Shown: in pieces, positions 1-24,000 of the stretch | Position numbering within the stretch: position 1 is the stretch's first letter | Layout of the letters: every line of letters begins with the position of its first letter | Assembly (NCBI GenBank): GCA_048886645.1 | Contig: JBHLKN010000016.1 | Location: 5,904-29,903, forward strand | Direction of reading: 5' to 3' | Origin: Candidatus Hodarchaeota archaeon | GTDB lineage: Archaea > Asgardarchaeota > Wukongarchaeia > Wukongarchaeales > Wukongarchaeaceae | DNA length: 24,000 nucleotides | Position numbers and translations under genes: made by a program | The notes under the pieces: model-generated | Database searches by the model: none | Told to the model about the DNA's origin: nothing | What the model saw: only the letters and a program-made list of their open reading frames with translations

Positions 1-240
1 CCATCTTCTAATCCTTAAAAACAGCTCTTGCTTGAACGTAAAGAAAAACGTGAGAAAGTACTTGTTGGGGATATAAAACATAGATTTTATTTAGAGCGTT
101 AAGCCTTCTAAGCTTCCAAAATTTCGTTTTTTGAACAAAAATTTGTTCTTTGAAAATCCTTTAATATTTTACAGTTTTTTATCCTTGTTTTTACATTTAA
201 CTACCTATCTTTTTACTTTCTTAAAATCGAAAAAAATTTA

Positions 241-300
241 AGCATTCTCACCTTTTTCGCTTCAAACATAAGCATTCTCACCTTTTTCGCTTCAAACATA
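241..300. repeat. Perfect 30-bp tandem duplication (2 copies) in the gap upstream region
   Basis: agcattctcacctttttcgcttcaaacata occurs at 241-270 and again, identical, at 271-300. It is followed by 'ag' (start of a third copy) and then an A-rich TATA-like stretch (303-316) before the gap start. Confidence 0.95.
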
Positions 301-332
301 AGTGAAAAAAATAATGTAAGAATGAATAGGAG

Positions 333-1379
333 TTGATGTTTTTGGTTGTTAAGGTTGGGATAAATGGGTTTGGTACCATTGGTAAACGTATTGCAGCTGC
401 TGTGAGTAAACAACCTGATATGACCCTGGTTGGGGTTACTAAGGCTAGTCCGGATTGGAAGGCGTGGTTTGCGAAAAGGTATAATTATCCTTTGTTTTTA
501 GCGGTTCCTGAAAAGATGGAGGATTTTAAAAAAGCCGGTATCGAAGTTGAGGGAACTGTTGAAGATTTAGTTGCAGAAGTCGATTTGATGGTCGATTGTT
601 CTCCTGACAAAATGGGCATAAAAAACAAGGAAGCTATTTATCTTCCCAAAAATATGAAAGCTATTTTTGAGGGCGGTGAAAAAGCTCCTGTTGCCGATGT
701 GTCTTTTGTTTCTATATGCAACTATGATGAAGGCGTAGGGAAAAACTATATTCGTTGCGTTTCTTGTAACACGACGGGTTTAGTGCGTTCACTTTACCAA
801 GTAGATCAGGCTTTCGGCATAGAAAGGGTAATAGCTACGATGGTTAGAAGGAGCGCAGATCCTCCGGAGATCAAAAAAGGCCCAATTAACGCGATAGTTG
901 TAGATCCTCCAACTTTACCATCTCATCATGGTCCTGATGTAAAAACCGTGATGCCCAATATAAACATCACAACTTTTGCAGTAAAAGTTCCTACGACAAT
1001 TTCTCACCTGCACTGCGTTACAGTGGATCTAAAAAATGAAGCTACAACTGAAGAAGTAATCGATATCTTTGCCAAATCTCCTAGAATAATCTTGGTTAGT
1101 GCAGAAAAAGGTATCAAAAGTACAGCAGAATTAATCGAATTTGCCAGGGATCTAGAAAGGCCCCGAAACGATCTCTATGAACTAGCTGTATGGCTTGAAA
1201 GCGTAAAAGTAGAAAACAAAACCCTCTACTTCTTCCAAGCAGTACACCAAGAAGCAATAGTTGTACCTAATAATATCGATGCATTACGAGCAATCACTGG
1301 TACAACAACTAAAGAAGAAAGTATATCCCTCACCAATAAAACATTAGAAATCCTAGAACCAGGAATCTATCCAACTTAA
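333..1379 (+). CDS. gap: Glyceraldehyde-3-phosphate dehydrogenase, archaeal type II
   Basis: 348-aa ORF with Rossmann motif VGINGFGTIGKR near the N-terminus and the catalytic-Cys motif VSCNTTGL typical of archaeal type II GAPDH. TTG at 333; ATG at 336 is the more likely start. Confidence 0.93.
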   Translation: MMFLVVKVGINGFGTIGKRIAAAVSKQPDMTLVGVTKASPDWKAWFAKRYNYPLFLAVPEKMEDFKKAGIEVEGTVEDLVAEVDLMVDCSPDKMGIKNKEAIYLPKNMKAIFEGGEKAPVADVSFVSICNYDEGVGKNYIRCVSCNTTGLVRSLYQVDQAFGIERVIATMVRRSADPPEIKKGPINAIVVDPPTLPSHHGPDVKTVMPNINITTFAVKVPTTISHLHCVTVDLKNEATTEEVIDIFAKSPRIILVSAEKGIKSTAELIEFARDLERPRNDLYELAVWLESVKVENKTLYFFQAVHQEAIVVPNNIDALRAITGTTTKEESISLTNKTLEILEPGIYPT

Positions 1380-1701
1380 TCCCCCTCTTTATTATTTACT
1401 TTTTACCTATATTCCAAAAATTTTGGAGAATTCAAAAATCTTAAAATAGTTAACCAAACCAAATAATATATAAAATATATATAATATCAAGATTTAAACC
1501 TTGAAAAACAAATAATCATTTTGTAAAGTTAGAGTCATAAAACACGCTATATCATCTGTAAAAATACTCTATCATTAATATAACGTTTCACTTGTAACGT
1601 TTATTCACTTGTAAAAGGTTGGTTTAAAGTTTAGTAAAATGGGTCGGAAAAGGCGCCCGTTTTTTGCGCCTATTACTCATTTAAAAACGAAAAAATATTT
1701 C

Positions 1702-1707
1702 AGGAGG
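1702..1707 (+). promoter_or_regulatory. Shine-Dalgarno-like AGGAGG upstream of the dnaG ATG (1718)
   Basis: The sequence caggaggattcataatcATG places AGGAGG about 10 nt upstream of the ATG that opens the conserved DnaG N-terminus. Confidence 0.5.
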
Positions 1708-1717
1708 ATTCATAATC

Positions 1718-3003
1718 ATGGGAAAAGATACAAGCTCAATAATGAGTGGTACTACTAAATATTTGATCCGTTCTCGGTTTGAAACTAACGGCATGTGTGA
1801 AAAATCTGATGTAGTTGGCGCTCTTTTTGGCCAAACCGAGACGTGGAACCTCACGATCGGGGTTAAACAGAGGGTCTTTTGGGCCCGGATTTAGAATTGC
1901 GTGAACTACAAAAATCGGGACGGATTGGTAGGATTCAAGTAGAGCTGAAAAGTGAAGGCGGAAAATGCTCCGGACAGATTGTAATTCCAAGCTCTTTAGA
2001 TAAAGTTGAGACAGCCATATTAGCTGGTGCTTTAGAAACAGTTGATCGCATAGGTCCTTGTGAAGCAACTGTTAGAGTTGAAAGGATAGAAGATGTTAGA
2101 GAAGCGAAAAGACGACGAGTAATCGATAGGGCTATTGACTTGATCCGAAACTGGGAGGAAGGAGAAAGTCAAAGTTACTCTGAACTTGCAGAAGAAGTTG
2201 TTAAATCGGTTCGAGGAAGCACTATCAAAAATTACGGTCGCAACGGACTTCCTGGCGGTCCTGATGTGGAAGAAGCTGACAGCATAATAATCGTTGAAGG
2301 AAGAGCGGACGTTGTTAATCTCTTAAAATACGGTATAAGAAACGCTGTAGCAGTAGAAGGCACGAGCATACCAAAGACAATCATCGAGCTATCCAAGTCA
2401 AAAACTGTAACCGCTTTTCTTGACGGTGATCGAGGCGGCGACCTTATTTTAGCCGAACTGTTACAAGTGGCAGATGTTGACTATGTATCAAGAGCTCCCC
2501 CAAGCAAAGAGGTTGAAGAACTTACAAGGAAAGAAGTGATTAAGGCTTTAAGAAACAAGGTACCGGTAGAGCAATTACCAGAAATTCCTCTACAAGCAAG
2601 AAAACCCCAGAAAAAGCATGAAAAGATGAAGATAACAGAAGAAAAAGCCGTAAAAGCTCCTCTGAAAAAGAAAGAAGGAGAAAGGACAGATCTACCCGGA
2701 CCATTAATCGATATTGTTGGGCAAATAGAAGGTACTGGTGAAAGCATTTTACTTGACGAAAACTTCAAAGAAATTTCAAGGATACCAGTAAGAGAATTAG
2801 TTGAAAAAATTCAAAATATAGAGAGAAAAATCCACGCTGTAATTTTTGATGGGGTCATAACACAGCGTATTGTTGACGTAGCTGCTGAAAAAGACATAAG
2901 TATCCTTGTAGGAGGCACAATAGGAGACGTTGTAAAGAAACCGCTCAAACTCCGATTATATTATGCTGATACACCGCCTAAAAGCTTTGAAGATCACGTA
3001 TAA
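1718..3003 (+). CDS. dnaG: Archaeal DnaG-type primase (TOPRIM), reading frame interrupted after codon 41
   Basis: ATG 1718 encodes MGKDTSSIMSGTTKYLIRSRFETNGMCEKSDVVGALFGQTE, which matches the conserved archaeal DnaG N-terminus, then runs to a stop at 1892-1894. A second frame, open from 1867 (track ORF 1879..3003), continues TEGLLGPDLELRELQKSGRIGRI. That frame carries the TOPRIM motifs IIIVEGRADV and FLDGDRGGD. Removing 32 nt (1841-1872) joins the two frames perfectly. Confidence 0.88.
1841..1872 (+). other. 32-nt insertion disrupting dnaG, bounded by imperfect 8-nt direct repeat
   Basis: aaaccgag (1833-1840) and aaacagag (1865-1872) flank 24 nt (acgtggaacctcacgatcggggtt). Because of the repeat, any deletion window starting at 1833-1841 restores ...GQTEGLLGPDLELREL... 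Confidence 0.8.
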
Positions 3004-3018
3004 GATTAAACTCTTATT

Positions 3019-4179
3019 CTACAAATGAATAAGTTCACGGGGCGAATATGATAAAGGTCTACATTTTTCCCGAGTAATCACTACATTATCTTCTAATCTT
3101 ATGCCTCCAACCCCTTCTATGTAAAGCCCTGGTTCTACTGTTAACACCGAACCTGCTGGTATGGGGATTTTTGCATAAGGATCGCCTTCATTACTAAGCC
3201 TTGCTCCGACATCGTGGGTTTCTATACCAAGAGGATGTCCTAAAGCATGAATGAAAAACTTGTCAGCATCAAAACCGTGTTTTTTGAGAACTTCCCTCGC
3301 GATTTTATCTACTTCCATCCCCATTATTCCGGGTTTTAAAATTTCAATAGCCTCTTTTTTAGCGTTGTAAACCGCTTCATACATCTGCTCGAGCTTTTCA
3401 CCATCTTTTCGCCCTAGTTGGTACGTCCGCGTAATGTCTCCACAGTATCCATCCAACTTTACACCCATATCAATTAAAACTATGTCACCTTTGACTATTT
3501 TTTTCTTGCTTGTTTGATGATGGGGATAAGCGCTATTTAGACCTGAAGCAACTATTGTTTCAAAGGATGGTTCGCCCACTTTATCTATTTCGTAATTAAT
3601 CTTTGCTCCAACTTCTTTTTCAGTTACCCCCTCTTTAATGAATTCTGGCACTTTATTTTCAAATATTTCTATGGTGGCTTTTACTGCTTCTTCTATCTTT
3701 TTTATCTCTTTTGGGGTTTTTACACTTCTTAATTTTTCAAGAAAAGGAGCTGCAGACTCTAAAGAAACGTTTTCAAGAATTGTTTTCAAGCTTGTGAAAA
3801 TACCGACAGGCATCTTATCAAATCCCCCTTTCCCCTCAATAATTGAGTTTTCAACATAGTTTATAACAATTTTAGGAGTTTCACCAAGATCAGAAATCAT
3901 TTCCTTCAATTTTTCAGTAAACTTTTTCTCCCCACCATATTCTTCAACAACAAACCCTCTATCCCTCACCATTGCTCCTTCCATCCGAGTGATTAAAACC
4001 TTTACATCACCCTCTTTGGGAACAATTATCGCGTGAGTGGAATAAACACGAATGCCTAAAACAAAACGAGAATGAACATCCTCATTTTCACGAGTAACGA
4101 TTAACCAACTATCAAAACCAAACTCTTCAAGAAGACTTTGAGCCCGCTCTATTACCTCTAACTCTATATCTAACACCAA
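3019..4179 (-). CDS. M24B family Xaa-Pro aminopeptidase/prolidase
   Basis: 386 aa with pita-bread metal-ligand motifs: DMGVKLDGYCGDITRT, HALGHPLGIETHD, LTVEPGLY and GIRLEDNVVIT. A creatinase/prolidase-like N-terminal domain is present. Confidence 0.9.
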   Translation of the reverse strand: MVLDIELEVIERAQSLLEEFGFDSWLIVTRENEDVHSRFVLGIRVYSTHAIIVPKEGDVKVLITRMEGAMVRDRGFVVEEYGGEKKFTEKLKEMISDLGETPKIVINYVENSIIEGKGGFDKMPVGIFTSLKTILENVSLESAAPFLEKLRSVKTPKEIKKIEEAVKATIEIFENKVPEFIKEGVTEKEVGAKINYEIDKVGEPSFETIVASGLNSAYPHHQTSKKKIVKGDIVLIDMGVKLDGYCGDITRTYQLGRKDGEKLEQMYEAVYNAKKEAIEILKPGIMGMEVDKIAREVLKKHGFDADKFFIHALGHPLGIETHDVGARLSNEGDPYAKIPIPAGSVLTVEPGLYIEGVGGIRLEDNVVITREKCRPLSYSPRELIHL

Positions 4180-4191
4180 TAATACCTCCGG

Positions 4192-4929
4192 TCACCTGGA
4201 TAAAGGTAAGACAGGTAAAATATTGCTATTTAAAATTTTTTTAGAAGCTTTTAAAGTTCTTTTCGGAATTATACTTCTTTCTACTCCGCTCTTTTTATCT
4301 TCCAAGATTTTTAATGATTTTTCTAAATCTTTTAATGTGTCAATGTCAAGGGTCACGGAAGGATCATCATATTTTCTGAAGGGAACTTTTTCTAAGCGTG
4401 CTTTCTCCTGAAACGCTTTGAAGGATTTTCCACCAAAAACAGGCTCCATAACGTTACAAGGTTTGAACAAAACAGTAGATGTACCGCCATCGTTAGTGGG
4501 GCAAGCTACCACTACTCTTTTATAATTTTTCGCTATTTCCACCAGATCTCTGATATTTTTAATGTTAATAAGGGGTGTATCGCCCATGATAATAATAGAT
4601 TGAGTTGCAGACCTTTTTTTTGCTTCGTTTAATGCTTTCAAAACAGCAGAATTCAGATTCCTTCCATCATCTTTCAACGGCAAAAAATTCCTTTCCTTTG
4701 AAAGATCTAATAATTTATCGTCACTACTACAAACAATGATTAAATCCACAATAGATTGAGTAATAGAGCTTGATAACACGTCTAATATGTCGAGAAACAT
4801 CCCCATTATAAGTTCCTTTACAAGACTTTTATTTTCATACCCAAGCTCTACAGAAAGCCTGCTTTTACCACTATCAAGACTTCTAACCGCAACCGCCGCA
4901 ACTGTAATAGTCTTTTTTCCTGCAATCAA
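4192..4929 (-). CDS. cofC: Probable 2-phospho-L-lactate guanylyltransferase (CofC-like nucleotidyltransferase)
   Basis: N-terminal VAAVAVRSLDSGKSRLS resembles the CofC ...PVK..S.AKSRL motif, and IIIMGDTPLI is a nucleotidyltransferase-like motif. The gene lies 10 nt downstream of cofD on the same strand. TTG start. Confidence 0.65.
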   Translation of the reverse strand: MIAGKKTITVAAVAVRSLDSGKSRLSVELGYENKSLVKELIMGMFLDILDVLSSSITQSIVDLIIVCSSDDKLLDLSKERNFLPLKDDGRNLNSAVLKALNEAKKRSATQSIIIMGDTPLINIKNIRDLVEIAKNYKRVVVACPTNDGGTSTVLFKPCNVMEPVFGGKSFKAFQEKARLEKVPFRKYDDPSVTLDIDTLKDLEKSLKILEDKKSGVERSIIPKRTLKASKKILNSNILPVLPLSR

Positions 4930-4939
4930 TCTAGAATCC

Positions 4940-5875
4940 TCACACTTTTAGCACTGTTTCTGCTAGTTCTTTTTTATCATCAAGCGTCTTCATTATAGTG
5001 TTTACCGAAACAACTTCAATACCAAGCTCTTTTTCAATCCTTTTAACCATATTTTTATCCCTTTCATCTATTATTAAGCAATCTAAAAAAGATTGATAAA
5101 CTTTAGCAACACCTAAGGGGGAAACTTCAAGGTTTAAAAACTGCATAAAAGTTCCAGCAGGACCGCTTAAAGGACTATCTCCTATGATTGGAGACACAGC
5201 AACCACCTTTGCCTTCGTTTTTTCTAAAACCTCCCTAATCTCTTTTACTGCCAATATTGGACCGATACTCGTCACAGGATTGCTTGGACCGATAACAATC
5301 TTTTCAGCACAATTAATTGCTTCTAAAACACCAGGAGCTGATTTAGCGATTTCTGCACCCTTAAAGTCAATATTTAAAACCTTTAAGGATCCTTTTTCAC
5401 GCACCCACCATTCCTGAAAATGCATCCATCCTTTTTCAGTTAAAATCCTTGTTTGGATACTTTGATTACTTGCAGGAAAAATAGAAACTCTCACATTTAA
5501 AATATCACAAATAAACTTACAAGCCTCGCTTAAACGAAACCCTTTTCGTAAAAGATAGGTGCGTAAGAAACAGAAAGAAAGGTCTTTATCTCCAAGTTTA
5601 AACCAAGAATCTTCACCAATCCTCTCAAGATATCGAATAAAGTTAAAAGTATCCCCTTTTATCCCCCACATTTTTTCTCCATCAACAATTCCGGCAATAG
5701 TATACGTAATAACGTCAAGATCAGGCGAAACATAAAGATCGTATATCTCGTAATCATCGCCTACATTACTAATAACCGAAACCTCTTCGGGGCTGATTAA
5801 AGGTAAAACACCTTGGAGTAACTTGGGCGTACCAGTACCGCCAGAAAGAAAAAGTATCATGATTTCTTTCATCAA
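4940..5875 (-). CDS. cofD: 2-phospho-L-lactate transferase (F420 biosynthesis, CofD)
   Basis: N-terminal ILFLSGGTGTPKLLQGV is the signature CofD motif. Length is 311 aa and the gene is adjacent to a cofC-like gene. Confidence 0.88.
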   Translation of the reverse strand: MMKEIMILFLSGGTGTPKLLQGVLPLISPEEVSVISNVGDDYEIYDLYVSPDLDVITYTIAGIVDGEKMWGIKGDTFNFIRYLERIGEDSWFKLGDKDLSFCFLRTYLLRKGFRLSEACKFICDILNVRVSIFPASNQSIQTRILTEKGWMHFQEWWVREKGSLKVLNIDFKGAEIAKSAPGVLEAINCAEKIVIGPSNPVTSIGPILAVKEIREVLEKTKAKVVAVSPIIGDSPLSGPAGTFMQFLNLEVSPLGVAKVYQSFLDCLIIDERDKNMVKRIEKELGIEVVSVNTIMKTLDDKKELAETVLKV

Positions 5876-5879
5876 CCGC

Positions 5880-6455
5880 TCATTTTATAACGTAACGATA
5901 AGCTACTAAAACACCAGCAGTAGGGCTTTTTCTCGTAATCTTCACAACTTCCCCTGCACGCGCCCCTACAGCTCGAGCAACGGGGTCGCTCTCTTTTAGC
6001 ATAGATAACTGATTGACTTGGATTCCATACTCCTTGACTATTTTTTCCACTTCTTCTTTTGGAACTATTTCATGTTGTGGCACTAAATCATGAGCAAAAA
6101 TGTCAAAAAAGGCGTATTCGGCAGGTATAAGTTCAATATTCTCATTTCCTGAAACTTCCTTACGCGTATAGTGCGTATATTTACCCACAGTTAACAAAAA
6201 ACCATGGTCTATCTTTCTTTCTTCCATCGACTTTTGCAATTCCCTAACAAATTTAACACCAATCGTTTTAACCTTGGGCAGCCAAGCAACCACATTAATC
6301 TTCTGCCTTCCCTCTTTTTTCTCCCCTAAAATTTCGATCTTATCTCCCACATCTTCTGCGCTAACCGGGGTGTATCCTCTATTCCTAATAACAGCTTTGA
6401 TGCCCTCCACTAATCTCTCATAAACAGCTTTTTCATCAATAGAACTGATTGTCAC
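5880..6455 (-). CDS. rpoH: RNA polymerase subunit Rpo5/RpoH with a eukaryotic Rpb5-like N-terminal domain (full-length Rpb5 architecture)
   Basis: The C-terminal half, HDLVPQHEIVPKEEVEKIVKEYGIQVNQLSMLKESDPVARAVGARAGEVVKITRKSPTAGVLVAYRYVIK, matches the Rpb5/RpoH core (compare yeast HELVPKH...[36 protein letters not shown]). The N-terminal ~115 aa (IKAVIRNRGY..., IGVKFVRELQKSMEERKIDHGFLLTVGKYT) aligns with the yeast Rpb5 N-domain (VKEMVKDRGY..., [30 protein letters not shown]). GTG start. Confidence 0.85.
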   Translation of the reverse strand: MTISSIDEKAVYERLVEGIKAVIRNRGYTPVSAEDVGDKIEILGEKKEGRQKINVVAWLPKVKTIGVKFVRELQKSMEERKIDHGFLLTVGKYTHYTRKEVSGNENIELIPAEYAFFDIFAHDLVPQHEIVPKEEVEKIVKEYGIQVNQLSMLKESDPVARAVGARAGEVVKITRKSPTAGVLVAYRYVIK

Positions 6456-6656
6456 CCTAAAAACACGCCCATGTAACGTACTTTGTTAGCGTTAAGATTT
6501 TAAAACTTAACCATTAAAATCCTTTATTAAACCTATACATATTTAAAGAAAACCCAACTACTAAAATAAAAGTTGGAGAAAGAAATCAGAAACCTATACC
6601 ATCATCTCAGCTTAAAAAGCTTTAAACAGTAATAAGCTTATGGAGCGCTATAAAAA

Positions 6657-8039
6657 ATGGGTTTTAAAAACAAAGCGGTTTTAACAACAGTCTTATTTCT
6701 CTTCATTATGTTTTCCACATCTTTTTCTCACTCATTATCTAAAATTGAATCTAATCCCACGGAAAGGGAATCAATTTCCGATACCACGATACCTGAACCC
6801 GAAGATATTAAGGTTCTTGTAAATTTTGCTGCAAACGTATCTCAATATATTAACAAAACATCTGCAAGCATATTTTTAGATATGTTAGAAAATGAAACCG
6901 GTTTCGATCTCACAGTTTGGGAGAATGAAACTGTTTTTAGGACAAGTTTTACATCCATTGATTTGCAATTTTATGACGTTTTTATTCTCTTTGTTCACTC
7001 CAATTTGACTTTTACAGAGAATGCAATTAATGCATTGAAAGACTTTGTTAAAGAAGGTAAAACCCTTATGATATGTCATGCTCCAGAAAGTACAAACACC
7101 ACGACCAATATCAACAATGTGATCCAATATTTTGGCTTCAAATTCCTTGAAAATGTAACAGTAATAGATCCAGTAAATTTTGAGGACACAAACACCTCAA
7201 TAATAGCCCCATTCTTCTTAGATCAAATCCCTCAAACCCATGTTTTAAACCAAGAAAACGCCTTCCTAATATACCGTGGCATACCCATAATCACCAACAG
7301 TTCCTTAATAAACTCCACGAAACTTGAAGTAGTTGATCATTATAACTTAACATGGGCAAACGTTACCGCTTTTGCTGATAAAAACAATAACTCAGTAAAA
7401 GATTCAGGAGATATTAATGGAACGGATGTAGTTTTAGGCGTTTGCGCTGAAACAGAAAATCAGGGAAGATTTATAGGAATAGGCTCTGTTGCAATGTTTA
7501 ACAACACCTATACAAATGCCACTGGCAATTTTAGCGCTTATGAAAACCTGATGTTTGCCAATGAAACGATAAAATGGCTTGCAAAACTTACGGGCTTAGT
7601 ACTTTATGAGGATATGACCACAGATAAAGAGAAGATAACTTATGGGGAGCAGGTGAATGTTTCTGTAATAATCGAAGACGAAAACATGGAAGAAATCGTA
7701 GCAATAAACGCAAGCATCATAGTACACAAAATCGCCACAATGAACATAACAATGTTAAATATTAGTAGAACGGGAAAACAGTTCCACGCTGCCTATAACT
7801 CCACAACTTTTGAGGAAGCTGGAACGGTAGAATTTTCGGCAAACAGTTCAAAGGTTCGCGGATACACAAACATCACAACATATCCATGGATCATAGTAGA
7901 CGTTTTCCCAAAAGAAACTCCTCGAACATCTTTAAACTCCACCGCTTTAATACTCATAACCATGGCTACAATAGTAACCCTTGCAGGTCTTGGAGCTTAT
8001 GCCTTTAGAATAGCCCGTCTAAAAAAGCGCGAAAAATAA
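6657..8039 (+). CDS. Secreted, C-terminally membrane-anchored, heavily N-glycosylatable surface protein
   Basis: N-terminal signal-like segment AVLTTVLFLFIMFSTSFS. There are 26 N-X-S/T sequons by hand count in 460 aa. The C-terminal TM helix ALILITMATIVTLAGLGAYAF is followed by the basic tail RIARLKKREK. The segment YDVFILFVHSNLTFTENAINALKDFVKEGKTLMICHA looks like a ThuA/DUF4350-type flavodoxin-like module (weak). Confidence 0.75.
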   Translation: MGFKNKAVLTTVLFLFIMFSTSFSHSLSKIESNPTERESISDTTIPEPEDIKVLVNFAANVSQYINKTSASIFLDMLENETGFDLTVWENETVFRTSFTSIDLQFYDVFILFVHSNLTFTENAINALKDFVKEGKTLMICHAPESTNTTTNINNVIQYFGFKFLENVTVIDPVNFEDTNTSIIAPFFLDQIPQTHVLNQENAFLIYRGIPIITNSSLINSTKLEVVDHYNLTWANVTAFADKNNNSVKDSGDINGTDVVLGVCAETENQGRFIGIGSVAMFNNTYTNATGNFSAYENLMFANETIKWLAKLTGLVLYEDMTTDKEKITYGEQVNVSVIIEDENMEEIVAINASIIVHKIATMNITMLNISRTGKQFHAAYNSTTFEEAGTVEFSANSSKVRGYTNITTYPWIIVDVFPKETPRTSLNSTALILITMATIVTLAGLGAYAFRIARLKKREK

Positions 8040-8092
8040 ATGGTATAACTCCAATATTATAATTTGTAAAAAAAGATGTTCGGTGAAGTCCT

Positions 8093-8800
8093 TTGAAAGA
8101 CGAGATAGAAATGATTGAAAAAGAAGCTGCAAGAAACCTACAAGTAGGGAGATGGAAGGATGCCGGTTCTGCTTTTGAATATTTAATGCGCGAAAAAATG
8201 AAAATAAACGATTTTGAGGGAGCATTAGAAAGCGCTGCAAAAGCTTTGTTTTGTTGGCAAAAATTAGGGGATATAACACGCAGTGCAAAGTTGCTAGAAG
8301 AAACCGGCATAATGAGTTTTAAACGCGCTGCAGAATTTTTTGAAATTATTGCTAAAGAAGATAAACTTGTCTTTGAAAGGGCAGCAAAGTGCTATGCAGC
8401 CATAGGCGACACAACAAGGATGAAAAAGAGCCTAAAAAAAGCCGTAAAAATGTTTTCTGAGAAATCCGAATCCCTTATAGAAAACAATAAGTGCGAAGAA
8501 GCACTAAGATGGTTGGAAGGCGCTATTCGCTGTTATAAAAAACTTGGAGATAAAGAAAACACTAAAAAATCCCTCACCCATAAAGCAGAATGCCATGAAA
8601 AACTTGCAAAAGAATTCCAAAAAAAGAAGGGAGTGGAGAACGAATATTTAGCAGCAAGAGAATATGAAAACGCTGCAAAAACATACAAAAAATTAAGAAA
8701 AAGAAAAAAAACAAACGAGATGCTAGAAAAAAGCAAAAAAGCAAAAGAAAAAGCAGAAAAAGAATATCAAGGGGAATTTGACCCCCTATCAACCCTTTAA
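8093..8800 (+). CDS. TPR-like helical-repeat protein with Lys-rich C-terminal tail
   Basis: Four recurring hairpin motifs of type AAK.Y..(L/I)GD...: AAKALFCWQKLGDITRSAK, AAKCYAAIGDTTRMKK, AIRCYKKLGDKENTKK and AAKTYKKLRKRKKT. The tail is KKAKEKAEKE. Start is TTG 8093 or ATG 8111. Confidence 0.6.
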   Translation: MKDEIEMIEKEAARNLQVGRWKDAGSAFEYLMREKMKINDFEGALESAAKALFCWQKLGDITRSAKLLEETGIMSFKRAAEFFEIIAKEDKLVFERAAKCYAAIGDTTRMKKSLKKAVKMFSEKSESLIENNKCEEALRWLEGAIRCYKKLGDKENTKKSLTHKAECHEKLAKEFQKKKGVENEYLAAREYENAAKTYKKLRKRKKTNEMLEKSKKAKEKAEKEYQGEFDPLSTL

Positions 8801-8801
8801 A

Positions 8802-8840
8802 TAAACCGATTAAACCAAATTAAACCGAATTAAACAACGT
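8802..8840 (+). repeat. Four tandem ~10-nt TAAAC(C/A) repeats just upstream of tnpB
   Basis: The units are taaaccgat / taaaccaaat / taaaccgaat / taaacaacgt, starting at 8802, 8811, 8821 and 8831 with helical-turn periodicity. They lie directly after the stop of the upstream gene (8798-8800). Confidence 0.85.
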
Positions 8841-8876
8841 TCAATCTAACTCATCTCAAGTGGGCAGGGAGACCTC

Positions 8877-10214
8877 ATGCATAAGCACGGGGAGAAATTA
8901 CCCCTCATCTCAGCTGGCTTTAAATATCTCCTTAAGAAATTAAATAGTGGTGAAACTTTGAGGTTCAAGAAAAGTATATTGCTTAACTGTCTGCCTTTAA
9001 CTGCTAAAAAAGAACAGATTCTCGATAGTTTTTTTATTGAATATCTCGAAGTCCTCAATAAAACCCTTAAACATTTACCGGAGGCCAAGTCTTCTACCGA
9101 ACTGCACCATCTAACATATTCAAACATACGCAAAACATCCTTCCTTCCATCTGATATTATCCAAGAAGCTCGAAAGGATGTTTGGGCTAAGAGAAAAACT
9201 GTTAAGAGCGGTTTTAAAGGATGCTCTATCAGACTTAATAAAAGGTGGTTCAGACTCTTTGAAACTTTTAGAGGTACTCCGTGTTTCAAGATCACTTATT
9301 CTCCTCGCAAAAGCTTTGTAATCCCTGTTAAGCTTGACAAAGGTTATGAGAGGTTCAAAGAGTTTCTTGAAGATAGTTGGAAAATTAAGTGCATTTCCCT
9401 CCTTAATGGTGGCAAGATTGCGGTTTGTATTGAGAAAGATTTTCCCGAACCTTCTAATAAAAAAAGAAGATATATTATTGGGATCGATATCGGTTCTTCC
9501 ACCCTTGCGGCGGTAACTGTTTTTGATTCTAACACTTATAAAGTAGCTAAACAACTTTACTTTGGAAGAGGCGTCGCTAAAAGTCAGAGGAGATACGAAG
9601 AAAGAAGGGGTAAACTTCAAAGTTATGCTGATAAAGGCTCTAAAAAAGCCAAGAAATACTTGAGAAGGATTAAAATTAAACAGAGAAACTTTGTTAAGAC
9701 AAGAAGCGGGCAGATAGCTAAGGAAATTGTTAATCTTGCCCTTGAGAATAACGCTTCTATTTCAATTGAAAAGCTTAGTATTAGGGGGAAGAAGCGTAAG
9801 TTTAACAGGAAGGCTAACAGGAAGATTAACCGCATTCCTTACGCTCAGTTCAGAGAGTTTCTTAAAAGTAACTGCATTAAACACGGTATCCCTCTTCGCG
9901 AAATTGATTCTTACCACACTTCCAAATGGTGTCCTCACTGCGGTGCAGTAAACAAAGGACGCTCATCTCCTAACTACGCTTTGTATATCTGTAAGAACTG
10001 CGGTTTGGTTGTGAATAGCGATAGAAAAGCCTCCTTGGCTATAGCTATAAAATCCCTCTTGCAGCAGACATCAAACCAAGGCTTCAAAAGACCTTCTTTT
10101 GTCCAGATTTCCAAGAGAAGAGTCCCTGTAAACGGACTCGTTCATCCAGATGATGAGGGTTTGAGTTTTGCTGTACAACATATCACCCCTCAAATGGAAA
10201 GCTCCTTCCGTTAG
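8877..10214 (+). CDS. tnpB: TnpB/OrfB RNA-guided-nuclease-type transposon protein (RuvC + zinc ribbon)
   Basis: 445 aa with RuvC-I YIIGIDIGSSTLA (D), RuvC-II ASISIEKL (E), zinc ribbon CPHCG...CKNCG and RuvC-III VVNSDRKASLAIA (D). The N-terminal half is typical of the archaeal OrfB_IS605 type. Confidence 0.9.
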   Translation: MHKHGEKLPLISAGFKYLLKKLNSGETLRFKKSILLNCLPLTAKKEQILDSFFIEYLEVLNKTLKHLPEAKSSTELHHLTYSNIRKTSFLPSDIIQEARKDVWAKRKTVKSGFKGCSIRLNKRWFRLFETFRGTPCFKITYSPRKSFVIPVKLDKGYERFKEFLEDSWKIKCISLLNGGKIAVCIEKDFPEPSNKKRRYIIGIDIGSSTLAAVTVFDSNTYKVAKQLYFGRGVAKSQRRYEERRGKLQSYADKGSKKAKKYLRRIKIKQRNFVKTRSGQIAKEIVNLALENNASISIEKLSIRGKKRKFNRKANRKINRIPYAQFREFLKSNCIKHGIPLREIDSYHTSKWCPHCGAVNKGRSSPNYALYICKNCGLVVNSDRKASLAIAIKSLLQQTSNQGFKRPSFVQISKRRVPVNGLVHPDDEGLSFAVQHITPQMESSFR

Positions 10215-10221
10215 GGAGGGG
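10202..10221 (+). other. 8-bp stem / GTTA tetraloop hairpin spanning the tnpB stop codon (candidate right-end / omega-RNA terminal stem)
   Basis: ctccttcc (10202-10209), gtta, gggagggg (10214-10221) give 6 Watson-Crick and 2 G-U pairs. The stop TAG is at 10212-10214. Confidence 0.55.
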
Positions 10222-10225
10222 TAGT

Positions 10226-10489
10226 TTACTTTAACATGCCTACATACGTTCGTGTCTCCACGATCTCAGGATTTTCCCGCCTTATCGACGAAACAACATC
10301 ATCAAGCTCACGCATATTCCTAGCCTCAATAAGAACAGCTAAATCATAGTCTCCATAGACGGGAAAAGCTAATTTAACAAACTCTTTTTTTACTAACTTT
10401 TCGCAAAGATTCCACTCTTTGCCAACCTCACACCGCATCAGCAAAAAAGCTACAACAGTTGGCCCTTTTTCTTCTTTCAACAAAATCAC
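10226..10489 (-). CDS. Stand-alone Lrp/AsnC-type RAM (ligand-binding) domain protein
   Basis: 87 aa, VVAFLLMRCEVGKEWNLCEKLVKKEFVKLAFPVYGDYDLAVLIEARNMRELDDVVSSIRRENPEIVETRTYVG. This fits the beta-alpha-beta-beta-alpha-beta AsnC_trans_reg pattern, and no HTH is present. Confidence 0.72.
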   Translation of the reverse strand: MILLKEEKGPTVVAFLLMRCEVGKEWNLCEKLVKKEFVKLAFPVYGDYDLAVLIEARNMRELDDVVSSIRRENPEIVETRTYVGMLK

Positions 10490-10564
10490 CCAGCAAACTC
10501 TTTTTTACATCTGATTTAAAATTTTTTGAGCAAATATTTTACAACTAAATATAAAAATATAGAG

Positions 10565-10577
10565 CTATAATTATTTA
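10565..10577 (+). promoter_or_regulatory. TATA-like box upstream of tRNA-Arg
   Basis: ctataattattta lies about 25-35 nt upstream of the mature tRNA 5' end, the appropriate spacing for an archaeal TATA/TSS. Confidence 0.35.
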
Positions 10578-10600
10578 CAATTGTTGGTCAGTTGGTAAAG

Positions 10601-10678
10601 GGGCCCGTAGCTCAGTTTGGATGGAGCACCAGCTTGCGGAGCTGGGGGTCGCGGGTTCAAATCCCGTCGGGCCCGCCA
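10601..10678 (+). tRNA. tRNA-Arg (anticodon GCG), CCA encoded, no intron
   Basis: Manual cloverleaf: acceptor GGGCCCG/CGGGCCC, D arm GCTC-AGTTTGGATG-GAGC, anticodon arm CCAGC-TTGCGGA-GCTGG, variable GGGTC, T arm GCGGG-TTCAAAT-CCCGT, discriminator G, then CCA. Confidence 0.93.
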
Positions 10679-10805
10679 AGCCCCTTAAAAATATTATTTG
10701 CCTCTAAATATAGTTAAAAGGAAGGAAGGGTCGGTATTACAATGATGATATCTTCTTTTTTTAGCATTCTTTATTCTTTTAATATAGGGTCGGGGTTGGT
10801 TTTTT

Positions 10806-12407
10806 TTGAGGACGAGAGATGGTCGCAATGGCGAAGTTGTTCATTGTGCTTTTTGTGGTGATGCATTTTCTATAGATCTTCTGCTTTTTTGCAGAAGTTG
10901 TGGCGCGATTATCTGTTGTAAATGCTTGAAAAGGGATTATTTCAAAGCGTTTTTCTGTAGTTATTGTTCTGCCCTCGTCCCAGAAGAGACTATTTTCTGC
11001 CCTGTTTGTAGACGTAGAAGTGAAAAAAAACAGGGAAATACCACCATCAGGATGTGTCCTAGTTGTCTTTCTAGAGATATCCATCCGGTAATCGAGGAAA
11101 GAAAATTTTTAGTTATTTCCTTCCGTGACCTAGTATTAAAGTTGAGACATGAGTTTACAAATATAGCAGACTTTGTTTCAGTCTTTAACTCTGTTATAAA
11201 TCGGGGAATTTTACTGCGTAAAAATAACTTTTTACACTATCCGATTATTGAACGGTCATTGAACGATATCCATAAAGGTTTTCCGACTTGCTTAAAAGAA
11301 CTTGAAGAAGTAACCACTTATACGGCAAGAAGCCTCGCGCAACATGTTCTCGCCTTCTCCCGACCTACCCAAATGAGTCCCCTTGATCTAAAAGCTAATT
11401 TTACAGTTCGAAAAACATTATCAGACGAAGTAGAAGTTTTTGAAAATCTAGTCTCGCGAAAATTAGGCTTTTTTTCCGATCGTTTAAAACAGGCTGAAAG
11501 ATCTGTGAAAAGGATGGAAAAAACAAAGACTGTTTTTGATAAATTATCAAGGTTCATCGAGATAATGCCAGGTGAATCGCCTGTTTACATATATCGATAT
11601 AAAAAAATTGCTAACACTCCAAGAAACATCAATCTAAAAAAAGGCAGAGGATATATTATTTTAACAGATCAACGAATAATTTTTGTGCCCCTAAAAGGGA
11701 TAAATCTCAAAACTGGAGAGAAAAGCCAGACTGATTCATCAAACTTTTACGCTTTAGATCTTGAAAAAACTCACATGATAGACGTGACAAAACACTTTTT
11801 TTCACGTAAAAAAGTGATTTTTAGGACCGAGGAAGGCGAGTACGTGTTTTTATTTTCTACAAGAGAAGTTGGTAGACTTAAAGACGCTTTCAAGTTTTCT
11901 AAGAAATATCATGATTACACTTCCAAAAATAGTTCTTTTCTCGAACAATTAGCCCGTGATAAAATAAATATAGACCCCTTCAAAAAGAGAATTGAAAAAT
12001 ACATCGATCATATTCTTTTCCCGCTTGGTTTAAGCCAAAAACAAATCTTCGGAGATATTAAAGACGATTATTACCCGTTTGATTTCGTTGATTTTTCAGA
12101 TATAACCCATTTGGAAAATAATTATCACGCGATTATCAAAGTTTTAAACAAACTGGATGAAAAATTTCAAAGAGGCGAAATAAACAGCCCCGAATATATG
12201 CGTCAAATGAATTATTATAGAAATCTTTTAGAAAGTAATTATTACGGGATTATCAAAGTGTTAAACGCTCTCCATGATAGATTTGAAAGAGGTGAAATAA
12301 ACGGCCCTGAATATATGCGGAACATCAAACATTATAATCAGCAAAAGTTTATTATTAGAAGAGAATTAGAACGTAGAAAAGCACGCTTTGGGAGTCCATT
12401 CGCATAA
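10806..12407 (+). CDS. Multidomain protein: N-terminal FYVE/PHD-spaced Cys8 zinc finger plus an extra zinc ribbon, helical linker, GRAM/GLUE-like PH domain, two SHOCT-like C-terminal repeats
   Basis: CAFCGDAFSIDLLLFCRSCGAIICCKC...CSYC has FYVE spacing (compare EEA1 [28 protein letters not shown]...CDAC) but lacks the basic RRHH motif. Further CPVC...CPSC follows. KGRGYIILTDQRIIFVP ... KKVIFRTEEGEYVFLFSTREVGRLKDAFKF fits the GRAM/PH pattern. The 40-aa repeats IIKVLNKLDEKFQRGEINSPEYMRQ and IIKVLNALHDRFERGEINGPEYMRN are SHOCT-like. TTG start. Confidence 0.8.
   Translation: MRTRDGRNGEVVHCAFCGDAFSIDLLLFCRSCGAIICCKCLKRDYFKAFFCSYCSALVPEETIFCPVCRRRSEKKQGNTTIRMCPSCLSRDIHPVIEERKFLVISFRDLVLKLRHEFTNIADFVSVFNSVINRGILLRKNNFLHYPIIERSLNDIHKGFPTCLKELEEVTTYTARSLAQHVLAFSRPTQMSPLDLKANFTVRKTLSDEVEVFENLVSRKLGFFSDRLKQAERSVKRMEKTKTVFDKLSRFIEIMPGESPVYIYRYKKIANTPRNINLKKGRGYIILTDQRIIFVPLKGINLKTGEKSQTDSSNFYALDLEKTHMIDVTKHFFSRKKVIFRTEEGEYVFLFSTREVGRLKDAFKFSKKYHDYTSKNSSFLEQLARDKINIDPFKKRIEKYIDHILFPLGLSQKQIFGDIKDDYYPFDFVDFSDITHLENNYHAIIKVLNKLDEKFQRGEINSPEYMRQMNYYRNLLESNYYGIIKVLNALHDRFERGEINGPEYMRNIKHYNQQKFIIRRELERRKARFGSPFA
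12117..12356 (+). repeat. Intragenic 120-nt (40-codon) tandem duplication encoding the two SHOCT-like modules
   Basis: NNYHAIIKVLNKLDEKFQRGEINSPEYMRQMNYYRNLLES is followed by NYYGIIKVLNALHDRFERGEINGPEYMRNIKHYNQQKFII. The similarity is also visible at the DNA level (attatcaaagt[t/g]ttaaac..., agaggcgaaataaacagccccgaatatatgcg versus agaggtgaaataaacggccctgaatatatgcg). Confidence 0.85.
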
Positions 12408-12607
12408 GAATTTAAAAGTAAAAGTTAACAAACAAGATGTTTATCGCCCTTACCCTACCCGGCTCATATAAAACTCCGCTAATAGGCATCTATAGCAATT
12501 TATTCCTTCCCTTCCCTAAATGAGCCTAGTTACAGTATTAAAATAAAAAAATGTTTTCGACTTTTATTCGGCGTTTTTGAATTTTATACTTTTTTGTTTA
12601 GGATTTT

Positions 12608-13300
12608 TTATTGGGAAGACGATTCTAATTGTTTTTTTAGAAGTTTTAGCTCCTTTTCTACTTCTGCTTCTTCTGCTTCCAGTTTTTCTTTGTCTACTAC
12701 ACGGGTTTCTTTTGGTCTTTCTACGGAGGTTCTGGATACGGGTTCAGTAGTTACTGCTTCTGCTCCCACAAGTTGCTTTTCCATAGCGGCGATCTCTGCA
12801 TCAATAGCGTCTTCTATTTCTAGCTCAAGTTCTGCTTCGGCAGAAGTAACATCAGCAAGGGCTTCATCAGCCATAGAAGCCCTTTCCATCCCCTCTTCAA
12901 GACGTACCATAAGTTCTTCTGTTACTTCCGGTCCCACTTCCCTCAAACCCTCATTTATAACTATATCTGCCTCTCTGAGAGCGCCACTAAGCTCAATATT
13001 ATCTTTCACAGTTTCGATGGTCTCTATTATACGATTCATGTTAAGGATTTTATTCTCTGTACTTTCAAGCTTCTTAAGGTAAAGCTGTCTCCTCAATAAA
13101 GATTTTTTTGCTCCCATCTTATTGCCATCACGAAGCATTTCCATAGCTAACGAACGTTGTTCATCCGCTTTACGCCTTATGGCCCTTGATTTAAGTTCAA
13201 AACGATTTATAACAGCCCTAAGCTTAGCTATGGTTTCTGATGGTTTTCTTCTTTTATCCCCAAAGAGAAAATTCTTAATGCCCATTATCAAAATCTCCAT
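12608..13300 (-). CDS. ESCRT-III protein, Snf7 family (Vps20/32/60 = CHMP4-7-like)
   Basis: The N-terminus MGIKNFLFGDKRRKPSETIAKLR resembles CHMP6/Snf7 N-termini. A basic helical hairpin (RKADEQRSLAMEMLRDGNKMGAKKSLLRRQLYLKKLE) is followed by an acidic C-terminal half and the terminal amphipathic helix EKELKLLKKQLE. ATG at 13300 or 13285. Confidence 0.85.
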   Translation of the reverse strand: MEILIMGIKNFLFGDKRRKPSETIAKLRAVINRFELKSRAIRRKADEQRSLAMEMLRDGNKMGAKKSLLRRQLYLKKLESTENKILNMNRIIETIETVKDNIELSGALREADIVINEGLREVGPEVTEELMVRLEEGMERASMADEALADVTSAEAELELEIEDAIDAEIAAMEKQLVGAEAVTTEPVSRTSVERPKETRVVDKEKLEAEEAEVEKELKLLKKQLESSSQ

Positions 13301-13417
13301 CTAAAAAATACTGAAGACAAACAACAATCACTTAAACTATTTTTTTATTAGTCTTAAGGATTATTTTTCCTAATGTATTAAAGATAGCTGTAACTAAAAA
13401 GGGTTTCTATTTTTCTA

Positions 13418-16141
13418 TTATGTTCTTCCTTCAATTACTCTTTTTAATTCAGAAACAACAGAAAGATTCGGAGGACTTATCGTAAATACAATTTCAAGAC
13501 CATCCTCTAAAAGAGCAAAAATAATCCCAAGTTTCATCCCTCCTCTGTCAAAAATAACCGTAGGAAACTTCTCATCTTCCTGGATCTTTACTATTTTCCA
13601 CTCAACGTCCCTAATGCGTGAAATAACAATAGAGGCACTATTTGACCCTGTTAAACCTAATTTTATCGAGGAAACCTCGTAAGGTAGAATCCTACCGTCC
13701 TTGCTTTTTGCCACGGCGTCGGTAAAATGGGGATACAAAAGTTTACGTTTTAAAAAATCTTTAAGGAGACTTTTCGGCACATCACTCGGAGATATAATTG
13801 AAATCCCTCTCATAACATCAGTCTCATCCTCCACCATAACCTTTACTTCACTAGGAGGAGTAGGAGCTTCAACATCAATATCGACCATACCCTCTTCCTC
13901 TAGAACTTCGGAAACAAGTTCCAGAACCTCTTCAATGGGGGATGGTTCGGGTTTTTCCTCCATCTTCGGCCTGGCTTCTCTCCCAGCATGCATAGAAGAC
14001 CTAGCCCTTATCGCTACAACAATCGCCCTATCCGACTCTTTATCAGAAACTATGGCGACTCCTACCGGGAGTCTTCTTACAAAATCCGCGCTTTTTAACT
14101 CATCAGGTATAGGGGAAGGCGCACGTTTTATATACGCTTTCACATCATCTTCATAGGTTAAAGTGTGCACAATCATTAAATCCGCTTGGGATAATACCCT
14201 TGGATCTGTTGCACTTGGTTGTTGAGTACAAACTAACAAGGCGCAACCTGGTTTCCGTCCTTGTTTCGCATATTCAACTATGGGTATGCTTGCTGCTGTT
14301 TCCTTTCTTGAAGGTACAAGAAGGTGTGCTTCATCTATCGCAAGCCAAGTAAAAGGTATTTCCTCCCTTCTCATCTCTTGGACTTCTTTCCCCACCTCTA
14401 CTAACATTTCTTCTGTTTCCTCATACCTTGCAGCTTTTGTCCTCTCTCTAAGGATTTTACGCGCTAGTATACCCACAAAAAGTGCACGCAAACCCTCCCC
14501 TAACCTCGGATGGCTGACATCAATAACCGTTACCTGATTTGGAACGCTCAACTCTGTTAAAGGCGTGCCCACTTCAGCAAAAACCCCCCACTTTTTCGCA
14601 GAATTAAGCCTTGCAACCGCCGCTCTCTGCGTAGTTCTTGAAAATCCTACAGTCTTTGACGATATATCAACATCCCTTTCAATACACCTTGTTAAGTCAT
14701 CAATAGTGAAGTTTTCCTTCCCTTCAACCGCTACTTGTTCGCCTTCTTCAAATTCAGCTATATAGCCTTTCTTCGCTTTATCTATAGCTTGAGCTATAAG
14801 CAGTCCTTGGGGTCCAAACCTATCAATCCCAAAAGAGTGGCACCAATCATCAACTGAAAGCTCAGAAGCAGATATTGAAAACCTAGCGTCCCAACTTTCA
14901 GGGGGAAAATCAGAAGCAAGCTCTATCGGCACATACACCTTAGTATTCGGGTAACCCTTGGGTCTCATACCCCACTTTTCAAGGATCTCGATCTCTTTCT
15001 TCTCAACATTGCAATGTTTCATAGAATAAAAAACGCCTAGAGGATCAATTACTATGATTCCTATACCCAGATTCGATCGCGCTAACTCTTCAGCCAAAAC
15101 CCCCATCGTATAACTCTTACCACTACCCCTATGACCGCAAATAAAAACAACGTACGGAAAACCAGCGTTAATAACAACAGACTTTCCATAAATCTCTTCC
15201 ATCTCCCCGACATCGCTTGTTTTCATACCCTTTTCTGCAACCCTCCCTATGAAAAGGGCTCCTTTACATCCTACACCTTTCTTTACTTTAAACTTTTTAC
15301 CTAAAACCACTGCATCTTTTAACGGCGTATACCTCGGCTTTGAAGGAGCTTTTACGAGATACTTCCTTTCCTCAAGCAGTTTCGACCAATAACTATCCAA
15401 TCCTTCGCTAACCAGAAGCTCCCCTTCTACCGCTCCAAAACCCCACCTTAACCACTCAACTTCCTCCTTCCCTTCCATTCTTTTCGCTATCTCGTTCCTT
15501 GAAACAATCTCTGCGGGATAAAATTTCGGATCACAACCACTAACGTCCCATAAAATAATGTCTAACTTCACGTTTAAATCTTTAAAAGCTCCCTCATTAT
15601 CGCCCTTATTAAGCGAAGCGAGCGAACTATAAGCTTTTTCTAAAAGATCTTTCTCCTGGGTTACAATATAGAGGGCGCATAGACCCCTAACCTTATTTTC
15701 CCCTTCTAATCCTTCAGTGATTTTCTGGGCTATAGCCAAATCTTCTTCTTTTTCTGTTAAAAGATAGGAAAAAGATAAACCCATAACTGCTGGCCAATCC
15801 TTTCCTTCTTTACGGAAAAACTCTGAAGCGTTTTCAAAAATTTCTTTTTGAACCTCCACAACTTCCCTTGCATAAAATAAAGCTCTTAAAGAATGGGCGG
15901 AAAAAAGCTCTAAATCATCCCCTTCTTCTGTAAAGAAGCTTCCATCTGCTTCCTGCCGTGTTAAAAGCCCAAATACTACCTCTTGCATTCTTGCTTTAAT
16001 CCATTCCTCTCCAGTAACTTTGTAAGCATGAAATAACGCTTCAAAAAAAGAAGGACGAACCCTCTCTTCCACTCGATCCAATCTCTCTAAACTCTCAGTG
16101 AGGGGTGGAAGTATCTGACATAAAGGCCTTCCTATCTCCAA
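13418..16141 (-). CDS. 907-aa HerA/FtsK-superfamily (COG0433/DUF87-like) P-loop ATPase with novel N- and C-terminal domains
   Basis: Walker A FICGHRGSGKSYTMG (about 15113-15136) and Walker B FTWLAIDEAHLLVP. HerA-type distal motifs are KQGRKPGCALLVCTQQPSATDPRVLSQADLMIVHTL and RARSSMHAG. The N-terminal ~290 aa are helical repeats (one QEADGSFF terpenoid-cyclase/prenyltransferase-like turn). An acidic linker precedes a ~130-aa alpha/beta C-terminal domain. TTG start (uncertain). Confidence 0.85.
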   Translation of the reverse strand: MEIGRPLCQILPPLTESLERLDRVEERVRPSFFEALFHAYKVTGEEWIKARMQEVVFGLLTRQEADGSFFTEEGDDLELFSAHSLRALFYAREVVEVQKEIFENASEFFRKEGKDWPAVMGLSFSYLLTEKEEDLAIAQKITEGLEGENKVRGLCALYIVTQEKDLLEKAYSSLASLNKGDNEGAFKDLNVKLDIILWDVSGCDPKFYPAEIVSRNEIAKRMEGKEEVEWLRWGFGAVEGELLVSEGLDSYWSKLLEERKYLVKAPSKPRYTPLKDAVVLGKKFKVKKGVGCKGALFIGRVAEKGMKTSDVGEMEEIYGKSVVINAGFPYVVFICGHRGSGKSYTMGVLAEELARSNLGIGIIVIDPLGVFYSMKHCNVEKKEIEILEKWGMRPKGYPNTKVYVPIELASDFPPESWDARFSISASELSVDDWCHSFGIDRFGPQGLLIAQAIDKAKKGYIAEFEEGEQVAVEGKENFTIDDLTRCIERDVDISSKTVGFSRTTQRAAVARLNSAKKWGVFAEVGTPLTELSVPNQVTVIDVSHPRLGEGLRALFVGILARKILRERTKAARYEETEEMLVEVGKEVQEMRREEIPFTWLAIDEAHLLVPSRKETAASIPIVEYAKQGRKPGCALLVCTQQPSATDPRVLSQADLMIVHTLTYEDDVKAYIKRAPSPIPDELKSADFVRRLPVGVAIVSDKESDRAIVVAIRARSSMHAGREARPKMEEKPEPSPIEEVLELVSEVLEEEGMVDIDVEAPTPPSEVKVMVEDETDVMRGISIISPSDVPKSLLKDFLKRKLLYPHFTDAVAKSKDGRILPYEVSSIKLGLTGSNSASIVISRIRDVEWKIVKIQEDEKFPTVIFDRGGMKLGIIFALLEDGLEIVFTISPPNLSVVSELKRVIEGRT

Positions 16142-16251
16142 AAGCCTAACACTCCTATAAAACCAAATAAACCCTAAAAGGCGTTAAGTGATGCCTACTA
16201 TTCTATTCAATGTATAAGGAGAAAAGAGGTTAATAGAACTTTATTAAAGTT

Positions 16252-16872
16252 TCAACTCTCCTCTTCGCGTAAACGTTCTAATTCTTCCTTAATCTCTTTC
16301 TCCCTTGCTGATGGGGTAGGAAGACCGTGTTCTGTAGTTACGCTTACAACCGCCCCTGCTTCCCCAAGAATTCTTGTAACTTCTGCATCGTCAATATCCG
16401 CACTTAAAGCTCCTTCAAGTTCCACATCAATAGCTTCTGTTGAAACTTCAATACCAGTAAGACCTTCTTCTAAAGCATCTATATATCTACTTAGTTGGGG
16501 AAGTCTAAGCGAACGGTTAAGTTGCCTAAGAGATATAGCCAAACCCTTCATATCTTTTGCAAGACTCTGAACAGCCTCCGTATGCTCCATCTTAGCAATA
16601 ATTCCCTTAAGCCTAGAATTCAACCTCGCACAACCCAAAGCAAAACGCCTACTCCTTACAACGTCTTGAGCATAGACTTTCGCAGCCTCCATGTCCCCCT
16701 GTTCTACAGACCTCCTAACCTCTTTCATCATCTTATTCTCGTCCTTCTTCAACTTCATGCGTTGCCTTTCAATCCTACGTTCTATCAACCTAAGGCGAAT
16801 AATCCAATCACGAGTACTACGACCACCCATCAACCAATTAACAAACTTACCGAAAACCAATGAAATCACCAA
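16252..16872 (-). CDS. ESCRT-III protein, Vps2/24/46 (CHMP1-3-like) family
   Basis: IERRIERQRMKLKKDENKMMKEVRRSVEQGDMEAAKVYAQDVVRSRRFALGCARLNSRLKGI matches the CHMP2/Vps2 alpha1-alpha2 hairpin pattern. The C-terminal half is acidic and ends in EIKEELERLREEES (MIM1-like). Hydrophobic N-terminus SLVFGKFVNWL. Start is TTG 16872, GTG 16869 or ATG 16830. Confidence 0.85.
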   Translation of the reverse strand: MVISLVFGKFVNWLMGGRSTRDWIIRLRLIERRIERQRMKLKKDENKMMKEVRRSVEQGDMEAAKVYAQDVVRSRRFALGCARLNSRLKGIIAKMEHTEAVQSLAKDMKGLAISLRQLNRSLRLPQLSRYIDALEEGLTGIEVSTEAIDVELEGALSADIDDAEVTRILGEAGAVVSVTTEHGLPTPSAREKEIKEELERLREEES

Positions 16873-16942
16873 CTATTCTTATAATATTAATATTGTTTAA
16901 AATATATTAAGGATTACCGTTCCTAAAAATATCTTTAATCTA

Positions 16943-17641
16943 TCATATTTTTAAAGCTTTTATAATCTCTGAGGGAAAACCTTTTTGCGTAATCTTTTCA
17001 AAGTTAACAATCTTGAAACCTACATACTCCACAAAGGGTTTTACTTGAACTGAACGACAACCACCTATTGTGTGAGGGAAAAACCGGTATAAAAGGGACC
17101 AAAAAGCGTTGAAGATAGGATTTCCACAAGTCATGTTCACTAAAACCATGCGCCCTCCTTTTCTCATAACCCGATTAAACTCTCGTAAAATAGGGAAAAA
17201 ATCCTTTACAGGGATTAAATCAAGCATATAGCTATTAATAACAACATCAAAAGCTTCATCTGTAAAAGGAAGACTACGAGCATCTGCCATCAAAAACTCA
17301 TAACTCTCCCTTGCAGCATCCTTCACTCTTTTCTTAGACATTCTAAGCATTTTACCCGAAATATCAACTCCTACATTCAATCCTTCTTCATTCATTTTCA
17401 AAATTTCAGAAAAATTCTTACCAGTGCCACAAGCCACTTCCAAAACCTTTTCCCTCCCTTTAATTTCAACTAAAGAGAGAGCCCTACTATGAGCCTTTGA
17501 TTCCGCAAACCGGCTCCAAAAATCGTAATGAGGCGCAAGGATATCGTAAGTCCGGGCAACCTCTTTTTTTGAAACTTTTGCTTTAAGCATATAAGACACC
17601 TCTTTTAACACAATATCTATATTCGTAATATGATGATTCAT
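16943..17641 (-). CDS. Class I SAM-dependent methyltransferase (UbiE/Methyltransf_11-like)
   Basis: Motif I VLEVACGTGKN, post-I GVDISGKML and motif II/III FDVVINSYML ... GGRMVLVN. The gene is co-oriented with and immediately upstream of the ESCRT-III / ATPase / ESCRT-III string. Confidence 0.82.
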   Translation of the reverse strand: MNHHITNIDIVLKEVSYMLKAKVSKKEVARTYDILAPHYDFWSRFAESKAHSRALSLVEIKGREKVLEVACGTGKNFSEILKMNEEGLNVGVDISGKMLRMSKKRVKDAARESYEFLMADARSLPFTDEAFDVVINSYMLDLIPVKDFFPILREFNRVMRKGGRMVLVNMTCGNPIFNAFWSLLYRFFPHTIGGCRSVQVKPFVEYVGFKIVNFEKITQKGFPSEIIKALKI

Positions 17642-17713
17642 TTTTTTTACATTTAATTTTTATAAAATATTGAACTAATATGTAAATAATAAGTTAATTC
17701 TTTCTATCAGTTT

Positions 17714-18880
17714 GTGATAGCAATGTCAAAAGGTCGTCAGAAAGAGCTTTCAGCCATGCAGGAGCTTCATCAATATGTCATTTCTTATGCTAAGAAAGCT
17801 ATTGAGCACGAGAAGAAAGGTCAGAAAAAAGCGGCTTTAGACAACTATATTAAAGCTGTGGAAATTCTTAATAAGATGATTAGGTGGGCTCCAACGCCTG
17901 AGCAAAAAGAGGCTTACTATAAAAAAGCTAAGACATATCTTTCTAGGGCTTGGGAGATTAGAAAGGAGCTGAAAGCGCCTAGAGGAGAGATAAGTGCGGA
18001 AAAAGGAGAGTTAAGTGCTGCTATTCAAGATGCTATAATCACGGAAAGGCCTACGATAAAGTGGGATGATGTTGCTGATTTAGAGTCTGCTAAGCAAGCT
18101 TTAAGAGAGGCGATAATCCTCCCGTTATTACGCCCTGATCTATTTAAAGGGGCTCGTAAACCTTGGAAGGGCGTCTTATTATTTGGACCACCGGGTTGCG
18201 GTAAAACCCTCTTAGCTAAGGCGGTTGCTTCCGAATGTGATGCCACTTTTTTTAATGTTAGTGCCGCTACTTTAGTTTCAAAGTGGTTAGGGGAGTCTGA
18301 GAAGCTTGTAAGGGAACTTTTCAAGTTTTCAAGAGAAAAACAGCCTTCAATAGTTTTCTTTGACGAAGTTGATGCTATAGCTACTACGAGGGGAGGGACA
18401 GAACACGATGCCATTAGGCGGGTGAAACTTCAATTAATGCAAGAAATGCAAGGGTTGATGTCTGATAGCGAGCAGATGGTCGTAATTGGGACGACTAATA
18501 TTCCCTGGCATATTGATCCTGCCTTTAGGCGTAGGTTTGAAAGGCGGATTCTAGTTCCCCTTCCTGGAAAGGAGGCAAGGGAACAGATTTTCAAGATTCA
18601 TACCAGGGATGTAGAATTGGATGAAAGCGTAGACTTTAGCCTTCTTTCAGAGATAACTGAAGGGTTTTCTGGGGCAGATATTGAAATAGTTTGCCGAGAA
18701 GCGATTATGAATCCTGTAAGAGAAATGGATAAAAGCGGTCTATTGAAGGATAAAGAAGCAAAAATAAGACCTGTTACAATTGGAGATTTCGAAAAAGCTC
18801 TTCAAAAAATAAAACCCACAGTAGCCCCAGAAGAACTCCTTGCCTACGAAGAATGGCAACAAGAATTTGGAAGCGTTTGA
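17714..18880 (+). CDS. vps4: Vps4-type AAA+ ATPase (N-terminal MIT domain + single AAA cassette)
   Basis: MIT-like three-helix region AKKAIEHEKKGQKKAALDNYIKAVEILNKMI...YYKKAKTYLSRAWEIRKEL. Walker A GPPGCGKT, Walker B IVFFDEVD and SRH/arginine fingers TNIPWHIDPAFRRRFERRI. The likely start is ATG 17723 (the track ORF begins at GTG 17714). Confidence 0.94.
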   Translation: MIAMSKGRQKELSAMQELHQYVISYAKKAIEHEKKGQKKAALDNYIKAVEILNKMIRWAPTPEQKEAYYKKAKTYLSRAWEIRKELKAPRGEISAEKGELSAAIQDAIITERPTIKWDDVADLESAKQALREAIILPLLRPDLFKGARKPWKGVLLFGPPGCGKTLLAKAVASECDATFFNVSAATLVSKWLGESEKLVRELFKFSREKQPSIVFFDEVDAIATTRGGTEHDAIRRVKLQLMQEMQGLMSDSEQMVVIGTTNIPWHIDPAFRRRFERRILVPLPGKEAREQIFKIHTRDVELDESVDFSLLSEITEGFSGADIEIVCREAIMNPVREMDKSGLLKDKEAKIRPVTIGDFEKALQKIKPTVAPEELLAYEEWQQEFGSV

Positions 18881-18883
18881 ATT

Positions 18884-19618
18884 TTGAGAAAGAGAAAAAC
18901 AGGAATATTGAAAAAGTGGCATGAAATAGCTGAAAAATTTGCAAAGGAAACAGATGTCCAATTAGAAGATCGCATTATTTTTTCATGGGATAATTTCAAA
19001 GAAAGGATTCTTTCTTTGAAAAATCGTTTGGGGTTTAGTGGTGAAACTTTAGACTTTTTGGGCTATTCGGTTGATCTAAACACTGGGGGCGTAGTTGACC
19101 GTTTACTTGACTATACCTTGGATAAAAATCCTTTTGTCAGTTATCTGGCTTATTATTCTGAATCTTTTGAGACTGTTTTGGATGAGGATAGGTGGATTAA
19201 GTTCCGGCATTTGCCTGGCGGTGTATCGTTTGAAAATGCTTTTAGGGTTCAGGTTGAGGGATGGATTTTAAACCGTTTTTTAGAAGATGATGAAGACATT
19301 TTGAGAGATGAGAAGATAGCAGAAAAGGCTTTAGTTTTAATCGGGGCTAAGCGTGAGAAGTTTGGCGATTTTTCCTTTTCTATTAACACCTTGCCCCGTG
19401 TAACGCTTGCCGTTGTTTATAATGAAGGTGTTGAAGAGTTTGAGCCAAATGTTTCGGTTTTTTTTAAAGAATCTGCTCAATATTACCAGCCTACCGAGCT
19501 TCTAGCTCACCATGGAGTACTGCCTATGGTTGCTTTTGAACGGGCTAGAAGAGCGGTTTTAGGCTTTGAAGAAAGCGGTTTGCCGCAGTTTATTAGTAAA
19601 TATTTACGGTTTGATTAA
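18884..19618 (+). CDS. Uncharacterised protein, DUF3786-like by motif pattern; starts 4 nt after the vps4 stop
   Basis: 244 aa with a TTG start 4 nt after the vps4 stop codon. WIKFRHLPGGVSFENAF and FGDFSFSINTLPRVTLAVVYNEGVEEFEPNVSVFFKESAQYYQPTELLA recall the DUF3786 pattern (..W.GDEEF....lFD.sa..yl.tEdl), recalled from memory. The basic N-terminal helix is MRKRKTGILKKWHEIAEKFAK. Confidence 0.6.
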   Translation: MRKRKTGILKKWHEIAEKFAKETDVQLEDRIIFSWDNFKERILSLKNRLGFSGETLDFLGYSVDLNTGGVVDRLLDYTLDKNPFVSYLAYYSESFETVLDEDRWIKFRHLPGGVSFENAFRVQVEGWILNRFLEDDEDILRDEKIAEKALVLIGAKREKFGDFSFSINTLPRVTLAVVYNEGVEEFEPNVSVFFKESAQYYQPTELLAHHGVLPMVAFERARRAVLGFEESGLPQFISKYLRFD

Positions 19619-19750
19619 AACGCAAAAAAAGGGATAAGCAGGAAATTGAGAAGGTGGTTTTTTTGTGGATTTATTTAAGTATGAGGGGGAGTATATAATT
19701 AATATATGAGTTCTATTAAACTGGTAAGATTTTTGAAGGTGTAGCGTGGT

Positions 19751-20509
19751 ATGGAAAGAGTGGAGGAAAAGGATGAGAAGGTTAAAAAGAAAGAAGAGGA
19801 TGTTGAGGAGGAAGAAGAAGAAGAGCTTGGAGAACTTGATGAATTGTTAAGTGAACTGGAAGTTGAGCTTGAGAGTTTAGAAAGCGTTGAAGCCCCTTCT
19901 ATTGAGGAGGAAGTTGTTGAGGAAATTGTCGTAGTGGAGCGTCCTCCTGTTGTAGAGGAAAAGGAAAGGGAGGAAAGGCGTGTTTCTGAGGCTATTAAAG
20001 AGATATTGCCTCCTTGGATTGATAAGCCTTGGATGTATATAAAGCCTGAAAAAGCCGATCATTTAGAGAGTTGGTTGAATGATTGGGGGGATTTTTTGGT
20101 TGATTTGTGTCGGGTGATGGTTAAGCATGTAGTTAATTTAATGCATTTGAGGTCTAGGTTTCCGTTTAAAAATCCAATTTGTAAGAAAAATCTTACTCTT
20201 AATCATATGCAGGATGTTGGGGAGTATTTGGTGTCTAGTGAGAGGGCTGCTTGGTGGGATTCGGGGAGGCTAAGGTTGCGGGTTTATTGGATGGCTCTTG
20301 AGGAGTGGGCGGAGGAAATCTTTCAGTGGGCTTTTGAGCGTGGTGAAACAGTGGTCACGTTTTTTGATCTTGTTAACGCAGGGGAACGTTGGAGTTCATT
20401 GCCTCCAAGAGATTTGAAAGCTGTTTGTGAGATTTTAGTAAAAAAAGGACAAGCTCGCTGGCTTGATGATAAGAAGAAGTCGTTAGAGTTTAGGTTTTTC
20501 GATGTATAA
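19751..20509 (+). CDS. vps25: ESCRT-II subunit Vps25 (EAP20) homolog with ~80-aa polyacidic N-terminal extension
   Basis: FKNPICKKNLTLNHMQDVGEYLVSSERAAWWDSGRLRLRVYWMALEEWAEEIFQWAFERGETVVTFFDLVNAGE...LKAVCEILVKKGQARWLDDKKKSLEFRFF aligns with human VPS25. The human sequence is FNNVKLQRKLPVESIQIVLEELRKKGNLEWLDKSKSSFLIMWRRPEEWGKLIYQWVSRSGQNNSVFTLYELTNGE...LRALQALQQEHKAEII..GRGVKFF. LPPWIDKPWMY sits where the eukaryotic PPxF/Y motifs lie. Confidence 0.85.
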   Translation: MERVEEKDEKVKKKEEDVEEEEEEELGELDELLSELEVELESLESVEAPSIEEEVVEEIVVVERPPVVEEKEREERRVSEAIKEILPPWIDKPWMYIKPEKADHLESWLNDWGDFLVDLCRVMVKHVVNLMHLRSRFPFKNPICKKNLTLNHMQDVGEYLVSSERAAWWDSGRLRLRVYWMALEEWAEEIFQWAFERGETVVTFFDLVNAGERWSSLPPRDLKAVCEILVKKGQARWLDDKKKSLEFRFFDV

Positions 20510-20564
20510 CATCAGGTTTTTTTAACACGTAACATTTTTTATTTCTTAATGTCATTTTCTTTTC

Positions 20565-23177
20565 TTGGGTTGGTTTATTATGGCGTATTGTACTTTGGAT
20601 CAGTGGGTCTCAAGAGGAGTAGAGGAGACGGGAAAGCATTTAGAGCTTGAATCATCCGTTGTTGAAACGGAATCTTCTACTGATGTTTTTAAGGGGTTTT
20701 CTGATAAAAACGTGTTTTTATTGCTTGGAGTTTGTTACGATGCTCAAAGCAATAAGGCATCTTTGATTCTTTATGATATTGAGAGGGAGGATGTTGTTAG
20801 GTGGGTTGATAGGACGGGTCATAAGCCCTATTTTCTTACTAACATGTCTCCAGAAGAGTTGTGGGAAAAACCAGCGTTTTCCCAAATTGATGGGAAAATA
20901 GTGGAGATGTTAGATGTTTCTTTAAAAAATTTGATTAGGGATAAAGAGGCTAGAATGACGAAAATAGTAACAAATAATCCTCTTGATGTTCGCTCTCTCA
21001 GAAATTTTGTACCTAAGGCTTGGGAGGCGCATATTAAGTATTACTTAAACTATATCTATGATCTGGGGATAGTTCCAGGGCATTTTGTTAAGATTGAAGG
21101 GGATAGAGTTTCGCGTTTGGATTTCGGTGAAAAGGATGTTCTGGAAGAGTTTGTGTTTCTTTTTAAAGAAAAGGGTTTAGAGTCTCGTTATAAGGATCTT
21201 GTTGAGGAGTATATGCCGCTTTTCATCTCTCCTATCCCAGACATTAAGCGTGTTGCTATTGATATAGAAGTGTATGCTTCTGTTGAGGGGCGAATGCCTG
21301 ATCCAACCGATGTTGAGGAGGAAGTTATAGCAGCATCAATAGTAGATAACAGGGGAAGAAATGAAGTAATCTTACTGGACAGAGAGGGAAAAGTTTCTGA
21401 AAAGGAGCAGAAGAACTTTATAATCACTTCTGTGGATACGGAAAAAAAGCTCATTGAAGAACTGTTTAAGGTTTTGGACAGTTATCCTGTTGTTTTAACT
21501 TTTAACGGCGATAATTTTGATCTTAAATATCTCTATAACCGTGCTATTAAGCTTAAAATTCCCAAGGAAAATATTCCGATAATTTTGGGGAAAAACGCCG
21601 CTTCACTCAGAAAGGGTGTTCATGTCGATTTATATCGTTTTTTCATTAACCACTCCATCAAGGATTCAGCTTTTGGGGGAAGGTATAAGGAAGGAACGTT
21701 AGATGCTGTGGCTAAAGCTTTGGTTGGTGAGGGAAAACTTGAGATAGAAGATTTTGTATCAAAGCTCGGATCTTATGAATTAGCAAATTACTGTTGGCGT
21801 GACAGCGATATCACATTAAAACTTACAACTTTTGACAGCGATTTAGTGATGAAACTTATAGTTCTCCTTATGAGAATCTCAAGATTACCCATAGAAGATG
21901 TTACAAGGTTTGGTGTAAGTATCTGGATAAAAAACCTCTTTTATCATGAACATAGGCGCAAAAACTATCTGATACCCCGCTATGAGGATATAAAAGAAAA
22001 AGGTTCTGCGGTGACAAAGGCCATAATTAAGGATAAAAAGTATAAGGGGGCTATTGTGGTAGAGCCTGAGGAGGGTATACATTTCAAAGTTAAAGTTTTA
22101 GACTTTTCAAGCCTATACCCAAGCATAATCAAAACCCATAATCTTTCTTATGAGACAGTTAATTGCCCCCATCCAGAATGTGGAAACAAGAAAGTGCCAG
22201 ATACCACCCATTGGGTTTGTGAGAAAAATGATGGAATAATGTCATTAATAATCGGGTTTTTAAGGGATATAAGGGTTTTTTGGTTCAAGCCTAGATCCAA
22301 AGATAAAGGTTTGACGCAAGCGCAAAGGGAACTTTATTCTGTGGTGGAACGTTCGGTAAAAGTTTTTGTAAACGCAAGTTATGGCGTTTTAGGTGCAGAA
22401 ACTTTTCCTCTCTATTGCCCTCCTGTTGCTGAAAGCACTACCGCCATCGGTAGATACGCTATAACTCAAACAATAAAAAGAGCAGAAGAAATCGGTATCA
22501 ATGTTCTTTATGGTGACACTGACTCGTTATTCATTAAAAACCCCACAACTGAACAAATTAACGGCTTGATTAAATGGTGTCGCAAAGAGTTAGGGTTGGA
22601 TCTTGAGGTGGATAAAGTTTATCGATATGTGGCATTAAGCGCTCGAAAAAAGAACTATTTAGGCGTTCATAAAGATGGGCTTGTGGACGTTAAAGGCCTT
22701 ATGGGAAAGAAGCGAAACACGCCAAAATTCTTAAGAGAAGCCTTTTATACCATGCTCGAAGAACTTGGAAAAGTAACTTCTATAGAAGAGTTTGAAGAGG
22801 CAAAAGAAAAGATAAGAGAAATAGTTAGAAAATGTTACCGAAAACTCGAAAATGGAGAATACTCCTTCGAAGATCTCTCTTTCACGATTCAACTCAGTAA
22901 AGAACCAAAAGAGTACGTAAAAACAACCCCCCAGCATGTAAAAGCAGCCAAGCTTTTAGAACAAAAAGGAAGAACGATTAAGAGGGGCGATATAATAAAC
23001 TTTGTAAAAGTTAGAGGATCCCAAGCAGTAGTACCTATAAGCCAAGCAAGCAAATATGAAATCGATGTCCCAAAATACAAAGAGCACATACAAACAACTT
23101 TCAGCCAAGTTTTAGACTCATTAGGTATAAGCTTTACAGAGGTTTTAGGCCTTACAAGCCTAGATACTTTCCTCTAA
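20565..23177 (+). CDS. polB: Family B DNA polymerase
   Basis: ExoI VAIDIEVYA, ExoII FNGDNFDLKYL, ExoIII YCWRDSDITLKL, motif A LDFSSLYPSII, motif B KVFVNASYGVLG and motif C LYGDTDSLFI. The likely start is ATG 20580 (the track ORF begins at TTG 20565). Confidence 0.94.
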   Translation: MGWFIMAYCTLDQWVSRGVEETGKHLELESSVVETESSTDVFKGFSDKNVFLLLGVCYDAQSNKASLILYDIEREDVVRWVDRTGHKPYFLTNMSPEELWEKPAFSQIDGKIVEMLDVSLKNLIRDKEARMTKIVTNNPLDVRSLRNFVPKAWEAHIKYYLNYIYDLGIVPGHFVKIEGDRVSRLDFGEKDVLEEFVFLFKEKGLESRYKDLVEEYMPLFISPIPDIKRVAIDIEVYASVEGRMPDPTDVEEEVIAASIVDNRGRNEVILLDREGKVSEKEQKNFIITSVDTEKKLIEELFKVLDSYPVVLTFNGDNFDLKYLYNRAIKLKIPKENIPIILGKNAASLRKGVHVDLYRFFINHSIKDSAFGGRYKEGTLDAVAKALVGEGKLEIEDFVSKLGSYELANYCWRDSDITLKLTTFDSDLVMKLIVLLMRISRLPIEDVTRFGVSIWIKNLFYHEHRRKNYLIPRYEDIKEKGSAVTKAIIKDKKYKGAIVVEPEEGIHFKVKVLDFSSLYPSIIKTHNLSYETVNCPHPECGNKKVPDTTHWVCEKNDGIMSLIIGFLRDIRVFWFKPRSKDKGLTQAQRELYSVVERSVKVFVNASYGVLGAETFPLYCPPVAESTTAIGRYAITQTIKRAEEIGINVLYGDTDSLFIKNPTTEQINGLIKWCRKELGLDLEVDKVYRYVALSARKKNYLGVHKDGLVDVKGLMGKKRNTPKFLREAFYTMLEELGKVTSIEEFEEAKEKIREIVRKCYRKLENGEYSFEDLSFTIQLSKEPKEYVKTTPQHVKAAKLLEQKGRTIKRGDIINFVKVRGSQAVVPISQASKYEIDVPKYKEHIQTTFSQVLDSLGISFTEVLGLTSLDTFL

Positions 23178-23207
23178 AAACAGTAAAAACTGAAAATAGG
23201 CTTAAAG

Positions 23208-23867
23208 TTAAAACGTGTTTTTCTTAATAAAGTGTTCATAATTTTCTTTCAATTTTTGGAGGATTAATTTCGCTTCTGAGAGTTTATTGTTTACAAAAGA
23301 TTTCAGGAAGCGTTCGACTAATGAATCTTTTTTCTCTTCGTCATACTCGATGATTTCCAAGTAAATTTCCAATTTCTCTTGGTCTCTTTTTGCGCATTCT
23401 ATTACGTTTTCAAGTTCTGCAGTAGATATAAGGAGCTCTACGATCTTTTCTCTGCTTTTATCAACATTAGAAATAAACTCGATAAAGTCATTTAAAAGGA
23501 ATACTTTTCCGTATTTTTCACTAACAACAGTTTCTATAGAATCGAATCGGAGGTTTTTAACAAAACTTATTAGAAGTTTATGAATGAAAGCACGCTCATC
23601 AAACCATGACTGAATTTGGTCTAACACCCTTTTTATAGTATTTTTTTGGATCTTAAGAAAAGTTGTATAATCATAAAGTTGAATGGCTAAACTTTCTGTG
23701 TCTATTTTTCTTTGAATTTCTTCTCTTAAAGCTAATAGCAATATTCTCTCATGGATATTAGAAAATTCCTTTATAAGTTCCGTTTTTTCTGATAATTTAA
23801 CTTTGTTATCACGTTCTTTATCTTTTAAAATACGCCTTTCTCCCATGGATGGAAACTTAGGCTTCAT
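23208..23867 (-). CDS. Hypothetical all-helical protein (219 aa), convergent with polB
   Basis: Long ORF with an ATG start and composition similar to its neighbours. I recognise no motif. Confidence 0.55.
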   Translation of the reverse strand: MKPKFPSMGERRILKDKERDNKVKLSEKTELIKEFSNIHERILLLALREEIQRKIDTESLAIQLYDYTTFLKIQKNTIKRVLDQIQSWFDERAFIHKLLISFVKNLRFDSIETVVSEKYGKVFLLNDFIEFISNVDKSREKIVELLISTAELENVIECAKRDQEKLEIYLEIIEYDEEKKDSLVERFLKSFVNNKLSEAKLILQKLKENYEHFIKKNTF

Positions 23868-24000
23868 AAGATATATTCCCCCTCTTTAAACAAATTAAAC
23901 AATGTCATACGGTCGTATTACCTTATTCCTTGTTATTTATAATAGCGTTTTATTAAAAACTTTTTGTAAATAGTTGCCGATTTATCTTTCCTAAAGACAA

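What the first reader, a model, noticed from the sequence alone, without database searches (positions are those of the whole stretch)
1718..3003. dnaG primase is split by a 32-nt insertion flanked by an imperfect 8-nt direct repeat
Seen: the conserved N-terminus (...VVGALFGQTE) and the body (TEGLLGPDLELRELQKSGRIGRI...TOPRIM) are in different frames. Excising 1841-1872, or any equivalent window starting at 1833-1841, recreates the canonical GQTEGLLGxDLxLREL junction exactly. The insert is bracketed by aaaccgag / aaacagag. Established: DnaG is near-universal in archaea and the rest of the ORF shows no decay. Inference, four possibilities: (i) an RNA-level excision (a small mRNA intron); (ii) a transposon excision footprint with target duplication in a now-dead gene; (iii) recoding in the 1867-1894 overlap; (iv) an assembly or sequencing artefact.
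Basis: partly seen in the sequence, partly recalled or inferred. Interest (0 to 1): 0.6.

Follow-up and report, generated by a model that had tools for sequence, protein, structure and literature searches.

The report
tRNA-type mini-intron splitting Asgard dnaG
The 32 bases that break the dnaG gene of this Asgard (Wukongarchaeota) archaeon are most likely a tiny intron that the tRNA-splicing enzymes cut out of the messenger RNA. In the papers I could search, an intron of this kind has been confirmed inside only one other archaeal protein gene (cbf5).

Summary
dnaG is split between ...ALFGQ (frame of 1718) and TEGLLGPD... (open from 1867) by 32 nt.

The insert is not decay, a transposon footprint or an assembly error:
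- Four independent assemblies of the genus carry it.
- 50 Asgard genomes in five GTDB families carry an insert in the same short stretch. Among them are Lokiarchaeota-labelled, Thorarchaeota-labelled and Wukongarchaeota lineages.
- 78 non-Asgard archaeal dnaG loci are continuous.

The RNA folds into a bulge-helix-bulge (BHB) splice motif:
- central helix GGCC(1829-1832)/GGUU(1861-1864);
- AAA bulges at 1833-1835 and 1865-1867;
- inner helix 1836-1839/1857-1860.

Cutting after the second bulge base removes 1835-1866 and gives GQ|TEGLLG. The central and inner helices are 100% paired in 20 distinct sequences, with compensatory changes.

In the Thor family the intron sits 13 nt downstream. There the same cutting rule, applied without reference to the protein, yields the consensus TEGLLGED.

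The genome encodes two EndA paralogues and RtcB, and most of its tRNA genes are called with introns.

No RNA evidence could be obtained because the run finder was unavailable.

Verdict: a new member of a known kind (cbf5-type pre-mRNA BHB intron). This scan has noted such introns in other genes of other archaea, but not in dnaG.

The parts
1680..1707 (+). Likely expression signals of exon 1: an A/T-rich TATA-like box (tttaaaaa, 1680-1687) and a GGAGG ribosome-binding motif (1703-1707) 10 nt before the ATG
   Evidence: Read. The same caggaggattcataatcATG is kept in L194 and L195. Function is inferred.
1718..1834 (+). dnaG exon 1, 39 codons, MGKDT...VVGALFGQ
   Evidence: There are 5 synonymous against 1 non-synonymous codon differences to G001.
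1823..1827 (+). 5' strand of the weak outer helix (CUUUU), pairing with 1869-1873 after one U1828/C1868 mismatch
   Evidence: Pairs listed. Across lineages this helix is only 62% paired and shows no covariation.
1829..1832 (+). Central 4-bp helix H, 5' strand GGCC (Gly codon plus the C of the Gln codon), pairing with 1861-1864
   Evidence: It is 100% paired in 20 distinct sequences, and pair 3 occurs as C-G, U-G, A-U, G-C and U-A.
1833..1835 (+). 5' bulge AAA; predicted cut between 1834 and 1835
   Evidence: Unpaired in the minimum-energy folds. The rule of cutting between the 2nd and 3rd bulge residue is taken from PMC2738675.
1835..1866 (+). The intron, 32 nt
   Evidence: it is the only one of 9 strict BHB candidates in this segment that restores GQTEGLLG.
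1836..1860 (+). Inner helix h' (CCGA 1836-1839 / UCGG 1857-1860) carrying a 5-bp hairpin (1842-1846 / 1851-1855, loop AACC)
   Evidence: The first three inner pairs are 100% paired, all three with changes on both sides. The three differences to G001 keep the pairing: A-U becomes G-U, and the other two lie in unpaired positions.
1861..1864 (+). Central helix H, 3' strand GGUU
1865..1867 (+). 3' bulge AAA; predicted cut between 1866 and 1867. In the unconstrained fold it pairs with U1826-U1828 instead.
1867..3003 (+). dnaG exon 2, TEGLLGPDLELRELQ... with a Toprim domain, ending at stop TAA 3001-3003
   Evidence: 90-98% identical proteins are named DNA primase DnaG [Candidatus Wukongarchaeota archaeon].
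1869..1873 (+). 3' strand of the weak outer helix (AGAGG)

Best explanation

Proposed mechanism:
- The gene is transcribed as one pre-mRNA from the promoter upstream of 1718.
- The RNA around the exon-intron borders folds so that GGCC of exon 1 pairs with GGUU at the intron's 3' end. Each strand of this helix is followed by an AAA bulge, and an inner intron hairpin stacks on it.
- RtcB joins the exons.
- The ribosome then reads a continuous 417-aa DnaG with the universal GQTEGLLG motif.
- Unspliced RNA would give only a 58-aa peptide.

Shown here: the split, the motif, its covariation, its recurrence in Asgard lineages, selection on both exons, and the presence of the enzymes.

Inferred: that cleavage and ligation happen in the cell. 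No RNA data could be obtained.

The intron is probably a neutral passenger that is gained and lost. A regulatory role is possible but untested.
For: (1) Structure. Minimum-energy folds give the 5' AAA bulge, the central helix and the inner hairpin. The full BHB pairing is listed.

(2) Frame test. Among 9 strict BHB candidates in the segment, only the 32-nt one restores GQTEGLLG. The same holds in 44 of 53 insert-bearing loci. The other 9 did not pass the strict filter. The ones I checked by eye (Loki-family L131, L133, L140; the unnamed family f7 L014, L017) each show one deviation.

(3) Covariation. The central and inner helices are 100% paired in 20 distinct sequences. Four pairs have changes on both sides. 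None of 500 shuffles reaches the observed score, and slid controls give 28-49% paired. The synonymous third base of the Gly codon covaries with an intron base (GGA/U, GGG/C, GGC/G, GGU/A).

(4) Independent prediction. In the Thor-labelled family the intron lies 13 nt downstream. The cutting rule alone gives TEGLLGED, the pan-archaeal consensus, which is not the junction I had first guessed from the frames.

(5) Distribution. There are 50 Asgard genomes with the insert. Of 80 diverse archaeal loci, only 2 are split, and both are Asgard.

(6) Selection. N exon: 5 synonymous against 1 non-synonymous codon difference. Body: 37 against 12. The intron differences preserve pairing.

(7) Machinery. 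Two EndA-domain genes with open frames of 203 and 241 aa, and RtcB. ARAGORN of 33 tRNAs with introns. Asgard EndA is reported as (alpha-beta)2 with the broad-specificity L1 loop (PMC5829648).

(8) Precedent. cbf5 introns are 16-44 nt, have relaxed BHB motifs, obey the same cut rule and depend on a hetero-oligomeric EndA (PMC2738675).
Against: No spliced RNA, circular intron or junction peptide has been seen. The run finder was unavailable.

All database proteins at 90% identity or more are truncated gene calls of 363-376 aa. None is a full-length spliced form.

The outer helix is weak. It is 62% paired across lineages without covariation. In the window the unconstrained fold (-24.2 kcal/mol) pairs the 3' AAA with a U-run rather than leaving it bulged; the best fold with both bulges kept open is -19.6 kcal/mol. 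The motif is therefore relaxed at its 3' site and needs a broad-specificity enzyme.

The fold as a whole is not more stable than shuffled sequence (z = -1.5 and -0.9).
Confidence: 0.85

Rival explanations
1. Translational recoding. The ribosome changes frame (-1 frameshift in the 1867-1894 overlap), or hops over the insert as in phage T4 gene 60, taking off at GAG 1838-1840 and landing at GAG 1870-1872.
For: In the window the two frames overlap at 1867-1894. Identical GAG codons sit 32 nt apart with a hairpin between them.
Against: A frameshift in the overlap would put about 10 foreign residues into the invariant GQTEGLLG motif. I found no X XXY YYZ slippery site in 1867-1894 on reading.

In the Loki family the exon-1 frame stops two codons after GQ (AGA TAA), and the body frame is closed by a stop directly before TEG. 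There is no overlap at all.

Matched take-off and landing codons are absent in most relatives, and no stop follows the take-off codon here.

Recoding does not explain covariation between the Gly codon and the intron's 3' end.
Confidence: 0.04
2. Split gene without splicing. A short N-terminal peptide and a separately initiated body (for example from TTG 1879) are made, and either associate or only the body works.
For: Gene callers annotate only the body, at 363-376 aa. A TTG start exists at 1879.
Against: The TTG at 1879 is CTA or TTA in the three other assemblies of the genus, so no conserved internal start exists.

The GGAGG motif lies before exon 1, not before the body.

This reading does not explain why a precise BHB with compensatory changes is kept, or why the cutting rule regenerates the consensus at two different positions.
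Confidence: 0.05
3. Dead or dying gene. The insert is a mobile-element excision footprint with a target duplication, and dnaG is a pseudogene.
For: The imperfect 8-nt repeat flanks the insert.
Against: Both exons are under purifying selection. There is no other lesion in 417 codons. Only one dnaG match exists in the genome. The insert is kept in 50 genomes of five families. The repeat shrinks to the AAA bulges in other lineages.
Confidence: 0.03
4. Assembly or sequencing artefact.
For: The genome is a fragmented metagenome bin: 143 contigs, 87% complete.
Against: The same insert, with a few substitutions, is present in G001, in a Logan contig of SRR10836660 and in an ENA assembly ERZ27275891.
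Confidence: 0.01

Closest known systems
cbf5 pre-mRNA intron of Crenarchaeota (Desulfurococcales and Sulfolobales; Watanabe 2002, Yoshinari 2006, Yokobori 2009 = PMC2738675)
   Same: A short intron (16-44 nt there, 28-40 nt here) inside a housekeeping coding sequence. It has a relaxed BHB motif and is cut between the 2nd and 3rd bulge residues. The host has a hetero-oligomeric EndA. Distribution is patchy, implying gain and loss.
   Different: A different gene (dnaG, an exosome and primase protein) and a different phylum (Asgard). There are two separate insertion points 13 nt apart in different families. Presence and absence vary within genera. Splicing is not yet shown experimentally. cbf5 of this genome is uninterrupted.
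Archaeal tRNA and rRNA BHB introns removed by EndA and RtcB
   Same: The same motif geometry (3-nt bulges, 4-bp helix) and presumably the same enzymes. The genome is rich in tRNA introns, as reported for Asgard archaea (bioRxiv 10.64898/2026.10.13.758758).
   Different: The substrate is an mRNA, so splicing decides the reading frame. There is no tRNA body to help recognition. The outer helix is made of coding sequence and is weak.
HAC1/XBP1 unconventional mRNA splicing in eukaryotes (IRE1 cut, RtcB or Trl1 ligation)
   Same: Spliceosome-independent removal of a short intron from an mRNA by a protein endonuclease acting at paired stem-loop sites. RtcB-type ligation follows, and removal changes the reading frame (my own knowledge; PMC13149111, names the pathway).
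   Different: The nuclease is different (IRE1, not EndA). That system is stress-regulated, and no regulation is known here. This is an analogy of mechanism only, not homology of the intron.
Phage T4 gene 60 translational bypass
   Same: A short non-coding gap inside an essential gene, with matched codons at both sides and a hairpin (in the window only).
   Different: Relatives lack matched codons, no stop follows the take-off codon, and bypassing does not predict BHB covariation.

Membership tests
EndA-dependent BHB intron in a pre-mRNA (cbf5 type) | [quoted passage not shown] | tested here: met
   GGCC/GGUU with AAA bulges on both sides. The helix is 100% paired in 20 distinct sequences.
EndA-dependent BHB intron in a pre-mRNA (cbf5 type) | Cutting between the 2nd and 3rd bulge residue gives an in-frame mature sequence that matches intron-less homologues | tested here: met
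   Removing 1835-1866 gives GQTEGLLG. 44 of 53 loci pass with the strict motif. At position B the rule gives TEGLLGED. The rule is from PMC2738675.
EndA-dependent BHB intron in a pre-mRNA (cbf5 type) | Flanking helices h (outer, exon-exon) and h' (inner, intron) | tested here: inconclusive
   The inner helix is met: 100% paired with three covarying pairs. The outer helix is weak: 62% paired across lineages. In the window it is 5 bp after one mismatch and competes with U-run:AAA pairing. This makes it a relaxed motif, as in most cbf5 introns.
EndA-dependent BHB intron in a pre-mRNA (cbf5 type) | Compensatory base changes support the helices | tested here: met
   4 pairs and 15 cells with double changes, 0 of 500 shuffles reach the score; 3 pairs with double changes, 0 of 500 shuffles.
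EndA-dependent BHB intron in a pre-mRNA (cbf5 type) | The host encodes a broad-specificity splicing endonuclease and an RNA ligase | tested here: met
   Two PF01974 genes, consistent with the (alpha-beta)2 type, and one RtcB. The L1 loop was not examined here; it is reported for Asgard archaea in PMC5829648.
EndA-dependent BHB intron in a pre-mRNA (cbf5 type) | Spliced mRNA (and excised, often circular, intron) observed | not testable with these tools
No full-length spliced product is among the close database proteins.
Programmed -1 ribosomal frameshift | The two frames overlap, with a slippery heptamer and a downstream structure | tested here: not met
   There is no slippery heptamer in 1867-1894. 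There is no frame overlap in Loki-family relatives.
Translational bypass (T4 gene 60 type) | Matched take-off and landing codons, with a stop right after take-off | tested here: not met
   GAG/GAG is matched in the window only, no stop follows, and most relatives are not matched.
Transposon footprint or target-site duplication | A direct repeat of target sequence flanking a remnant in a decaying gene | tested here: not met
   The repeat reduces to the bulges in other lineages, and the exons are under purifying selection.

The most novel reading that the evidence does not exclude
The dnaG intron is not a passive passenger but a splicing-dependent switch. DnaG is a subunit of the archaeal RNA exosome, so production of full-length DnaG would be gated by the activity of the EndA/RtcB RNA-processing pathway. 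This would be an Asgard counterpart of HAC1/XBP1-type unconventional mRNA splicing. It would also explain why two different introns have settled within 13 nt of each other near the start of the same gene.

A broader version: endonuclease-spliced mRNA introns are common in Asgard archaea, so these organisms already have to keep ribosomes off unspliced mRNA.
Probability: 0.1. Interest if true: 0.85.

Novelty: new member of a known kind. Interest (0 to 1): 0.6.

Why it matters
In the papers I could search, EndA-dependent introns inside archaeal protein-coding sequences are confirmed for only one gene, cbf5. Reviews and structural papers up to 2025 still cite only that case.

A second gene family, in the archaeal group closest to eukaryotes, would show three things:
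- Spliceosome-independent mRNA splicing is not a crenarchaeal oddity.
- Essential genes can depend on the tRNA-splicing enzymes.
- Such introns are gained and lost on short time scales, even within genera.

There is also a practical point. Gene callers mis-annotate dnaG as N-terminally truncated in the Wukong and Loki-family hits examined. The affected genomes are Loki-, Thor- and Wukongarchaeota-labelled. This affects marker-gene sets and protein databases.

It also gives a clean, testable 61-nt substrate for studying how Asgard EndA recognises relaxed motifs.

Tried and rejected
I did not pass run ids from other tools to read laying, because it takes only ids from that finder.

(2) Permissive BHB scorer. 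A first scorer allowed one mismatch, rewarded the outer helix and accepted any in-frame result. It picked many spurious long 'introns'. I replaced it with a strict motif plus consensus test.

(3) Genome-wide search for further mRNA introns. I listed 644,288 strict BHB-like sites and asked which of them merge two long open frames. The counts were the same with the true cut and with cuts shifted by 1-2 nt (for example 723 against 706-737 clusters). The test is swamped by ordinary gene boundaries and says nothing either way.

(4) cbf5 of this genome is uninterrupted.

(5) Rfam finds nothing at the site, only a tRNA at 10601.

(6) No look-alike of this stretch exists in earlier notes of the scan.

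(7) My first reading of the Thor-family junction (TEG|VIGED) was wrong. The BHB rule gives TEGL|LGED.

(8) No homing-endonuclease gene lies next to dnaG. The neighbours are GAPDH and an M24 peptidase. Some DPANN cases noted earlier in this scan do have one.

Full report
**1. What is in the sequence**

- An ORF starting at ATG 1718 is preceded by GGAGG at 1703-1707. It reads MGKDT...VVGALFGQTE and then runs on into unrelated residues to a stop at 1892-1894.
- The frame that is open from 1867 reads TEGLLGPDLELRELQKSGRIGRI... and continues for 378 codons through a Toprim domain to 3003.
- The closest database proteins (90-98% identical) are named DNA primase DnaG [Candidatus Wukongarchaeota archaeon].

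The window also carries typical Asgard genes: two Snf7 genes, Vps4, an ESCRT-II subunit, a weak Vps23-core match and an OST48-like protein.

The organism is therefore an Asgard archaeon of the Wukong lineage.

**2. The insert is real and recurrent**

The same 32-nt insert, with three substitutions, is in the same-genus genome G001. It is also in two further independent assemblies: Logan SRR10836660 and ENA ERZ27275891.

I searched 400 genomes of the phylum, then drew 61 genomes from the largest family, and fetched the junctions. This gave 53 insert-bearing loci from 50 genomes in five GTDB families:
- the window's own family, f1 (2 genomes);
- an unnamed family, f7 (3 genomes);
- another unnamed family, f27 (1 genome);
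- a family holding Thorarchaeota- and Hermod-labelled MAGs, f12 (16 genomes);
- a large family whose proteins are mostly labelled Lokiarchaeota or Promethearchaeota, f9 (28 genomes; names).

In contrast, 78 of 80 diverse archaeal dnaG loci are continuous. These come from Archaeoglobi, Thermococci, Thermoplasmata, methanogens, DPANN, Bathyarchaeia, Methanomethylicia and others. The two split ones are both Asgard.

Many other Asgard families are also continuous, including Odin, Atabey and Hel, and the family with closed 4.4-Mb and 6.0-Mb genomes.

**3. The structure**

The folds already show an AAA bulge (1833-1835) between a helix made by GGCC 1829-1832 and an inner helix CCGA/UCGG carrying a 5-bp hairpin.

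Read as a bulge-helix-bulge motif, the parts are:
- central helix G1829-U1864, G1830-U1863, C1831-G1862, C1832-G1861;
- 5' bulge 1833-1835;
- 3' bulge 1865-1867;
- inner helix 1836-1839/1857-1860;
- a weak outer helix 1823-1827/1869-1873 after one mismatch.

The published rule for cbf5 introns is cleavage between the second and third bulge residue (PMC2738675). Applied here, it removes 1835-1866.

One search looked for strict motifs: a 4-bp helix without mismatch, 3-nt bulges and at least 3 inner pairs. In the window's segment, only one of nine candidates restores the consensus. The same is true for 44 of the 53 loci. The other nine did not pass the strict filter. The ones I checked by eye each show one deviation: a G/A mismatch in the central helix of one f7 genus (L014, L017), or an inner helix interrupted after 1-2 pairs in some Loki genera (L131, L133, L140).

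**4. Covariation**

Twenty distinct sequences with the intron at the window's position were aligned (A2).
- The central and inner helices are 100% paired.
- Four pairs have changes on both sides.
- None of 500 shuffles reaches the observed score.
- Sliding the partner by 1-3 columns drops pairing to 28-49%.

The most telling pair links the synonymous third base of the Gly codon to an intron base. It occurs as C-G (10), U-G (4), A-U (3), G-C (2) and U-A (1).

The outer helix is only 62% paired and does not covary, so the motif is relaxed on that side.

**5. A second position, and an unplanned test**

In the Thor/Hermod family the insert (28-31 nt) lies further downstream. From the frames alone I had first read the junction as TEG|VIGED. 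The BHB search instead found GCCU/GGG(U/C) as the central helix, ACA and AAU/AUU as bulges, and a 9-bp inner hairpin. The cutting rule gives TEGL|LGED, exactly the pan-archaeal consensus. Pairing there is 96.6%, with three pairs changed on both sides.

So structure alone predicts the right protein at two different sites 13 nt apart.

**6. Both exons are used**

Against G001, the N exon has 5 synonymous and 1 non-synonymous codon differences. The first 230 body codons have 37 and 12.

The TTG at 1879 that could start a separate body is CTA or TTA in the other three assemblies.

In the Loki family the exon-1 frame stops two codons after GQ, and the body frame is closed immediately before TEG. 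The frames do not overlap, so frameshifting is impossible there.

**7. Machinery**

The genome has two genes with the EndA catalytic-type domain, with open frames of 203 and 241 aa. [quoted passage not shown]

It has one RtcB. ARAGORN of 33 tRNA genes with introns. This agrees with a 2026 preprint on heavily interrupted Asgard tRNA genes, and with earlier notes of this scan on non-canonical tRNA introns in this genome.

**8. History**

On a DnaG tree of 62 sequences, the intron state needs 8 changes, and at least 6 are forced by well-supported branches.

Within the Loki family, 28 verified carriers and about 25 intron-less genomes are intermixed, even inside two genera. The carriers' introns share sequence (GAUAA...GCC-loop-GGC...AUC), which suggests one origin there followed by repeated precise loss.

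Introns of different families share only the motif, so common descent or repeated gain at a favourable site cannot be separated.

**9. What is missing**

No RNA could be examined. The close database proteins are all truncated calls, with no spliced form among them.

The unconstrained fold prefers to pair the 3' AAA with a U-run (-24.2 kcal/mol, against -19.6 for the best fold with both bulges open). The local fold is not more stable than shuffles.

A genome-wide search for more such introns by merging open frames was uninformative.

**10. Comparison with what is known**

The nearest known case is the cbf5 pre-mRNA intron of Crenarchaeota. It has the same size class, the same relaxed motif, the same cut rule, the same enzyme type and the same patchy distribution. 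Papers up to 2025 cite only that case for pre-mRNA. A search for dnaG together with the motif found nothing relevant.

This scan has itself noted BHB introns in other genes of other archaea: EF-2, RNase HII, carB, uppS, alba and proteasome alpha, mostly in DPANN. It has none in dnaG and none resembling this sequence. Unlike several of those cases, no homing-endonuclease gene lies beside dnaG here.

I therefore file this as a new member of a known kind, with about 85% confidence that it is spliced as described.

Noticed in passing
window 10806-20509: A cluster of ESCRT-like genes typical of Asgard archaea: a 533-aa protein with a weak Vps23-core match (10806-12407), two Snf7/ESCRT-III genes (12608-13300 and 16252-16872, minus strand), Vps4 with MIT and AAA domains (17714-18880) and an ESCRT-II subunit (19751-20509). 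A 907-aa HerA-like (DUF87) ATPase gene (13418-16141, minus strand) lies between the two Snf7 genes.
   Followed up: partly
window 6657-8039 (+): A 460-aa protein matches the N-terminal domain of eukaryotic OST48, an oligosaccharyltransferase subunit, above Pfam's cut-off (47.9 against 36 bits).
   Followed up: no
window 5880-6455 (-): The RNA polymerase Rpb5/RpoH C-terminal domain is fused to an N-terminal Mrr-like restriction-endonuclease fold. This gives a long, eukaryote-like Rpb5 architecture.
   Followed up: no
window 8877-10214 (+) and 10601-10678 (+): A TnpB/IS605 OrfB-type gene (Cas12f1-like TNB domain) lies just upstream of an intron-less tRNA-Arg(GCG).
   Followed up: no
whole genome G000: ARAGORN finds only 33 tRNA genes, and 28 of them are called with introns, several with odd positions. 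The set is incomplete, so more interrupted tRNA genes are probably hidden.
   Followed up: partly
Loki-labelled family f9, e.g. L134/L135/L140 (with intron) against L137-L139, L142, L146 (without): The dnaG intron is present or absent within single genera, and the loss is exact to the codon. This is suitable material for studying how BHB introns are lost.
   Followed up: partly
L131 (G293:C378), junction region: In one Loki-family genome the intron is 30 nt, a multiple of three, but it carries an in-frame TAA. It would still have to be removed.
   Followed up: no
window 4192-5875 (-): CofC and CofD homologues (F420 biosynthesis) sit next to each other downstream of dnaG.
   Followed up: no

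Follow-up and report, generated by a model that had tools for sequence, protein, structure and literature searches.

A two-domain RpoH from an Asgard archaeon with a putative homolog, and probable precursor, of the Rpb5 jaw domain

Eukaryotic Rpb5 (RPABC1/POLR2E; PF03871 plus PF01191) is common to Pol I, II and III and to plant Pol IV/V, and consists of a PD-(D/E)xK-fold N-terminal domain, a short hinge and an RpoH-type C-terminal domain, in that order. Two-domain Rpb5-like subunits are also found outside cellular eukaryotes, in Nucleocytoviricota (ASFV 8q3b_E/8q3k_E); these viral proteins are relatives or derivatives of eukaryotic Rpb5 and are far more divergent from the archaeal forms discussed here (17% identity). 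Archaeal RpoH/Rpo5, in contrast, is classically a single domain of ~75-85 aa (77-84 aa in 1hmj, 2waq_H, 4qiw_H and 8cro_H), and the solved archaeal RNA polymerases (RNAPs) lack the N-domain. This domain was called eukaryote-specific by Wojtas et al. and, as a sequence-only reading of the present DNA had noted, is described in this way elsewhere (PMC3479171, PMC3424549, PMC3906176, PMC6690254), its absence from all archaea being stated in the papers searched; a 2012 survey of PD-(D/E)XK proteins gave its taxonomic range as "Eukaryota". On the strength of this eukaryote-specificity, it has been argued that a separate way of holding downstream DNA evolved in eukaryotes.

Within Pol II, the Rpb5 N-domain has been likened to a guard rail, whose place is taken in the archaeal enzyme by Rpo13 (PMC3479171), and its TPSA loop contacts downstream DNA (PMC6690254). 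Rpo13 sits in the crevice beside Rpo5, at the site of the Pol II Rpb5 N-domain, where it binds downstream dsDNA (PMC3479171); it is limited to some Thermoprotei (PMC13257274). We found no prior report of an N-domain on archaeal Rpo5 in the full-text papers searched, including the supplements of Eme et al. 2023, and paywalled papers or other supplementary tables might hold one. Here we analyzed a 24,000-nucleotide stretch of an Asgard genome (hereafter the window). We are fairly confident that one of its genes encodes the two-domain long RpoH/Rpo5 of a Wukongarchaeota-like Asgard archaeon, its N-domain being an inactivated Mrr-type domain that is an archaeal homolog and probable precursor of the Rpb5 jaw, without the ~21-aa insertion of the eukaryotic form.

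The long rpoH gene and its two domains

The ORF list and the sequence show a 191-aa ORF on the minus strand (5880..6455) that begins with GTG and ends with TGA (Table 1). The ORF is a real gene: the public database holds one 99% identical protein and 191-aa proteins of 86-87% identity from other assemblies, with Ca. Wukongarchaeum as the closest relative (87% identity), whose ortholog lies in the same synteny. Downstream of the gene are cofD and then cofC, rpoB and rpoA are not adjacent, and the divergent intergenic region (6456-6656, 201 bp) holds a candidate TATA-box-like element, TTTTAAAA. The sequence-only reading had placed a eukaryote-type, two-domain Rpb5 in the same genome as an ESCRT locus, and this was borne out, the two lying 4.4 kb apart in an Asgard genome.

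Table 1. Features of the long rpoH gene, in window coordinates
Feature	Position	Strand	Basis or remark
Long-form RNA polymerase subunit H/Rpo5, complete gene	5880..6455	-	GTG 6455-6453, TGA 5882-5880
TATA-box-like element TTTTAAAA, tentative	6498..6505	-	~46 nt upstream of GTG start, read from sequence
N-terminal domain, aa 1-116, PD-(D/E)xK fold, predicted catalytically dead, putative Rpb5 jaw homolog	6108..6455	-	AF2, Foldseek, Pfam, hhalign
R26-G27-Y28 (RGY), end of helix 1	6372..6380	-	alignments; matches eukaryotic Rpb5 DRGY
Strand beta-3, aa 51-60 (QKINVVAWLP)	6276..6305	-	an active Mrr-type nuclease would have (D/E/Q)xK here
I65-L73 (IGVKFVREL), start of helix 2	6237..6263	-	equivalent of eukaryotic VG[IV]KT[MI]K block
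T94-K99 loop (THYTRK)	6159..6176	-	positional equivalent of Rpb5 TPSA loop (joint alignment)
I107-I110 (IELI), last N-domain strand	6126..6137	-	alignments
Hinge, aa 117-126 (FDIFAHDLVP)	6078..6107	-	pLDDT <50 in full-length AF2 model
C-terminal RpoH/Rpb5_C assembly domain, aa 117-191	5883..6107	-	PF01191, NF007129, 1hmj, Foldseek
RKSPTAG motif in C-domain, aa 175-181	5913-5933	-	

The C-domain is a canonical RpoH/Rpb5_C domain. Its 75 aa matched PF01191 (RNA_pol_Rpb5_C) over profile positions 1-73 of 73 (E = 3.6e-27; 94.4 bits against a cut-off of 23.5), and the protein scored 99.3 bits with the NCBIfam RpoH equivalog NF007129 (cut-off 83). The best PDB sequence matches were archaeal subunit H, with that of M. 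jannaschii (1hmj) at E = 6.7e-23 and any Rpb5 at 5e-17 or weaker; the C-domain is therefore nearer to archaeal RpoH than to Rpb5, and is a canonical member of the classical archaeal form. Foldseek superposed it on 7oqy_H, 8cro_H, 4qiw_H and 2waq_H (TMt 0.76-0.82, rmsd 2.3-3.0 A, 40-46% identity).

Foldseek searches with the full-length AF2 model returned full-length Rpb5 of Pol I, II, III, IV and V and of ASFV as the top 35 hits (E = 3e-13 to 1e-7), in alignments spanning 200-218 columns, followed by short RpoH at 1e-6 and MspJI at 1e-4. Yeast Rpb5 (1dzf) was matched at E = 6e-11 over 215 columns and ASFV Rpb5 at ~2e-10, the sequence match of the latter running through the C-domain. The full-length model has a pTM of 0.58 and the mutual orientation of its two domains is poorly predicted; full-length superposition gave a TM of ~0.55 and an rmsd of ~6 A, and the separate domains fit better. 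At the level of sequence, a full-length Asgard profile recovered wheat Rpb5 (E = 7e-30, coverage 98%), whereas pairwise alignment covered query aa 64-188 with yeast and aa 54-190 with Arabidopsis. Hence the whole-length alignment to yeast Rpb5 claimed in the sequence-only reading holds for fold and profile, and shrinks to aa 64-188 when the two sequences are aligned directly.

As modelled, the window protein thus has the two-domain architecture of eukaryotic Rpb5, a jaw-like N-domain followed by an RpoH-type C-domain, with the same fold, hinge and order. It differs from Rpb5 in being ~20-25 aa shorter, with no counterpart of the ~21 aa inserted after RGY or of a few residues ahead of the last strand; in its loop, which reads THYTRK and not TPSA; and in that it would serve a single archaeal RNAP. 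From the single-domain RpoH it differs by its length of 191 aa and its extra folded N-domain of 116 aa.

Affinities of the N-terminal domain

AF2 folded the N-domain confidently (pLDDT 88.6, pTM 0.80) into the topology H8-25, E29-36, E39-48, E51-60, H67-79, E84-88, H95-101 and E107-110, the core of which is alpha-beta-beta-beta-alpha-beta. The three motifs picked out by the earlier reading, RNRGY, IGVKFVREL and GFLLTVG, are all present, at aa 24-28, 65-73 and 85-91, respectively. Across the aligned archaeal long forms R26, Y28 and E108 are invariant, E108 being also conserved in eukaryotic Rpb5 (IETF/LEQF/LEVF), and G66 is almost invariant. P60 in beta-3 corresponds, in the joint alignment, to the P of eukaryotic FFPEEP, and the helix-2 block was equated with its eukaryotic counterpart from the same alignment and from HMMER alignments to Rpb5 of Drosophila, human and Arabidopsis. 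Asgard-type sequences all have T94, its loop has a conserved [AT][KR], and some Bathyarchaeia read TPSAK there; by analogy with the TPSA loop, the THYTRK loop may contact DNA.

In its core fold the domain resembles Mrr_cat, the catalytic domain of type IV restriction endonucleases, with structural matches to MspJI, AspBHI and AF1548. For a catalytic triad we required a D on beta-2 and (D/E/Q)xK on beta-3, mapping the Mrr motif onto the domain by inspection of alignments. When sets of 17, 10 and 10 long forms were aligned, neither an acidic residue nor a lysine proved to be conserved on beta-2/beta-3, beta-3 reading NVVAWLP, IIARFP or LIWCIP; most Asgard long forms do retain a D/E on beta-2 (E41 in the window protein). 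Unlike Mrr_cat, the N-domain has no conserved (D/E/Q)xK lysine and is fused to RpoH in every case. Judging from these residues, nuclease activity was probably lost.

Pfam assigned the window N-domain to Mrr_cat (PF04471; E = 1.2e-8, 35.5 bits against a gathering score of 21) and to NA-iREase1 (PF22722, an inactive REase; 2.5e-5). RNA_pol_Rpb5_N (PF03871, gathering score 27 bits) did not match the window protein even at E <= 10 and was matched weakly by 3 of 10 Asgard N-domains (best E = 7.3e-4), while a true eukaryotic Rpb5_N scored 121.6 bits (E = 2.3e-35). Conversely, the Mrr_cat score was 2e-9 for archaeal N-domains and just 0.0026 for eukaryotic Rpb5_N. By these scores the archaeal N-domain is intermediate in character between Mrr_cat and Rpb5_N.

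Searching the PDB with window aa 1-120 as a single sequence yielded noise only (a PhoB receiver domain, E = 0.37), and a first N-domain profile, dominated by Bathyarchaeia, placed Rpb5 on top but weakly (E = 0.008; hhalign 24.6%). The decisive Rpb5 signal came from a profile rebuilt with Asgard-type sequences: with the C-domain removed, its top PDB hits were 11 Rpb5 chains (E = 1e-7 to 2e-3), and no nuclease appeared at E <= 10. Aligned to Rpb5_N by hhalign, the Asgard profile gave 96.5% probability (E = 1e-9, 89 columns), and subsets of it gave 8e-10, 1.3e-5 and 7e-4, compared with 0.3-0.5 for reversed controls. The best of these values belonged to Asgard sequences other than Wukong and the weakest to the Wukong-only subset (26.6% probability), so that N-domains of the Wukong type rank with the less Rpb5-like archaeal versions. 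A eukaryotic Rpb5_N HMM scored 33/33 archaeal N-domains tested at 3.7-41.6 bits (30/33 at 10.4 bits or above), the window type reaching 19.1 bits and reversed controls at most 4.5 bits, a margin far larger than chance would give.

Structure comparison of the N-domain model gave TM-scores of 0.65-0.70 to Rpb5 chains, 0.61 to MspJI and 0.57 to AF1548; the Foldseek E-value of the N-domain alone put MspJI (7e-5) marginally ahead of Rpb5 (2e-4). Better scores to Mrr-type nucleases than to Rpb5_N, combined with no structural match to the jaw, were what the sequence-only reading had named as evidence against itself. What we found was the former in Pfam, Mrr_cat but not Rpb5_N being recovered, together with a structural match to Rpb5 that exceeds those to the nucleases in TM-score.

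Could the resemblance to Rpb5 then reflect independent fusions, in which archaeal RpoH and its counterpart in the eukaryotic stem each gained an Mrr-type domain, leaving a shared Mrr character as the whole of the likeness? Mrr-like domains are mobile and frequently fused to other proteins; for most archaeal N-domains Pfam indeed gives Mrr_cat or NA-iREase1 and not Rpb5_N, and the Foldseek E-values just cited are alike for MspJI and Rpb5. We nevertheless consider such an origin unlikely. The Asgard profile picks Rpb5 alone in the PDB and no solved Mrr-like nuclease, so that by profile the domain is nearer to Rpb5_N than to any such enzyme, and the TM-scores point the same way. Among 1.84 billion representative proteins, the only sequence relatives of the N-domain were the N-domains of other long RpoH proteins, with no stand-alone nuclease among them. 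Domain order and hinge length are common to the archaeal and eukaryotic forms, as are motifs beyond the fold: RGY, P-x-x-x-x-VG[IV] (FP..P.VG[IV]K in fuller form), the T of the TPSA loop (T..A[KR]) and IE.F. The ~21-aa helical insertion between helix 1/strand 1 and strand 2 was absent from all jointly aligned archaeal long forms and also shows as a gap in the hhalign alignment. Taken together, the profile and motif comparisons indicate that the archaeal N-domain is homologous both to Rpb5_N and to Mrr_cat.

Distribution and neighbourhoods of long RpoH

The long form is common in Asgard archaea and Bathyarchaeia and is not Asgard-specific. All of the best 80 genome loci (80/80) encoded long forms, five of them from Asgard archaea, one from an unclassified 'uncultured archaeon' and the rest from Bathyarchaeia, of which more than 70 species genomes carry the gene. 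Among Asgard archaea, long forms were found in Wukong-, Sif-, Heimdall-, Hod-, Kari-, Odin-, Hermod- and Promethearchaeota. The sequence-only reading had suggested a survey of RpoH length; genuine short RpoH of 71-85 aa was found in Methanococci, Thermoprotei, Thermoplasmatota, DPANN and Nitrososphaerales. Its view of the protein as a eukaryotic signature needs qualifying: homology to Rpb5_N stands, while the occurrence in Bathyarchaeia means that the long form, minimal in lacking the insertion, is no clean Asgard-eukaryote synapomorphy.

Two apparent short paralogs, one of 82 aa in Wukongarchaeota (P0060) and one in Bathyarchaeota (P0078), were rejected: each is a truncated call of an intact ORF (191 and 183 aa, respectively) with a TTG start. 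At least two GenBank assemblies clip the long rpoH to its 82-aa RpoH core in this manner, hiding the N-domain from surveys, which may be part of the reason that an archaeal origin of the jaw domain has gone unreported.

On a Bathyarchaeota chromosome (CP070791), the long rpoH is followed at once by rpoB (Rpb2_6/7) and rpoA (Rpb1_1-5). At the other Asgard loci examined the gene was not beside rpoB/rpoA, and Asgard rpoH seems unlinked from rpoB-rpoA in general (accession numbers in PMC13257274). In Bathyarchaeia, the gene is mostly preceded by nrdD/nrdG-like genes, and what follows it varies; at one locus a large downstream ORF is a subtilase and not rpoB. Micro-synteny is kept across Asgard lineages, with an OST48-like gene and with CofD-CofC, which argues for orthology of the long rpoH. 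In the distance tree described below, the long forms of Heimdallarchaeia/Kariarchaeaceae fall into types a and b. That these are paralogs is possible but was not supported, as they come from different assemblies and have parts of one ancestral neighbourhood in common.

The location of the window gene and of other Asgard genes outside an rpoB/rpoA operon, and the membership of the N-domain in a nuclease superfamily, would also suit a paralog working outside the polymerase, for instance in DNA targeting or defence, with a separate short RpoH serving RNAP. This we hold to be improbable: the C-domain scores above the curated cut-off of the RpoH equivalog; in CP070791 the place of rpoH, just ahead of rpoB/rpoA, is taken by the long form; the 82-aa 'short' records of Wukongarchaeota and Bathyarchaeota are clipped long ORFs and not second genes; the (D/E/Q)xK motif needed for catalysis lacks conservation; and a defence-gene context is absent.

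Origin of the jaw domain and its proposed role

A distance NJ tree (200 bootstraps) recovered eukaryotes as monophyletic (99%) and not nested, with a poorly supported attachment point (52%), and the per-sequence scores of Asgard and Bathyarchaeia with the eukaryotic Rpb5_N HMM overlapped. A position of eukaryotes within one given Asgard lineage, such as Hodarchaeales, was supported neither by the tree nor by these scores; with such attachment and overlap, direct descent of eukaryotic Rpb5 from the Asgard long form is plausible rather than demonstrated. Because the long form is common in Asgard archaea and Bathyarchaeia, the jaw domain most likely arose in archaea, before eukaryotes, and the archaeal N-domain is probably the evolutionary precursor of its eukaryotic counterpart, which eukaryotes would have inherited vertically. 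On balance, we lean towards a scenario in which an inactivated Mrr-type domain joined RpoH in an Asgard ancestor (shared or exchanged with Bathyarchaeia), became the Asgard norm and passed to the eukaryotic stem, where the ~21-aa insertion followed; Asgard and Bathyarchaeial RNAPs would then already flank downstream DNA with a guard rail at the lower jaw, much as Pol II does.

The opposite direction, acquisition of a eukaryotic or proto-eukaryotic Rpb5 gene by Asgard archaea and its later spread to Bathyarchaeia, strikes us as very improbable. A general proposal of gene flow linking proto-eukaryotes with Heimdallarchaeia exists (PMC12395588), and our tree is compatible with eukaryotes branching anywhere among the archaeal long forms. 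Against this, eukaryotes are monophyletic and un-nested in the same tree, and the C-domain matches archaeal RpoH (E = 7e-23) more closely than it does any Rpb5 (5e-17 or weaker). The archaeal N-domain, being more Mrr-like than Rpb5_N and without the eukaryotic insertion, fits an ancestral state. Moreover, the occurrence in at least eight Asgard lineages with kept synteny, and the rpoH-rpoB-rpoA operon of the Bathyarchaeon, fit vertical archaeal descent.

That a sequencing or assembly error joined a small nuclease gene to rpoH, a case that the sequence-only reading had named as a refutation, or that the start codon was over-extended, can be dismissed despite the non-ATG starts (GTG in the window, TTG in relatives) and the NCBI records in which the called gene is limited to the final 82 aa: the ORF is unbroken, over 100 protein clusters of independent assemblies and sources share the architecture, which excludes a fusion by sequencing error, conservation spans the junction and reaches the N-terminus (MTISSIDEKAV), and AF2 folded the N-part confidently.

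We propose that the long RpoH most likely acts, by analogy with Rpb5, as an RNAP subunit with an inactive nuclease domain that guides downstream DNA. Its incorporation into the RNAP of this organism would proceed through the C-terminal 75 aa, an ordinary RpoH assembly domain expected to dock on the largest subunit, and the N-domain would then be positioned to guide downstream DNA as in Pol II. There it may fill the space that Rpo13 takes in the Sulfolobus RNAP. Rpo13 (Sulfolobales/Desulfurococcales) is a functional analog of the proposed role and not a homolog, being an unrelated small helix-turn-helix-like protein with its own gene.

Asgard archaea are already known as the source of many 'eukaryotic' features, and the advance is in this sense incremental. 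The presence of a homologous domain in RpoH from most Asgard lineages and from Bathyarchaeia would nonetheless give this portion of the subunit common to Pol I/II/III an archaeal origin, and would provide an intermediate, missing until now, that links Mrr-type nucleases with Rpb5_N. It also leads to the prediction that the lower jaw of these archaeal polymerases is more Pol II-like than that of the solved Sulfolobus, Thermococcus and Pyrococcus enzymes.

The long RpoH form and its distribution

In the product of the window's long rpoH (coordinates of all features are collected in the table), we found each motif quoted by the sequence-only reading: RNRGY at aa 24-28, IGVKFVREL at aa 65-73 and GFLLTVG at aa 85-91. 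RpoH of the usual kind makes up the C-terminal half: Pfam RNA_pol_Rpb5_C covers aa 117-189 end to end (E=3.6e-27), the NCBIfam RpoH equivalog was passed (99.3 bits, cut-off 83), the PDB entries matched best by sequence were subunit H chains from archaea, 77-84 aa long (E=7e-23 to 1e-16), and the predicted fold superposed on solved subunit H with a TM of ~0.8.

An initial homolog search returned 22 proteins in which an N-terminal extension precedes the RpoH domain; they measure 119-191 aa, the majority 165-191 aa. When one genome per species was scanned, all of the best 80 loci (80/80) held long forms, from Wukong-, Sif-, Heimdall-, Hod- and Hermodarchaeota and, outside Asgard, from more than 70 Bathyarchaeia and one unclassified 'uncultured archaeon'. 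A full-length Asgard profile retrieved 131 proteins, including named long forms of 166-213 aa from Hodarchaeales, Heimdallarchaeota (one on a 3.16-Mb contig), Kariarchaeaceae, Odinarchaeota, Hermodarchaeota and Promethearchaeota, directly followed by true eukaryotic Rpb5 (wheat, E=7e-30, 98% query coverage). Searched alone against 1.84 billion representative proteins, the N-domain matched solely N-domains of other long RpoH, and no stand-alone nuclease. Genuine short RpoH (71-85 aa) were found in Methanococci, Thermoprotei, Thermoplasmatota, DPANN and Nitrososphaerales. The long form makes up a family and is no chance occurrence, nor is it limited to Asgard.

Two apparent short forms of 82 aa, in a Wukongarchaeote and a Bathyarchaeote, were rejected as truncated GenBank calls, the DNA holding intact ORFs of 191 and 183 aa with TTG starts. 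The clipped N-domain leaves an apparent 'intergenic' gap of ~530 bp in these annotations, and the calls may stem from start-site choice steered by an 80-aa RpoH model. An Asgard subgroup of long forms, 'type b' (proteins P0031, P0033, P0035 and P0154; 234-295 aa in total) has a divergent C-domain, e.g., IVRNPELGEDGYYYRYV replacing ITRKSPTAG..YRYV, long acidic or basic/Q-rich C-terminal tails, and the highest scores, reaching 41.6 bits, to a eukaryotic Rpb5_N HMM.

Homology of the N-domain to the Rpb5 jaw domain

In the models, the N-terminal half folds into a domain built on a restriction-endonuclease core. AlphaFold2, with a 17-sequence alignment, gave a pLDDT of 82-95 across aa 11-110 and low confidence at the hinge (aa 117-126); modeled by itself, the domain reached pLDDT 88.6 and pTM 0.80, with an alpha-beta-beta-beta-alpha-beta-alpha-beta topology, and how the two domains are oriented to each other was not reliably predicted (full-length pTM 0.58). 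The sequence-only reading had taken this half for the Rpb5 jaw domain. Direct Pfam assignment went the other way, which is the sequence half of what that reading had named as a refutation: the window protein matched Mrr_cat at E=1.2e-8, exceeding the gathering score, and NA-iREase1, an 'inactive REase' family, at 2.5e-5, with no match to RNA_pol_Rpb5_N. The structural side of the claim held, as the N-domain model superposed on Rpb5 with a TM of 0.65-0.70, versus 0.61 for MspJI, 0.57 for AF1548 and 0.55 for AspBHI. Fold E-values for this model were about equal (MspJI 7e-5, Rpb5 2e-4). With the whole protein, the first 35 Foldseek matches were full-length Rpb5 of Pol I, II, III, IV, V and ASFV (E=3e-13 to 1e-7, 200-218 aligned columns), followed by short archaeal RpoH (1e-6, C-domain only) and MspJI nuclease (1e-4).

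Profiles were compared with the C-domain removed. A ten-sequence Asgard-type N-domain profile retrieved eleven Rpb5 chains at the top of the PDB (E=1e-7 to 2e-3, in correct register) and no Mrr-like nuclease there, even at E<=10. In hhalign, the N-domain profile matched four eukaryotic Rpb5 N-domains with 96.5% probability (E=1e-9, 89 columns); of these four sequences, those of S. pombe, yeast and human were confirmed residue by residue against PDB chains, and that of Arabidopsis was checked by score alone (E=6e-61 to 7eu0_E). By group, hhalign E-values to Rpb5_N were 8e-10 for non-Wukong Asgard, 1.3e-5 for Bathyarchaeia and 7e-4 for Wukong (a set of five near-identical sequences), with reversed-sequence controls at 0.3-0.5. 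Every archaeal N-domain tested was positive with the eukaryotic Rpb5_N HMM (3.7-41.6 bits; at least 10.4 bits in 30 of 33; 19.1 bits for the window type), reversed controls scoring at most 4.5 bits, and three of ten Asgard N-domains matched Pfam RNA_pol_Rpb5_N directly (best 7e-4). In a joint alignment, archaeal long forms and eukaryotic Rpb5 agree at several positions: helix 1 ends in RGY, P....VG[IV] sits where beta-3 meets helix 2, the TPSA loop has a common T, and the final strand (IE.F) a common E. An insertion of ~21 aa following RGY is present in eukaryotic Rpb5 and lacking in all archaeal forms aligned. Because of this profile specificity and the shared motifs, convergent fusion of an Mrr-type domain to RpoH is unlikely; the window N-domain is homologous to the Rpb5 jaw domain despite its Mrr_cat assignment. 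Eukaryotic Rpb5_N itself matches Mrr_cat weakly (best 0.0026, two of four sequences), versus 2e-9 for archaeal N-domains, so that the archaeal domain stands between Mrr-type nucleases and Rpb5_N.

In three alignments of long forms (17, 10 and 10 sequences), the N-domain residues R26, Y28 and E108 are invariant, joined in Asgard-type forms by G18, G66, R71 and T94. Mapped by inspection, none of them coincides with a canonical catalytic site of strand 2 or strand 3, and strand 3 reads NVVAWLP, IIARFP or LIWCIP, without the (D/E/Q)xK lysine. Judging by these residues, the N-domain is probably not a nuclease.

Genomic neighborhood

On the Bathyarchaeota chromosome CP070791, long rpoH is directly followed by rpoB (Rpb2 domains 6 and 7) and rpoA (Rpb1 domains 1-5), a classical operon; the long form is probably the polymerase subunit gene. 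The rpoA frame there appears unsplit and, as called here, runs into a Pyr_redox_2-like segment (aa 1255-1390); an unusual fusion or an error of assembly or reading frame may explain this. Elsewhere in Bathyarchaeia, locus L003 carries genes for the anaerobic ribonucleotide reductase NrdD (708 aa) and for a protein resembling a radical-SAM activase (225 aa) ~3 kb upstream of long rpoH on the same strand; L006, L007, L020, L035 and many other loci have an ORF pair of the same size (705-710 and 225-230 aa) in that spot, matched by size, the Pfam identification being that of the L003 pair.

In Asgard genomes, long rpoH is unlinked from rpoB/rpoA, yet its neighborhood is conserved. An OST48-like gene adjoins it in Wukong, Hod, Hermod, Heimdall and Kari, divergently in Wukong and in tandem downstream elsewhere, and cofD-cofC accompany it in Wukong and Kari. 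A Kariarchaeaceae contig repeats the window's rpoH-cofD-(x)-cofC order, which suggests that this arrangement is old and possibly co-transcribed. Retention of these neighbors argues for orthology of long rpoH.

The genes around the window's rpoH, encoding Vps23-core, an ESCRT-II subunit, two Snf7, Vps4 and the OST48-like protein, confirm the Asgard origin of the stretch; its closest genomic relative among the best 80 loci is Ca. Wukongarchaeum yapensis (87% protein identity, same gene order). The large HerA-like gene separating the two Snf7 genes is unusual, and the TnpB/Cas12f-like ORF is situated on the stretch that separates the rpoH/OST48-like region from the ESCRT locus. The SNAP resemblance of the 235-aa ORF probably reflects a mere TPR-like helical repeat.

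Features of the window and of loci in relatives (L-numbers)
Feature	Locus	Position	Strand	Remarks
cofC	window	4192-4929	-	F420 biosynthesis; rpoH strand
cofD	window	4940-5875	-	F420 biosynthesis; 4 bp past rpoH stop codon
long rpoH	window	5880-6455	-	191 codons uninterrupted; GTG start, TGA stop
OST48-like membrane protein	window	6657-8039	+	OST48_N-like domain; weak IFT52-GIFT, ABC_transp_aux matches
235-aa ORF	window	8093-8800	+	SNAP (soluble NSF attachment protein) sub-threshold: E=8e-4, 19.4 bits, cut-off 25
TnpB/Cas12f-like ORF	window	8877-10214	+	OrfB_IS605 and Cas12f1-like TNB domain
ESCRT locus	window	10806-23177		interleaved with other genes
Vps23-core protein	window	10806-12407		
Snf7	window	12608-13300	-	
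HerA/DUF87-like ATPase	window	13418-16141	-	907 aa
second Snf7	window	16252-16872	-	
methyltransferase	window			between second Snf7 and Vps4
Vps4	window	17714-18880		
DUF3786	window			between Vps4 and ESCRT-II subunit
ESCRT-II subunit	window	19751-20509		
family B DNA polymerase	window	20565-23177		
OST48-like gene by long rpoH	L001	10-1392		
OST48-like gene by long rpoH	L048	6707-7972		
OST48-like gene by long rpoH	L055	6707-7972		
OST48-like gene by long rpoH	L004	1111-2478		
OST48-like gene by long rpoH	L085	1235-2518		
OST48-like gene by long rpoH	L086	8721-9980		
cofD	L084	6603-7532		Kariarchaeaceae
cofC	L084	8305-8928		Kariarchaeaceae
rpoA (Rpb1) frame	L060	8279-12505		CP070791
truncated rpoH call	L081	4081-4329		intact 3754-4329; Wukongarchaeota GCA_030587675.2
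truncated rpoH call	L083	5001-5249		intact 4698-5249; Bathyarchaeota GCA_026414525.1

Origin and proposed role

The archaeal N-domains form one family (between-group hhalign E=1e-16 to 2e-27). In a rough NJ tree of long Rpo5/Rpb5, the eukaryotes are monophyletic (99%), on a long branch whose attachment point is not fixed (52%). Wukong and Sif group with Bathyarchaeia (68% bootstrap), apart from other Asgard, which could reflect slow evolution, ancient inter-group transfer or an artefact of the distance method; per-sequence scores of Asgard and Bathyarchaeia to the eukaryotic Rpb5_N HMM overlap. Transfer of the long form from eukaryotes to archaea is unlikely, because the C-domain has an archaeal character, the N-domain stands closer to Mrr and is free of the insertion, and synteny and operon context are archaeal. 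We conclude homology and, most likely, an archaeal origin for the Rpb5_N-type domain; which lineage is closest to eukaryotes is no part of this conclusion.

In Sulfolobus, Rpo13 fills the crevice by Rpo5 that is held by the Rpb5 N-domain in Pol II (PMC3479171, PMC6690254). The long form resembles Rpb5 in its conserved anchoring C-domain, a hinge of similar length and a retained TPSA-equivalent loop (T-H-Y-[AT]-[KR]-K in Asgard forms, TPSAK in some Bathyarchaeia), which points to a like role; by this analogy, the N-domain would most likely guide downstream DNA as the jaw domain of Rpb5 does in Pol II. Bathyarchaeial N-domains are strongly basic (net charge +8 to +11), fitting DNA binding, and those of Asgard are near neutral (+2 in the window protein).

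In the literature covered here, an archaeal Rpo5 N-domain is unmentioned in recent reviews and Asgard catalogues (among them PMC7289017, PMC13556214, PMC10307638 with supplements and the Liu et al. preprint) and is left uncommented in PMC13257274, where Asgard Rpo5 was modeled. The long-form sequences are already public, labelled merely 'RNA polymerase subunit H'. A long archaeal RpoH with a jaw-like domain is relevant to specialists in transcription and eukaryogenesis.

Follow-up and report, generated by a model that had tools for sequence, protein, structure and literature searches.

A divergent Znr_CC_PH_SB protein encoded beside ESCRT-III genes in a Hodarchaeota archaeon is a candidate ESCRT-I-like adaptor

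To our knowledge, neither ESCRT-0 nor Vps36 has been found in Asgard archaea. Which protein, then, might bring the ESCRT machinery of these organisms to a membrane? A 24,000-nucleotide stretch of DNA from Candidatus Hodarchaeota archaeon (hereafter the window) contains a gene that bears on this question, as it lies next to ESCRT-III genes. A first-pass annotation of the window described the encoded protein as a candidate upstream membrane- or cargo-targeting adaptor with a FYVE-like zinc finger, a GRAM/GLUE-like PH domain and two SHOCT-like segments, a domain combination that it considered undescribed for ESCRT components. We examined the protein, its relatives and their gene neighborhoods.

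The gene is a 533-aa open reading frame with a TTG start, as confirmed from the sequence (Table 1), and the features read from it earlier (the Cys8 spacing, the CPVC/CPSC pair, the PH motif and two C-terminal repeats) are all present. The protein is identical to MFX0162300.1 (Candidatus Hodarchaeota archaeon, "hypothetical protein"), and "hypothetical" is its label in Hodarchaeota and Wukongarchaeota MAGs. Many automatic gene calls drop the N-terminal 82 aa, giving 451-aa versions that start at M83 and have the zinc module cut off. Since these 82 residues are conserved at the protein level in 77%-identical relatives, the long 533-aa ORF is the correct one. No NCBIfam model matches the window protein and, when it is searched alone, its Pfam matches to the steadiness box, the PH domain and the B-box are all under the curated cutoffs. 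These assignments become convincing only through family profiles and fold prediction. The AlphaFold2 model (mean pLDDT 86, pTM 0.68) was built on a near-identical variant, P0001, set apart from the window protein by the two loop substitutions T303N and G304E.

Table 1. Coordinates, within the window, of the gene, the modules of its product and the neighboring ESCRT-associated genes
Feature	Position	Strand	Description or basis
Whole gene	10806..12407	+	533-aa Znr_CC_PH_SB-type protein
12-Cys zinc module (aa 14-87)	10845..11066	+	Six CxxC pairs, capacity for three Zn sites
Helical stalk (aa 95-247)	11088..11546	+	Predicted helices 95-139, 147-185 and 192-247; AlphaFold2 pLDDT mostly >90
PH domain (aa 255-366), GRAM/GLUE/bacterial-PH type	11568..11903	+	Foldseek and family profiles
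Short helical segment (aa 378-407), then disordered linker (aa 411-431)	11937..12098	+	AlphaFold2
Steadiness-box region (aa 433-529)	12102..12392	+	39-aa unit duplicated in tandem, three helices
ESCRT-IIIB (Vps20/32/60-type, Snf7 family, 230 aa), convergent neighbor	12608..13300	-	Pfam Snf7
HerA-like (DUF87) ATPase, 907 aa, between the two ESCRT-III genes	13418..16141	-	Context
ESCRT-IIIA (Vps2/24/46-type, Snf7 family)	16252..16872	-	Pfam Snf7; PDB matches CHMP2A (4.4e-14), CHMP1B, CHMP3
Vps4 (MIT + AAA + Vps4_C)	17714..18880	+	Domain matches
Vps25-type ESCRT-II subunit, N-terminal extension of ~96 aa	19751..20509	+	PF05871, E = 2.6e-17, aa 97-210

A phmmer search of 1.84 billion representative proteins recovered 51 relatives that are collinear with the window protein over aa ~10-410, although members outside its own clade are at most 26% identical to it. 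Searching for homologues with the family alignment returned close relatives only, while a locus search with the Loki-type subset of the alignment returned three loci, including that of Lokiarchaeum ossiferum. The combination of domains had already been published. Makarova et al. (2024; mBio 15:e00335-24, PMC10936438) described an Asgard-specific architecture of zinc ribbons, coiled coil, PH domain and steadiness box as Znr_CC_PH_SB (asCOG cog.011556), and predicted that it belongs to ESCRT-I and that its PH domain binds membranes. The same four modules occur in the window protein, which has six CxxC pairs, long helices before the PH domain, the PH domain itself and a C-terminal steadiness box. 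The designated cog.011556 member, As_004-p_01543 of Lokiarchaeum GC14_75, lies in an L35Ae-X-MetE-Vps20 arrangement (PMC10936438). Two relatives recovered by phmmer, P0033 (E = 2.4e-14) and P0050 (E = 1e-8; 41% identical to the L. ossiferum member), have loci that share this arrangement, L35Ae-X-(MetE)-Vps20. By its architecture and, indirectly, through these two relatives, the window protein is most probably a divergent member of Znr_CC_PH_SB.

All named members are from Asgard archaea (Hod-, Wukong-, Loki-, Heimdall- and Promethearchaeota, including the cultivated L. ossiferum); the family is Asgard-only insofar as its members carry taxon names. One 3.7-kb contig is labeled Aenigmarchaeota, and its protein clusters at 90% with one from Heimdallarchaeota. 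With the published family the window protein shares the order of modules, the restriction to Asgard archaea, the adjoining Vps20-type ESCRT-III gene and the predicted role. However, three extra residues separate its Cys pairs 1 and 2, and the loop from pair 4 to pair 5 is shorter. It differs further in the 39-aa duplication of the steadiness box, which occurs only in its own Wukong/Hod clade, and in the HerA-like ATPase gene that separates the two ESCRT-III genes of its cluster.

The C-terminal repeats, which are 64% identical to each other (E = 4e-17) and appear as a 117-bp period at 12110-12336 in Tandem Repeats Finder, had been read as two SHOCT helices. We rejected this identity. Pfam SHOCT (PF09851) gives E = 0.072 (13.3 bits; cutoff 27), while in the same region (aa 482-518) Vps23_core scores about 1000-fold better (E = 5.6e-5, 23.5 bits; cutoff 26.8) and also matches 11 of 39 family members. 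Searched against the PDB, the family profile matches the solved steadiness boxes of yeast Vps23 (2p22_A/2f66_A, E = 6e-6), TSG101 (1.6e-3) and VPS37B (0.018). A single-sequence search of the PDB with the C-terminal 108 aa found nothing relevant; the steadiness box is seen by profiles only. On this profile evidence, the repeats are an ESCRT-I steadiness box (Vps23_core) that has been duplicated in tandem, with the second 39-aa unit and the last helix as the counterpart of the Vps23-type hairpin. The protein thus resembles the ESCRT-I subunits Vps23/TSG101, Vps37 and Vps28 in its C-terminal hairpin and, for Vps23 and Vps37, also in having a long helical stalk ahead of the steadiness box. Within the stalk, R138 and E149 are positions of family-wide conservation. 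Unlike ESCRT-I subunits, the window protein has neither a UEV domain nor a Vps28 C-terminal domain by Pfam or in the AlphaFold2 fold, and its stalk is modeled as an intramolecular three-helix bundle, not as part of a heterotrimeric coiled coil. Eukaryotic ESCRT-I, for its part, lacks the PH and zinc modules.

The GRAM/GLUE-like PH domain proposed earlier held up. Fold prediction gives a PH domain and not some other beta domain, and structure comparison of the model confirms that it is of the GLUE/GRAM type: Foldseek matches PH domains in the PDB with E values down to 1e-5, and the best single-domain match is the yeast Vps36 GLUE domain (2cay_B, E = 3.5e-5, TM 0.56). The same GLUE domain (2cay_A) is the top PDB match of a family profile restricted to the PH domain, with a sequence-level similarity that is marginal (E = 0.02). 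Among the 39 family members, Pfam assigns bPH_3 to 20, GRAM to 5 and Vps36_ESCRT-II (PF11605) to 2 (best E = 4.3e-5); on the window protein, PF11605 gives no match at E up to 10. The hairpin motif, G-x-[ILV]-x-[LIF]-T-x-x-R-[ILV]-x-F, is represented by GRGYIILTDQRIIF at aa 280-293. The basic beta1-beta2 loop (YRYKKIANTPRNINLKKGRG) varies across the family, making a canonical phosphoinositide pocket doubtful. C-terminal to the PH domain, residues 411-431 have AlphaFold2 pLDDT below 50. This PH-to-steadiness-box linker is of low complexity and spans 11-278 aa in the family, the window protein being in the shortest class; P424, which had appeared to be a conserved linker residue, is an alignment artefact produced by Pro-rich, low-complexity linkers that differ so much in length. 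ESCRT-0 recruits UEV domains through P[ST]xP motifs. In the family linkers these motifs are not enriched (6 observed versus 4.8 expected), and none occurs in the window protein.

We also compared gene neighborhoods. As first annotated, the gene is convergent to a Snf7-like gene. The product of this neighboring gene, ESCRT-IIIB, has as its best PDB match the Heimdallarchaeota ESCRT-IIIB (9ftl_A, E = 1.1e-28) and also matches yeast Snf7. The linkage recurs in distant relatives: of 11 independent contexts, 9 have a convergent ESCRT-IIIB orthologue at a distance of 0-2 genes (0-4 kb) downstream, and ESCRT-IIIB orthologues adjoin the family gene in L008, L010, L011, L013, L014, L015, L016 and L017. 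The distant locus L013 repeats the HerA arrangement, with a HerA-like protein that shares 38% identity over 815 aa. Vps4 and Vps25 genes are present in both the window and L010, and at L008 the family gene is 8 kb from a Vps22/Vps28/UEV operon. No EAP30, Vps23, Vps28 or Vps22 gene occurs within the window, in which the only ESCRT-II gene is of the Vps25 type, bearing out the earlier statement that Vps22/36 EAP30 genes are absent from it. The N-terminal extension of this Vps25 was considered as a steadiness-box-like segment and rejected, as it gives no Pfam signal. No ESCRT gene lies within 10 kb at two loci, L006 and L012, which carry ribophorin-I/OST and glycosylation genes instead and hold the closest relatives outside the window protein's own clade. 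Overall, orthologs do neighbor ESCRT genes, and they are not widespread in ESCRT-less lineages.

From these data, we infer with a probability of roughly 70% that the window protein is a Znr_CC_PH_SB member acting as a candidate ESCRT-I-like adaptor upstream of ESCRT-III. The upstream membrane- or cargo-targeting role proposed in the first-pass annotation is plausible. As such an adaptor, the protein would dock through its PH domain on a membrane or on a ubiquitin-like mark. Its steadiness-box hairpin could pack onto the steadiness boxes of other subunits to form a headpiece-like helical assembly, the candidate partners being UEV-Vps23, Vps28, a steadiness-box-bearing Vps22 or Vps25, or a second copy of itself. 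UEV-Vps23 has been reported in Wukongarchaeia (Lu et al., 2023) and is a possible partner. The zinc module and stalk might serve as a rigid arm for binding cargo or partners. The assembly would then help to nucleate ESCRT-IIIB at the membrane, with ESCRT-IIIA and Vps4 acting afterwards.

The alternative that survives best, although we consider it improbable, is that the protein recruits ESCRT-III directly, as crenarchaeal CdvA does. Its PH domain would bind the membrane, and ESCRT-IIIB would be recruited or nucleated without an ESCRT-I/II cascade, in division, vesicle budding or repair, with the steadiness-box hairpin serving for self-association or for contact with ESCRT-IIIB. CdvA is a membrane-binding ESCRT-III recruiter whose gene adjoins those of ESCRT-III and Vps4. 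By HHpred, its hairpin is reported to be similar to the steadiness box (Makarova et al., 2024; PMC10936438). The constantly linked gene is that of ESCRT-IIIB, not Vps23, Vps28 or Vps22, and no ESCRT-I gene lies near the family gene in the window clade, both as expected of a direct recruiter. However, convergent orientation precludes co-transcription with ESCRT-IIIB, the L008 operon puts Vps22, Vps28 and a UEV protein only 8 kb away, and no ESCRT-III-binding peptide was identified in the window protein, whereas CdvA has an E3B peptide and a PRC barrel and lacks zinc and PH modules. Moreover, the steadiness boxes of ESCRT-I pair among themselves in solved structures (PDB 2p22 and 6vme), which also counts against a direct recruiter.

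The zinc module raises a different possibility. Cys 14, 17, 29, 32, 37, 40, 51 and 54 have exactly the spacing C-x2-C-x11-C-x2-C-x4-C-x2-C-x10-C-x2-C, and with CPVC (65-68) and CPSC (84-87) there are six CxxC pairs (14/17, 29/32, 37/40, 51/54, 65/68 and 84/87). In alignments of 37-39 family members that are only ~20% identical overall, each of the 12 Cys is either invariant or conserved to at least 90%. Of the FYVE-like Cys8 finger annotated at first, the spacing stands, but the FYVE identity does not. "DLLLFCRSCG" occupies the position of the FYVE motif RRHHCRxCG, and the PI3P motifs WxxD, R(R/K)HHCR and RVC are absent from both the window protein and the family consensus. Pfam FYVE (PF01363) scores 13.3 bits on the window protein (E = 0.09; cutoff 27.8 bits) and is absent among the best 25 of the 30 Pfam families listed for the 39 members, 14 of which match zf-B_box and 6 an ANCHR-like B-box. 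When the N-terminal family profile is searched against the PDB, FYVE comes after RING, B-box and PHD chains: RING E3 ligases (RNF4, 2.9e-7; RING2/BMI1; TRIM21) and B-boxes (TRIM2, 6.5e-5; TIF1-beta; MID1) are matched, compared with rabphilin at 0.008 and the EEA1 FYVE domain (1hyi) at E = 0.051. Foldseek with the isolated module model (pLDDT 93) yields no match below E = 0.05, the best FYVE domain being 2yw8 at E = 1.5.

The weak sequence matches of the zinc module lean to B-box and RING fingers over FYVE. As the module is followed by a long helical stalk, reminiscent of RBCC proteins, the protein could be pictured as a TRIM-like scaffold of B-box and coiled coil, in which a cross-brace RING/B-box finger would bind E2 or ubiquitin and couple the ubiquitin system of Asgard archaea to ESCRT. 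We think this very unlikely. The RING and B-box matches are all weak, and scores of this kind are raised by a composition rich in Cys. The RNF4 alignment does not agree ligand by ligand, and the modeled module has no significant structural match. In the AlphaFold2 model, unbroken 10-residue strands run between Cys pairs 3 and 4 and between pairs 5 and 6; these are unlike a compact RING or B-box and make the module a poor fit to a contiguous Cys8 cross-brace. Makarova et al. (2024; PMC10936438) read it as three zinc ribbons.

It is harder still to believe that the protein is a generic zinc/PH protein unrelated to ESCRT, with incidental proximity to ESCRT-III. The two loci with ribophorin-I/OST and glycosylation genes in place of ESCRT genes, and an OST48-like gene upstream in the window, would fit this, but the same ESCRT-III paralogue is the neighbor in 9 of 11 contexts despite the low identity among members, the steadiness-box module is elsewhere specific to ESCRT-I-type proteins, and in a sister subfamily it is replaced by EAP30. 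Least credible, and largely refuted, is an ESCRT-0-like adaptor that would join a FYVE-type lipid finger to SHOCT oligomerization helices in an undescribed combination: a Cys spacing that also fits PHD and B-box1 patterns, the weak Pfam FYVE and SHOCT matches, the EEA1 and rabphilin scores and the proposed upstream position recall Vps27/Hrs, but the PI3P motifs, VHS and UIM are missing, Pfam FYVE is far under its cutoff, the C-terminus is better explained by Vps23_core, P[ST]xP motifs are not enriched, and the architecture is already in print (PMC10936438).

The sister subfamily (P0089, P0103 and P0104) retains the zinc module, stalk and PH domain and carries an EAP30 winged-helix domain in place of the steadiness box, which is, as judged from sequence, a Vps36-like architecture. 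The likeness to Vps36/EAP45 extends to the window protein, whose GRAM-like PH fold is closest, among solved structures, to the Vps36 GLUE domain in Foldseek and profile searches alike, shares with it the aligned motifs "L..GE" and "G.[ILV].LT..R[ILV][ILV][FY]", and lies on the same polypeptide as zinc fingers. In contrast to Vps36, the zinc module is N-terminal, not inserted into the PH domain, and is not an NZF finger, and the window protein ends in an ESCRT-I-type steadiness box, not EAP30. The current proposal is that Vps36 arose de novo during eukaryogenesis, and Hatano et al. (2022) reported that they found no Vps36 homologues in Asgard archaea. A tentative and rather unlikely idea is that the PH domain is a direct archaeal homologue of the Vps36 GLUE domain and that the EAP30-bearing sister subfamily is a pre-eukaryotic, Vps36-like ESCRT-II subunit. 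If this were true, Vps36 would not be a de novo product of eukaryogenesis. Instead, a single Asgard "zinc-stalk-GLUE" cassette for membrane targeting would have given rise to both, joined to ESCRT-I through a steadiness box in the window protein and to ESCRT-II through EAP30 in Vps36.

The concept of a membrane adaptor of this kind is already known (Makarova et al., 2024; PMC10936438), and the window adds no new concept. What it adds is that the family reaches the Wukong/Hod lineage in a form whose steadiness box is duplicated, that the zinc module is often lost from automatic gene calls (the 451-aa versions), that the constant partner is a Vps20/32/60-type ESCRT-III gene, convergent in 9 of 11 contexts, that the PH domain resembles the GLUE domain of Vps36 most closely, and that a sister subfamily bears EAP30. 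We know of no other widespread ESCRT-linked protein in Asgard archaea with a predicted membrane-binding PH domain, and the family is thus an obvious candidate for the targeting step of Asgard ESCRT. With a constant ESCRT-IIIB partner, a GLUE-like PH domain and an EAP30 sister subfamily, the origin of Vps36 and of the bridge between ESCRT-I and ESCRT-II becomes directly testable.

The target gene is a real feature. Its ORF begins at a TTG and encodes 533 aa. GenBank has the identical protein as MFX0162300.1, a "hypothetical protein" of Candidatus Hodarchaeota archaeon; relatives that are 77% identical carry the label Candidatus Wukongarchaeota. Many public gene calls of the target and its relatives start at an internal ATG (M83), yielding 451-aa products that begin one residue ahead of the sixth CxxC pair and are without the other five. 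Since the zinc region is conserved at the protein level in relatives and its 12 cysteines are invariant across the family, the 533-aa ORF is the correct one. About 130 bp separate the TTG from an upstream tRNA-Arg(GCG) gene.

With the window protein as query, phmmer, run exhaustively against 1.84 billion representative proteins, returned 51 matches at E<1e-3, nearly all collinear with aa ~10-410, 20-26% identical and 480-1171 aa long; a word-indexed search returned close relatives only. Members with a named taxon were all Asgard (Hod-, Wukong-, Loki-, Heimdall- and Promethearchaeota), bar one on a 3.7-kb contig called Aenigmarchaeota. As its protein shares a 90% cluster with a Heimdallarchaeota protein, this label probably reflects faulty binning. 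A member is also encoded by the cultivated Candidatus Lokiarchaeum ossiferum, whose genome is complete. The first-pass annotation had considered the domain combination undescribed, but the architecture is in print as Znr_CC_PH_SB (asCOG cog.011556; Makarova et al., PMC10936438). These authors find the family in several Asgard lineages and in no eukaryote, and consider that it probably goes back to the ancestor of the phylum. They predict that it belongs to ESCRT-I and that its PH domain, by analogy with Vps36, associates with the membrane. In their Table S2, the Lokiarchaeum GC14_75 member is flanked by L35Ae and MetE, and Vps20 follows. Exactly this arrangement surrounds P0033, a family member that matches the window protein at E=2.4e-14, and member P0050 has a variant of it. 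Thus, the window protein belongs to a known, experimentally uncharacterised family, as a new and divergent member.

Upstream of the target, the window encodes GAPDH, Toprim, M24 peptidase, CofC/CofD, Rpb5, OST48-like and TPR proteins, TnpB, an AsnC-type regulator and tRNA-Arg; downstream are a convergent Snf7, a HerA-like ATPase, a second Snf7, a methyltransferase, Vps4, DUF3786, Vps25 and PolB. The proximity to ESCRT-III genes and the convergent Snf7 gene, both remarked on from the sequence, recur elsewhere. The adjoining Snf7 gene is ESCRT-IIIB (Vps20/32/60 type; best PDB match Heimdallarchaeota 9ftl_A, 1.1e-28) and the second is ESCRT-IIIA (CHMP2A/1B/3 type). In loci L010, L011, L008, L013, L014, L015, L016 (the L. 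ossiferum context) and L017, the family gene is followed, after 0-2 genes (0-4 kb), by a convergent ESCRT-IIIB orthologue; members in these independent contexts are only about 20% identical. In L010, where Vps4 and Vps25 are also present, and in L014, this neighbor was missed by Pfam and identified as a BLAST orthologue. With the window clade (the Wukong and Hod relatives nearest the window protein) counted once, ESCRT-IIIB is near the family gene in 9 of 11 contexts, and loci L006 and L012 have no ESCRT gene within 10 kb of it. ESCRT-IIIB is also the partner in the main rival to an adaptor role, in which the protein would recruit it directly, as a CdvA-like factor.

Other genes of these neighborhoods deserve mention. 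The HerA-like (DUF87) ATPase (907 aa) is encoded between the ESCRT-IIIB and ESCRT-IIIA genes and has the same placement in the distant Asgard locus L013 (38% identity over 815 aa); the ESCRT survey (PMC10936438) does not mention it in its main text. Since it scores far under the HerA equivalog thresholds, it is a distinct HerA/FtsK-superfamily protein. A DUF3786 gene separates Vps4 and Vps25 in the window clade (also in L001 and L003), and the two are immediate neighbors in L010. The family gene repeatedly has oligosaccharyltransferase-type genes in its vicinity: the window has an OST48-like gene, and ribophorin-I adjoins the family gene in L006 and is 7 kb off in L012, the two contexts without ESCRT genes. 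The pattern may be coincidental or may point to a connection with glycosylation of membrane proteins. In three distant lineages, an Arf/Roc-type small GTPase gene, with a longin/roadblock-like fusion in two of them, lies 2-3 genes upstream of the family gene; the window has none. The TnpB (IS605 OrfB-type) gene, with Cas12f1-like TNB and OrfB_IS605 domains, is missing at the corresponding position in syntenic relatives L001 and L003 and is therefore a recent insertion. The Rpb5 gene product joins an N-terminal Mrr_cat-like (restriction-endonuclease fold) domain to the Rpb5 C-terminal domain, resembling two-domain eukaryotic Rpb5, unlike short archaeal RpoH.

Positions of genes in the window and related loci, and of segments in the AlphaFold2 model
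Feature	Where	Position	Strand
Rpb5	window	5880-6455	-
OST48-like	window	6657-8039	+
TnpB	window	8877-10214	+
tRNA-Arg(GCG)	window	10601-10678	+
Target gene	window	10806-12407	+
Internal ATG (M83)	window	11052	
Steadiness-box DNA repeat	window	12110-12336	
ESCRT-IIIB	window	12608-13300	
HerA-like ATPase	window	13418-16141	-
ESCRT-IIIA	window	16252-16872	
DUF3786	window	18884-19618	+
HerA-like ATPase	L013	6038-9079	-
Ribophorin-I	L006	11889-13673	
Ribophorin-I	L012	12219-13991	
Arf/Roc-type GTPase	L006	7757-8704	
Arf/Roc-type GTPase	L008	8065-8922	
Arf/Roc-type GTPase	L011	3008-3589	
P0089 gene	L008 (Promethearchaeota MAG GCA_048939465.1)	10001-11806	
Zinc module, beta-rich	model	aa 11-94	
Three long helices	model	aa 95-247	
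Beta-sandwich and C-terminal helix (PH)	model	aa 259-366	
Short helical piece	model	aa 378-407	
Disordered linker	model	aa 411-431	
Three C-terminal helices	model	aa 433-529	

On the window protein alone, every Pfam match fell under its curated threshold; the best was Vps23_core, the ESCRT-I steadiness box (E=5.6e-5, compared to 0.072 for SHOCT, 0.09 for FYVE and 0.14 for bPH_3). Over 39 members, Pfam returned bPH_3 (20/39), zf-B_box (14/39), Vps23_core (11/39), ANCHR-like B-box (6/39), GRAM (5/39), Vps36 GLUE (2/39) and EAP30 (1/39). When a family profile was compared with all PDB sequences, the top matches were the yeast Vps23 steadiness box in the ESCRT-I core (2p22_A, 2f66_A E=6e-6; 2caz_A), with TSG101 (1.6e-3) and VPS37B (0.018) next. 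Thus, the C-terminal helices, initially read as two SHOCT domains, are a steadiness box, and the SHOCT label is rejected. The two repeats are present: in the window clade a 39-aa unit is duplicated in tandem (protein copies 64% identical, E=4e-17; DNA period 117), and other members have a single copy.

The AlphaFold2 model, built from a 39-sequence alignment, had a mean pLDDT of 86 and a pTM of 0.68. Foldseek searches of the PDB returned PH-containing proteins, upholding the proposed GRAM/GLUE-like module with its signature GRGYIILTDQRIIF; the best stand-alone PH domain was yeast Vps36 GLUE (2cay_B, E=3.5e-5, target TM 0.56, 18% identity). A PH-only profile matched just four PDB sequences at E<=5, Vps36 twice (2cay_A 0.02, 1w7p_D 0.061) and two bacterial PH domains, and the family motifs "L...E" and "G.l.lT..Rl.F" paired with Vps36 "LREGE" and "GRIFLTSQRIIY". 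The beta1-beta2 loop is strongly basic in the window protein; this feature is clade-specific and not family-wide, which weighs against a canonical lipid pocket.

The zinc module has the cysteine spacing first noted (C14-x2-C17-x11-C29-x2-C32-x4-C37-x2-C40-x10-C51-x2-C54), "LLLF" ahead of CRSCG and a second ribbon pair, CPVC (65-68) and CPSC (84-87). Searching the PDB with a profile of aa 8-96 retrieved RING domains first (RNF4 2.9e-7, RING2/BMI1, TRIM21), B-boxes second (TRIM2 6.5e-5, TIF1-beta, MID1, PML), then a PHD finger, with FYVE-type domains lower (rabphilin 0.008, EEA1 0.051). Ligand by ligand, the RNF4 alignment was inconsistent, while the B-box alignment was consistent for the first six ligands. 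Modelled alone (AF2), the module reached pLDDT 93; Foldseek found no match under E=0.05, the best being dynactin p62, assorted zinc ribbons, PHD, RING and FYVE (E=0.05-3). Since both AF2 models have unbroken 10-residue strands between Cys pairs 3 and 4 (aa 42-51) and 5 and 6 (aa 74-83), as judged from secondary-structure strings, simple geometry would argue against both the Cys8 cross-brace first proposed, which needs pairs 2 and 4 on one zinc, and plain sequential ribbons pairing 3 with 4 and 5 with 6. A TRIM-like ubiquitin scaffold is a minor rival reading. So is the original FYVE/SHOCT version, with an ESCRT-0-like role. The FYVE label is unsupported, and the whole family lacks the PI3P-binding motifs. 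The linkers of the family show no enrichment of P[ST]xP motifs, which counts against an ESCRT-0-like role.

A sister subfamily of three clusters (P0089, MFX1485568.1; P0103; P0104; mutual identity 64-75%) keeps the 12 cysteines, stalk and PH domain, with EAP30 winged-helix domains substituting for the steadiness box. EAP30 exceeds the curated threshold (PF04157, E=1.8e-11), with PDB matches to Vps22 (5.5e-6) and Vps36 (3.4e-3), and the PH part matches the Pfam Vps36 GLUE model at 1.8e-4. In L008, ESCRT-IIIB lies 0.6 kb downstream of the P0089 gene and a Vps22/Vps28/UEV operon 8 kb upstream. Eukaryotic Vps36 likewise combines GLUE with EAP30; the subfamily shows a Vps36-like architecture in Asgard archaea, where Hatano et al. 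(2022) identified no Vps36 homologue. No reference to this architecture turned up in the papers searched.

That the window protein has no ESCRT role at all is a minor rival. The general idea of an upstream ESCRT adaptor is reasonable in outline, with two domain labels wrong, and we infer that the protein is most likely an ESCRT-I-like adaptor. Its PH domain would bind membrane, or possibly a ubiquitin-like mark, and the zinc module and stalk would form a rigid interaction arm. The steadiness box may pack with those of other subunits, or with a second copy of the protein itself; UEV-Vps23, reported in Wukongarchaeia (Lu et al., 2023), is a possible partner. Such an assembly would promote ESCRT-IIIB nucleation, with ESCRT-IIIA and then Vps4 acting afterwards.

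Follow-up and report, generated by a model that had tools for sequence, protein, structure and literature searches.

Gene clusters that combine ubiquitin and ESCRT components in Asgard archaea were reportedly presented by Spang in 2015 and by Zaremba-Niedzwiedzka in 2017. ESCRT clusters of Asgard archaea are known from published work (Hatano 2022, PMC9192718; Makarova 2024, PMC11188069), so that the presence of one more is not new; by itself, the locus discussed here is one further Asgard example and alters nothing. It lies in a 24-kb stretch of DNA, termed the window throughout, on a contig of an Asgard MAG whose public labels are split between Hodarchaeota and Wukongarchaeota. Proteins that are 99-100% identical to those of the window carry Asgard labels at NCBI. 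Practically beyond doubt, the region is an Asgard ESCRT locus; as the core claim of the first-pass annotation of this DNA had it, Vps4, the ESCRT-II protein Vps25 and an ESCRT-III protein of either class are encoded, with profile scores above curated cut-offs.

The window shares its gene families and local logic with the described Asgard clusters. The Vps4 and Vps25 genes point the same way, ESCRT-IIIA and ESCRT-IIIB are each encoded once, and steadiness-box proteins are encoded nearby; the core order is the same in the locus of Hel_GB_B (Hatano, Fig. 1C, PMC9192718; our L017). In contrast to these clusters, no Vps22/36, Vps28, UEV-Vps23 or ubiquitin gene is found within the 24 kb, as had been stated for Vps22/36 and ubiquitin, and a methyltransferase gene and a DUF3786 gene are interposed in the window's lineage only. 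The Cdv system of Thermoproteota (CdvA/CdvB/CdvC) likewise employs ESCRT-III and a Vps4-type ATPase for membrane scission. It differs from the window, where none of the 20 ORFs scanned matches CdvA, where Vps25, a steadiness-box protein and ESCRT-III of two eukaryote-like classes are encoded, and where the scores stay below the Cdv thresholds. The statement that ESCRT-II and the split of ESCRT-III are hallmarks of eukaryotes and Asgard archaea is put more softly here, because ESCRT-I/II-like proteins are now reported outside Asgard (PMC11188069).

ESCRT components of the locus

The four ESCRT genes named in the first-pass annotation are all present at the positions that it had given, to which Table 1 adds the strands; the Vps4 and Vps25 genes run divergently from the ESCRT-III genes. 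The profile families Snf7, MIT, AAA, Vps4_C and ESCRT-II were all recovered above their cut-offs. TnpB elements are inserted both in and near the locus.

Table 1. Features of the ESCRT locus, in positions of the window.
Feature	Position	Strand	Basis
Znr_PH_CC_SB-type protein, 533 aa, putative Asgard ESCRT-I-like component	10806..12407	+	Vps23_core, motif HMM, alignment
ESCRT-IIIB (Vps20/32/60, Snf7/CHMP4-7 class), 230 aa	12608..13300	-	Pfam Snf7 and best PDB matches
HerA-like FtsK/HerA-superfamily P-loop ATPase (DUF87), 907 aa	13418..16141	-	Pfam DUF87, Foldseek
ESCRT-IIIA (Vps2/24/46, CHMP1-3 class), 206 aa	16252..16872	-	Pfam Snf7 and best PDB matches
Class I SAM methyltransferase (UbiE/COQ5-like), 232 aa	16943..17641	-	Pfam Ubie_methyltran, 72.5 bits
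Vps4 (MIT, single AAA+ module, Vps4_C)	17714..18880	+	Pfam MIT, AAA, AAA_lid_3, Vps4_C above cut-offs
DUF3786 protein, 244 aa	18884..19618	+	Pfam DUF3786, 70.3 bits
ESCRT-II Vps25, 252 aa	19751..20509	+	Pfam ESCRT-II PF05871

Both ESCRT-III proteins match Pfam Snf7 (PF03357; cut-off 27.3 bits), ESCRT-IIIB at E=5.4e-12 and 46.1 bits and ESCRT-IIIA at E=5e-13 and 49.5 bits. The top solved relative of ESCRT-IIIB is ESCRT-IIIB of Heimdallarchaeota AB_125 (9ftl, 1.1e-28), followed by a "Vps20/32/60-like" protein and yeast Snf7, and the PDB search returned no Vps2/24/CHMP1 match for this protein. ESCRT-IIIA is closest to CHMP2A (4.4e-14) and CHMP1B (1.2e-11)/CHMP1A, followed by CdvB, Vps24 and CHMP3, with no Snf7/CHMP4 match in its PDB search. 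The two match lists are mutually exclusive and bear out the proposed split into two classes, the assignment being one of best-hit patterns rather than of a phylogenetic tree. The public annotation of ESCRT-IIIB begins at Met6 (225 aa; gene call in L001). By eye, the ESCRT-III C-termini, EKEIKEELERLR (ESCRT-IIIA) and EVEKELKLLKKQLE, look like acidic amphipathic helices of MIM1-like character.

Vps4 possesses all three defining parts of the claimed MIT-AAA enzyme above the Pfam cut-offs, with 44.8 bits for MIT (cut-off 30), 144.5 bits for AAA and 44.6 bits for Vps4_C (cut-off 21.3). The Walker A motif GPPGCGKT, the Walker B motif FFDEVD and the pore loop KWLGESE can be read in the sequence. The public gene call (L001/L002) of 385 aa starts 9 nt downstream of the GTG-started ORF listed in Table 1, and the ATG at 17723, giving 385 aa, is the likely start. 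Vps25 matches Pfam ESCRT-II (PF05871) at E=2.6e-17 and 63.8 bits (cut-off 27). An acidic, Glu-rich N-terminal extension (residues 1-90), which has no counterpart in human VPS25, precedes tandem winged-helix domains (92-249). Residues 92-249 match the crystal structure of Odinarchaeal Vps25 (7pb9, 2.5e-23, residues 15-171 of the 179-residue chain) and residues 93-211 match human VPS25 (3cuq_C, 4.6e-8). The identification as Vps25 therefore holds, but the end-to-end alignment with human VPS25 that had been asserted is confined to the C-terminal ~160 residues.

The gene upstream of ESCRT-IIIB had been called FYVE/PH, and ESCRT-I had been said to be missing from the window. The gene is real, and the label is replaced here: the 533-aa ORF shows the architecture of Znr_PH_CC_SB, an Asgard family (asCOG cog.011556) regarded as a likely ESCRT-I component (Makarova et al. 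2024, PMC11188069), and is a putative ESCRT-I-like component on this basis. Six CxxC pairs (residues 14-87), conserved in the alignment and sufficient for three Zn sites, are followed by long helical stretches, a candidate PH-like beta domain (~261-386) and a C-terminal steadiness box. This layout and the gene position adjoining the ESCRT-III genes are those of the family, while the duplication of the steadiness box (435-471 and 473-528) sets the window protein apart. Its PH domain is weakly supported, and its membership of the asCOG is presumed from the published description. The protein aligns with Jord/Frey homologues adjoining ESCRT-IIIB. It scores E=5.6e-5 and 23.5 bits against Pfam Vps23_core, under the cut-off of 26.8, and its FYVE match is weak. 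A steadiness-box motif HMM matches both repeats, as well as the steadiness box of one Asgard UEV-Vps23 protein at 3e-13 and a VPS28 protein at 2.6e-3. The family profile matches the yeast Vps23 cores (2p22_A, 2.7e-4; 2caz, 1.6e-3; 2f66, 1.8e-3) and also RING/B-box fingers; the Vps36 GLUE domain is reached only at E=0.9. For the PH region, a Jord homologue matches bPH_3 weakly (E=0.005). The AF2 model, built on a shallow alignment of four sequences, is of poor quality (pLDDT 49); its secondary structure fits the family layout, with several beta strands and then a helix at 261-386, and its best Foldseek matches, DH-PH tandems at E about 2e-3, are at best suggestive.

All four genes that the first-pass annotation had left uncharacterised are real, and two of them are most likely unrelated neighbours. 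The methyltransferase, which reaches no cut-off of the NCBIfam equivalogs, is missing from the Jord/Frey/Hel ESCRT loci and, in L088, from the interval between Vps4 and ESCRT-IIIA, though the HerA-like protein of that locus is 90% identical; it is probably a passenger gene outside the ESCRT system. A gap of 3 nt lies between the Vps4 stop codon and the DUF3786 gene, which was seen in close relatives only (L001, L002, L006, L088). In L088 it is parted from Vps4 by an intervening TnpB gene; L014 and L017 lack it, with Vps4 and Vps25 overlapping directly. The suggestion that both genes are accessory components is not sustained, their linkage being conserved in close relatives only.

The HerA-like ATPase and its genomic position

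The 907-aa protein encoded between the two ESCRT-III genes matches Pfam DUF87 with 48.5 bits (cut-off 23.2). It comprises an all-helical N-domain (1-258), a beta region (277-335), the ATPase core (336-712), an acidic disordered linker (714-783) and an alpha+beta C-domain (790-904). Walker A (GHRGSGKSYT) and Walker B (IDEAH) are invariant across 17 homologues. The AF2 model is only moderate (pLDDT 66); its top Foldseek matches are HerA of T. kodakarensis, S. solfataricus and D. radiodurans (6.7e-11 to 1e-9), with TrwB and VirB4 among the neighbours and FtsK as a weak match (E=1.7e-3). No transmembrane segment is predicted, and the protein is predicted to be soluble. The N-domain is confined to its own family in a search among 1.84 billion representatives, and profile searches with the N- and C-domains against PDB and Pfam gave nothing significant. 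(alpha/alpha)6-toroid enzymes (GH76, LanC, epimerases) as a model for the N-domain fold (E>=0.01) and NikR for the C-domain (E>=0.2) were insignificant and were set aside. No recognised DNA-binding or MIT/MIM element was found in the protein. The Jord/Frey proteins carry an additional conserved C-terminal helix; it is a weak candidate for a steadiness box, with E about 1e-3 in a 13-sequence search and no match in a search of 2,649 ORFs.

The P-loop core of the ATPase is that of the FtsK/HerA superfamily, its Walker A/B motifs are intact, and its best fold matches are the hexameric HerA DNA translocases. It is nevertheless a distinct family of the superfamily and not HerA proper, which in archaea is the translocase that works with NurA in DNA end resection: against the NCBIfam HerA equivalogs it reaches 37-38 bits where the cut-offs are 800-970, NurA, Mre11 and Rad50 were not found as neighbours in any Pfam-scanned locus, and the helical N-domain of ~260 residues and the C-domain of ~115 residues are unique relative to HerA and FtsK. 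The ATPase gene is placed among division/scission genes, in analogy to bacterial FtsK; the ATPase differs from FtsK in having no transmembrane anchor and matches its structure weakly.

The first-pass annotation had treated this gene as unusual and as possibly lineage-specific. On the contrary, it recurs at the same position in the ESCRT loci of at least three deep Asgard lineage groups. Every full-length homologue with readable flanks lies in the order ESCRT-IIIA > HerA-like > ESCRT-IIIB on one strand. The lineages concerned are the Jord-, Frey- and Helarchaeia, Hel_GB_B included, and that of the window, and the ATPase is 35-41% identical between lineage groups. The order is kept in the window and L001 of its lineage; in Jordarchaeales L003, with a 5-bp gap from ESCRT-IIIA to the ATPase; in Helarchaeota L004/L005 and L017, the latter with VPS28, Vps25 and Vps4 also present; in L006/L007; in the Frey/Jord loci L008, L009, L011 and L012; in L013, where UEV-Vps23 and Vps4 are also present, and L016; and in the metagenome loci L088-L091 and L095. 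The contig-end loci L002, L010, L014, L015 and L130 agree as far as their sequence extends. In two loci the HerA-like gene begins 5-6 bp past the end of ESCRT-IIIA. The genes outside the cassette differ entirely: TauE and the proteasome in Jord, Sec61-beta and PolD in Hel, PolB in the window.

As a control, ~140 loci with short-form homologues of the core (DPANN, Thor, Eury) were inspected, none of which has an ESCRT-III neighbour, counted as an ORF matching the ESCRT-III HMM at E<=1e-4 within 5-6 kb. The clustered neighbours of short forms in DPANN and similar genomes represent housekeeping synteny (TrpRS, DnaG, XPD-like helicase) and gave no functional clue. Of the scanned records titled Loki, Odin, Thor or Heimdall, none yielded a full-length form, the Thor matches being short forms; the ATPase is thus not required for ESCRT function generally. 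No mention of a HerA-like gene between ESCRT-III genes was found in the Asgard ESCRT literature searched. A prior report is possible, and the fixed position of the ATPase between ESCRT-III genes across distant Asgard lineages looks new.

Proposed mechanism and alternative readings

From eukaryotic and Asgard homologues, Vps25 would be expected to nucleate the Snf7-like ESCRT-IIIB on the membrane (Hatano 2022, PMC9192718); Asgard Vps25 and ESCRT-IIIB interact in a two-hybrid assay in the same study. By the same homologies (PMC9192718), ESCRT-IIIA would co-polymerise with ESCRT-IIIB, and the MIT domain of Vps4 would bind the ESCRT-III C-termini, so that the polymer is remodelled and the membrane constricted and cut. 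Using its PH-like and zinc-binding domains, the steadiness-box protein probably provides an input upstream of these steps. The HerA-like ATPase is, with reasonable likelihood, a functional partner of the two ESCRT-III proteins and not a passenger. We infer this from the place that its gene keeps, on the same strand, between those of ESCRT-IIIA and -IIIB in three Asgard lineage groups that diverged deeply, gene order being the sole link between the ATPase and ESCRT-III.

FtsK clears DNA at the bacterial septum. In a comparable manner, the HerA-like ATPase may be a ring-shaped, ATP-driven translocase of the HerA/FtsK type, which its family-specific N- or C-terminal domains would bring to ESCRT-III assemblies and which would move DNA out of the constricting neck. 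This DNA-clearing role, proposed by analogy, is tentative and has well under an even chance of being right. An association of ESCRT-III and Vps4 with chromatin has been reported for Asgard archaea (bioRxiv 10.1101/2021.11.29.470303), which makes a link to DNA plausible. A slightly less probable proposal is that the ATPase works with ESCRT-III on protein rather than DNA, either as a second remodelling or assembly motor beside Vps4 or as a coupling ATPase of the VirD4/TrwB type that loads cargo into ESCRT-dependent vesicles. The conserved cassette synteny supports it equally. The structural neighbours TrwB and VirB4 act in protein/DNA secretion, and the ATPase, predicted to be soluble, combines a long acidic linker with two domains that are specific to its family and probably bind protein; the extra Jord/Frey helix is also weakly like the steadiness-box/SHOCT motif of the neighbouring ESCRT-I-like protein. 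On the other side, the closest solved relatives are HerA-type DNA translocases, neither an MIT domain nor any other module known to bind ESCRT-III was found, and the same loci already contain Vps4.

HerA relatives also act in DNA repair, conjugation and anti-phage defence. The ATPase, perhaps together with the methyltransferase, might accordingly belong to an unrelated module, a MADS-like/HerA-type defence system or a DNA-repair helicase, which we consider improbable. PADLOC matches the ATPase core to mad8 at 1.5e-15 and to several defence HerA models, and the methyltransferase to mad2 at 1.8e-16; the TnpB insertions indicate a region tolerant of insertions. These PADLOC matches are, however, limited to the generic P-loop and SAM-binding cores, no further mad gene, NurA, Sir2 or DUF4297 nuclease partner is adjacent, and a complete gene set (mad1-8, or HerA with a Sir2/DUF4297 effector) was sought with domain-level matches as the only result. 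The methyltransferase is absent from Jord, Frey, Hel and even L088, the HerA equivalog cut-off is not approached (37.9 versus 800 bits), and the exact slot is kept at 35-41% identity among otherwise unshared flanks, unlike in defence islands. That the whole locus is a Cdv-type TACK division system or eukaryotic contamination of the assembly has next to no probability. A weak NCBIfam likeness to CdvB and CdvC does exist, as expected of any ESCRT-III/Vps4 pair, but the scores are 19.7 versus 370 bits for CdvB and 325 versus 650 bits for CdvC, and none of the 20 window ORFs scanned matches CdvA. Vps25 and the steadiness-box protein are present, and the best structural matches are to Asgard proteins. 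The contig has a compact, prokaryote-like layout and archaeal flanking genes (CofC/CofD, DnaG, PolB, TnpB), and recurs in several Asgard MAGs; both origins were rejected on the Cdv scores, the Asgard relatives and the archaeal neighbours.

Taken together, the window is very probably best explained as an Asgard ESCRT locus with the HerA-like ATPase as a likely partner of ESCRT-III, DNA clearing being the likeliest, though tentative, mechanism.

Significance of the cassette

The annotation of the 533-aa ORF is corrected to an ESCRT-I-like steadiness-box protein, and the cassette marks a recognisable subtype of Asgard ESCRT loci. The HerA-like gene sits uncommented in published loci used for biochemistry, namely that of Hel_GB_B. 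A bolder proposal, which we regard as rather unlikely, is that Hel-, Jord- and Freyarchaeia and the Hod/Wukong-labelled lineage possess an unrecognised fifth ESCRT-associated activity, a HerA/FtsK-superfamily ring motor that its family-specific domains would hold on the ESCRT-III polymer and that would clear or segregate DNA through the closing neck. If true, chromosome segregation would be physically coupled to ESCRT-mediated scission, and the ATPase would correspond in archaea to FtsK and would foreshadow, in function, the way in which chromatin and ESCRT-III are coordinated when eukaryotic cells undergo abscission and seal the nuclear envelope. Asgard cells also possess FtsZ. The cassette offers a concrete, testable candidate for what ESCRT does in Asgard cells and for how scission and the chromosome are coordinated.

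The ESCRT core and a putative ESCRT-I-like adaptor

Pfam scans of the open reading frames (ORFs) in and around 12608-20509 recover every family that the first-pass annotation had named there. By their matches among solved structures, the two ESCRT-III proteins fall cleanly into separate classes. Those of the 230-aa protein are Heimdallarchaeota AB_125 ESCRT-IIIB (1.1e-28), a Vps20/32/60-like protein and yeast Snf7, and those of the 206-aa protein are CHMP2A (4.4e-14), CHMP1A/B, Vps24 and CHMP3; neither has a cross-class match in this comparison. Residues 92-249 of Vps25 align with the Odinarchaeal Vps25 crystal structure 7pb9 (2.5e-23), and residues 93-211 with human VPS25 (4.6e-8). The first ~90 residues form an extremely acidic, Glu/Val-rich low-complexity extension, which human VPS25 does not possess. 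N-terminal additions are typical of Asgard Vps25 (Makarova et al. 2024, PMC11188069), and the L014 and L017 homologues, from Helarchaeial-type loci, carry still longer ones (354 and 286 aa in total). In these two loci, the Vps4 and Vps25 genes overlap each other, with no gene in between.

Features of the window, with strand and family evidence
Feature	Coordinates	Strand	Evidence
Rpo5/Rpb5, 191 aa	5880-6455	-	two-domain RNA polymerase subunit
OST48-like protein	6657-8039	+	PF03345, 47.9 bits
TPR protein, 235 aa	8093-8800	+	alpha-SNAP, E=8e-4, sub-threshold
TnpB/Cas12f-like	8877-10214	+	OrfB_IS605 + TNB domain
ESCRT-I-like candidate, 533 aa	10806-12407	+	
ESCRT-III, 230 aa	12608-13300	-	Snf7, 46.1 bits (cut-off 27.3)
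HerA-like ATPase, 907 aa	13418-16141	-	DUF87/HerA core (Pfam)
ESCRT-III, 206 aa	16252-16872	-	Snf7, 49.5 bits
Methyltransferase	16943-17641	-	
Vps4	17714-18880	+	MIT + AAA + AAA_lid_3 + Vps4_C, all over Pfam cut-offs
Vps25	19751-20509	+	ESCRT-II/Vps25 PF05871, 63.8 bits (cut-off 27)
Vps25 acidic extension	19751-20020	+	
ORF downstream of PolB, 219 aa	23208-23867	-	

The 533-aa ORF fits the description of Znr_PH_CC_SB (cog.011556), an Asgard-specific family with three zinc ribbons, a PH domain, a coiled coil and a steadiness box that has been proposed as an ESCRT-I component (Makarova et al. 2024, PMC11188069), and is thus a putative ESCRT-I-like protein. Six CxxC pairs lie within residues 14-87, and the low-confidence predicted structure has long helices followed by a beta-rich domain and a helix; the PH domain is weakly supported. 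The duplicated C-terminal motif matches Pfam Vps23_core just under the cut-off (E=5.6e-5), and an HMM of this motif alone matches the steadiness box of an Asgard UEV-Vps23 protein (3e-13) and a VPS28 protein (2.6e-3). The profile of the whole family matches the yeast Vps23 ESCRT-I core (2p22_A at 2.7e-4; also 2caz and 2f66). In the Jord- and Freyarchaeial loci, the homologues adjoin ESCRT-IIIB in convergent orientation. The window thus does contain a steadiness-box adaptor, and the earlier statement that it lacks ESCRT-I has to be corrected accordingly; classical Vps23 and Vps28 genes are indeed absent from it, as are Vps22/36 and ubiquitin genes.

Origin of the window and its neighbouring genes

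The window has a G+C content of 35-44% and dense, prokaryote-style gene packing, and carries archaeal housekeeping genes (GAPDH, DnaG, CofC/CofD, Rpo5/Rpb5 and PolB) besides the TnpB element. The window proteins also score far under the NCBIfam equivalog cut-offs for CdvB and CdvC. The two scenarios that the first-pass annotation had named as refuting, a TACK Cdv system and eukaryotic contamination, are therefore both excluded as far as the tools reach. Vps25 has a 100%-identical counterpart at NCBI, from a 'Candidatus Hodarchaeota archaeon' MAG. L001 and L002, two more assemblies, carry the same locus, and JGI sediment metagenomes (L006, L007, L088) carry it at ~90% identity. Different submitters have given proteins at least 90% identical to P0012, P0013, P0001 and P0074 of this locus the labels Hodarchaeota, Wukongarchaeota or 'Asgard group archaeon'. 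Assignment to the Asgard phylum is safe; class-level taxonomy is unsettled in public records, and a class assignment is not safe. We also note two contigs with typical Asgard ESCRT modules whose filing probably reflects a binning or labelling error: L011 (JAPDJY010000048.1) is filed in a GTDB representative genome titled 'Thermoproteota archaeon', and L013 (DATKTP010000243.1) in one under 'Candidatus Deferrimicrobium sp.', a bacterium.

Among the genes beside the module, Rpo5/Rpb5 has the appearance of a long Rpb5 of the eukaryotic kind, here in an archaeal genome: alignments to archaeal RpoH cover only residues 117-190, those to eukaryotic Rpb5 begin at residue ~54-64, and the N-terminal half matches the restriction-endonuclease-like Mrr_cat (E=1.2e-8). 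The long gene is also present in relatives L006 and L007, where the OST48-like gene, whose product has signal/TM-like ends and many N-x-S/T sites, and the TPR gene directly after it are syntenic; both are potential eukaryotic-signature proteins adjoining the ESCRT locus. The TnpB/Cas12f-like gene, situated between the TPR gene and an 87-aa AsnC-like ORF, is missing at the equivalent spot in L006 and L007. Relative L088 carries a different TnpB copy (1278-2501) between Vps4 and DUF3786, and the separate insertions therefore mark the locus as a recurrent target of IS200/605-type insertions. The 219-aa ORF matches nothing in Pfam, NCBIfam or PADLOC, nor any PDB sequence.

The first-pass annotation had proposed four accessory components, of which the HerA-like ATPase and the 533-aa protein belong to a conserved module, the latter already published as an ESCRT-I-like family. 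The methyltransferase and DUF3786 are probably irrelevant neighbours. Both are restricted to close relatives of the window (L001, L002 and L006, with L088 in addition for DUF3786), and in L088, whose HerA-like protein is 90% identical to that of the window, no methyltransferase lies between Vps4 and ESCRT-IIIA. DUF3786 starts 3 nt past Vps4 and is therefore probably co-transcribed with it in the lineage of the window; no link between DUF3786 and ESCRT was found in the literature searched.

A HerA-like ATPase between the ESCRT-III genes

The 907-aa protein comprises an all-helical N-domain (~260 residues), the ATPase core, an acidic disordered linker and a C-terminal alpha+beta domain, with no transmembrane segment predicted. 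Walker A (GHRGSGKSYT) and Walker B (IDEAH) are invariant across 17 homologues. The best structural matches of its AlphaFold model (pLDDT 66) are HerA hexameric DNA translocases (6.7e-11 to 1e-9), with TrwB, VirB4 and FtsK more distant. The protein is not canonical HerA, as equivalog scores are 37-38 bits versus cut-offs of 800-970 and NurA is not nearby.

Full-length homologues were found in Jordarchaeia, Freyarchaeia and Helarchaeia, with 35-41% identity between lineage groups. The one-strand order ESCRT-IIIA, HerA-like gene, ESCRT-IIIB is observed in every locus with readable flanks (the window, L001, L003-L009, L011-L013, L016, L017, L088-L091 and L095), and contigs that end within the locus are consistent with it as far as they extend. 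The gap between ESCRT-IIIA and the ATPase gene is 5-6 bp in L003 (Jordarchaeales) and L095, and ~110 bp in the window. As in the window, divergent Vps4 and Vps25 are also present in several loci, with VPS28 in the Hel_GB_B locus (L017) and UEV-Vps23 in L013 in addition. The genes flanking the module are unrelated between lineage groups, which argues for selection on the linkage of ESCRT-III and the HerA-like gene rather than residual synteny. None of ~140 loci with short, core-only homologues (from DPANN, Thorarchaeota and Euryarchaeota, together with a short paralogue from the sediment samples of the window's relatives) has an ESCRT-III neighbour within 5-6 kb.

That paralogue (625-658 aa, 39-40% identity; L092-L094, e.g. 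L093 4887-6803) has the C-domain but not the helical N-domain; its neighbours are AlaX-like, M3 peptidase and AFOR genes, with none from ESCRT. This points to the N-domain as the part that links the long form to ESCRT. As the sole query against 1.84 billion representative proteins, this domain matches only members of the same 870-1017-aa family.

In one Jord/Frey subgroup (L008-L010, L012, L089 and L090), the HerA-like gene and ESCRT-IIIB are separated by an extra conserved ORF of 345-355 aa (e.g. L009 8802-9839). This ORF matches nothing in Pfam and may be a further component of the module that is specific to the lineage. The Jord/Frey ATPases (956-1021 aa; L003, L008-L012 and L015, e.g. L009 5720-8785) have at the C-terminus an additional helix that is highly conserved, IQKYLRSLHEYYxLGRMTEEEYxFLKRK. 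It bears a weak likeness to the steadiness-box/SHOCT-like motif in the adjacent Znr_PH_CC_SB protein (E~1e-3, search of 13 sequences).

Possible role of the ATPase in the ESCRT module

The main interpretation of the first-pass annotation, an Asgard-type ESCRT system, is correct yet already known, since Asgard ESCRT clusters are well documented: ubiquitin, ESCRT-I, -II, -III and Vps4 genes cluster and a Vps25-ESCRT-IIIB interaction has been described (Hatano et al. 2022, PMC9192718), and the components have been catalogued across Asgard lineages (Makarova et al. 2024, PMC11188069). The ESCRT-module role of the HerA-like ATPase is apparently undescribed; no mention of HerA, DUF87 or FtsK in the context of an ESCRT locus was found in the ESCRT/Asgard literature searched, and the Hel_GB_B locus had already been drawn in a published synteny figure. 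The interest of the locus is moderate and rests wholly on the HerA-like cassette.

A functional partnership of the ATPase with ESCRT-III is probable. As to its nature, we tentatively prefer a DNA translocase that, by analogy with FtsK, may clear DNA from the closing neck, because the closest folds are DNA pumps and HerA/FtsK motors have long been proposed, reportedly by Iyer and colleagues in 2004, to act in archaeal chromosome segregation. Association of Asgard ESCRT-III/Vps4 with chromatin has also been reported (bioRxiv 10.1101/2021.11.29.470303), in keeping with such a role. A competing reading to be taken seriously, itself a minority possibility, is a motor that acts on proteins or a coupling ATPase. 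It is unlikely that the gene is instead a hitch-hiker from defence or repair. PADLOC MADS models do match the ATPase (mad8 at 1.5e-15) and, next to it, the methyltransferase (mad2 at 1.8e-16), a coincidence of note, but these matches extend only over generic cores and are judged to be generic domain similarity; nor does conservation of the methyltransferase go along with that of the ATPase.

By homology with canonical ESCRT steps, the steadiness-box adaptor and Vps25 would recruit and nucleate ESCRT-IIIB, ESCRT-IIIA would co-assemble with it, and Vps4 would remodel the polymer via MIT-MIM contacts, driving scission. If the likeness of the Jord/Frey C-terminal helix is real, it would physically link the HerA-like ATPase to the ESCRT-I-like headpiece.

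Follow-up and report, generated by a model that had tools for sequence, protein, structure and literature searches.

Why is a gene for a large ATPase of the HerA/FtsK type located between the two ESCRT-III genes of an Asgard archaeon, and does the arrangement reflect a working relationship or only the history of one genome? This question arose from a 24,000-nucleotide stretch of a Candidatus Hodarchaeota archaeon contig (the window), for which an initial annotation, made from sequence alone, described a giant HerA/FtsK-superfamily ATPase between two ESCRT-III paralogues and suggested a DNA or polymer translocase coupled to ESCRT-III constriction (for example, chromosome clearance at abscission) or a second ESCRT-III remodelling ATPase alongside Vps4. 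We first asked whether the described gene exists, and found that the observation was correct. The relevant features of the window are as follows:

13418..16141 (-), the 907-aa HerA-clade ATPase gene (whole ORF including stop)
15362..16141 (-), N-terminal all-helical domain (aa 1-260), family-specific and alpha/alpha-toroid-like in the predicted model
15137..15361 (-), beta-rich segment (aa 261-335) preceding the P-loop, possibly a HAS-barrel remnant
14000..15136 (-), RecA-like P-loop motor core (aa 336-714), with Walker A at 15113-15136, Walker B at 14324-14341 and GRKPG/TQQPS at about 14213-14260
13787..13999 (-), disordered acidic/proline-rich linker (aa 715-785)
13421..13786 (-), C-terminal alpha/beta domain (aa 786-907) with predicted beta-alpha-beta4-alpha topology, tentatively TBP/helix-grip-like
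16252..16872 (-), ESCRT-IIIA (Vps2/24/46, CHMP1-3-like) gene, the upstream neighbour
12608..13300 (-), ESCRT-IIIB (Vps20/32/60, CHMP4-7-like) gene, the downstream neighbour
17714..18880 (+), Vps4 (MIT + AAA + Vps4_C), on the opposite strand and facing away from the ESCRT-III/ATPase gene string
19751..20509 (+), ESCRT-II Vps25-like winged-helix protein
10806..12407 (+), 533-aa Zn-ribbon protein with steadiness-box-like C-terminal repeats (ESCRT-I-like), conserved next to ESCRT-IIIB
16943..17641 (-), UbiE-like SAM methyltransferase, immediately upstream of ESCRT-IIIA

The ORF was present in the ORF list, and NCBI annotates the 99%-identical orthologue with the same length. The motifs were located as initially annotated, with Walker A GHRGSGKS at aa 336, Walker B AIDEAH at 601, QGRKPG at 627 and TQQPS at 639, and all of these residues were invariant in an alignment of 20 sequences with about 35-40% identity to the window protein. 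Both flanking genes belong to the Snf7 family (Pfam, 5e-13 for the upstream and 5.4e-12 for the downstream gene); the best PDB sequence matches of the upstream gene were CHMP2A (4e-14) and CHMP1B, indicating an A-type subunit, whereas that of the downstream gene was Heimdallarchaeota AB_125 ESCRT-IIIB (1.1e-28), indicating a B-type subunit. Vps4 was identified with Pfam, as was the Vps25-like protein (ESCRT-II, 2.6e-17). The annotated spacers of 110 and 117 nt were exact with the ORF-list starts, although the spacer to ESCRT-IIIB becomes 132 nt with the NCBI start call for that gene. One correction was needed: the spacers are AT-rich with TATA-like elements and short T-runs, and co-transcription in this genome is therefore not assured.

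We next examined the identity of the ATPase. The Pfam DUF87/HerA central domain (PF01935) matched aa 334-561 with 48.5 bits (1.6e-12) against a cutoff of 23.2, a profile search against PDB returned T. kodakarensis HerA at 6.5e-12, and the motifs aligned to the same motifs of T. kodakarensis HerA, with the residue-level alignment to 9x1l covering Walker B, GRK-G and the QxPS sensor. Although the AF2 model of the core is of only moderate confidence (pLDDT 64), its top 41 Foldseek PDB hits were all HerA chains, the best being HerA hexamers (E down to 2.6e-9, probability 1.00), with 12-16% identity to HerA structures. These results place the protein in the HerA clade of the FtsK-HerA superfamily. 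In the AF2 models, helices spanned residues 7-258, and a separate model of this N-domain displayed 13 helices (pLDDT 81.6, pTM 0.82). The segment at 261-335 displayed six short strands, but at a pLDDT of about 50, and it is basic (pI 9.7), with no hit to the HAS-barrel family PF09378. The linker had a pLDDT below 50, a pI of 4.14 (19 D+E against 6 K+R) and a variable length and sequence in the alignment. The C-domain, by contrast, was modelled with a pLDDT of about 80 and is conserved in the clade; tblastn matches to the loci L020 and L096-98 (loci are designated L followed by a number) extended to window residue 870-889, although phmmer coverage for these stopped near 750. Neither terminal domain had a Pfam hit.

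The protein nevertheless differs from the canonical HerA of the HerA-NurA DNA end-resection helicase (PDB 4D2I, 9X1L/9X1M, 7WRW). It is 907 aa rather than about 500-600 aa, it carries the additional N-terminal (260 aa) and C-terminal (120 aa) domains, it has no HAS-barrel recognisable by sequence, and it scored only 37.9 and 37.1 bits against the NCBIfam HerA equivalog cut-offs of 800 and 970. As the initial annotation had stated for the adjacent genes, no NurA, Mre11 or Rad50 gene was found, either in the window or in any of the roughly 20 related loci with Pfam-annotated neighbours.

We also considered whether the gene could encode a defence or mobile-element ATPase, such as a component of Sir2-HerA (Nezha), DUF4297-HerA or MADS (Mad8) systems, or of a conjugative or viral DNA-packaging apparatus, that happens to be integrated at this site. 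PADLOC returned mad8 (1.5e-15) and several defence HerA models, NCBIfam gave weak antiphage-HerA, VirB4 and CedD hits, PHROGs gave an unknown-function family and a terminase large subunit family, anti-phage HerA assemblies were among the top structural hits, and a TnpB element lies 3 kb away at 8877-10214. However, all of the PADLOC, NCBIfam and PHROGs hits covered only the generic C-terminal half of the motor and scored far below the family cut-offs (for example, 33 bits against 800), indicating no clustering with such ATPases beyond generic superfamily similarity. In addition, no Sir2, DUF4297 or other effector, nuclease, methylase, integrase or capsid gene was present in any of the roughly 20 loci, the TnpB element was absent from syntenic relatives, and the phylogeny was lineage-structured and co-diverged with ESCRT-III (see below), unlike defence islands. 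We therefore consider this explanation very unlikely.

To test whether the linkage is unique to this genome, which had been named in advance as a finding that would refute the proposal, we examined the loci of homologous ATPases. Every locus with a full-length homologue (phmmer score 455 or more) displayed Snf7, ATPase and Snf7 on one strand wherever the contig allowed, in the order ESCRT-IIIA, ATPase, ESCRT-IIIB. These comprised 26 loci in two scans, about 20 of them non-redundant, plus L172, whereas about 145 lower-scoring family loci had no adjacent Snf7. The 20 non-redundant full-length relatives (34-42% identity) came from Jord-/Freyarchaeia, Helarchaeales-type, Heimdall-labelled and Hod/Wukong-labelled Asgard MAGs, and the Snf7-flanked ATPases formed one clade with 100% bootstrap support. 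The ATPase pairwise distances correlated with those of ESCRT-IIIA (r = 0.80) and ESCRT-IIIB (r = 0.94; Mantel p <= 5e-4), and the mean pairwise identity of the ATPases was 44%, comparable to that of ESCRT-IIIB (43%). The proposal was thus not refuted by this test.

These loci also bear on the possibility that the ATPase is a functionally unrelated passenger, namely a DNA-repair or housekeeping HerA paralogue inserted once between the two ESCRT-III genes in an early Asgard and retained by synteny inertia. In favour of this view, the wider family (stand-alone 437-aa proteins in DPANN archaea, Thorarchaeota paralogues and others) showed no ESCRT-III gene in its neighbourhood and often sits near DNA-metabolism genes such as an XPD-like helicase, a Toprim protein and MazG; DPANN archaea are stated in a review to lack ESCRT-III altogether (PMC7619361). 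The window spacers could hold independent promoters, and many ESCRT-bearing Asgards do without the gene: the two ESCRT-III genes are adjacent with no ATPase in Heimdall LC_3 and Baldrarchaeia, and the Lokiarchaeia Vps4 locus examined showed neither the ATPase nor ESCRT-III genes. The component is therefore not general to Asgard ESCRT systems and is not essential to ESCRT-III function. However, the three-gene order survives in lineages whose ATPases share only about 34-42% identity and whose surrounding genes have been completely reshuffled. In the window, Hel_GB_B (L019), L015 and L172, the triad sits next to Vps4/Vps25/EAP30/Vps28, with the same divergent Vps4 layout in all of the latter three, whereas in Jord/Frey it sits away from Vps4, next to TauE and an RNA methyltransferase. 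The intergenic gaps in Jord/Frey are only 5-50 nt, implying co-transcription, and the clade gained its unique terminal domains exactly at the node where the linkage appears. Moreover, a sister-group member (L020) lies in a separate ESCRT locus, in a MAG labelled Bathyarchaeota, with Vps4, Snf7, an ESCRT-II winged-helix protein, a Zn-ribbon protein and a Ser/Thr kinase. We therefore regard the passenger explanation as unlikely.

We then asked whether the protein contains a module that could connect it to ESCRT-III. No known ESCRT-III-binding module was found, and the window protein had no MIT, winged-helix or steadiness-box Pfam hit. The N-domain looked like an alpha/alpha toroid rather than a MIT domain, the best Foldseek PDB hits being the thioester domains of C5/C3d/alpha-2-macroglobulin and GH127/GH76, although only at marginal significance (E 3e-3 to 7e-2, TMq 0.5-0.59). 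A Q-x-x-D-G-x-F/W motif was visible in the alignment. The N-domain profile found only 14 representatives among 1.84 billion proteins, of which 13 were same-family proteins (full-length or fragments) and the 14th was a marginal hit (E 9.8e-4), and we read the domain as a clade-specific adaptor rather than a generic module. Unlike Vps4/CdvC, the canonical ESCRT ATPase, which is also encoded beside ESCRT-III genes, the protein has a RecA-like FtsK-HerA rather than an AAA+ fold and lacks MIT and Vps4_C domains, although both would be ring NTPases expected to thread a polymer; a bona fide Vps4 is encoded 1.6 kb away in the window.

Evidence for DNA as the substrate is only indirect. HerA and FtsK are established dsDNA translocases, and 5 of 10 close non-clade relatives scanned carried a TrmB/TFIIE/MarR-type winged helix after the motor (also seen in the relatives P0025 and P0027), which parallels the motor plus gamma winged helix of FtsK. 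However, the ESCRT-linked clade itself has lost this winged helix, so its DNA link is second-hand, and FtsK-HerA superfamily ATPases can also serve protein secretion (EccC appeared among the weak structural hits). FtsK/SpoIIIE belongs to the same superfamily of pumping ATPases, and we propose a functional analogy with it, given the genomic coupling to a division/scission machinery and the motor plus C-terminal winged helix of close relatives. The window protein, however, had no FtsK_SpoIIIE hit (PF01580), its predicted C-domain is not a winged helix, it has no N-terminal membrane domain (the maximum 19-residue hydropathy, 1.68, falls inside a predicted beta-sheet), and its putative partner machinery is ESCRT-III, not FtsZ.

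Taken together, we tentatively propose that the gene encodes a HerA-clade ring ATPase (presumably hexameric), with catalytic competence inferred from its intact motifs, which in a subset of Asgard archaea is a dedicated accessory component of the ESCRT-III module, inherited with ESCRT-IIIA and ESCRT-IIIB and probably expressed with them. In this view, the motor core would use ATP to thread a linear polymer, most likely double-stranded DNA, through its central pore, and the toroid-like N-domain and the TBP-like C-domain, tethered by the flexible acidic linker, would dock the motor onto the ESCRT-III/ESCRT-I assembly at a constricting membrane neck. DNA would then be cleared from the neck before scission, as FtsK does at the bacterial septum, or alternatively be driven through the neck into a bud or vesicle. 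Our analysis demonstrates the anatomy, the intact motifs, the clade-wide gene linkage, the co-divergence with ESCRT-III and the absence of nuclease or defence partners, whereas the ring assembly, DNA as substrate and the docking to ESCRT-III are inferred. The initial interpretation was thus supported in part: the superfamily assignment, the unrecognised terminal domains and the lack of a NurA/Mre11/Rad50 partner held, while DNA clearance at abscission and a second ESCRT-III remodeller remain inference. Asgard ESCRT-III is not known to act in division, and the cited literature favours vesicle or protein sorting (PMC11804906, PMC10936438).

Alternatively, the ring ATPase could act on ESCRT-III filaments or ESCRT cargo rather than on nucleic acid, as a second assembly/disassembly or loading factor alongside Vps4, or as a hexameric platform that organises ESCRT-IIIA/B. 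The same linkage evidence applies, the position exactly between the A-type and B-type subunits suggests co-assembly with both, and solved Sir2-HerA and DUF4297-HerA complexes show HerA working as an effector scaffold with non-nuclease partners in defence. In addition, the clade replaced the winged helix of its relatives with a TBP-like domain, whose assignment rests on one marginal Foldseek hit to the TBP-fold protein Flpp3 (6PNY; E 6e-3, TMt 0.58, 102 columns, the aligned query region not being displayed), the only non-ATPase structural hit. The same Flpp3/TBP fold is reported for adaptin appendages and for arCOG08177 proteins (inactivated Cas2 + DUF3568) of euryarchaeal ESCRT loci (Makarova et al. 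2024, PMC10936438), but there was no sequence similarity to DUF3568 (no Pfam hit at E <= 5), and homology is not established. The Jord/Frey versions carry a C-terminal tail whose motif resembles the steadiness-box-like end of the neighbouring ESCRT-I-like protein, although this similarity was not significant (hhalign probability 18.6%). Moreover, no HerA-clade ATPase is known to thread proteins, and Vps4 is present in the same genomes and loci, so the disassembly role is already filled. We consider this alternative possible but unlikely.

Asgard ESCRT systems are currently described as ESCRT-I, ESCRT-II, two ESCRT-III subunits, Vps4 and ubiquitin enzymes, and we found no description of the present component in the ESCRT literature searched. 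A second, unrelated motor ATPase fixed between the two ESCRT-III genes in several deep Asgard lineages means that the machinery has an unstudied component there, and in vitro reconstitutions that use only ESCRT-IIIA, ESCRT-IIIB and Vps4 may miss part of the biology in those lineages. The 2004 proposal that HerA-type pumps are the archaeal counterparts of FtsK in coupling DNA handling to cell division has lacked a genomic or physical link to a division or scission apparatus, and the triad provides one. It would be the first DNA translocase built into an ESCRT machinery if the protein either clears chromosomal DNA before scission or actively loads DNA into ESCRT-generated buds or vesicles, a possibility that is doubtful on present evidence but not excluded. 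The finding also bears on whether Asgard ESCRT-III is used for division, vesicle formation or DNA-containing vesicles.

Two further neighbours recur around the triad. The 533-aa Zn-ribbon protein gave a sub-threshold Vps23_core hit (5.6e-5), and 8 of 9 C-terminal segments (from 8 proteins) hit Vps23_core weakly; the family recurs in 9 triad loci, and a similar-sized unannotated ORF occupies the same position in L172. The UbiE-like methyltransferase, identified with Pfam, is syntenic in the window relatives, and a related methyltransferase lies about 7 kb away in the Hel loci.

The window carries a typical Asgard ESCRT neighbourhood, in which the genes of interest are arranged as follows, those on the minus strand being given in the direction of transcription:

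16943-17641, minus strand: a UbiE-like methyltransferase
16252-16872, minus strand: a Snf7-family gene (ESCRT-IIIA)
13418-16141, minus strand: the 907-aa ORF encoding the HerA-type ATPase
12608-13300, minus strand: a second Snf7-family gene (ESCRT-IIIB)
17714-18880, plus strand, divergent from these: Vps4 with MIT, AAA and Vps4_C domains
18884-19618, plus strand: a DUF3786 protein (1.9e-19)
19751-20509, plus strand: a Vps25-like ESCRT-II protein
plus strand: a family-B DNA polymerase
10806-12407, plus strand, convergent with ESCRT-IIIB: a 533-aa Zn-ribbon protein with weak Vps23-core-like C-terminal repeats

Sequence searches against solved structures were used to type the two flanking genes: the upstream Snf7 gene is A-type (CHMP2A, 4e-14; CHMP1B), whereas the downstream one is B-type (Heimdallarchaeota AB_125 ESCRT-IIIB, 1e-28), indicating that the gene order is ESCRT-IIIA, ATPase, ESCRT-IIIB. 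Cluster members 90-99% identical to the ATPase are labelled Hodarchaeota or Wukongarchaeota in NCBI and come from estuarine sediment metagenomes.

The observation made in the initial annotation, that a large HerA-type ATPase lies between two ESCRT-III genes, was confirmed. All of the motifs that it had listed are present, at aa 336 (GHRGSGKS), 601 (AIDEAH), 627 (QGRKPG) and 639 (TQQPS), and the Pfam DUF87/HerA central domain scored above threshold (48.5 against 23.2 bits). A profile of 20 homologues found HerA of Thermococcus kodakarensis, Sulfolobus HerA and defence-system HerAs as the only PDB relatives, with a residue-level alignment covering Walker B, the GRK-G arginine region and the QxPS sensor. 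The top 41 Foldseek hits of the AF2 model (pLDDT 64) in PDB were HerA chains. The predicted anatomy comprises an all-helical N-domain at aa 7-258 (separate model pLDDT 81.6, pTM 0.82), a basic beta-rich segment at 261-335, which may be a HAS-barrel remnant (low confidence), the motor core at 336-714, a disordered acidic linker at 715-785 (pI 4.1) and a C-domain at 786-907 with beta-alpha-beta4-alpha topology. No transmembrane-grade segment was found in the protein. The spacers to the flanking genes are 110 and 117 nt, as had been noted; however, they are AT-rich with TATA-like elements, so an operon is not proven in this genome. Long antisense ORFs overlap the ATPase and both ESCRT-III genes (13701-14156, 14280-14537, 12594-13082 and 16495-16863, all on the plus strand), but their Ser/Thr-rich, low-complexity translations look like by-products of the strongly skewed coding strand (GC skew -0.2 to -0.4), not genes.

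To determine whether the linkage is conserved, we searched 5.8 billion proteins, which returned about 23 full-length clusters (890-1020 aa, 35-42% identity), those with a source name being labelled Jordarchaeia, Helarchaeota, Hodarchaeota or Promethearchaeota, as well as core-only relatives. Loci were collected by exact protein look-up, from one genome per GTDB species and from JGI metagenomes, and an iterative Snf7 search (jackhmmer) over all ORFs of the 171 loci plus the window gave a clean split. Every locus whose ATPase scored 455 bits or more against the window protein has Snf7 genes immediately upstream and downstream on the same strand; these are 26 loci, about 20 of them non-redundant, and in three of them one side is cut off by a contig end. 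In contrast, none of the roughly 145 lower-scoring relatives has an adjacent Snf7, and no Snf7 was found next to the DPANN, Thor, Micr/Undin, Hadarchaeia or Altiarchaeota relatives, apart from one at 2.5 kb in L020, a locus of a MAG labelled Bathyarchaeota. This conserved linkage is the key result of the analysis.

We also looked for other Asgard ESCRT loci. A word-indexed search with ESCRT-IIIB as the probe returned only close relatives, and Vps4 was therefore used instead. Walking out from a Heimdall-labelled Vps4 gave a further example (L172), with Snf7, DUF87 (888 aa) and Snf7 divergent from Vps4 and ESCRT-II. However, Heimdall LC_3 has EAP30, Snf7, Snf7, Vps4 and ESCRT-II with nothing between the two ESCRT-III genes, a Baldrarchaeia locus likewise lacks the ATPase, and a Lokiarchaeia Vps4 locus has neither the ATPase nor ESCRT-III genes. 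In L172, Heimdall LC_3 and the Baldrarchaeia locus, Vps4 is followed directly by ESCRT-II, whereas in the window lineage the DUF3786 protein is inserted between Vps4 and the Vps25-like gene.

The wider context of the triad differs between lineages. In Hel_GB_B (L019) and in a second locus, L015, the triad sits in the full cluster: both have Vps4 divergent from ESCRT-IIIA, ATPase and ESCRT-IIIB, to which L019 adds Vps28, EAP30 and Vps25, and L015 a UEV/Vps23-like protein. In Jord-/Freyarchaeia the triad has moved away from Vps4, yet it remains intact, with gaps as small as 5 nt. These loci hold an additional 346-355-aa ORF between the ATPase and ESCRT-IIIB (L004 3944-4984; L009 9023-10090; L094 7058-8098), for which no Pfam family was found, only a weak Rep3_C winged-helix hit. 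A conserved 440-533-aa protein also lies next to ESCRT-IIIB (window 10806-12407, plus strand; L001 11906-13360; L004 5810-7318; L012 9700-11175), with N-terminal CxxC Zn-ribbons and a PH/GRAM-like 'YIILTDQRIIFVP' segment; its C-terminal 'ELWxRGEIxxEEY' helices gave sub-threshold Vps23_core, CdvA and SHOCT hits, and it is probably an ESCRT-I-like adaptor. The Jord/Frey ATPases (proteins P0004-P0009 and P0011, last ~50 aa; L004 ~3770-3925) have a C-terminal extension ending in 'YLRSLHEYYELGRMTEDEYIFLKRK', a motif that by eye resembles the C-terminus of this neighbouring protein. Although both sets share weak GvpG-model hits, the similarity is not significant (hhalign probability 18.6%) and no Vps23_core or SHOCT hit was found, so a steadiness-box tail was retained only as a lead.

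A neighbour-joining tree of the motor core (400 columns, Kimura distances, 100 bootstraps) placed all 20 Snf7-flanked proteins in one clade with 100% support. The weakly resolved sister group holds Asgard and other archaeal proteins of 625-1190 aa, and the next group consists of Micr-/Undin-/Diapherotrites/Hadarchaeia/Altiarchaeota proteins; the 437-aa DPANN proteins and Thorarchaeota paralogues are more distant, and HAS-barrel HerA-like proteins form the outgroup. Pairwise distances of the ATPases correlate with those of the flanking ESCRT-IIIA (r = 0.80) and ESCRT-IIIB (r = 0.94; Mantel p <= 5e-4), and the ATPase is as conserved as ESCRT-IIIB (44% against 43% mean identity), indicating that the three genes have been inherited as a block under comparable constraint. 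One sister-group member, the 770-aa HerA-like ATPase of L020 (DAOVFL010000017.1, 1574-9500), lies in a different, compact ESCRT locus, in which Vps4 is divergent from Snf7, a 196-aa ORF, an ESCRT-II-type winged-helix protein and a Zn-ribbon protein, followed by the ATPase and a Zn-ribbon Ser/Thr kinase. This is a second association with ESCRT, in a different gene arrangement.

The evidence from the wider family bears on whether the ATPase could be an unrelated passenger gene. A stand-alone protein of about 437 aa consisting only of this motor core is very widespread in DPANN archaea (Woese-, Nano- and Parvarchaeota; loci L034-L088 and L105-L171), where its recurrent neighbours are an XPD-like helicase, a SurA-like PPIase, a Toprim protein, MazG and a Trp/Tyr-tRNA synthetase, and where no NurA and no ESCRT genes were seen. 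We nevertheless consider a passenger origin of the ESCRT-flanked gene improbable. A viral or defence identity was rejected, as PHROGs, PADLOC and BFVD gave only generic motor-domain similarity, and a defence or mobile-element role is regarded as very unlikely. A TnpB/IS605 OrfB-like gene is present at 8877-10214 on the plus strand (Cas12f1-like_TNB 6.7e-15, OrfB_IS605 5.9e-8), but no gene of this size or family is listed in the 90%-identical syntenic contigs L090 and L091, indicating that it is probably a recent insertion.

We next examined the accessory domains. The N-domain profile found only 14 representatives among 1.84 billion proteins, of which thirteen are full-length family members or fragments of them and the last is a marginal hit (E 9.8e-4), indicating that the domain is exclusive to this clade. 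Its confident model matched alpha/alpha-toroid domains, including the thioester domains of C5, C3d and alpha-2-macroglobulin as well as GH127 and GH76, at marginal E-values (3e-3 to 7e-2) and TMq 0.5-0.59, and a Q-x-x-D-G-x-F/W motif in the alignment fits that fold class. As no MIT Pfam hit was found and the model matched neither MIT nor TPR, a MIT-like N-domain was rejected. The only non-ATPase structural hit of the C-domain was Flpp3 (6PNY), a TBP/helix-grip fold (E 6e-3, TMt 0.58), and the predicted topology of the C-domain fits one TBP repeat. Makarova et al. 2024 (PMC10936438) report the same template for the DUF3568 domain of arCOG08177 proteins in euryarchaeal ESCRT loci and note its relation to adaptin appendage domains; however, we treat this only as a lead, because there is no sequence support and the aligned region was not displayed. 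Five of ten close relatives outside the clade, in Micr-/Diapherotrites- and Thermococci-labelled MAGs and in metagenome contigs (L104, L022, L007, L110 and L024), carry a TrmB/TFIIE-alpha/MarR-type winged helix in a C-terminal domain of ~60-70 aa after the motor. This layout, in an uncharacterised archaeal HerA-like family, parallels the FtsK motor plus gamma domain and points to DNA as the ancestral substrate.

Taken together, the sequence data establish an intact, strongly conserved HerA-type motor that is embedded clade-wide between the two ESCRT-III genes, that has co-diverged with them and that has no nuclease or defence partner, together with clade-specific terminal domains that appear at the same node as the linkage. 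Ring assembly, polymer threading, DNA as the substrate and docking to ESCRT-III/ESCRT-I through the terminal domains are, by contrast, inferences. The interpretation in the initial annotation, that the protein could be a translocase coupled to ESCRT-III constriction or a second remodelling ATPase, was thus only partly supported. We consider a real functional partnership with ESCRT-III likely, and within that we favour DNA translocation at the constricting neck, which would serve either clearance before scission or loading into buds; the alternative, a protein-directed remodeller or scaffold, is possible but less likely.

By the tests available, the protein is a member of the HerA clade of the FtsK-HerA superfamily. 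It is not a canonical HerA, as it has no NurA partner, scores far below the equivalog cut-offs and has only an unconfirmed HAS-barrel, and it is not FtsK/SpoIIIE, not Vps4 and, by context, not a defence HerA. The finding is real, non-trivial and generalisable: it is a lineage-specific form of the Asgard ESCRT system that includes a HerA-type motor with unique, putative adaptor domains. No HerA-, FtsK- or DUF87-type gene in Asgard ESCRT loci was mentioned in the comprehensive ESCRT survey (PMC10936438), in the synteny study of Hatano et al., which plots Hel_GB_B but colours only Ub/ESCRT genes (PMC9192718), in the structural papers on Asgard ESCRT-IIIA/B (PMC11804906, PMC7619361) or in the 2020 asCOG preprint, and full-text searches on ESCRT-III together with DUF87, HerA or FtsK in Asgard archaea likewise found no description of this gene, although the literature covered was incomplete and prior mention elsewhere cannot be excluded.

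Two further genes on the plus strand of the window were noted beyond the ESCRT cluster. The gene at 8093-8800 encodes a TPR protein with a weak SNAP (soluble NSF attachment protein) hit (8e-4), and that at 6657-8039 an OST48_N-like protein (1.4e-12). An IFT52_GIFT-family protein, a faint hit to which was also seen on the OST48-like gene of the window, lies near the triad in Hel loci.
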